Part shown: positions 1 to 32,000 of the stretch, piece by piece
How positions within the stretch are numbered: position 1 is the first letter of the stretch
Layout of the letters: each line of letters begins with the position of its first letter
Origin: Dickeya solani IPO 2222
GTDB taxonomy: Bacteria > Pseudomonadota > Gammaproteobacteria > Enterobacterales > Enterobacteriaceae
Assembly: GCF_001644705.1 (NCBI RefSeq)
Contig: NZ_CP015137.1
Location: 2,730,001 to 2,762,000, forward strand
Length of the DNA stretch: 32,000 nucleotides
Direction of reading: 5' to 3'
Notes under the pieces: generated by a model
Told to the model about the DNA's origin: nothing
What the model saw: the letters and a program-made list of their open reading frames with translations, nothing else
Database searches by the model: none
Made by a program: the position numbers and the translations under genes

Positions 1-302
1 GCGTTGTTTTTTTGGTACTCACCGTGAGCCTGGCCCTTGTGTCATCTGGTGGCGTCCGTTTCGTGGATTATTGGTGAAGCCGGATCTTTTTTCCAGCATG
101 GCGCGGCGGTGCGCGCGTGGTGAACTCTGCATCTGATATTACGCGGAAAGGCTTCATGTTGGCGCTATCATTTTATTGTGCAACTCGCCAAAAATATCCG
201 GATTGTGATCGTTTGTACAAAATAGATTCAATGTAATGGTGCTTTATCGGTATCTTCGTTATTTATGTTAGCGCAAACATTTTACCTGATGAGGGCCATG
301 CT

Positions 303-1502
303 ATGTCGTTAAGCGCAAATTCAGATGCCGTTTCCTATGCCAGCGTTACCGGCGCCAAAACCGCGGCGGAAACCGGTGACCGTATTGAGTGGGTTAAATT
401 GTCGCTGGCGTTGCTGCCGCTGGCTACGCCGGTGAGCGACGCCAAAGTACTGACCGGGCGCCAGAAACCCCTGACCGAAGTGGCGATTATTATTGCGGAA
501 ATTCGCTCCCGTGATGGGTTTGAAGGCGTGGGCTTCAGTTACTCCAAGCGTGCGGGCGGTCAGGGGATTTACGCGCATGCGAAAGAGATTGCCGATAATC
601 TGCTGGGGGAAGACCCGAACGATATCGATAAAATCTACAGCAAACTGCTGTGGGCCGGCGCCTCGGTGGGGCGCAGCGGCATGGCCGTGCAGGCCATCTC
701 TCCTTTCGACATTGCGCTCTGGGATATGAAGGCCAGGCGTGCGGGGTTGCCGCTGGCGAAATTACTGGGTGCGCACCGGGATTCGGTCCAATGCTACAAC
801 ACCTCCGGCGGCTTTTTGCATACCCCGCTGGAGCAGGTGTTGAAGAACGTCGCTTTCTCGCGGGAAAACGGTATTGGCGGCATCAAACTGAAAGTCGGAC
901 AGCCCAACACTGCGGAGGATATTCGCCGTCTGACCGCGGTCCGCGAGGCGCTGGGCGAAGATTTCCCGTTAATGGTGGACGCCAACCAGCAGTGGGACCG
1001 GGAAACCGCGATCCGCATGGGGCGCAAAATGGAAGCCTTTAATCTGATTTGGATCGAAGAGCCGCTGGACGCCTACGATGTGGAAGGTCACGCGCAGCTG
1101 GCTGCCGCTCTCGACACGCCGATTGCCACCGGAGAAATGCTCACCAGTTTCCGGGAGCATGAACAGTTGATTCTGGGCAATGCCAGCGATGTTGTGCAGC
1201 CGGATGCGCCGCGCGTGGGTGGGATTTCACCGTTCCTGAAGATCATGGATTTGGCGGCCAAACACGGCCGCAAACTGGCGCCGCATTTTGCCATGGAGGT
1301 GCATTTGCATCTGGCCGCCGCTTACCCGCTGGAACCCTGGCTGGAGCATTTTGAATGGCTCAACCCACTGTTTAACGAGCAGCTTGAACTGCGCGACGGG
1401 CGCATGTGGGTGTCGGATCGTCATGGTCTGGGCTTTACCCTGAGCGAGCAGGCCCGTAAGTGGACGCAACTGAGCTGTGAATGTAGCAAATACGCCGGGT
1501 AG
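303..1502 (+). CDS. Enolase-superfamily (mandelate racemase subgroup) acid-sugar dehydratase, L-talarate/galactarate dehydratase-like
   Basis: 399-aa ORF with enolase-superfamily hallmarks ('GIKLKVG', 'MVDANQQW', 'IWIEEPL', 'ATGE'). It is near-collinear with the Salmonella L-talarate/galactarate dehydratase sequence as I remember it. GC-rich, core-like composition. Confidence 0.9.
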   Translation: MSLSANSDAVSYASVTGAKTAAETGDRIEWVKLSLALLPLATPVSDAKVLTGRQKPLTEVAIIIAEIRSRDGFEGVGFSYSKRAGGQGIYAHAKEIADNLLGEDPNDIDKIYSKLLWAGASVGRSGMAVQAISPFDIALWDMKARRAGLPLAKLLGAHRDSVQCYNTSGGFLHTPLEQVLKNVAFSRENGIGGIKLKVGQPNTAEDIRRLTAVREALGEDFPLMVDANQQWDRETAIRMGRKMEAFNLIWIEEPLDAYDVEGHAQLAAALDTPIATGEMLTSFREHEQLILGNASDVVQPDAPRVGGISPFLKIMDLAAKHGRKLAPHFAMEVHLHLAAAYPLEPWLEHFEWLNPLFNEQLELRDGRMWVSDRHGLGFTLSEQARKWTQLSCECSKYAG

Positions 1503-1619
1503 CGCCTGGCACCGCTGTTCTTGGCGTGTGCAATGGTTCATGGCGTTTGTAATGGTCAGTGACGTTTGCAGTTGCCGTGACGTTTGATGTGTCGCCCTGG
1601 TCATAGTACAAGCAACCGG

Positions 1620-1646
1620 GGCGGCAGACGAACGGCTGTCTCCGCC
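1620..1646 (+). terminator. Possible terminator hairpin downstream of the dehydratase gene
   Basis: Arms 'ggcgg(c)agac' and 'gtctccgcc' form a 9-bp stem with one bulge and an 8-nt loop. There is no immediate T-tract, so this call is weak. Confidence 0.3.
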
Positions 1647-1931
1647 TGATTGACGAAATTTTATTCTTTATCAGTTAAATTAAAATAATTACCAATCATG
1701 AATATTTAAAATATTAATAATTTTAAAAGGAACTATTCCATATAAAGTATTACCGTAAAAACTTATATTTTGTAAATTAATAATTATTGTGGGAGGTGCT
1801 GATAATTTGTGCAGTTTGCTAAAATTTTTTTTGAGATTCTTCTGATTGTCATTTTAAATTTTTTTTATGTGATATATTATCCGGCACGGAGAGACGTCAA
1901 TAACAAAAACCTAATGGATTATGATTAAAAA

Positions 1932-3338
1932 GTGTCTAGTAATCAGATAAAGATTTCCTATGGGAATGACTTTTTTGTTATTAAATTGGTGGACTTTTTA
2001 TCAATCAATTTGACATTAATAGTCAGCGCCAGGCTATTTTTGATGGGCGCTTTCGATGATGTAATTATGATTAGTCTGCTATTTTCTACCTCTTTTCTAC
2101 TTATTGGAGAATATACCGGGTTATATCATAATGGGCTTAAAAATATGCAGTTGCGCGGGCAAAGAAGACTGTGGTTCTCTGCATTATTGTCTGTCATCTT
2201 TGTGGAAGCAGTCAGGAATTATGCCGGTACGCTGTACTCGCTAGGTCTGTTGCATCAACTCGATAACATCTATTTTTCCGCGACGCTGTATTGGTATATC
2301 CTTTCGCTATGCGGCCTCTATCTCACGCGTTTGATTACGTTTAAATTTACGACTAAAAAACGGATGCGAATTGCTATTGTGGGGTTAACGCCCGGTGGAT
2401 TAGCAGCGGAAAAAGCATTGCTCAAAGAATATGATAACATGCAATTAGAATTGGCTTTCTACGATGATCGCAGTCCATCCCGTTGTGGCTATTTGTTTAA
2501 AAGCCAATTTAAAGGCAAGGTGAGCGAGCTGGTTGAAGAAGCCAAAGCGGGCAGAGTGGATGAGATTTATATTGCACTGCCGATGATTGCGCTAAAACGT
2601 ATTCGTCATTTTATATCGATGATGTCCGATACTACGGTTGATACCTACATCATTCCCGACCTTTATTCCTACAGTTCATACGTATCGCAGTTTCGCTCTA
2701 TCAATAATATTCAGACCATCAGTATTTTCAGATCGCCGTTTGATGGTATTGGCTCCGTTATTAAGCGCGTTGAGGATTTAGCCATTGGCGGCATTATTAC
2801 GCTGATGATTTCACCGTTGCTGCTGCTGATTGCTATTGGTATCAAACTGACGTCGCCTGGGCCGGTATTATTCAAGCAGGATCGTTACGGTCTGAGCGGT
2901 AACAAAATCAAAGTGTGGAAATTCCGCTCGATGCACGTGATGGAGAACGCCGGCGTTGTGACGCAGGCGACTAAAAACGATCCGCGCGTTACGCGTTTCG
3001 GCGCATTTTTACGCCGTACTTCGCTGGATGAACTGCCGCAATTCTTCAATGTCTTGCAAGGGACGATGTCGATTATTGGCCCACGTCCTCATGCCGTCGT
3101 GCATAACGAGCAGTATCGTCAACTGGTCGAAAATTACATGATTCGCCATAAAGTGAAGCCTGGAATTTCAGGCCTGGCGCAGGTTAATGGTTATCGCGGC
3201 GAAGTGGATACCCTCGATAAAATGGAAAAACGGGTTCACTACGATATTGCCTATATTCAGAGCTGGTCTCTTTGGTTGGATATCAAGATTATCTTTAGAA
3301 CCATTTTCAAAGGTTTTATCGGTGAAAATGCGTACTAA
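1932..3338 (+). CDS. Polyprenyl-phosphate hexose-1-phosphate transferase (WbaP/WcaJ-type priming sugar transferase)
   Basis: 468 aa with N-terminal TM segments and a C-terminal bacterial sugar-transferase domain ('PGPVLFKQDRYG', 'KFRSM', 'DELPQFFNVLQGTMSIIGPRPH'). First gene after the AT-rich leader. The GTG start is uncertain. Confidence 0.85.
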   Translation: MSSNQIKISYGNDFFVIKLVDFLSINLTLIVSARLFLMGAFDDVIMISLLFSTSFLLIGEYTGLYHNGLKNMQLRGQRRLWFSALLSVIFVEAVRNYAGTLYSLGLLHQLDNIYFSATLYWYILSLCGLYLTRLITFKFTTKKRMRIAIVGLTPGGLAAEKALLKEYDNMQLELAFYDDRSPSRCGYLFKSQFKGKVSELVEEAKAGRVDEIYIALPMIALKRIRHFISMMSDTTVDTYIIPDLYSYSSYVSQFRSINNIQTISIFRSPFDGIGSVIKRVEDLAIGGIITLMISPLLLLIAIGIKLTSPGPVLFKQDRYGLSGNKIKVWKFRSMHVMENAGVVTQATKNDPRVTRFGAFLRRTSLDELPQFFNVLQGTMSIIGPRPHAVVHNEQYRQLVENYMIRHKVKPGISGLAQVNGYRGEVDTLDKMEKRVHYDIAYIQSWSLWLDIKIIFRTIFKGFIGENAY

Positions 3339-4614
3339 ATGGATCATCGTAGCTGGAATGATAATGCCCCATCCCTCCTTGGCTGACCTGATACCGAAAT
3401 CGCATATCGGCATTGCCGGTATTGATTTTCAAAGCCAGGTTGGTCTGGATTATGGGCATGAGAATAACGTGACCTATCAGGTTGATGATCACGACGCGGT
3501 GAGTTCTGATTTTCAGAGCGTCAGGCCAACGATTAAAGCTATTGGCGCGCGTTATCAGGACCAATATCTGTTGATGTATTCCGGTGATTACCGTCGTTAC
3601 GATAGCGATCCGGCGGATAATTATGCCGATCATTTCTTCCGCTTTAATAGCGCATGGCGCTACGGGCTGAGGCATGGGCTAACGCTCAGTCTTGAGGAGA
3701 CGCTTGGGCACGAGGTGCGTGGGCGTGGTATTACCGAAGGCTTTCGACCACAACAGTTCAGCGATTTCGGTATCAATTCGCCGCTGAGTACCACGCTTTT
3801 TAACAGCGAATTACGTTACAGCTATGGCGCACTGAAAGGGCGCGGTAAAGCCGACGTCGCTCTGTTGTTTAGAAAACTGCGTTTAGGCCGCACAGAGGAT
3901 ATTAAAAATACCGATATTGATTTTTATAACTATGTTCTTGGGCAGGAATGGCACGAGAACGGTTTGATCGCAGAATTATCTGACCAATACTCGCCGGCAA
4001 CGCGCTTTCGCTACCGCTTTATGAGTAATCAGCGACGTTATGAAATCGATTCGCAAAAAGACAATGATGAGTATTATCTGGAATACGGCATTAAGTCGCA
4101 GCTTACGGACAAAACCCGTGTCGATGCCAATGTGGCCTGGCTATACAAGACATTCGATAATAACCCAAACTCCAGGGATTTTAACGGGGTAAACTGGGAT
4201 ATTCAGGCTGAGTGGAAACCGCTTAAACAATCCGTTTTTACTGTACATACGTCACAGCATATCAAAGACCCGTCAGAAATCGGCGGCTATATCATGGTTT
4301 CTAAATACGGTATCTCCTATCAGCATTTTTGGCTAGTCGATCGTTTCTCCACCACGTTTGACTATTCATACCTGACGGATGGTTACAAGAATTACTCGAA
4401 TGATCGTAAAGACAGAAATAGGGTGTTCACATTCGCCATGAGCTATAACTTCAGGCCCTCTATTAACGTTGAATTAAAGTATCAACTGAACACGCTACGT
4501 TCCAATCAAGATAGCGATTCTTTCTTCATTGGCCCTGACGGCAATCGCCAGGTCGTCAGAATGCTGGGCCACGATAATTCCCTGATTATGTTTACAGCTA
4601 AGGTACAGATCTAA
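3328..4614 (+). CDS. Putative outer-membrane beta-barrel protein of the polysaccharide export apparatus
   Basis: I place the start at ATG 3328 ('MRTKWIIVAGMIMPHPSLA', signal-like), overlapping the upstream stop by 11 nt, rather than the ORF-track start 3187. The protein is rich in alternating aromatic/polar beta-strand patterns with a C-terminal strand 'LIMFTAKVQI'. Its stop lies 1 nt from the next start. Confidence 0.6.
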   Translation: MRTKWIIVAGMIMPHPSLADLIPKSHIGIAGIDFQSQVGLDYGHENNVTYQVDDHDAVSSDFQSVRPTIKAIGARYQDQYLLMYSGDYRRYDSDPADNYADHFFRFNSAWRYGLRHGLTLSLEETLGHEVRGRGITEGFRPQQFSDFGINSPLSTTLFNSELRYSYGALKGRGKADVALLFRKLRLGRTEDIKNTDIDFYNYVLGQEWHENGLIAELSDQYSPATRFRYRFMSNQRRYEIDSQKDNDEYYLEYGIKSQLTDKTRVDANVAWLYKTFDNNPNSRDFNGVNWDIQAEWKPLKQSVFTVHTSQHIKDPSEIGGYIMVSKYGISYQHFWLVDRFSTTFDYSYLTDGYKNYSNDRKDRNRVFTFAMSYNFRPSINVELKYQLNTLRSNQDSDSFFIGPDGNRQVVRMLGHDNSLIMFTAKVQI

Positions 4615-4615
4615 C

Positions 4616-5173
4616 GTGAAAATAATAAAACTGTGCATTCTTCTGTGCCTTAGCGCTTGGTTGGCGGGATGCACTCTGTCTGGCCCGCGGCAAGTGGACA
4701 AACCTGACAACGAAACAACCGGGTATCAGTTAGATGAAGGCGATTCTGTAAATATTCTGGTATACGGCGAGCCGGAGATGGCGATGACATTCATGTTGGA
4801 TAAAAGCGGCGCGATTACCTTCCCTTATATTGGTCAACTGGTGTTGAAAGGGAAAACGCCAGGGCAGGTGGGCGAGGAGTTAGCCAATCGTCTGCGCGGC
4901 GACTATCTGCAAAACCCGATGGTGACGGTCAGCATCGCCGAGTTCCGGAAGTTCTATATCACCGGTGAGGTTGCGAAGCCGAACGGGTATGCCTACGAGC
5001 CGGGCTTAACCGTTGAAAAAGCGCTGGCGCTGGCCGGTGGATTTACCGATCGCGCAGACCGCAAGGATGTCAGTATTCGGCTGTCGAATAGCAATCAACG
5101 GGTTGAGGATGTCGATGTAAGACGCGCGGTTCATCCTGGCGACACCGTGATTGTCGGTATGAGTTTTTTCTGA
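4616..5173 (+). CDS. Short outer-membrane polysaccharide export (OPX, Wza-family) lipoprotein
   Basis: 185 aa with lipobox 'LSAWLAGC', a Poly_export-like motif region ('VNILVYGEPEM...FPYIGQLVLKGKT') and one SLBB-like segment. It is about half the length of E. coli Wza as I recall it, so the C-terminal OM-spanning helix region is absent. Confidence 0.8.
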   Translation: MKIIKLCILLCLSAWLAGCTLSGPRQVDKPDNETTGYQLDEGDSVNILVYGEPEMAMTFMLDKSGAITFPYIGQLVLKGKTPGQVGEELANRLRGDYLQNPMVTVSIAEFRKFYITGEVAKPNGYAYEPGLTVEKALALAGGFTDRADRKDVSIRLSNSNQRVEDVDVRRAVHPGDTVIVGMSFF

Positions 5174-5175
5174 CC

Positions 5176-7368
5176 ATGAGTCTATCTATCGTGGAAAATG
5201 GCAGAAAACTGGAAAGCACCATCGATTTCTCCAGATTTGCCCAAGAGATCAAACAGAACGGCTGGAAGATCATCCTGGCTGGACTGATTGCGGCGGTGGT
5301 GGCTTATCCGCTGATTAGCATGATCACGCCCAAATATGTGTCGACCGCAACGGTGCTGCTTAAAGCGCAACAGGATAACGTTTCGCCTTTGCCGCAGGTC
5401 GATGGCTATGATTCCACCCGCAGCGGCTATTACGAAACCCAGTATGCGTTGATGCAGTCACGTATTGTGCTGGAACAGGCCGTGCGGGACATCAAACTGG
5501 ACCAAAACCCAGCGTTTAACGGCGATGCGGACAAAAACGCGGATGACCACGCCAATCAACAACGTGATCAACAACAACGTGATCAACAACAGCACGATGA
5601 TCAACAACAACACGATGATCAACAGCGGGTCGATCGCGCGCTGGATGCGATAGTGAAAAATCTCACTATCACCGGCGTTCGCACCACGCATCTCGCCACT
5701 ATCTCATACGAATCGGCGTCGCCTGAGCTGGCGGCCGACATCGCTAACGGCGTGGCGCAGACGTTTATTGACTATACGACCAGGCAAAAGCACCTCAAAA
5801 CGCTGAAAGCCAAAGCGTTGAACCAAAAACAGATGGAAGAGGTGTGGCAGCAAATCGTCGAGCAACAGGCCGCTATCGACCAATTTTTGAAGAAAGAAGG
5901 GTTGCTCACTTTCCGTGGCGTGGATGGTTTTGAAACGGAACAGTTGGGGATCGTCACCACCAAGTTAGCGGATGCGACCCAGCGTCGCATCAGGGCGGAA
6001 ACAAACTACAACAGCGTGCGTTTGAATGCAGGTACGTCGCTGGAAAACATTATTTCTCTGCCTGATATTTCTAATCATGCCCAAATTCAGGATTTGCGCA
6101 TCGCGCTGATTCAGGCGCGGCGTTCTTTATACGATTTACGTAAACGCTACGGACTGAAACATACCAAAATTTTAGAAGCCGAAGCCCAGGTTCAGGCGAT
6201 TGAGGAGCAGACCCACACTGTGCTACTCGAACTGGAGGCGGGGCTGAATAAGCAGTATCAGGCGGCGTTGAGGGATGAAAAATATTATCAGCAGCTGTTG
6301 AATCAACAGAAAGCGGATTTCCAAACGCTGGCGTCTAAACGTGACGAATACAACAACCTGACCACGGCGCTGGATAAAACAAAAGAACTGTATAAGGCGC
6401 TCTACCAACGCACGAAAGAGCAGACGCTCGCGGGTAATTATTTAGAGCCGGATGCAATACTTTACGACCCCGCCGTGCCGGCCGACCATCCGTCGAAACC
6501 CAATAAAGCGATGCTGCTGGTGATGGTTGTCATGCTAACCCTGGTTTTCTCCGTGGTTTACTTCATCGTGAAAGCCGCGCTGGATAATTCAATCAACAGC
6601 ATCAGCCAGATGAAAAAGCGCCTCAATGTGGCGCCTGTGGGTGAAATTCGCACCTTTGCCAATGGAACGAGGCGCTCGCAGGTTGTGCGTTTGATAACCG
6701 AAGCGCCGCTGGACGTCGATATTGTCCACAGCATGCGAACCCACATTTTGCTATCGCATCCATCCTGCCAAACCATTGCCATCAGCTCGACGGAGCATGG
6801 CGAAGGACGATCGTTGCTGGCGCATTTGCTGGCGACGTCCTTCAGCGTTGACCAAAAAACCCTGCTTATCGACCTGGATTTCTTTAATGACGGCGGGTTG
6901 ACGCAAGATTTGGCGCCGCCTTCCGCTATTGGCATGGCGGAGCTACTGCAGGGGCAATCACCGCTGGATGCCGCATTGGTGACAATCAGTGAAAATTTAA
7001 GCTTTCTGCCGCGTGGTCATGCCTCGATGTCTTCTTTACTGATGCTGTCGTCTGAACATTTTGTGACATTGATGGCTGAGCTGAGAACGCGTTATCAGCG
7101 AATTATCGTTGACGTGGCCGCAGTGAATCAAACTCAGGATAGTCAACTCATTAGCCGGGTGATAGACGGGGTGGTTTTTGTGTTGAAAGCCGGTGCGTGG
7201 CGTGCGGGCGATGTGCTTAATGCCATTGAGAAAGTTAAACACCACCGCGCGGTGCTGATTGGCGCGGTAATGAATCGGGTTGCGGATAAAAACCTCGAAA
7301 CCAAAGAGGGAATACGTTCCCTGAACCATCACATGAATGCGCTAATCAACAGTACGGGTCACCTGTGA
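5176..7368 (+). CDS. Polysaccharide co-polymerase (PCP-2/Wzc-like) with degenerate C-terminal kinase-like domain
   Basis: 730 aa. It has an N-terminal TM segment, a Wzz-like region, a long coiled-coil periplasmic domain, the Pro-rich motif 'DPAVPADHPSKPNK' before TM2, and a C-terminal P-loop-like domain. That domain reads 'STEHGEGRS' (Arg where the Walker A Lys is expected), 'LLIDLDFF' and 'IIVDVAAV'. There is no C-terminal Tyr cluster. Confidence 0.8.
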   Translation: MSLSIVENGRKLESTIDFSRFAQEIKQNGWKIILAGLIAAVVAYPLISMITPKYVSTATVLLKAQQDNVSPLPQVDGYDSTRSGYYETQYALMQSRIVLEQAVRDIKLDQNPAFNGDADKNADDHANQQRDQQQRDQQQHDDQQQHDDQQRVDRALDAIVKNLTITGVRTTHLATISYESASPELAADIANGVAQTFIDYTTRQKHLKTLKAKALNQKQMEEVWQQIVEQQAAIDQFLKKEGLLTFRGVDGFETEQLGIVTTKLADATQRRIRAETNYNSVRLNAGTSLENIISLPDISNHAQIQDLRIALIQARRSLYDLRKRYGLKHTKILEAEAQVQAIEEQTHTVLLELEAGLNKQYQAALRDEKYYQQLLNQQKADFQTLASKRDEYNNLTTALDKTKELYKALYQRTKEQTLAGNYLEPDAILYDPAVPADHPSKPNKAMLLVMVVMLTLVFSVVYFIVKAALDNSINSISQMKKRLNVAPVGEIRTFANGTRRSQVVRLITEAPLDVDIVHSMRTHILLSHPSCQTIAISSTEHGEGRSLLAHLLATSFSVDQKTLLIDLDFFNDGGLTQDLAPPSAIGMAELLQGQSPLDAALVTISENLSFLPRGHASMSSLLMLSSEHFVTLMAELRTRYQRIIVDVAAVNQTQDSQLISRVIDGVVFVLKAGAWRAGDVLNAIEKVKHHRAVLIGAVMNRVADKNLETKEGIRSLNHHMNALINSTGHL
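5524..5628 (+). repeat. Imperfect tandem repeats encoding a Q/D/H/R low-complexity insert
   Basis: The DNA reads 'caacaacgtgatcaacaacaacgtgatcaacaacagcacgatgatcaacaacaacacgatgatcaacag'. It encodes 'ANQQRDQQQRDQQQHDDQQQHDDQQ' inside the periplasmic domain of the Wzc-like protein. Confidence 0.85.
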
Positions 7369-7381
7369 GTTTACTAACAAG

Positions 7382-8593
7382 ATGAGTTTACTAAAAAGCG
7401 TTTCTACCATTGCCGGTTCGTCGGTGGTTTCACAACTGATTGGCGCGCTGTCTATCTGGCTGATTTCGCATAAATACGACATGGCCGAGGTGGGAATCTA
7501 CGCGCTGAGTTACAGCATCGTGTTGGTGGGGGCGCAAGTCTGTACCTTTGCATCGCAGTTGCTGATTCCAAAACAGCAGGACAGTGAACTGGCGCAAAGC
7601 GTGGTGTTCAGCACACTGCAAAGTTTGCTGACCGCGGTGCCTTACGCGATGCTGACCGCGTGGCTGTTCCAGCGGAATGTGTTCTTTCTCTACCTGCTTA
7701 CGCTTTCCTATGCGCTGGTGCTGATCTCGGAGAATTTGTCGCTGCGTGAGGGTAACTATCGTTTTCTGGCCTTTCAGCGACTCGCCGTCTCGGTGGTGGT
7801 CGTGCTTTCGCTGGTGTTCACTGCAGATACCACCGCGTTTTATTGGTCCTGGACCTGCGGCATGATGGTGCTGATTAGCGGCTGTATTTTGTACTCGTTT
7901 AATATTCACACCATTACGTTCAGACATTTTAGTCCGCAACGTAATGCGGCTTTCTTTCATCAGCATGTTCACCACCTCACCCGAGTTGGCAGCGCTGAAG
8001 TGCTGGCGATGGTCAATAGTAATTTGCCGGTTATGCTGATTAACTTTTGGTTTTCCGCGTTGACGGCGGGTTATTTCTCGGTGGTGAGCCGTTTTTGTCT
8101 GGCTCCGGTGGTGATCATCGGTAATGCAGTACGTAACTCTATCTTTTCAACCTGGTCAGCCGATTTCAGAAATAAACGCTTCAACTACGAAGAATTCAAA
8201 AAAGTTCGCCTGGTATTATTGATGTCAGGGGTTATCTGCACGCTGGGGGTGTTTATTTTCTATCCGTTGGTGATGCATCTGTTTTTTAGCGAAGAGTGGA
8301 TTAACTCCATCCCAACTTCTCGCTATATGCTACCTTATTTATTTCCTGCGCTGGCGGTGTGTCCGCTGACGGTGATTGAGCTAATATTTGGCTCTCATCG
8401 CTATTTTCTGCGTATTCAGTTAGAACAGTTGGCGATTGTATTCATCGCTTTTGTGATTTTGCCTTATTTTTATAATCACTATGCCACATCGATGATTCTG
8501 TTTTCCGTGCTGACGTTTGTACGTTACGCATTTATTTATCTCAAAGTAAACAAGCGCGCTAATTGGCTAAGAAACATGATGATGGAATCATGA
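7382..8593 (+). CDS. Wzx-like polysaccharide flippase (MOP/polysaccharide biosynthesis protein family)
   Basis: 403 aa and polytopic, with about 10-12 hydrophobic segments. It sits between the co-polymerase and polymerase genes. Confidence 0.7.
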   Translation: MSLLKSVSTIAGSSVVSQLIGALSIWLISHKYDMAEVGIYALSYSIVLVGAQVCTFASQLLIPKQQDSELAQSVVFSTLQSLLTAVPYAMLTAWLFQRNVFFLYLLTLSYALVLISENLSLREGNYRFLAFQRLAVSVVVVLSLVFTADTTAFYWSWTCGMMVLISGCILYSFNIHTITFRHFSPQRNAAFFHQHVHHLTRVGSAEVLAMVNSNLPVMLINFWFSALTAGYFSVVSRFCLAPVVIIGNAVRNSIFSTWSADFRNKRFNYEEFKKVRLVLLMSGVICTLGVFIFYPLVMHLFFSEEWINSIPTSRYMLPYLFPALAVCPLTVIELIFGSHRYFLRIQLEQLAIVFIAFVILPYFYNHYATSMILFSVLTFVRYAFIYLKVNKRANWLRNMMMES

Positions 8594-9972
8594 ATTTGAA
8601 TACCGGGCTTTACCTGCAGGTTTATGTTGTTATCACGTTGGTATTTTGCGGACTGACGCAGTATTTCACCGGCGTGCTGGCAGTGCTGTGGTTGCCTTTT
8701 ATTTTTGCTTTAATCATGGTGGGGTTGCTGATTATGCAGACCCGCTACGATGCGTTGCATTTGGATACGCAAGAATTGGTGGTTATCACACTTTATCTCT
8801 CTTTTCTGGCAATGGCGGGAGTGTCTACGCTGTTACAGGGTGGAATAACGGTCACTATCGTTGGGTTTAAAAACGAGATCGCATTGTCGCTGATGATGTT
8901 TTGCCTGTTGTTGGGGTTTTGTCGTGAATCACAAATTTACCGCGTGACCCGTAATTTGTATTGGGTGTTCTACGCGCAGTTCCCGGTCGTGATTTATCAG
9001 GTGCTGTTTGTTTTGCCGCGGCGGGTGGCATTGCGTGGAGAAGATGAAAAATGGGACTCCGTGGTCGGCACTTTTGGCGGCGACCCGATGGGCGGGGGGA
9101 ATACCGCGGCGATGGGGTTGTTCTGCCTGCTGATTATGCTGCTGAAAGTCTCAGAGTTTAAACATGGTTTGACGTCGTTTAAAACTATGGCATTGCATGT
9201 CGTTTTGGGGTTTGGCCTGTGTATTCTGGGGGAAGTGAAATTTGTTATCCTGGTTTCACCGTTATTACTGGCCTGGGTTTGGTTAATGCCGAGCTACATC
9301 AAAGGTATGAACAACGTAAACCTGAAAGCGATTTTGCTGATTTTTATCGGCATGGCGTTGCTGATTGCCGTGGCGATTACCATTTTGGCGTCGGGTTACT
9401 CCTCGGCGTTTGGCAGCGACCCGACGAAAAGTGCAATGAGCGTATTTCTGGATTCGCTAAGCTATATTTTTGATACCAACTATATTATGGAGTCTGGTGA
9501 GCTTGGGCGCCTTACAACGATATTTTTCTGGCTGGAAAATCACGATATGTGGGGGCTTTCCGGTACGCTATTTGGCTATGGTTTAAATGCGACAAATAGT
9601 GGGAGTGCCGTTTCTCCTGGCTTCTTGAATATTATCTATAATCTAATCATCGATTCGACCTCGCTAAGTGTTTTGCTATGGGAAGTCGGTGTGGTTGGAA
9701 CGCTATTTTTCATCGGGTTGATTTTTTACATCTTAATTATTGCGCAGCCAAAACCGGTATTGGATCGTAATGAAATAGATCAACAGGACCTGCAGCTGCT
9801 GAGTTTTTCTCCGGCCTTTAATGTTTTTGCGGTTGGGTGCCTGTTGAGTCTGCCTTATAGCCAGATCCTGATGATTATTCCCATGTTGCAGTTCCTGTTT
9901 TATTTATCTCTGGGCTCAAGTCTGGTGATTCGCCATTCTGTCCACCGTTATATCGGAAAACCGTATGAGTGA
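8590..9972 (+). CDS. Wzy-like polysaccharide polymerase (O-antigen ligase-like membrane protein)
   Basis: Polytopic membrane protein with a larger loop region. I prefer ATG 8590 ('MNLNTGLY'), which forms an ATGA overlap with the upstream stop, over the ORF-track start 8563. The function is assigned by context. Confidence 0.6.
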   Translation: MNLNTGLYLQVYVVITLVFCGLTQYFTGVLAVLWLPFIFALIMVGLLIMQTRYDALHLDTQELVVITLYLSFLAMAGVSTLLQGGITVTIVGFKNEIALSLMMFCLLLGFCRESQIYRVTRNLYWVFYAQFPVVIYQVLFVLPRRVALRGEDEKWDSVVGTFGGDPMGGGNTAAMGLFCLLIMLLKVSEFKHGLTSFKTMALHVVLGFGLCILGEVKFVILVSPLLLAWVWLMPSYIKGMNNVNLKAILLIFIGMALLIAVAITILASGYSSAFGSDPTKSAMSVFLDSLSYIFDTNYIMESGELGRLTTIFFWLENHDMWGLSGTLFGYGLNATNSGSAVSPGFLNIIYNLIIDSTSLSVLLWEVGVVGTLFFIGLIFYILIIAQPKPVLDRNEIDQQDLQLLSFSPAFNVFAVGCLLSLPYSQILMIIPMLQFLFYLSLGSSLVIRHSVHRYIGKPYE

Positions 9973-10954
9973 TAAACCTTTTATTTCAGTGAGTATTAAG
10001 ACATTCAATGAGGCGGAATGCATCGAGAAAACCATCGACAGTATTCGTCGCCATATTGCGGATTATCCCCATAAAATTATTGTTGCCGATAGCTTATCAA
10101 CCGACAACACCCAGCAGCTCGCCAGCGCCAAAGGCGTTACCGTGGTGTCGCTGACTGAACCGTCTGAACGCTGTTGTGGCGTGGGGCATCAGCTTGGCTA
10201 TCTGTACAGCCAGGGGGATTATCTGCTGCTGATGGACGGCGATATGGAGCTGGAAGATGGCTTTATTGAGCAGGGCATCGCATTTTTGGCGGCGCATCCC
10301 GATTACGCCGGCGTGGCTGGAACGGTAGAGATGGATGGCGCGGCGAACTATGAATTTACATCGCGTAAACAGCGCCTTCATAAAATATATCCGCTGGGCG
10401 ACTGTGGTCATTTAGGCGGCGGGGGGTTATACCGTCGCTCGGCAATTGAAAAAATAGGTTATCTCACCAACCGCAGCTTGCATGGTTATGAAGAAGCTGA
10501 ATTAGGCATTCGCCTGCGCTATGCCCAATATAAATTACATCGACTTAACGTGCCTTATTTCCGCCACACGTCATATACCATGCCAACATATAAAATGCTG
10601 CAATATCGTTGGAGGAGCGGTTTTCTCTGGGCGCCGGGCGAGCTTTTACGCAGCGCATGGGGGATGCCTTATTTCCGCGAGGCGTTACATATCGTTAAAA
10701 ACGAGGCGGTGTTTGCGGTTTATCTGCTGGCGCTGGTGATGAGTTTATTGACGTTTAACGCCGGTATTATTGGCATAGCGTTGCTGCCGTTACTCGCTTT
10801 TGTGGCATTAAAAACGATTAAGAACCGTTCACTGCTGAACGGGTTACAAAGCGTGATGAACCTGGCTGTATTTTCTGCAGGATTGGTCAAAGGGTTAACC
10901 AGACCCGTGCGCGACCCTATGACACCACCAGGCAGCAAGGTTATTCATGAATAG
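9965..10954 (+). CDS. Family 2 glycosyltransferase with C-terminal TM segments
   Basis: 329 aa with an N-terminal GT-A signature ('ISVSIKTFNEAECIEKTIDSI', 'VADSLSTDNT', 'LLLMDGDME' DxD). It overlaps the upstream gene by 8 nt. Confidence 0.85.
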   Translation: MSDKPFISVSIKTFNEAECIEKTIDSIRRHIADYPHKIIVADSLSTDNTQQLASAKGVTVVSLTEPSERCCGVGHQLGYLYSQGDYLLLMDGDMELEDGFIEQGIAFLAAHPDYAGVAGTVEMDGAANYEFTSRKQRLHKIYPLGDCGHLGGGGLYRRSAIEKIGYLTNRSLHGYEEAELGIRLRYAQYKLHRLNVPYFRHTSYTMPTYKMLQYRWRSGFLWAPGELLRSAWGMPYFREALHIVKNEAVFAVYLLALVMSLLTFNAGIIGIALLPLLAFVALKTIKNRSLLNGLQSVMNLAVFSAGLVKGLTRPVRDPMTPPGSKVIHE

Positions 10955-10960
10955 GCAGGT

Positions 10961-12175
10961 ATGATGAAAGTTTTATTAGTCAATAAATTTTTCTATATCA
11001 AGGGCGGCGCAGAAACGGTTTATTTTCAAGAGATTGATATGCTGAAAAAGGCTGGCGTTGAGGTTATCGCTTTCTCAATGCAGCATGAAAATAACTTTCC
11101 GTCAGACTACGCGCCCTATTTTGTTGGTAATGTCGATTATCATCAAAGCAGTAGCGTGATTGGGGCAATTAAAACCGCGGTTAACTTTATTCATAATGCT
11201 GAAGCATGTAATAAGTTGCTGGAACTATTGCATAAAGAAAAGCCGGATATCGTTCATTTCCACAATATCTATCACCAGCTCACGCCATCGTTGATTAAAA
11301 TTGCTCGTCAGTTTGGGTGCAAAACCGTGTTAACGGCCCATGACTACAAGATTATCTGCCCTTCATACACCATGTTGCGTGATGGCAAAGTCTGTGACGC
11401 CTGTTTAACCGGTTCGGTATTTAATGCCTTTAAATATCGTTGCCAGCAAGGTTCTGCATCAAAAAGCCTGCTGCTTTCATTAGAGGGCGCCTGGCAGAAT
11501 ATTGCCAAAAACTATCAGGCATTGGATGTGATCGTTTCACCCAGCGAATTTCTGCGTAATCAATTAATTCGCAAGCTGCCGAATTCTCGTATTGATGTGA
11601 TTGTGAACGGCATTAATGACAGTCTGCCGGTGGAGGATGTTAAAGACGAAGGCTATTTGCTGTTTATTGGCCGCCTGAGTCGGGAAAAAGGCGTTGCTAC
11701 GCTGGCCAGGGCGCATCAGCAAATGCGTAATAGAATTCCGTTAAAAATTGCGGGCAGCGGGCCGCTGTATAACGAACTGGTCGCGCAATTTCCGAATGCG
11801 GAATTCCTGGGTTATAAGCAGCAGGGTGAAGAACTTAACCGGCTGATTAAATATGCGCGCGCAGTGGTGGTTCCTTCCGAATATTATGAAAACTGCTCAA
11901 TGTCGGTACTGGAGTCGATGGCGTTCGCCAAACCGGTAGTCGGCGGGCGTATTGGCGGCATTCCTGAGCAAATTCGCGATAAGGTAGACGGCGTTTTATT
12001 CGAACCCGGTAATGTGCAGGCATTAGCCGATGTGCTGGATGAGCTGGCGTTGAATCCACAAAAAGCCAGAGAAATGGGATTAAATGCGCGTCAGCGTCTT
12101 AGCGAAAAGTATTCACTGCATAAACACACAGAATCTCTATTGGCGCTTTATCAGGAAATATTAAACGAAAAATAA
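10961..12175 (+). CDS. Family 4 (GT-B) glycosyltransferase
   Basis: 404 aa with N-terminal 'NKFFYIKGGAE' and a C-terminal GT1/GT4 motif ('VVPSEYYENCSMSVLESMAFAKPVVGGRIGGIPE'). Confidence 0.85.
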   Translation: MMKVLLVNKFFYIKGGAETVYFQEIDMLKKAGVEVIAFSMQHENNFPSDYAPYFVGNVDYHQSSSVIGAIKTAVNFIHNAEACNKLLELLHKEKPDIVHFHNIYHQLTPSLIKIARQFGCKTVLTAHDYKIICPSYTMLRDGKVCDACLTGSVFNAFKYRCQQGSASKSLLLSLEGAWQNIAKNYQALDVIVSPSEFLRNQLIRKLPNSRIDVIVNGINDSLPVEDVKDEGYLLFIGRLSREKGVATLARAHQQMRNRIPLKIAGSGPLYNELVAQFPNAEFLGYKQQGEELNRLIKYARAVVVPSEYYENCSMSVLESMAFAKPVVGGRIGGIPEQIRDKVDGVLFEPGNVQALADVLDELALNPQKAREMGLNARQRLSEKYSLHKHTESLLALYQEILNEK

Positions 12176-12176
12176 T

Positions 12177-13289
12177 ATGACTACGAAAATTACCGTTTTG
12201 GGAACACGTGGTATTCCAAACGTGTTAGGCGGTGTGGAAACACATTGTCAAAATTTATACCCGACTATTAAACAGCAATTCGACGTGGATATTTGCGTTA
12301 TCGCACGTTCACCTTATGTTAATTATAAAGAATCACAATATCGAGGAGTGATGACGCGCGCTTTACTGGCTCCGAAGAAACGTTCATTAGAGGCAATAGT
12401 CCATTCGGTGCTGGCGGCATTTATCACCTGCTTTGATCAGTCCACGGTGGTGCATGTTCACGCTATTGGTCCGGGTCTGGTTGTGCCGCTGCTGCGTTTG
12501 CTGGGTAAAAAAGTGGTTTTTACCCATCATGGCCCGGATTATGACCGCCAGAAATGGGGGTTCCTGGCAAAGAAAGTTTTATTGCTGGGTGAAAAGGTTG
12601 CAGTGAAATATGCCAATGAAGTGATTGTGATCTCCGAAGTCATTAATAATATGATCAAGCAGAAATATGGTCGAGATGACGCCCATCTTATCTATAACGG
12701 TGTGAATCTCTCTCAGCGATTAACTGCGGAGGTTATCAATCAGACATTGGCGCGCTTTTCTCTTCAACCACAAAACTATTTGGTTGCGGTTGGGCGTTTC
12801 GTAGAAGAAAAAGGCCTGCACGATCTTATCGCAGCCTATAGGCAATCAGGTATCACGATGCCACTGGTTTTGGTTGGCGATGCCGATCATCCCACCGCGT
12901 ATAGCATGCAGTTAAAACAGTTAGCTCATGAAACCCCCAATGTGGTCCTGACCGGATTTTTAACCGGCCATGAACTACAAACTGTCTTCTCACAGGCTAA
13001 ACTCTTTGTGATGCCTTCATATCATGAAGGGTTACCCATTGCGTTGCTGGAGGCTATGTCGTTTTCATTGCCTGTTGTGGTCAGTAATATTCCAGCCAAT
13101 CTGGAGGTGAAATTAGCGCCAGATACGTATTTCAATGTAGGAGACGTGGCGGATTTATCTGAAAAAATCGTGCAGCGCTCTAAATCGTTCTCTGTTGATT
13201 ACTCTGAATATTTACAACGGTATAATTGGCAAATTATCGCGAAACAAACGATGGCCGTTTACACCTCAGTAAATAAGTCAACGAGTTAA
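12177..13289 (+). CDS. Family 4 (GT-B) glycosyltransferase
   Basis: 370 aa with N-terminal 'VLGTRGIPNVLGGVETH' and a C-terminal EX7E-type motif ('VMPSYHEGLPIALLEAMSFSLPVVVSNIPAN'). Its start lies 1 nt after the upstream stop. Confidence 0.85.
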   Translation: MTTKITVLGTRGIPNVLGGVETHCQNLYPTIKQQFDVDICVIARSPYVNYKESQYRGVMTRALLAPKKRSLEAIVHSVLAAFITCFDQSTVVHVHAIGPGLVVPLLRLLGKKVVFTHHGPDYDRQKWGFLAKKVLLLGEKVAVKYANEVIVISEVINNMIKQKYGRDDAHLIYNGVNLSQRLTAEVINQTLARFSLQPQNYLVAVGRFVEEKGLHDLIAAYRQSGITMPLVLVGDADHPTAYSMQLKQLAHETPNVVLTGFLTGHELQTVFSQAKLFVMPSYHEGLPIALLEAMSFSLPVVVSNIPANLEVKLAPDTYFNVGDVADLSEKIVQRSKSFSVDYSEYLQRYNWQIIAKQTMAVYTSVNKSTS

Positions 13290-13307
13290 TAAATCAATAG
13301 GTTAATA

Positions 13308-13715
13308 GTGAACGAATCTAATAAACGCCCGTTAGTCATCGAACGCTTCTACGAGGCGCTTGATGGAAAAACCGACACGGAGCTGACTTCGGAACAACGG
13401 CTGGCCGTTGAGCAGGCGGTGTTATCGATCACGGCGGCTTCAATGCATTGGGTCGATGTGCGTAAGAGTTTTCCTTTTTTTAGCCGGCGCTATTACTTCG
13501 TCTTTTTATTCGGGTTGGATCACCGTAAACGTCCCCGTAAAGAATCGACGCTGTTTTGCATACTGATGACCGCGTTGATCCTGTTTACCGGCTTGTCCTG
13601 CACGCTGGCGGCGCTATTGACGCTATACATGATTAAGTCTGCCTTGGGTATTGATATTTTCCCACATTTCCACTTAGGAATTTGGGATTGGTGGCTCAGC
13701 CTGAAGGATCACTGA
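13308..13715 (+). CDS. Small membrane protein of unknown function
   Basis: 135-aa ORF with a GTG start, a soluble N-terminal part and two clear hydrophobic segments ('YYFVFLFGL', 'LFCILMTALILFTGLSCTLAALLTLYMI'). It is co-directional within the locus. I recognise no family. Confidence 0.45.
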   Translation: MNESNKRPLVIERFYEALDGKTDTELTSEQRLAVEQAVLSITAASMHWVDVRKSFPFFSRRYYFVFLFGLDHRKRPRKESTLFCILMTALILFTGLSCTLAALLTLYMIKSALGIDIFPHFHLGIWDWWLSLKDH

Positions 13716-13753
13716 CCTCCGGTTTCTACTGATGTGGAGATAAGGAGTCATAA

Positions 13754-15148
13754 GTGAATTTTAAAATTATCGCTGTAGGAGGTTTGCTATTTTCTGTATT
13801 GGGTGTGGCCGATGGCGCGATGACGACCGTCACTCCCAGAGGATTAACTGGCCCGTTAACGAATCCGGGCAATGGCGTTGCCAGCTTTAACAAGGGTAAT
13901 GGCGCAACGTTGTCACTGGCGAATTATCCGGATACCGGCATTGAATATGACCGCTTTTACTGGAGTGAACTGGAGCCGGTAGAAGGTCAATATAACTTTC
14001 AGCTTGTGGATGCCATCTTCGAACTGGCTAGCCAGCATCAACCGCCGATGAGCGTGGGGTTGCGCTTTATGACGCTTGACGAGCCGGCCAGTGGCTCGAA
14101 GATTCCTGACTGGTTGATCCAAAAAGGGATCAAGGGCGAGTGGACGCTGGATAAAAAAACCTTTGTACCGGATTTGGACGACCCGGTGTTTATCGAATAC
14201 AGCCAGCGTTTGCTTAACGCTTTTGGTCAGCGCTATGACGGTAATTCGAATCTGGCTTATATCGATATTGGGTTGGTGGGATCATGGGGCGAGTGGCACA
14301 ACACCAATTTCCCCACCATTAAGCCGCTGCTGGAACGCTATACATCCGCTCAGTTAGATAATTACGTGAAAATGTATTTTGCCGCGTTTCCCAACAGCCC
14401 CAAAATTATGCTCATTAGCGGCGGCGATACTTTGGTCAGTGCAGTGAAGCAAGGTGCGGGATGGCGCGCGGATTGTTGGGGAGACTGGCATAATTTCTCG
14501 ACCACGTGGAGTCACATGCAAGATGATTATCCGCAGCGGCTGCAAAACGCGGAGGCTCTTTATCCAAATTTTAGCTCTGCATGGCAACGCGCGCCGGTGA
14601 GTCTGGAAATCTGTGGTTATATGCCGGAGTGGCAGAGCGTGCAGCACTATACTCGTGCGCAAGTGCAGGCGACCTTTGACTGGGCGCTGGCACAGCATGC
14701 CAGCACCATTAATCTGAAATCGCGCAGCGTGCCGACGGAATATCGGGACATTGTGGATAACGCGCTGACCAAACTCGGTTACCGTTTCCGCCTGGCCTCT
14801 TTAACCCATGAGTCTGAACTGGCGCAAGGGCAGAGCCTGACACTAAACAGCCAGTGGTTTAATGACGGCGTGGCGCCCATTTATCTGAAATATGATTTGG
14901 CCTATCGGGTGGTGAATGATGCCAACACCGTGATGATTATGGGAAAAACGGCTGATGACATTCGCACCTGGCTGCCGGGGAAGTATACGCTCGTCTATCA
15001 ATTGGCGATGTCGGAAGCACTGCCAGCCGGGCAGTATAATATTGATGTGGCGATGCTGGATGCAAAGGGAGTATCGCGAATTAATCTCGCCAACGAGGGC
15101 AAGCAGTCCGATGGTTGGTATCGAATTTCCACAGTAACGGTGCGCTGA
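13754..15148 (+). CDS. Secreted glycoside-hydrolase-like protein (TIM-barrel, DUF4832-like)
   Basis: 464 aa with a GTG start preceded by 'aaggag'. It has a signal peptide ('MNFKIIAVGGLLFSVLGVADG') plus 'YWSELEPVEGQYNF' and 'GLVGSWGEWHN' motifs typical of clan GH-A-like polysaccharide hydrolases. EPS loci commonly carry such a gene. Confidence 0.6.
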   Translation: MNFKIIAVGGLLFSVLGVADGAMTTVTPRGLTGPLTNPGNGVASFNKGNGATLSLANYPDTGIEYDRFYWSELEPVEGQYNFQLVDAIFELASQHQPPMSVGLRFMTLDEPASGSKIPDWLIQKGIKGEWTLDKKTFVPDLDDPVFIEYSQRLLNAFGQRYDGNSNLAYIDIGLVGSWGEWHNTNFPTIKPLLERYTSAQLDNYVKMYFAAFPNSPKIMLISGGDTLVSAVKQGAGWRADCWGDWHNFSTTWSHMQDDYPQRLQNAEALYPNFSSAWQRAPVSLEICGYMPEWQSVQHYTRAQVQATFDWALAQHASTINLKSRSVPTEYRDIVDNALTKLGYRFRLASLTHESELAQGQSLTLNSQWFNDGVAPIYLKYDLAYRVVNDANTVMIMGKTADDIRTWLPGKYTLVYQLAMSEALPAGQYNIDVAMLDAKGVSRINLANEGKQSDGWYRISTVTVR

Positions 15149-15174
15149 GCACGGAATAAAGAATAGATATTCAT

Positions 15175-15675
15175 ATGCTGAAAAATATCGGCCATGTATG
15201 GCGTGAGGTAAAGGCGGCCGGCAGTGTTAAAGCCAAACTGGTCATACTGCTGTTTCGCCTTTCTACCATTTATCAGTCATCAAATGCACTGCTGAAAATT
15301 ATCAGCATTCCTTTTGTTGTCCTGAATAAAGTGATTAATGAGTGGCTGTTTTGTGTGGAAATTCCGCACAGAACCCAAATCGGTTTTGGGCTGAAAATAT
15401 ATCACCCGCACTGTATTGTGGTGAATTCCGACGTAATCATCGGGGCGAACTGCACATTACGGCAGGGGGTCACCATTGGCAGCGTGATAAACCGTGAAGG
15501 CCATACCACCAAAAGCCCGGTGCTGGGCAATCAGGTGGAGCTTGGCGCCAATGCCATTTTGCTCGGCGACATTACATTAGGTGATAACGTAAAAGTCGGC
15601 GCCGGAACCGTGGTAACAAAAAGCCTTGCTGCGGGAAAGGTGGTCGTGGGGTATGGGGTCAGGGAATTGAATTGA
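15175..15675 (+). CDS. Hexapeptide-repeat O-acetyltransferase (serine acetyltransferase/WcaB-like)
   Basis: 166 aa with left-handed beta-helix repeats ('IGANCTLRQGVTIGSV', 'VLGNQVELGANAILLGDITLGDNVKVGAGTVV'). Confidence 0.85.
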   Translation: MLKNIGHVWREVKAAGSVKAKLVILLFRLSTIYQSSNALLKIISIPFVVLNKVINEWLFCVEIPHRTQIGFGLKIYHPHCIVVNSDVIIGANCTLRQGVTIGSVINREGHTTKSPVLGNQVELGANAILLGDITLGDNVKVGAGTVVTKSLAAGKVVVGYGVRELN

Positions 15676-15833
15676 GTGCGTATGCTCATTTCTGTGCGGG
15701 TGTAATGTGACAGCGGGTTGCCATTCTTGCTGTCTACTAAAATGATGGGTCACATGCGATAAAGAAATGTCCGGTTCGTTCCTTCGGTTCGATTCCCTAT
15801 TCTGCTCCAGAGGGAAGAAGGGAGGATGACATT

Positions 15834-16123
15834 ATGCCAGCAGCAAAAGGTGTTTCTGCTAAACGCGTGACATTAAATTTACGTATCAAGCCCGCCGAAC
15901 GCGATCTTATCGATCGTGCGGCGAAGGTCAGAGGAAAAAAACGCACCGATTTTGTTCTTGAAGCTACCCGGGCTGCTGCAGAGGAGGCGTTGATCGATCA
16001 GCGCATCATCATGGCCGATCCTGAGGTTTACCAGGAATTTATCGCCCGCTTGGATCAGGCTCCTGCGCCGAATGCCGCGCTGCGTAAAACCATGCAAACA
16101 CCCGCATCGTGGGAACAGAAAAA

Positions 16124-16127
<4 letters not shown>
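15834..16127 (+). CDS. DUF1778-family (RHH, TacA/AtaR-like) antitoxin, now orphaned
   Basis: 97 aa containing 'LNLRIKPAERDLIDRAAKVRGKKRTDFVLEA'. It differs from the 22880-23173 paralogue at 14 of 97 residues by my count. Confidence 0.85.
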
Positions 16128-16438
<311 letters not shown>

Positions 16439-16582
16439 AATTGATGCCGTGCCCGTGAAAATCAAAAAATGAATGGTTCGTTTTTCGGGATACTTACATA
16501 TCCACCTCGATTCAAAATAAGATAATAAGACAGGTATGACCCAAGTGGGTCTTATCACAACGAGGCGGCATCAAATATGATA

Positions 16583-17638
16583 TTATTCAATAAAGCCTCG
16601 CACTGCTTGCGGAGTCTTTCCAGTCCAGGCCTGGAACGCTCGAGCAAAGGAGTTTGAGTCCTCATAGCCCAGTAGAAAAGATATTTCCGCACTCGACATA
16701 TCTGTATTGCGTAAATAGTGATGCGCGAGAGATCCACGCACGTTATCGAGAATTTGCTGGAATGAGGTACCCTCATTTTGAAGCCTGCGCTGCAGTGTAC
16801 GTGTGCTGACAGCAAGTTTTCGACTCACCACCTGCATCGATGCTTCTCCGGCCGGTAAGGTCTCCAGCAGAGTGCTACGCACTCTTTCTGACATGCCAGC
16901 TATCTTATCTAAATCAGCCAATCTCTGACGCAAAGAAGGTTCAAAGAAAAGCCACATTTTGTGATTTTCTGTCAGAAAGGGTCTCTCCATATCCTCAGTT
17001 AAAAACACCAAAGTAGCTAAGGGGCTATTCGTGGCTGATGTGCCGAAAAAATTCTCATAGGCGAGCGCAAAATCATTTCTTGTATCCGTTGCCAATGGCC
17101 AGCTGACTCGCAATGGCTTCACGGAAGTACGTGTCGCCAAACGTACGAGTTGTACAAAAAAGACGAGCTTAAATGTAAGAAACACATCTGGTGGCTGTCT
17201 GGTGTTGTCCATGAAGTCAATTGAGACTGTGGTGTGCACTGTAGTGCGGTCTATCTTGAAGCTCATGGGAGCGATAAGCCTGACGTACTTTGCCATTCGC
17301 TCAAGAGCACAACTCATATTTGAACTACAGAGCGCAGCAAAAAGCTCGGGATCGAACCAGTCTGATGACATCACCTTTGCTATCTGCAATGCGACAGGAA
17401 TATCGGCATTAAAAGACATGGCCTCGTCTTCGATGGCTACCCAGAGTTTGAAAAAATTGTCCGGATCCAGACGAGCGTTTTGGCGAGCAAAGAGATCGCC
17501 TGGAAGCTGCGCACGACGCAAAACTGGCGAGGCTTCTATGCCTGCGTCTTGCATCAATAGGCGCCAACCTGGCCAGATTGAATAGTCCTGCATGCTGTCG
17601 TTTCGACGCTTTAATGTATGTGCTTTTTCTATAGTCAT
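16583..17638 (-). CDS. AraC-family transcriptional regulator
   Basis: 351 aa with a C-terminal double-HTH signature ('LAVSTRTLQRRLQNEGTSFQQILD...ISFLLGYEDSNSFARAFQAWTGKTP'). It is divergent from the SDR gene. Confidence 0.9.
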   Translation of the reverse strand: MTIEKAHTLKRRNDSMQDYSIWPGWRLLMQDAGIEASPVLRRAQLPGDLFARQNARLDPDNFFKLWVAIEDEAMSFNADIPVALQIAKVMSSDWFDPELFAALCSSNMSCALERMAKYVRLIAPMSFKIDRTTVHTTVSIDFMDNTRQPPDVFLTFKLVFFVQLVRLATRTSVKPLRVSWPLATDTRNDFALAYENFFGTSATNSPLATLVFLTEDMERPFLTENHKMWLFFEPSLRQRLADLDKIAGMSERVRSTLLETLPAGEASMQVVSRKLAVSTRTLQRRLQNEGTSFQQILDNVRGSLAHHYLRNTDMSSAEISFLLGYEDSNSFARAFQAWTGKTPQAVRGFIE

Positions 17639-17813
17639 ACACTCAGTCTATATCGCAGATTATGCCATCTCAATAGCTAAACGCGCCAAATTACCTGTCC
17701 TTATATTGGCGTGTTTGGCTGTTAGATTGGCGCGTTCCGCTAATGATGGTGGCAAGAGTTGGCGGCAGAATACATTCCTAAGATTTATTATTTAAAATAC
17801 TGGGGTCGATAAA

Positions 17814-18620
17814 ATGAAAAAGACAATTTTGATTACAGGCGCGTCGTCGGGTTTTGGTTTGATGCTTGCTAACAAACTCCATAATGACGGCTTCAATGTC
17901 ATTGGTACCAGTCGGCAGCCTGAGAAATATGTGAGCAAGGTACCCTTCAAACTGTTACGCCTCGATATTGATGATGACAGCTCCATTCAGTCATTCACAC
18001 AAGAGTTGTTCTCTCACACTGAGCAACTGGATGTGCTCATCAACAACGCAGGCTATATGGTTACTGGCCTTGCTGAAGAAACACCGATTGAGGTTGGGCG
18101 CGAGCAGTTCGAAACTAATTTCTGGGGCACCATCAAGGTCACAAATGCTTTACTACCGCGCTTTCGCAAACAGAAGAACGGCCAGATCATCACTGTCAGT
18201 TCGATTGTCGGTTTGATAGGACCGCCTAACCTGTCTTATTACACTGCCTCAAAACACGCGGTTGAGGGGTACTTTAAATCCCTGCGTTTTGAACTGGACC
18301 ATTTCAACATCAAGGTCAGCATGGTAGAGCCGGTGTGGTTCAAAACTAATCTTGGCAATCACTCTGTTTCATCGACGGAACACAAAATCGCGGACTATGA
18401 CGCTTACCGCCAACAGGTACAAGCTGCTACGAAAAAAGGGATGGACGAGGCAGAAGCACCAGACACCGTAGTATCAACCATCACCAGACTTATCCAAACT
18501 AAAGAGCCCCGATTCAGTAACCCTGTTGGCAAGATGACTGGCGTGATTCTTTTCTTACAGAGCTATGTTCCCAAGATGTTTGAAGGTTCGATTCTTAAAA
18601 GCGTCAAAACTGCGAAGTAG
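17814..18620 (+). CDS. Short-chain dehydrogenase/reductase (classical SDR)
   Basis: 268 aa with 'ILITGASSGFG', 'NNAG' and 'YYTASKHAVEGY'. Confidence 0.9.
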   Translation: MKKTILITGASSGFGLMLANKLHNDGFNVIGTSRQPEKYVSKVPFKLLRLDIDDDSSIQSFTQELFSHTEQLDVLINNAGYMVTGLAEETPIEVGREQFETNFWGTIKVTNALLPRFRKQKNGQIITVSSIVGLIGPPNLSYYTASKHAVEGYFKSLRFELDHFNIKVSMVEPVWFKTNLGNHSVSSTEHKIADYDAYRQQVQAATKKGMDEAEAPDTVVSTITRLIQTKEPRFSNPVGKMTGVILFLQSYVPKMFEGSILKSVKTAK

Positions 18621-18705
18621 ATATCTGGACATTTGTGCAAACAAATGACTGAGGCTGGTTTTCCAGCTGTCTGAATAAAATGCCATTTCCCGATTGGAGA
18701 GTTAA

Positions 18706-19158
18706 ATGACTGATTCTAAAATACATCCTATTGCAGATATTAAGACAGGCCTCCCCCATGAGGCAGCTCAGGCTGGGCTTAAGGAGTGGCATCGAATTGC
18801 TGCTACTCTGGATTGGGGGAGTCTCCCTGACCTGCTTACCGAGGATGTTATTTTCCGTAACCCCGCAGCGATTGAATCCTATCATGGCAAGGAAACGATG
18901 GTGGCCATTATCGGGGCCGTTTTCAGTGTAATGGAAGATTTTACATACCTGCGACACTTCGGCAGCAGCACTGGATATGTCCTTGAGTTCAGTGCCCGAG
19001 TCGGTGATGACGTTATATTCGGCGTTGATCTCGTGGAATTCAATCAGGAAGGAAAAATCACCGATTTCATGGTCATGATGCGTCCCGCACACGTGGTTCT
19101 GAATTTATCTGCCGAGGCAGGGAAGCGCCTTGCTGCTGCTCATCCTTCCGCAGAGTAA
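18706..19158 (+). CDS. NTF2-like (SnoaL-like) superfamily protein
   Basis: 150 aa. Its size and pattern ('WHRIAATLDW...DVIFRNP...FGVDLVEFNQEGKITDF') fit the NTF2/SnoaL fold. The assignment rests on my pattern recognition only. Confidence 0.5.
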   Translation: MTDSKIHPIADIKTGLPHEAAQAGLKEWHRIAATLDWGSLPDLLTEDVIFRNPAAIESYHGKETMVAIIGAVFSVMEDFTYLRHFGSSTGYVLEFSARVGDDVIFGVDLVEFNQEGKITDFMVMMRPAHVVLNLSAEAGKRLAAAHPSAE

Positions 19159-19200
19159 ATTGGCATCCTAATTCTCTATTTATTTTTTAAAGGATATGAA

Positions 19201-19497
19201 ATGAAGAACTACTTATGTAAATGGATCCCGCCGCGTGCTGATTTTCTCACCACCCTGTCTGCTGACGAGAAGCAATGGATGGGGCAACATGGCGATTTTT
19301 TAAATAAGCTTCTCGATCAAGGAATTATCGTCGCACATGGTCCAGTGATTAACGATGGTCAGGGTTACGGCGTCTCGCTCTACCAGATTGCAGACGAAGA
19401 AGATATCACTACCTTTACCTCACAAGATCCTATCGTAAAAAATGGTGTGGGTCATTATGAGCACTATGTCATGCCTCATTTGGCTTCACGTCGCTAG
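19201..19497 (+). CDS. YciI-like protein
   Basis: 98 aa with 'HGDFLNKLLDQGIIVAHGPV' and 'QDPIVKNGV', typical of the YciI family. Confidence 0.6.
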   Translation: MKNYLCKWIPPRADFLTTLSADEKQWMGQHGDFLNKLLDQGIIVAHGPVINDGQGYGVSLYQIADEEDITTFTSQDPIVKNGVGHYEHYVMPHLASRR

Positions 19498-19524
19498 TTT
19501 CTTAACTGTATAGAAGATAGCACT

Positions 19525-20232
19525 ATGAACATCAAAGATTCTGTCGCACTGGTTACAGGTGCAAATAGAGGGCTGGGTGCAGCTTTTGCTCGCGCATTAC
19601 TCGCTGCTGGTGCAAGCAAGGTCTATGCTGCAGCACGCGATCCATCGACCGTCACGGAACCAGGTGTAGTACCCGTTCGACTGGATGTGACCAGTCCTGA
19701 GCAGGTTGAAGCATTAGCCCGAGAACTGGGCGACGTAAATTTATTGGTCAACAACGCTGGGATCGGTGGGTCAGGGTCTATTCTTGATCCCTCATCCATC
19801 GATATGCTTCGGGATCAGTTCGAGACAAATGCGGTTGGCCCACTGCGTGTGACGCAGGCATTTGCACCGATTCTGTCTACTCGGGATAATAGCGCTGTCA
19901 TCAATGTAATCTCGGCGCTAAGCTGGGCCACATTGCCTGGCATTACGGGTGCTTACAGTGCTTCAAAAGCAGCTGTGTGGGCCTTGAGCAATGCAATGCG
20001 GCAGGAATTGAAAGCCCAGGGGACAGAAGTTTTGTCGCTGCATGTCGCTTTCATGGACACCGACATGGCACGCGGAGTACCAGGAAACAAAGCCTCACCC
20101 GATGACATTGCATACATGACGATCGCTGCATTAGAGGCTGGACAATCCGAACTCTTAGCCGATGAAGTTACCCAAAGCGTACATGCCGGGCTAACTGCAA
20201 ATCCGCCGATGTATATTGATATGTTTGAATAA
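19525..20232 (+). CDS. Short-chain dehydrogenase/reductase (SDR)
   Basis: 235 aa with 'ALVTGANRGLG', 'NNAG' and 'YSASKAAVWAL'. Confidence 0.9.
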   Translation: MNIKDSVALVTGANRGLGAAFARALLAAGASKVYAAARDPSTVTEPGVVPVRLDVTSPEQVEALARELGDVNLLVNNAGIGGSGSILDPSSIDMLRDQFETNAVGPLRVTQAFAPILSTRDNSAVINVISALSWATLPGITGAYSASKAAVWALSNAMRQELKAQGTEVLSLHVAFMDTDMARGVPGNKASPDDIAYMTIAALEAGQSELLADEVTQSVHAGLTANPPMYIDMFE

Positions 20233-20268
20233 CAATTTCTTTGCCGATTCATTATTATTTTTTGTATA

Positions 20269-20297
20269 CCTTGTATTGATTAATACAAGGTTTTTTT
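20269..20297 (+). terminator. Rho-independent terminator after the SDR cluster
   Basis: Stem 'ccttgtatt'/'aatacaagg' (9 bp), loop 'gatt', followed by T7. Confidence 0.8.
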
Positions 20298-21165
20298 CAT
20301 GAGTAGCCACCCGATCTGTTTCCCGTTTTCTAGCACATTGTGCCGTTTATTATGTTCGCTTTTGACACTAAATGGACTATTTTTGCCAGAAATGCCTCAA
20401 ACAGATCCCGGAAAATAAAAATAACAATCCCCTGGTTTCTGATATAAACGTTACAGGCCGACATCTTAGGTAGTCAGAAGCGGTAAACTGGCTAAAAACA
20501 GACTTAGCGTAGGTTATTTTCTGTTTTCCAGGTGGACCCCGATGCCACTCAGATCCTGATAACACTTCAAACATCTTATTATTCTGACGGGTGTTAAACA
20601 TAGTTCTAAGACTACCTCTTATTTTAAGAGAGGCGAAGTGTTTGGTGAACTATGGGCCAGTCTAGGATTAAAATTCAAGTTTACTAGTGAAAGAGATGGT
20701 TTCCCCCCTATGGATATAGTTATATTAACTATCTATCGAATCCGACCAAGGAAGAGTGTGATTGTATATCAAGAAAATAACTCGGTTTTTTTGTGTGGTT
20801 AATTATTGTAACTATAGTTATCGCAATGCTGATATATTGGTTTAAAAGTCCGGACTACACTAATACCAAGAAATATAATGTGGGAGCATTCAAATTCGGA
20901 TGGGAACCAATATGAGTATAGAGATATTTTCATACCGAAAAAGATGGAACGTGATGATTTGTTCTGGGTATGGTGAATGATGGCGTGAGCATAAAAATAA
21001 AAGATTATTTCCTTGCAAGAGGTGAGTCTATTTTTTAATAACCATAAACAAATGACTCGCGGTATTGAACCAAAAGGTTGAACGGTGGTTTGGGTCCAGT
21101 CGATGTAGCAAATCCTAACGAGTAAGAAACGTTTGGCCTAATGCTCGAATGATTTTACGACAACA

Positions 21166-21206
21166 CTCCTGACGGGTTTTCTATCACATAGAAAGCCCGT
21201 CAGGAG
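21166..21206. repeat. 19-bp-arm inverted repeat just downstream of the integrase stop (copy 1)
   Basis: The sequence is 'ctcctgacgggttttctat cac atagaaagcccgtcaggag', with one G-T position in the stem. It is conserved at 31474-31514. Confidence 0.8.
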
Positions 21207-21223
21207 CCAACAAGCGCAGCGCG

Positions 21224-22493
21224 TTAGCCAGCCGTATAACTTCGCGCATAAATATACGGCGCGACATATCCTTCACGGTTTACGTCCAGATAATCCGACC
21301 ACCACTGCATCATTTCGATTCTGGCTTCCAGATGCTCGGCTTTATGCACGTAAGCAGCCCGCACGCCGTTGCGCTCTTTGTGGCTCATCTGCCGCTCAAT
21401 GGCATCCTTTGACCAGCGTCCGGACTCGTTCAGGGCACTACAGGCCATGGTTCTGAAACCGTGACCGCAGATTTCGGTTTGAGTGTCATAACCAATCACG
21501 CGCAGCGCCTTGTTGATGGTGTTTTCACTCATCGGCTTGTTCAGGGTATGTGCGCCCGGAAAAACGAAGACCGACTCGCCGGAAATCGCCTGAATCTGTT
21601 TCAGCAGGGCGACCGCCTGCCGTGACAGCGGTACCAGATGTTCATCCTTCATCTTTGCGCCATGCGCTGAAAATCGCACGCCGTTTACCGACTCGCGTTT
21701 GGCGGGTACGCTCCAGATATGCGCTTTCAGATTGAATTCATCCCAGCGGGCAAAACGTAGTTCGCTGGAGCGCAGGAAAACGTGCAGATTCAGCTCCAGC
21801 GCCAGACGGGTCAGCATCCGGCCTTTGTAGTTATCCATCTTCTCCAGCAGTTCAGGCAGGCGCTTCAGCGGCAGGGCGGGGTGATGTTGGGTCGCTACCG
21901 GGGTCACGACGCCATCTAAATCGTAAGCCGGATTGTATTTGATTACGCCCTGCTGCACGGCGTGGCGCATGATTTTAGTCAGATGCTGGCGTACCCGTCC
22001 GGCGACGTCATGCACACCTTTGTCATCAATGGCCTTAACCAACTGCGCCAGATGGCGGGTTTCAACCTGAGATATCCATCGCACCAATCGCGGGGAAAAC
22101 ATAGCGTTTCAGGCAGGTGAGGATTTTATCGGCGTGCGCGTCCGACCAGGGTTTTAGAGAACTGGTGTGCCATGCCAGAGCGACCTACTGAAAGGTACGG
22201 GATTCCTCAACGGCGGGGTTGTTCGTTTTGCGAAGCTGAGAAGGGCTGAGTCCAGACGCCAGTAGCTTACGTGCTGCACCGCGCTTTTCGCGGGCTTTTG
22301 CCAGCGTAGTCTGAGGGTAGGGGCCAAAGGCCAGACGGCTTTCTTTACCGCCGAGGCGATAGCGGAAATACCATAGCTTAGCGCCGCTGGGTGATACCGT
22401 GAGATACAGGCCTTGCGAGTCGGTGAGTTTATAAGATTTTTCGAGAGGTTTCGCTAAGCGGGTTTTGCTGTCAGTTTACGTATAAGCGTTACC
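21224..22493 (-). pseudogene. int: P4-type tyrosine integrase, inactivated
   Basis: The 292-aa C-terminal ORF carries the catalytic motifs ('HGFRTMA', 'RAAYVH'). Upstream, the N-terminal part ('TDSKTRLAKPLEKSYKLTDSQGLYLTVSPSGAKLWYFRYRLGGKE...') lies in another frame. It is interrupted by an in-frame TAG ('RTFQ*VALAWH') and a frameshift at 'AMDIS|QVETRH'. The expected start region reads 'tat acg taa act gac', so it has no ATG and contains a stop. Confidence 0.85.
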
Positions 22494-22598
22494 CCGTTCG
22501 CAGAACTGAATGACCCGAAATTTGCCCCAAATTTCTTGGGCACGAAGGGATAAATCAACGCGGTTGGCATGTCTCGGGGATAATTACTGCGCTGAAAA

Positions 22599-22626
22599 GC
22601 AAAAACCCGCCTTGTGGGCGGGTTCT
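22599..22626 (-). terminator. Rho-independent terminator following the tRNA-Phe 3' fragment
   Basis: On the minus strand, stem 'aacccgcc'/'ggcgggtt' with a 5-nt loop is followed by a T5 run ('...ggcgggtttttgc'). Confidence 0.7.
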
Positions 22627-22636
22627 TTAAATTAGA

Positions 22637-22656
22637 TGGTGCCCGGACTCGGGATC
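22637..22656 (-). other. tRNA-Phe 3'-end fragment: island attachment-site direct repeat
   Basis: 'tggtgcccggactcgggatc' matches 19 of 20 nt of the reverse complement of the enterobacterial tRNA-Phe 3' end (TGGTGCCCGGACTCGGAATC). The rest of the tRNA is absent. Confidence 0.8.
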
Positions 22657-22879
22657 ATTCAGCTTTCTATTAAGTTGAAATGCAGCATAAATTTTAATCA
22701 TGGCTGTTGTCAAGACCCATGGGTTGACCCGTATTTTTATAGATAGATCAGAATGATGGGATGTATACGATAAAAATGTCCGGTCCTTCGGTTCCCTGTG
22801 GTATCGATAAATCGTAATGACATTAGCGTTACGGTTGCTGTATGATTAATATCCAGAAAGTAGTCCGGAGGATAACATC

Positions 22880-23664
<785 letters not shown>

Positions 23665-23697
23665 AATTGATGTTTTGCCTGTGAACATCAAAAATGA

Positions 23698-24021
23698 CTG
23701 GTTCGATTTACTGGGATATTTACACTGGGTTATCTGAGCAACATCCGCAGAATTGAAACCCTCACTGGCAACTCCCTCAGCGTTGTGATTAATGCGCTAA
23801 GCGGCAACCCTACCTATGTGCGCTTTGATGCCACTGTCGCCGGTAAAGAAGCAACGGACCTTATAAGCCGCTGCCAGAAAGCCGTAGATGAAGACCAGAA
23901 ATTGCTACTTGGGTTTACTCTCAGCAATCTGACGTCTGACATTTTCACCTTTAACAAAGGTGTTCATGCAGGTGAACAGCGGGTTAGCCTGAAAGCCAGA
24001 CTGATTAAGTCGATTGGATAA
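23698..24021 (+). pseudogene. DUF3577-like gene remnant with no start codon
   Basis: The open frame from 23698 reads '...FTLGYLSNIRRIETLTGNSLSVVINALSGNPTYVRFDATVAGKEATDLISRCQKAVDEDQKLLLGFTLSNLTSDIFTFNKGVHAGEQRVSLKARL'. This resembles the DUF3577 family of pKLC102/ICEclc-type elements as I remember it. The 5' end is cut at the TA-cassette junction and the C-terminus looks short. Confidence 0.4.
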
Positions 24022-24117
24022 ATATTGGGCAGCAGATGGTTTATAAGGCTGAGCGAGTAGAGTCCCCCTCTCCGACTAAGTCTAGTCAGTACTATGTCGA
24101 TCATTCATTTTAACTTA

Positions 24118-24146
24118 ACGCCCTGCTCCATTCAGGGCGTAATTTT
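24118..24146 (+). terminator. Hairpin terminator at the left edge of the low-GC cassette
   Basis: Stem 'acgccctg'/'cagggcgt' (8 bp), loop 'ctccatt', followed by 'aatttt'. Confidence 0.6.
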
Positions 24147-24156
24147 CCTGTGCTAA

Positions 24157-25500
24157 GTGGAACATATTGCACCGACTGTTGAATATGTTAGGATAGAAAA
24201 CATTATTTTCTCTAATGACTACCACTTCATGATTCCACAAACTATAAATAGAGAAGCTGCGAAAACTTCTGGAAGCGGATTGTTATTTCAAAGAGTTAGG
24301 GCAGTTCATCGCCTCTTAAATTTGATAAGCAAACTGGGTAAGAAAACTTGTTATTGTGCAACGGAATTCATTGAAGACTCTGCGACCCTAGTTGTAGAAG
24401 ATGGTGTTGCAACTATAGGAATAGAAGAGAATAAAAAATACTCAAGTGGCCTGAGTTTTAATTCAGAGGCAATAAAAAATACGATTGTGGCTTTTGCAGA
24501 TGAATATATAAGTCACTTTAAAGACTCAAAGACAATTGATTTTTCAATGTTTTGTCATGCTCAAATATCAGATGAGCAACTTGATAATTCAATTTTAAAT
24601 GTAGTTGTTCCTAACCTTCAACTTAGTCAAACCAAAACTACAAAGCTCAGTATATTGAAGAGGTTATCTCTAAAGATAGCACTCACACAAGATGAAATAA
24701 CTATAGCAAAATTTTTATTTTTTCAGGAATACGAAAAGCAATATGCTATTTATGCTGATAAAGATAAAAAAATAATTACATCTTATGGTGGAAACCACAA
24801 GGTTATATCTCAATGGACTAATCAAGATTTTTACGAGTTTTTATCTTCTATTGATTTTGTTATAACTGAATCTGATAGAGATAGCTATGATGACGAAGTT
24901 ATGAAAAGTATCAAGGATTGCCAATTCTATGATCATCGACATTATGGGCTTGAAAATATAATTCTTGGTGCCTTGGAAAGTTTGTTCGATAGAAACCAAC
25001 AAGATGAAAGAAAATTTGGACGTTTTGTTAGTCGTGAAATGGTACAAGTCATTTTTCTACAAGCAGCCTCAAATCAAAATGAACTTAAACCTATAGATCC
25101 TGCATGGAAAATATTCGAAGATCTTGATGTAAGTGATCAGAGAAATCTTAAGGAAAAATTGAGAGCTGTCTGTAATGACATTAAAAATAAAAAAGTCCAA
25201 CTTCTAAGTTTCACCGCCACTAAAGCAAGAACTAATGAAGAGTTATTTGGACAGGAGTATATTTCCTTAAGATGCAACTTTTACGAGTGGTGTAGCGATT
25301 ATATTTCTGGGAATTTTTCACAGATAAGTTACACATCAGACGATATACTAGCCCATTTAGACCAAATGGTAGAGTTATGCTATGATAACATTCAACAACT
25401 TAAAAAAACTTATCGAATGAGCATTGATGATAAGCTAACGATTCGTGGTATAATTTTAACATTGATTGATGATTGTTACTTAGCATTCGACGAAGAATAG
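24157..25500 (+). CDS. Candidate effector of the three-gene system: N-terminal Cap4/DUF4297-like PD-(D/E)xK nuclease motif plus a helical C-terminal region (LmuA-like?)
   Basis: 447 aa, low GC. The N-terminus contains 'SGSGLLFQRVRAVHRLL', then 'CATEFIEDSATLVVEDG...IGIEENKKY' (D74 ... E91-x-K93). The GTG start is uncertain, and ATG 24229 is an alternative. The stop lies 3 nt from the next start. Confidence 0.5.
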   Translation: MEHIAPTVEYVRIENIIFSNDYHFMIPQTINREAAKTSGSGLLFQRVRAVHRLLNLISKLGKKTCYCATEFIEDSATLVVEDGVATIGIEENKKYSSGLSFNSEAIKNTIVAFADEYISHFKDSKTIDFSMFCHAQISDEQLDNSILNVVVPNLQLSQTKTTKLSILKRLSLKIALTQDEITIAKFLFFQEYEKQYAIYADKDKKIITSYGGNHKVISQWTNQDFYEFLSSIDFVITESDRDSYDDEVMKSIKDCQFYDHRHYGLENIILGALESLFDRNQQDERKFGRFVSREMVQVIFLQAASNQNELKPIDPAWKIFEDLDVSDQRNLKEKLRAVCNDIKNKKVQLLSFTATKARTNEELFGQEYISLRCNFYEWCSDYISGNFSQISYTSDDILAHLDQMVELCYDNIQQLKKTYRMSIDDKLTIRGIILTLIDDCYLAFDEE

Positions 25501-25503
25501 ATT

Positions 25504-26082
25504 ATGAATACAAATACAAATACAAATACAAATACAAATACAAATACAAATACAAATAAAAATAAGGATAAACTAAAAAGAATAAGCTTCGTTTCTGGTG
25601 AAGACTTTTACTTTTTAACTTACTTAATAATTATTTGTCTCAAAGAGTTTTCTAATAAAAAGCTTATTTTTAAAGACCATAGAAAACTGACTTTTTTGAT
25701 GCAAATAATTTCCAGTTCTACTGCTGTTAATATTCTTATTGAGAATCATGGTGAGGGTGTTTTAAAGCCATTCGACAAGGAATATTTATTTGATATATAT
25801 GTTAAAGCTTCCTTACACCAAAGAGAAGTTTATAAAATAGTAAGGAGTCTCGAAAAAAGCGGAGTAATCTCGGTAATTGATACTGAAAAAATTGATTGTT
25901 ACAATGTTGAGGTTAAGAATAACGACCTTTTTAGTTCTTTTTTTGATACGGAACTTTTTAATAGAGAATTAAATAACACAGCCATTTTGAAATCTCATTT
26001 CAAGTCTATAAATATTCTTGGGCTTGATGGTTTGATTGGAAAGTTTTTCACTGAGTATGGATTGAATTTATGGGCCAATTAA
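25504..26082 (+). CDS. Small middle component of the three-gene system (LmuC-like?)
   Basis: 192 aa with an N-terminal (NT)8 tract and a central segment 'REVYKIVRSLEKSGVISV' that looks like a winged-helix recognition region. It overlaps the next gene by 13 nt. I recognise no family with certainty. Confidence 0.45.
   Translation: MNTNTNTNTNTNTNTNTNKNKDKLKRISFVSGEDFYFLTYLIIICLKEFSNKKLIFKDHRKLTFLMQIISSSTAVNILIENHGEGVLKPFDKEYLFDIYVKASLHQREVYKIVRSLEKSGVISVIDTEKIDCYNVEVKNNDLFSSFFDTELFNRELNNTAILKSHFKSINILGLDGLIGKFFTEYGLNLWAN
25507..25554 (+). repeat. Perfect hexanucleotide tandem repeat (AATACA)x8 in codons 2-17
   Basis: The sequence is 'aataca' x8, followed by the degenerate units 'aataaa' and 'aataag'. 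It encodes NTNTNTNTNTNTNTNT-NK-NK. Confidence 0.95.
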
Positions 26083-28010
26083 AAATACATAAAATGCACT
26101 ACGAGGGTAAGCTTTATAATTTCAGCTCACCCGAACTGGATAAATTCAAAGTCAACATAATCGAAGCACCTAATGGATGCGGAAAATCTACTTTTTTCGA
26201 TCTGATTTATTACGGGTTAGGAGGAAAAGTTCCTCATTTCAGTAGCACTGAAAAAGAAAAACATAATGAAATAGTCAATGATAAATCAAACTTTGTTGAG
26301 TTAGAAGTTTCATTGAAAAGCAAATCGTTCAAATTCATAAGAAAAATCGGTGAGAACCTTATTACTATCCTTTCAGATGAACCTTTCTTAAACAATGATG
26401 GGTCATCTGTAGACTTCTTATGCTTGGCTATTAATAGAAACAAATCGGAAGACTATATATTTTCAGATTGGATTCTTGAACAACTTGACATCCCAAGCAT
26501 TGAGATTTTTCACGCAGGTAAAAACTTCAAAATAGGTTTTAACGATTTATTACGCCTTGTATATCATAACCAAGGTACTGATGTTAATGGTATCTATAAA
26601 CCTGCTGATAACCAAAACTATATCAGCGATTCAGTATTCCTTAGAAAAGCCATCTTCGAAGTTTTGATGGGAAAGACCTTAGTCAAACTTTATGAAGCTT
26701 ACGGTAACCTAAAGCGCAAGCAGTCAGAACATGAAAAAGCCAATGCGATCCTTTCTGAATATAGAAACATTGTTTCAGGAATGTATAAACAACTTGGTTT
26801 CAAAGAGGTTATTAATGATTACCACTTAACCAAAGAAATAAATGATTTGGAAGAGTCTGTTGAGCGTTTAATATCTTTTCGCTCAGAAAAATTAACCTCG
26901 AAAATTAGTGAAAATGCTGGGCTAAGTCATATTACAAGATTGAAGGGGGCATATGGTCGCGCTGAGCTTAATATAATTGATTTAAAGCAAAAACTTGAAA
27001 TTAAGTTGAAGGACATTGATTCGCTTAATCGTGTAATTAGACAAACAAGGGAAGATGCTTTTAGGCTCCAGAAAATCATTCACACACACAGACAGTTGGA
27101 AATGTTTACACCTGATACTTGTCCATATTGCTTGAAAAATGTTGATAGGCCAAGTGATAAGTGTGTTTGTGGGCATGATATTGATGAAAATGATTATAGA
27201 AGATATTTCTATGACCCGGGTGAATATTATACGCTGCTTAAAAGCAAAGTTAAGTCTTTAGAGACGATGGAAGTCGCTCTAAAAACTGCACAGGATGATT
27301 TTAAATCTATAGAAAGCGAAATTGAGGCCTCTAATATTTCAAATATTATTTTGAAAGAAGAACTCTCAAGTGCTCTAAATGAAATTGAGTATATTACTAA
27401 CTTTGATGAAATAGATGATGTAGAAGATCATCTGCTTAGACAAAAGGAGAAAATCAGCAGTTTGAGACAAGCTCTTCAGCTTGAGAAAAACCTTCAGGAT
27501 TATCAACGTGTAAAAGACGCTGCTAAAAGAGACATGGACTTAGCAAAAATTGCTGTCGAAAGGTTGGAAGCCTCATCTGAAGCTGAGCTACTCGAAAAAG
27601 TTGACAAGTTCAATAAATACTATAATCACTTCATGAAATCTTCATTACTGGATTGTCGAGTCGCAGAGATTAATAATGACGATTACATGCCGCTGATAAA
27701 CAATGGTGTTTATAAAGAAGCTAGTGCAGCTGTGCATAAAAGATTTCTATACTATTTAACACTTCTTCAGCTTTCACTATTAGATGACATTCCTTTCCCT
27801 CGCCTGCTGTTAATTGACACTCCGGAGAATATAGGTATTGATAATGTTAATCTTAAACGAATGATTTCATGCTTGGATATGCTTGAGAATCCAAACAATG
27901 TTGACTACCAGGTAATTTTGTCTACCGGTGAGAATAAATACCCTGACTCAATGAAAGATAATGTCATCATTAAATTAAATGAAGAAAATAGATTACTCAA
28001 AGAAAAATAA
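26070..28010 (+). CDS. Coiled-coil ABC/SMC/Rad50-type ATPase with central Cys4 knuckle (LmuB-like?)
   Basis: 646 aa. It has Walker A 'APNGCGKST' (res 33-41), a Q-loop-like 'YHNQG' (res ~165-169), and heptad-rich helices over about res 200-520. These helices are interrupted by 'CPYC-x10-CVC' (res 351-367). A Walker B-like 'RLLLIDTPE' lies at res 578-586. No canonical LSGGQ motif is visible. Confidence 0.7.
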   Translation: MGQLKIHKMHYEGKLYNFSSPELDKFKVNIIEAPNGCGKSTFFDLIYYGLGGKVPHFSSTEKEKHNEIVNDKSNFVELEVSLKSKSFKFIRKIGENLITILSDEPFLNNDGSSVDFLCLAINRNKSEDYIFSDWILEQLDIPSIEIFHAGKNFKIGFNDLLRLVYHNQGTDVNGIYKPADNQNYISDSVFLRKAIFEVLMGKTLVKLYEAYGNLKRKQSEHEKANAILSEYRNIVSGMYKQLGFKEVINDYHLTKEINDLEESVERLISFRSEKLTSKISENAGLSHITRLKGAYGRAELNIIDLKQKLEIKLKDIDSLNRVIRQTREDAFRLQKIIHTHRQLEMFTPDTCPYCLKNVDRPSDKCVCGHDIDENDYRRYFYDPGEYYTLLKSKVKSLETMEVALKTAQDDFKSIESEIEASNISNIILKEELSSALNEIEYITNFDEIDDVEDHLLRQKEKISSLRQALQLEKNLQDYQRVKDAAKRDMDLAKIAVERLEASSEAELLEKVDKFNKYYNHFMKSSLLDCRVAEINNDDYMPLINNGVYKEASAAVHKRFLYYLTLLQLSLLDDIPFPRLLLIDTPENIGIDNVNLKRMISCLDMLENPNNVDYQVILSTGENKYPDSMKDNVIIKLNEENRLLKEK

Positions 28011-28239
28011 TATAGCCACCTTTTTATATAGGTAATCTTAAATTTTCACTTTAAATGTTGGGAGGGAAGCATCAAGTCAACAACTCCTTCCCATGACGGT
28101 TTTTAGATAATAATTTAGGTCACTTGGAGTTTGAGTTATTTATTAACGTAAGAGTCTAGGTGAAACGTGATATTTTTATAAAATCTTGATAGAGAGTAAT
28201 TGGTTAATCCTTACTATTTCATTTTTATGATGCTTTCAT

Positions 28240-28260
28240 CCTCCTAATTTTAATAGGAGG
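28240..28260 (+). promoter_or_regulatory. Hairpin pairing an anti-SD with a perfect SD upstream of a 35-codon ORF
   Basis: 'cctcct' and 'aggagg' form a 6-bp stem with a 9-nt loop. ATG 28265 lies 4 nt after the SD and opens a 35-codon ORF (28265-28372). Confidence 0.3.
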
Positions 28261-28499
28261 TAATATGTTAAAAACTCTTGAAAAATACTCTATGTTTCGA
28301 TTTTTGTGCTGTGTTCAAAATCATATGCACTCGAAATTGAGAATTCAGAATCGAGCACTACTTCTGCTATAAACTCAAACCAATCAAGTAACTCAAATGA
28401 TTCAGTTATGTAAATATCCCGTCAAACAGAGCCATTCATTTTAAGCATATTTATACATAACTCGATAAATCAGGCTCAATGTGAATGCGTTGAACCCCC

Positions 28500-28805
28500 T
28501 CAAATCCCCCAAAACATAAGATTAATAGCATCCTTAATCTCATCCGCGTAGTCGCCAAGATCCGCAATCACTTCACCCATGACTTCAACAGGTACGCTCG
28601 ATAGTTCAGTCGTCATCAGCCGATAATCTTCGCCGTCGATGCGGATCTTAGGGAACAACGTCTTATTCACTTTCTCAGACAGGTGGTGTGCTTCGATAAG
28701 CGGAATGACCATGCGCCGCTTGGGTGTCTCGACGATATCACTCTGCACATCGACAAACATTTTGTAGTGACTGGCTCGTTTGTATTCATAAACAATGAAT
28801 TGCAT
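28500..28805 (-). CDS. ccdB: CcdB toxin (gyrase poison)
   Basis: '[36 protein letters not shown]...[10 protein letters not shown]' is collinear with F-plasmid CcdB as I remember it. I place the start at ATG 28805, not the GTG at 28811. Confidence 0.9.
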
Positions 28806-28807
28806 GA

Positions 28808-29026
28808 TCACCAGTTCCTGTTTTCATCCGCAAAGGAGCCATTCTGCGCGATAAATCGGGCGACTTCCTCCATCCCCTCACTGTTTTCTTTCTTCCACTC
28901 CTCAGCCTTGATACGGCGGGCTTCTTTGCCAATGGCATCGTTCACCAGCCCAGAAATGTTGACTCCGGCAGCACTCAGAACCTGATAGTTGTCTTTGTCT
29001 ACGGTAACACTGACGCGGTGTTTCAT
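28808..29026 (-). CDS. ccdA: CcdA antitoxin
   Basis: '[28 protein letters not shown]...[23 protein letters not shown]' is collinear with F-plasmid CcdA. Its stop lies 2 nt from the ccdB ATG. Confidence 0.9.
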
Positions 29027-29084
29027 GATAGTGCTCCTCTCGTGTGCATACTTTGAGTATATATTCCGCGTGGTTGTTCAGCAA

Positions 29085-29828
29085 TTAGCCAAGATTCAAA
29101 TTCAACCCCTTCAACTCCTCAAACGTATAGACCCGAAAAACATGGCGGTGCTTCGTTTCCAGCCGGATGTGTTGACGGTTAACGATGGCGTATTTCACGC
29201 TATTGAACAGCAGTTCGATAGCCCGCTTCATCTGCGGGTTGGGCACGATATAGAAAACGTACATCCAGTGTTGCTGAGTGCGCGCCAGCAAATGGCTGGT
29301 GATAATCGCCTGATAACGGGCTTTGGTTTTCAGACGGCGCTCAGTCTCAACAGCGATAACTGTCCCGTCTGGTAACGTTATCAGCCCGCCCGGGCGATGA
29401 TATACCTCATATCGGCTGCGGAATGTTGAATCTGCGCCGCTGATCCACCCATAAGCGCCTTTCTTCTCAAGAAGGAGCCGCGATAGCTGACGATCAAGGC
29501 GCTGCATCAGCGTCCAGCCAGTGACTTTCGAGGGCTCAAACCGTGCAGGAAAGCCATCCTCATGGGGTGTGACGACAACGGATAATCCGTCGTTGGTGAT
29601 CCCCCATAGTGAGATTTTCTCCATCCTTGTGCAAAACGTCTGCTTTTGAATGAATCCCATGTCGATGGCCTTTGCCAGCAGCAGATAAAGCGGCTTGTGA
29701 TTTTTATAATCAAAAAGCTGCATCAGGGTTTTAAAATCGCTGTAGGTTTCTTCTTTCAGAAAGGTGAGCAGACGTCGCATTTTTTCGTGACTACGCGCCC
29801 GGCGTTCACGGTAATCAGAAATCAGCAT
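29085..29828 (-). CDS. Replication-relaxation (Replic_Relax/MobC-like) family protein, tentative
   Basis: 247 aa with a good SD ('aaggagg' 6 nt upstream of the ATG). It has an N-terminal winged-helix-like region and 'HRPGGLITLPDGTVIAVETERRLKTKARY', which resembles the RPD...E-x-E/D...K...Y core of that family. This is from memory only. Confidence 0.4.
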   Translation of the reverse strand: MLISDYRERRARSHEKMRRLLTFLKEETYSDFKTLMQLFDYKNHKPLYLLLAKAIDMGFIQKQTFCTRMEKISLWGITNDGLSVVVTPHEDGFPARFEPSKVTGWTLMQRLDRQLSRLLLEKKGAYGWISGADSTFRSRYEVYHRPGGLITLPDGTVIAVETERRLKTKARYQAIITSHLLARTQQHWMYVFYIVPNPQMKRAIELLFNSVKYAIVNRQHIRLETKHRHVFRVYTFEELKGLNLNLG

Positions 29829-29929
29829 GGTTCCTCCTTCGCATTTTACTGGGGTGTTCGCTCTTTCGGTTTTATCGCCTCATTGCATGGGGGAATACCT
29901 TCGCCCACTGGCATGAGTCGACATCATGA

Positions 29930-30560
29930 GGCGATCTTGTGGGGATAAAGAGGTGACCGCGATGCGGTCATGCGCCGGAAAATACCTTTCCCGGCGCAAA
30001 ACGGCGTGCGCCAGTTCATGCGGGCTGGACGCCCTTATTACCTGGCACATGGGGGTAATGTCGCGGCTGGACGCCACGCCAAAACCCCCGAGGTCAACGG
30101 CGGCACACCGTCGCACGCTACGCGCGACTACCCCCTTTGAGACGCCGTTTTTAGCCCACTTTTTCTTTTGCCCGTGCCGGTCAGCGAAAAAATGGGAAAA
30201 CGCCTTCAAAGTGGGTAGTCGCGCCTCGCTACCGGCTGGTGGCCGGAGACTTAGCGGCGACGGTGTGCGGGGCTGTCGCCCCCCAAATAAACCGACGCGT
30301 GGGCGCGTCTTTTTGCTCGCTGGGGCGGCAAAATTTATTCGGCTCCCCCCGGCCTGCTCGGTTCCCCTTGGGGGGAACGCTCGCCGGTGGGTTCGGGCGA
30401 CGCAAATGCCCCCTTTCTGCGAAATGGCATTTACTCGCCTCACGCCACGGTTGAATGCCCGCGGGGCGCAGGCACCCACCCGCCTAAACCCGTCGCGTCC
30501 TGCGTCGTGCCTGGATGGCCTGTTGAGCGCTGTCAGGGTTGCGAAAATAAAACGTGCTGG
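29930..30560. other. GC-rich, hairpin-dense, probably non-coding block (oriT/origin or structured RNA candidate)
   Basis: My hand counts give 58-68% GC per 60-nt line. Long ORFs on both strands are Arg/Gly/Ala/Pro-rich and look like junk. Stems include 29954-29970, 29972-29997, 30269-30282, 30294-30314 (followed by T5) and 30361-30378. Confidence 0.5.
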
Positions 30561-30730
30561 CATGTCTTCTCCCTACTGAAATCAGCCGGTAGAAAAGGCT
30601 ATAGGGAAAAGGGGAGGAGGCCTGCAAACAACTCAATATCGAATATCAAGAATTAGGGGGGATTCAGTTATGGCAGCAAAAAAGCCCTGACCGTGAATGA
30701 CTCACGGCAGAGCTTTAATCAGGCGCGGAT

Positions 30731-31081
30731 TCAGAGGCTTATCGGGCGGGTGGGAGCGTGTGCGCGTCTGTGCATATCGTTAAGCGCCGGGATGAGTAGG
30801 CTGATGGCATTTAGCCCATGCCCCAACTGGCATAAACTTTCCGGCGTGGATTCGCACACGTCATTATCGGCAAAGGTAATCAGCGCATCGCCAATGAAAT
30901 TTAGGCAATGACACAGCCCGGCGCTGGTTTCGGCGCAATACTCTGCCACCTGCGAGAGTTCGTCATCGTCCATGTTTGAAAAATCCAGACGCGCCAGCGC
31001 GGCATTCATGGCGGAATACAGGCTCTCGCAATCCGGCAGTGATTGGTAAGACGAGCCCGTGTTACTATCGGTGTCAGCCAT
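30731..31081 (-). CDS. Acidic hypothetical protein
   Basis: I place the start at ATG 31081 ('MADTDSNTG'), which is preceded by 'gaggac', rather than 31096. About 116 aa, Cys- and Asp/Glu-rich. I recognise no family. Confidence 0.5.
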   Translation of the reverse strand: MADTDSNTGSSYQSLPDCESLYSAMNAALARLDFSNMDDDELSQVAEYCAETSAGLCHCLNFIGDALITFADNDVCESTPESLCQLGHGLNAISLLIPALNDMHRRAHAPTRPISL

Positions 31082-31169
31082 AGCATTAGTCCTCATAATG
31101 TTGTGGTCAGAAGCCCGGTGAGTGTTCCTAGCACTGCCGGGCTTCGCTCTTTATCGTTGCAAAATACCG

Positions 31170-31221
31170 TGTAATTGCGGTGTAATTACAACAAGACCAT
31201 GCTATGGAATTTGTAATTACA
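31170..31221. promoter_or_regulatory. Three copies of a TGTAATTACA palindrome (putative operators) in a divergent promoter region
   Basis: Perfect 10-bp palindromes lie at 31181-31190 and 31212-31221, with an 8/10 copy at 31170-31179. Centre spacings are 11 and 31 bp. Confidence 0.6.
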
Positions 31222-31392
31222 ATGTCAAGTGAAAAGTCAAAAACAGACCAGTATCAGATTCGACTGTCCCACGAGTTTCGGGCGCAATTGGAAGAACAAG
31301 CCCACAAAGATGGCGACAAGACATTGGCTACATGGATAAAGCGTATTCTGCGCAAAGAACTCCAGACCCGAGGCATCGAACCCAAAGGTTAA
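31204..31392 (+). CDS. Arc/MetJ-type ribbon-helix-helix DNA-binding protein
   Basis: 62 aa. 'YQIRLSHEFRAQLEEQAHKDGDKTLATWIKRIL' fits an RHH strand-helix-helix pattern. The true start may be ATG 31222, because the third palindrome lies between the two ATGs. Confidence 0.6.
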   Translation: MEFVITMSSEKSKTDQYQIRLSHEFRAQLEEQAHKDGDKTLATWIKRILRKELQTRGIEPKG

Positions 31393-31473
31393 CGGTGATT
31401 GGGGCCGTCGATGTCGCAAATCCTAACGTGTAAGAAACGTTTGGCAGAATGCCCGGATGATTTTACGACAACG

Positions 31474-31514
31474 CTCCTGACGGGTTTTCTATCACATAGA
31501 AATCCCGTCAGGAG
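31474..31514. repeat. 19-bp-arm inverted repeat downstream of the integrase stop (copy 2)
   Basis: The sequence is 'ctcctgacgggttttctat cac atagaaatcccgtcaggag', a counterpart of 21166-21206. Confidence 0.8.
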
Positions 31515-31531
31515 CCAACAAGCGCAGCGCG

Positions 31532-32000
31532 TTAGCCTGCCGCATAACTCCGCGCATAAATATACGGCGCGACGTAGCCCTCGCGGTTGACGTCCAGATA
31601 ATCCGACCACCATTGCATCATTTCGATTCTGGCCTCCAGATGCTCCGCTTTATGCACGTAGGCAGCCCGCACGCCGTTGCGCTCTTTGTGGCTCATCTGC
31701 CGCTCGATGGCGTCTTTTGACCAGCGCCCGGACTCGTTCAGCGCGCTACAGGCCATGGTTCTGAAACCGTGACCGCAGATTTCGGTTTGGGTGTCGTAGC
31801 CAATCACGCGCAGCGCTTTGTTAATAGTGTTCTCACTCATCGGCTTGTTCAGGGTATGTGCGCCGGGAAAAACGAAGACCGATTCGCTGGAAAGTGCCTG
31901 AATCTGTTTCAGCAGGGCGACCGCCTGCCGTGACAGCGGCACCAGATGTTCATCCTTCATCTTTGCGCCACGCTCTGAGAATCGGACGCCGTTTACCGCT
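31532..32000 (-). CDS. int: P4-type tyrosine integrase, 3' part; the gene continues beyond the window
   Basis: The frame is open to the window edge. The last 142 aa differ at 3 positions from the 21224-22102 copy, and the catalytic 'HGFRTMA' and 'RAAYVH' motifs are present. Confidence 0.85.
   Translation of the reverse strand, partial: AVNGVRFSERGAKMKDEHLVPLSRQAVALLKQIQALSSESVFVFPGAHTLNKPMSENTINKALRVIGYDTQTEICGHGFRTMACSALNESGRWSKDAIERQMSHKERNGVRAAYVHKAEHLEARIEMMQWWSDYLDVNREGYVAPYIYARSYAAG

What the first reader, a model, noticed from the sequence alone, without database searches (positions are those of the whole stretch)
24157..28010. Low-GC three-gene operon: nuclease-like effector, small middle protein and coiled-coil ABC ATPase, a candidate anti-phage/anti-plasmid system
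Three co-directional genes are translationally coupled (stop 25500/start 25504, and a 13-nt overlap at 26070-26082). My hand counts give about one-third GC here, against about 58% in the neighbouring TA genes.
- Gene C (646 aa) has a split ABC/SMC/Rad50-type head: Walker A 'APNGCGKST', Q-loop-like 'YHNQG' and Walker B-like 'RLLLIDTPE'. The two halves are separated by about 330 aa of heptad-rich helix with a central Cys4 element.
- Gene B (192 aa) is small and helical, with a possible winged-helix segment.
- Gene A (447 aa) starts with a Cap4/DUF4297-like PD-(D/E)xK pattern and continues as an unassignable helical region.
An effector, a small adaptor and a coiled-coil ABC ATPase in one operon is the blueprint of ABC-3C systems, also called type II Lamassu (Vibrio DdmABC-like). 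These sense foreign DNA structures and trigger abortive nuclease activity. The operon sits in an island variable region flanked by TA modules, a typical defence hotspot. It may be a divergent Lamassu rather than something wholly new. Proteins A and B are where novelty would lie.
Basis: partly seen in the sequence, partly recalled or inferred. Interest (0 to 1): 0.85.

Follow-up and report, generated by a model that had tools for sequence, protein, structure and literature searches.

The report
Divergent Lamassu anti-phage operon, Dickeya
The three low-GC genes are a complete but sequence-divergent type II Lamassu defence operon (Cap4-like nuclease LmuA, small LmuC, Rad50-like ATPase LmuB) that moves as a 3.85-kb cassette between mobile elements, so it is a new member of a known kind of system rather than a new one.

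Summary
Three co-directional, tightly coupled genes (32.5% GC, flanks about 52%) lie at 24157-28010 in a Dickeya solani tRNA-Phe island. There are two corrections. Gene A most likely starts at ATG 24229 (423 aa). The flanking TA genes are 52-54% GC, not 58%.

The Lamassu interpretation is supported for all three proteins:
- **Gene C** matches PADLOC LmuB over its full length (6e-58). It has Walker A, a Q-loop, a deviant Walker B (LLLIDT) and an invariant CPYC...CxCG element at mid-length.
- **Gene A** matches PADLOC LmuA (2e-11). Its AF2 model hits solved LmuA chains over the full length (8.5e-10), then Cap4. D50/E66-E67/K69 form the PD-(D/E)xK motif.
- **Gene B** has no direct family hit. Its model's best PDB matches are LmuC chains, and 6 of 29 homologs hit PADLOC LmuC.

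The same cassette occurs in a Salmonella ICE, a Serratia P2-like prophage hotspot and next to an RM gene in Bacteroidota.

None of the three proteins is detectable by sequence against the solved Lamassu structures, and Pfam gives only a borderline generic AAA_23 hit for gene C. This is therefore an uncharacterised lineage of a known family. The likely mechanism, by analogy, is DNA-end sensing by LmuB2-LmuC, release and tetramerisation of LmuA, then abortive DNA degradation.

The parts
24167..24194 (+). Putative sigma-70 promoter of the cassette: TTGCAC, 16-nt spacer, TGnTAGGAT (extended -10)
   Evidence: Read from the sequence. The motif is conserved in the Salmonella copy, and the two sequences become alignable exactly here, at about 24163. 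It falls below the threshold of the consensus scan (8 of 12), so it is tentative.
The effector consists of a Cap4-like PD-(D/E)xK nuclease NTD (aa 1 to ~283, window 24229-25077), a low-confidence linker (aa 284-304) and a helical CTD (aa ~305-423, window 25141-25497).
   Evidence: PADLOC LmuA 1.9e-11. AF2 model pLDDT 78.5. Foldseek hits LmuA 9nxx_D at 8.5e-10 and 9hr5_C at 8.4e-9 over about 440 columns, and Cap4 6wan at 1.9e-4 over about 263 columns. Invariant Q21, R24, E46, D50, E66, E67 and K69 sit on the alpha-beta-beta-beta core. The start is supported by invariant M25 and public gene calls of 423 aa.
25504..26082 (+). lmuC (middle component), 192 aa. It has a disordered N-terminus followed by a helical/winged-helix body.
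   Evidence: AF2 pLDDT 81.5, pTM 0.76. The best PDB fold matches are LmuC chains 9uxh_D, 9ny5_C and 9hqu_D (TM 0.43-0.53). Six of 29 homologs hit PADLOC LmuC PDLC03869 (best 7.4e-07). The window protein itself has no PADLOC, Pfam or NCBIfam hit.
25507..25564 (+). (AATACA)n in-frame hexanucleotide repeat encoding (Asn-Thr)n at the LmuC N-terminus. It is polymorphic between strains.
   Evidence: TRF reports 9.7 copies at 98% match. There are 8 perfect units here, 7 and 6 in two other D. solani genomes, and 1 in Salmonella. The region is predicted disordered (pLDDT below 50 for residues 1-30).
26070..28010 (+). lmuB, 646 aa: a short Rad50/SMC-like coiled-coil ABC ATPase, the presumed sensor
   Evidence: PADLOC LmuB PDLC03859 6e-58 over residues 3-643, plus nine further LmuB models. 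The family profile hits Rad50 and SMC5/6 heads in the PDB (5.8e-6). Length and motifs fit 'short LmuB' as defined in PMC12663957.
26166..26192 (+). LmuB Walker A / P-loop (aa 33-41, APNGCGKST; K39)
   Evidence: N35, G36, G38, K39 and T41 are invariant in 27 homologs; position.
27114..27173 (+). LmuB apex Cys4 element (aa 349-368, DTCPYCLKNVDRPSDKCVCG): a CPxC zinc-hook motif plus an extra CxCG
   Evidence: D349, C351, P352, Y353, C354, L355, V358, R360, C365, C367 and G368 are invariant. The element is flanked by proline-free stretches of about 160 aa. CPxC is the LmuB/Rad50 zinc-hook motif (PMC10586767).
27801..27827 (+). LmuB deviant Walker B / D-loop (aa 578-586, RLLLIDTPE)
   Evidence: D583, T584, P585 and E586 are invariant. 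This fits the short-Lamassu consensus hhhhD[Q/S/T/E] (PMC12663957).
24163..28015 (+). Extent of the mobile cassette shared with the Salmonella ICE copy (promoter plus three genes, about 3.85 kb)
   Evidence: Dickeya/Salmonella alignments lose similarity upstream of about 24163 and within about 15 nt after the lmuB stop codon.
22638..22656 (+). Context: att-like repeat of the tRNA-Phe 3' end, the distal boundary of the ~10.3-kb island that carries the cassette
   Evidence: There is a direct repeat with the tRNA-Phe that lies just beyond the window's right end (L001 14884-14959). The match in the window is unique, with 0 expected by chance.

Best explanation
This is a complete type II ('short') Lamassu anti-phage/anti-plasmid system, lmuA-lmuC-lmuB, of the Cap4-like nuclease class. 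It travels as a self-contained 3.85-kb cassette and sits here in a tRNA-Phe integrative island (an ICE remnant) of Dickeya solani.

The mechanism below is inferred by homology to the solved V. cholerae and Salmonella systems and was not tested here.
1. Two LmuB protomers, joined at their zinc-hook apex, together with one LmuC hold one LmuA monomer through its C-terminal domain. This keeps the nuclease inactive.
2. The LmuB heads bind free DNA ends, or the replication intermediates or hairpins of an invading phage or plasmid. With slow ATP turnover, they then release LmuA.
3. Free LmuA tetramerises through its CTD, which pairs the nuclease domains into an active PD-(D/E)xK site (D50/E66-E67/K69).
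4. DNA is degraded indiscriminately and the infected cell dies before the invader spreads (abortive infection).

What is shown: the identity and architecture of the three proteins, the conservation of catalytic, ATPase and zinc motifs, and the mobility and defence-type neighbourhoods. What is inferred: stoichiometry, trigger, tetramerisation and phenotype.
For: - **LmuB:** the PADLOC match covers the full length at 6e-58. Walker A, the Q-loop, the signature-like Y-x-E-x-S, the deviant Walker B (LLLIDT) and the CPYC...CxCG element are all invariant. These fit the published definition of short LmuB: about 600-650 aa, hhhhD[Q/S/T/E], and 0-2 zinc-hook motifs.
- **LmuA:** PADLOC gives 2e-11 for the window protein, and 18 of 29 homologs also hit. 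The fold matches solved LmuA over NTD and CTD (8.5e-10) and then Cap4, Avs3 and HamA nuclease domains. The catalytic Lys is at position 69, against K68 in SalEnt LmuA.
- **LmuC:** the top fold matches are LmuC chains, and there is a transitive PADLOC LmuC link.
- **Operon:** the order lmuA-lmuC-lmuB with a 3-nt gap and a 13-nt overlap is kept down to 28% identity in Bacteroidota.
- **Context:** the cassette is found in a Salmonella ICE beside a ScoMcrA-HNH restriction gene and ArdC, in the gpA-portal hotspot of a P2-like prophage in Serratia, and beside a type IIG RM gene.
- **Mobility:** distribution across genera is patchy, with 99% identity between Dickeya and Pectobacterium, and GC is 32.5% against flanks of about 52%.
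- **Effector module:** the nuclease NTD also occurs fused to NACHT/STAND proteins.
- **Mechanism sources:** PMC12663957, 10.1101/2025.03.14.643221 and 10.1101/2025.06.23.660979.
Against: - No experiment exists for this lineage.
- None of the three proteins is detectable by sequence against the solved Lamassu chains, even with profiles of 27-75 sequences.
- The Pfam Cap4_nuclease model is not matched by any of 29 family members.
- Foldseek E-values for LmuC are weak (0.02-0.14) and TM is only about 0.5.
- LmuA's global TM is about 0.4 with large rmsd, because the domain orientation differs.
- The Cys4 element (CPYC plus CxCG) differs from a plain CxxC hook, so apex dimerisation may not work as in SalEnt.
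- LmuB's structure was not predicted here.
- Expression in D. solani is unknown, and AT-rich foreign DNA is commonly H-NS-silenced in Enterobacterales.
Confidence: 0.85

Rival explanations
1. It is a Lamassu by descent, but in this host its main role is to help the mobile element: excluding competing plasmids or ICEs, or stabilising the island in the manner of an addiction module. It would not primarily protect the cell from phage.
For: The cassette lies between two toxin-antitoxin modules, next to a MobC gene and an oriT-like remnant. It is carried by an ICE and a prophage elsewhere. DdmABC is known to eliminate plasmids.
Against: All Lamassu systems tested so far also restrict phages. Nothing in the sequence separates the two roles, and they are not mutually exclusive.
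Confidence: 0.1
2. The operon is intact but silent or non-functional in D. solani. It would be a passenger, silenced as AT-rich foreign DNA or disabled by the expanding Asn-Thr repeat in LmuC.
For: GC is 32.5% in a much GC-richer flank. The island is a decayed ICE remnant with a truncated integrase copy nearby. The LmuC repeat varies (8, 7 or 6 units) within a clonal species.
Against: All three ORFs are full length, and every catalytic or structural motif invariant in the family is retained. LmuB is identical across about 40 D. solani contigs. The repeat is in frame and lies in a disordered tail. The promoter-like motif is conserved.
Confidence: 0.08
3. Gene C is a housekeeping SbcC/Rad50/RecN-type repair ATPase and the neighbouring genes are unrelated.
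For: Several depositors call homologs 'DNA repair exonuclease SbcCD ATPase subunit'. The profile hits Rad50 heads in the PDB, and there is a weak TIGR00618 hit.
Against: The TIGR00618 score is 22.5 bits against a cutoff of 478.5. The protein is 646 aa rather than about 1050, and there is no SbcD/Mre11 partner. The genes overlap their neighbours and the trio is kept together across phyla. The distribution is patchy and tied to mobile elements. The full-length match to LmuB is far stronger, at 195 bits.
Confidence: 0.01
4. Gene A belongs to another DUF4297/Cap4-type defence system (a CBASS Cap4 effector, Hachiman HamA or HerA-DUF4297) and is merely adjacent to an ABC ATPase.
For: Foldseek also hits Cap4, HamA (8zue) and HerA-DUF4297 (9c1m, 8zgi). 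One UniRef entry names a homolog 'Cap4-like DNA endonuclease domain-containing protein'.
Against: Those hits cover only the N-terminal ~263-300 columns and rank below 13 LmuA chains that align over the full length. There is no SAVED domain, CD-NTase, HamB helicase or HerA gene in the locus. The partner is always an LmuB-type ATPase.
Confidence: 0.02

Closest known systems
Salmonella enterica Tennessee LmuACB (PDB 9hqu, 9hr5; 10.1101/2025.03.14.643221)
   Same: The gene order is lmuA-lmuC-lmuB. LmuA has a PD-(D/E)xK Cap4-type NTD with its catalytic Lys at almost the same position (K68 versus K69 here), followed by a helical CTD. LmuB is short, with Walker A (K40 versus K39), a signature Ser, a deviant Walker B and a zinc hook that is required for function. 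The LmuC fold is the same.
   Different: No similarity is detectable by phmmer or by profiles of up to 75 sequences. LmuA here is 30-40 aa longer than the solved chains. The LmuB apex carries CPYC plus an extra invariant CxCG, giving four Cys per chain. The SalEnt system belongs to the NTD-Cap4/CTD7/MC3 class, and the class of this one could not be assigned.
Vibrio cholerae DdmABC (Lamassu Vc-Cap4; PDB 9ny5, 9nxx, 9uxh; PMC12663957)
   Same: It has the three-gene type II architecture with a Cap4-like nuclease effector. The best structural matches for A (9nxx_D, 8.5e-10) and B (9uxh_D, 9ny5_C) come from this system. It is carried on a genomic island.
   Different: The Vc clade (clade F) has lost the zinc hook, whereas this lineage keeps an invariant Cys4 element. 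Sequence identity in the structural alignments is only 10-13%.
Type I Lamassu (Bacillus LmuAB; PDB 9ux7)
   Same: It pairs a Cap4/DUF4297 LmuA with an SMC-like LmuB.
   Different: Type I lacks LmuC, whereas here a conserved middle gene is present. The fold match to 9ux7_C is weaker (7.6e-3).
SbcCD / Rad50-Mre11
   Same: It is also a coiled-coil ABC ATPase with a CPxC zinc hook that senses DNA ends, and it is the proposed evolutionary source of Lamassu (PMC12663957).
   Different: There is no Mre11/SbcD nuclease here. The coiled coil is about half as long. The Walker B motif is deviant. The locus is mobile rather than part of the core genome.
CBASS Cap4 effector
   Same: The nuclease-domain fold is the same (6wan, 6vm5; about 2e-4).
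   Different: There is no SAVED sensor domain and no CD-NTase. Activation would be by release from LmuBC, not by a cyclic nucleotide.

Membership tests
Lamassu (type II / short; ABC-3C) | LmuB: an SMC/Rad50-like coiled-coil ABC ATPase of about 600-650 aa with Walker A Gx4GK[S/T] | tested here: met
   646 aa. PADLOC LmuB PDLC03859 matches at 6e-58 over residues 3-643 of the protein and 2-604 of a 611-position profile. GCGKST is invariant.
Lamassu (type II / short; ABC-3C) | Deviant Walker B, hhhhD[Q/S/T/E], in short LmuB | tested here: met
   The motif is LLLID583-T584, and D583, T584, P585 and E586 are invariant. The definition comes from PMC12663957.
Lamassu (type II / short; ABC-3C) | Zinc-hook motif (CPxC or similar) at the coiled-coil apex; present in many clades but not all | tested here: met
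   C351-P-Y-C354 is invariant and sits at mid-length between two proline-free stretches of about 160 aa. An extra invariant C365-x-C367-G368 follows. Metal binding was not tested.
Lamassu (type II / short; ABC-3C) | LmuA: an N-terminal effector domain (here a Cap4/DUF4297 PD-(D/E)xK nuclease) plus a C-terminal LmuA domain | tested here: met
   PADLOC LmuA 2e-11. Foldseek full-length hits to LmuA chains reach 8.5e-10, with Cap4 NTD hits at about 2e-4. D50, E66, E67 and K69 are invariant. Caveat: the Pfam Cap4_nuclease model does not match any of 29 family members.
Lamassu (type II / short; ABC-3C) | LmuC: a small middle component encoded between lmuA and lmuB | tested here: met
   The protein is 178-192 aa and the gene is in the middle position. 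PDB fold ranks 1, 2 and 4 are LmuC chains (TM 0.43-0.53, E 0.02-0.14). Six of 29 homologs hit PADLOC LmuC at up to 7.4e-07. The window protein itself has no direct profile hit, so support is moderate.
Lamassu (type II / short; ABC-3C) | Co-directional, tightly linked operon kept together across taxa, located in mobile elements or defence islands | tested here: met
   The genes have a 3-nt gap and a 13-nt overlap. The same trio occurs in a Salmonella ICE, a Serratia P2-like prophage hotspot and a Bacteroidota RM neighbourhood.
Lamassu (type II / short; ABC-3C) | LmuA1-LmuB2-LmuC1 complex, DNA-end sensing, and activation by LmuA tetramerisation | not testable with these tools
   No multimer prediction or biochemistry was available. 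These steps are inferred from PMC12663957 and the two 2025 preprints.
Lamassu (type II / short; ABC-3C) | Anti-phage or anti-plasmid phenotype that depends on the LmuB ATPase, the LmuA active site and LmuC | not testable with these tools
   This needs cloning and plaque or plasmid assays.
DdmABC / SalEnt clade (NTD-Cap4, CTD7, MC3) | Recognisable sequence similarity to the characterised and solved members | tested here: not met
   phmmer and hmmsearch with profiles of 27-75 sequences find no LmuA, LmuB or LmuC chain in the PDB. Identity in the structural alignments is 9-13%.
SbcCD (housekeeping) | Full-length SbcC (about 1050 aa) above the TIGR00618 cutoff, with an adjacent SbcD/Mre11 nuclease | tested here: not met
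   The TIGR00618 score is 22.5 bits against a cutoff of 478.5, and only residues 11-91 match. There is no SbcD-like gene in the locus.
CBASS (Cap4 effector) | SAVED/CARF sensor domain fused to the nuclease, and a CD-NTase gene nearby | tested here: not met
   The Cap4 hits cover only the nuclease domain (about 263 columns). PADLOC finds no CBASS components, and no cyclase gene is in the locus.
Wadjet | JetA, JetB and JetD partners of the SMC protein | tested here: not met
   There are no Jet hits in PADLOC for any of the three proteins.

The most novel reading that the evidence does not exclude
This lineage may be a mechanistically distinct Lamassu subtype. It comprises about 300 LmuA clusters at 50% identity and is invisible to sequence searches against every solved Lamassu protein.

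Its invariant four-cysteine apex (CPYC-x10-CxCG) would form an intramolecular zinc knuckle in each LmuB chain, rather than a Rad50-style zinc hook shared between two chains. Its longer LmuA CTD and unrecognised LmuC class would then give a different assembly, trigger specificity or activation threshold from DdmABC and SalEnt.

In addition, the strain-variable Asn-Thr repeat at the LmuC N-terminus might tune that threshold.
Probability: 0.15. Interest if true: 0.45.

Novelty: new member of a known kind. Interest (0 to 1): 0.28.

Why it matters
Dickeya solani is an aggressive potato pathogen for which phage biocontrol is being pursued (my own knowledge, not checked here). An intact abortive-infection system on a mobile cassette shared with Pectobacterium, Lonsdalea, Salmonella and Serratia bears on phage host range and on plasmid transformability of these strains. 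I found no paper describing Lamassu in D. solani; the only two papers that mention both Dickeya and Lamassu concern Erwinia amylovora and acute oak decline phages.

For the Lamassu field, the locus offers a compact, natively promoted representative of a lineage that is far in sequence from every solved system. It has a four-cysteine apex that could clarify how zinc-hook variation relates to LmuB dimerisation. Public annotation calls all three genes 'hypothetical' or 'AAA family ATPase', and Pfam gives only a borderline AAA_23 hit for gene C. This shows how defence systems are missed without dedicated HMMs or fold comparison. Beyond that, the finding is ordinary.

Tried and rejected
- **Megablast of 24000-28100** against complete E. 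coli genomes and PLSDB plasmids gave no match, so no annotated near-identical copy was available there.
- **Sequence searches of A, B and C against the PDB** found no Lamassu chain, either singly or as family profiles (A1, A2, A4 and the broad A7). Only Rad50 and SMC heads appeared, for C.
- **Pfam and NCBIfam** gave nothing useful for A or B, and only a borderline AAA_23 hit and a weak SbcC hit for C. KaiC, GLIC and Tctex hits at E of 0.07-1 were dismissed as noise.
- **A crude Fourier test for heptad periodicity** in C was uninformative and is not used as evidence.
- **The terminator scan** found no convincing terminator after lmuB. A GGGAGGGAAG...CTCCTTCCC hairpin at about 28059-28092 folds no better than shuffled sequence (z = -0.5).
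- **Rfam** found nothing in the window at the gathering threshold, and nothing in 28000-32000 at E up to 0.1.
- **Papers:** the SI table of detected Lamassu systems (PMC12663957) and the Krishnan et al. 2020 ABC-3C classification paper are not held. I therefore could not check whether the D. solani system is already listed, or assign CTD and MC classes.
- **Rejected alternatives:** housekeeping SbcC, CBASS Cap4, Hachiman or HerA-DUF4297, Wadjet, and the Gabija, Septu and PARIS ATPases (only P-loop-level PADLOC hits to AriA and PtuA at 1.9e-4 and 6.7e-3).

Full report
**1. Observation**

The three ORFs exist as described: A at 24157-25500, B at 25504-26082 and C at 26070-28010, all on the + strand. 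Direct reading confirms the junctions. Gene A stops at TAG 25498-25500, gene B starts at ATG 25504, and gene C's ATG at 26070 overlaps gene B's TAA at 26080-26082 by 13 nt.

The operon is 32.5% GC (GC3 0.24-0.31). The tacA/tacT genes are 52-54% GC and ccdB/ccdA are 46-51%. Every quoted motif is at the stated residue.

The window comes from the Dickeya solani chromosome. Gene C is identical to ANE75968.1 and other entries on about 40 contigs.

Gene A probably starts at ATG 24229, giving 423 aa. Three results support this. Public gene calls use that start. M25 is invariant, and the few longer homologs have unrelated N-terminal extensions.

**2. Identity of the proteins**

*Gene C.* It matches the PADLOC LmuB model PDLC03859 at 6e-58 over residues 3-643, plus nine other LmuB models. 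Pfam sees only a borderline AAA_23 hit, and NCBIfam gives a sub-threshold SbcC hit over residues 11-91.

A 27-sequence family alignment (36-87% identity) has these invariant features:
- Walker A: N35-G36-x-G38-K39-[ST]-T41.
- Q-loop: Y165-H166-x-Q168.
- A signature-like motif: Y548-x-E550-x-S552.
- Walker B: D583-T584-P585-E586, preceded by hydrophobic residues.
- A mid-length element: D349-T-C351-P-Y-C354...C365-x-C367-G368.

Two proline-free stretches (179-347 and 384-540) flank the cysteine element. The protein's length, its Walker B of the form hhhhD[Q/S/T/E] and its CPxC hook fit the published description of short LmuB (PMC12663957; PMC10586767).

*Gene A.* It matches PADLOC LmuA PDLC03848 at 2e-11 over nearly its whole length, and 18 of 29 homologs do the same. 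No Pfam family matches any of the 29 members, including Cap4_nuclease.

The AF2 model (pLDDT 78.5) has an alpha-beta-beta-beta-alpha-beta core. It carries the invariant residues Q21, R24, E46, D50, E66, E67 and K69 (423-aa numbering). A low-confidence linker (284-304) and a helical C-terminal domain follow.

In Foldseek against the PDB, the top 13 hits are LmuA chains from V. cholerae and Salmonella. Their E-values range from 8.5e-10 to 9e-5, with alignments of 416-444 columns that cover both domains. The next hits are Cap4 (about 2e-4, around 263 columns), the Avs3 nuclease domain, Hachiman HamA and HerA-DUF4297. Global TM is only about 0.4, with large rmsd, because the two domains are oriented differently.

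The catalytic lysine of the solved Salmonella LmuA is K68. Here the equivalent is K69.

*Gene B.* It has no PADLOC, Pfam or NCBIfam hit of its own. Its AF2 model is confident for residues 31-190 (pLDDT 81.5, pTM 0.76) and contains a winged-helix-like segment. PDB ranks 1, 2 and 4 are LmuC chains: 9uxh_D, 9ny5_C and 9hqu_D. They align over the full length with TM 0.43-0.53, but the E-values are weak (0.02-0.14). Independently, 6 of 29 homologs hit PADLOC LmuC PDLC03869, with a best E-value of 7.4e-07. Together with its size and middle position, this identifies B as LmuC with moderate confidence.

**3. Context and mobility**

A tRNA-Phe gene lies just beyond the right end of the window, next to a 419-aa integrase. 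A 19-23 nt repeat of the tRNA 3' end lies at window 22638-22656. Together they delimit an island of about 10.3 kb.

The island carries the following genes:
- TacA/TacT.
- A DUF3577 fragment.
- The Lamassu cassette.
- CcdB/CcdA.
- A MobC-family relaxation protein (NCBIfam 2.4e-102).
- A conserved, unannotated GC-rich stretch.

A truncated second integrase copy (21224-22102; 88-93% DNA identity to the full copy) marks a tandem remnant to the left. In E. coli A38 the MobC gene and the GC-rich stretch belong to a T4SS/T4CP module. In Klebsiella a homologous TacAT pair sits at the end of a SPI-7-type ICE. The Dickeya island therefore looks like an ICE remnant.

The same trio of genes (about 420/178/646 aa) occurs in several other settings:
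- In a Salmonella ICE, between TraG and a ScoMcrA-HNH restriction gene, with ArdC and TraI nearby.
- In a Serratia P2-like prophage, between gpA and the portal gene. From my own knowledge, this is the P2 defence hotspot. Millman et al. also note that Lamassu family members occur in prophage hotspots.
- At 28% identity in a Bacteroidota contig, next to an Eco57I-type RM gene.

Similarity between the Dickeya and Salmonella copies ends at about 24163 on the left and within about 15 nt of the lmuB stop on the right. The mobile unit is therefore the promoter plus the three genes.

Close relatives occur in Pectobacterium (99% identity), Lonsdalea, Pantoea, Cedecea, Aeromonas, Yersinia, Cronobacter, Providencia, Erwinia and E. 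coli.

**4. Mechanism**

The mechanism is inferred by analogy with the solved systems (PMC12663957; 10.1101/2025.03.14.643221; 10.1101/2025.06.23.660979).
1. An LmuB dimer and one LmuC sequester the CTD of one LmuA monomer.
2. DNA ends or replication intermediates, together with slow ATP turnover, release LmuA.
3. Released LmuA tetramerises and forms a composite PD-(D/E)xK active site.
4. DNA is degraded and the infected cell dies (abortive infection).

What is shown here is component identity, motif conservation, operon coupling, mobility and defence-type neighbourhoods. Stoichiometry, trigger, oligomerisation and phenotype are inferred.

**5. Comparison and novelty**

The system meets every testable defining feature of type II (short) Lamassu. 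It is not a close relative of the characterised DdmABC or SalEnt systems. No solved LmuA, LmuB or LmuC is detectable by sequence, even with profiles of 27-75 sequences. Identity in the structural alignments is 9-13%.

The LmuA lineage is sizeable: 323 representatives at 50% identity have E of 1e-3 or better. Its nuclease domain also occurs fused to NACHT/STAND proteins.

The LmuB apex has four invariant cysteines (CPYC plus CxCG). The Vibrio clade, by contrast, has lost the hook. Zinc-hook copy number of zero to two is already documented for short LmuB.

PADLOC models already capture all three families, so this is a new member of a known kind and not a new kind. The CTD and MC classes could not be assigned, because the classification paper is not held. 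I found no paper describing Lamassu in D. solani.

**6. Verdict**

I put 0.85 confidence on this being a Lamassu lmuA-lmuC-lmuB cassette. Interest is low to moderate (0.28). It is an uncharacterised, sequence-divergent lineage with a distinctive Cys4 apex, in a plant pathogen where phage biocontrol matters. Its architecture and likely mechanism are already understood.

Noticed in passing
window 25507-25564 (also L001 7444-7491, L002 7449-7490): An in-frame (AATACA)n microsatellite encodes (Asn-Thr)n at the N-terminus of LmuC. There are 8 units here, 7 and 6 in two other D. solani genomes, and 1 in the Salmonella and other homologs. The tract is predicted disordered. Because it stays in frame it is not an on/off switch, but it is clearly hypermutable in an otherwise clonal species.
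   Followed up: partly
window ~29920-30470 (and L004 4001-4492): A GC-rich stretch of about 500 nt carries long, apparently spurious ORFs on both strands (227 and 217 aa). It is conserved at 75-81% identity in 247 plasmid records (168 of them conjugative) and in 314 E. coli genomes. It is almost always unannotated and has no Rfam match. In E. coli A38 it lies between a T4CP/mobC pair and a VirB-type T4SS cluster. It could be an oriT or leading-region non-coding element, or an unrecognised RNA.
   Followed up: partly
window 29085-29828 (-): This 247-aa ORF is deposited without a Pfam hit. It is a MobC-family replication-relaxation protein (NCBIfam NF041423.1, 2.4e-102; 66% identical to E. coli A38 MobC). 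The coupling protein that follows it in E. coli is missing here, so the island looks like a mobilisable ICE remnant.
   Followed up: yes
window 21224-22102 (-) and 22638-22656: A truncated 292-aa integrase shares 88-93% DNA identity with the full-length tRNA-Phe island integrase about 10.3 kb to its right. Together with a repeat of the tRNA-Phe 3' end, this shows a tandem array of two islands at one tRNA-Phe site, with the left one decayed.
   Followed up: partly
window 23785-24021 and 24118-24140: A 78-aa fragment of a DUF3577 protein (profile positions 37-113 of 133) is followed by a strong terminator-like hairpin (ACGCCCTG...CAGGGCGT plus a T-run). The hairpin sits immediately upstream of the Lamassu cassette's left edge.
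   Followed up: no
window 28011-28499: A 489-nt spacer of 32% GC lies between lmuB and ccdB. It has no ORF longer than 38 aa and is not shared with the Salmonella copy of the cassette. Its origin is unknown; it may be a remnant of other AT-rich cargo.
   Followed up: no
proteins P0207, P0211, P0215, P0217 (about 1775 aa), P0220, P0222, P0202: The LmuA-type nuclease N-domain (profile positions 1 to about 283-329) also occurs fused to the N-terminus of large NACHT/STAND NTPases (Avs-like), and once to a protein with a putative AbiC domain. This indicates a nuclease effector module shared between defence systems.
   Followed up: partly
L003 7775-9703: In the Bacteroidota homolog of the operon, lmuB is called as two ORFs (350 and 242 aa). 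This is probably a frameshift, a pseudogene or an assembly error.
   Followed up: no
window ~1932-15675: A long co-directional gene cluster lies upstream of the island. It resembles exopolysaccharide biosynthesis and export loci: outer-membrane beta-barrel protein, undecaprenyl-phosphate glucose phosphotransferase and polysaccharide export protein, at 71% DNA identity to Enterobacter plasmids. GC dips to 37.5% near 1500-2500.
   Followed up: no
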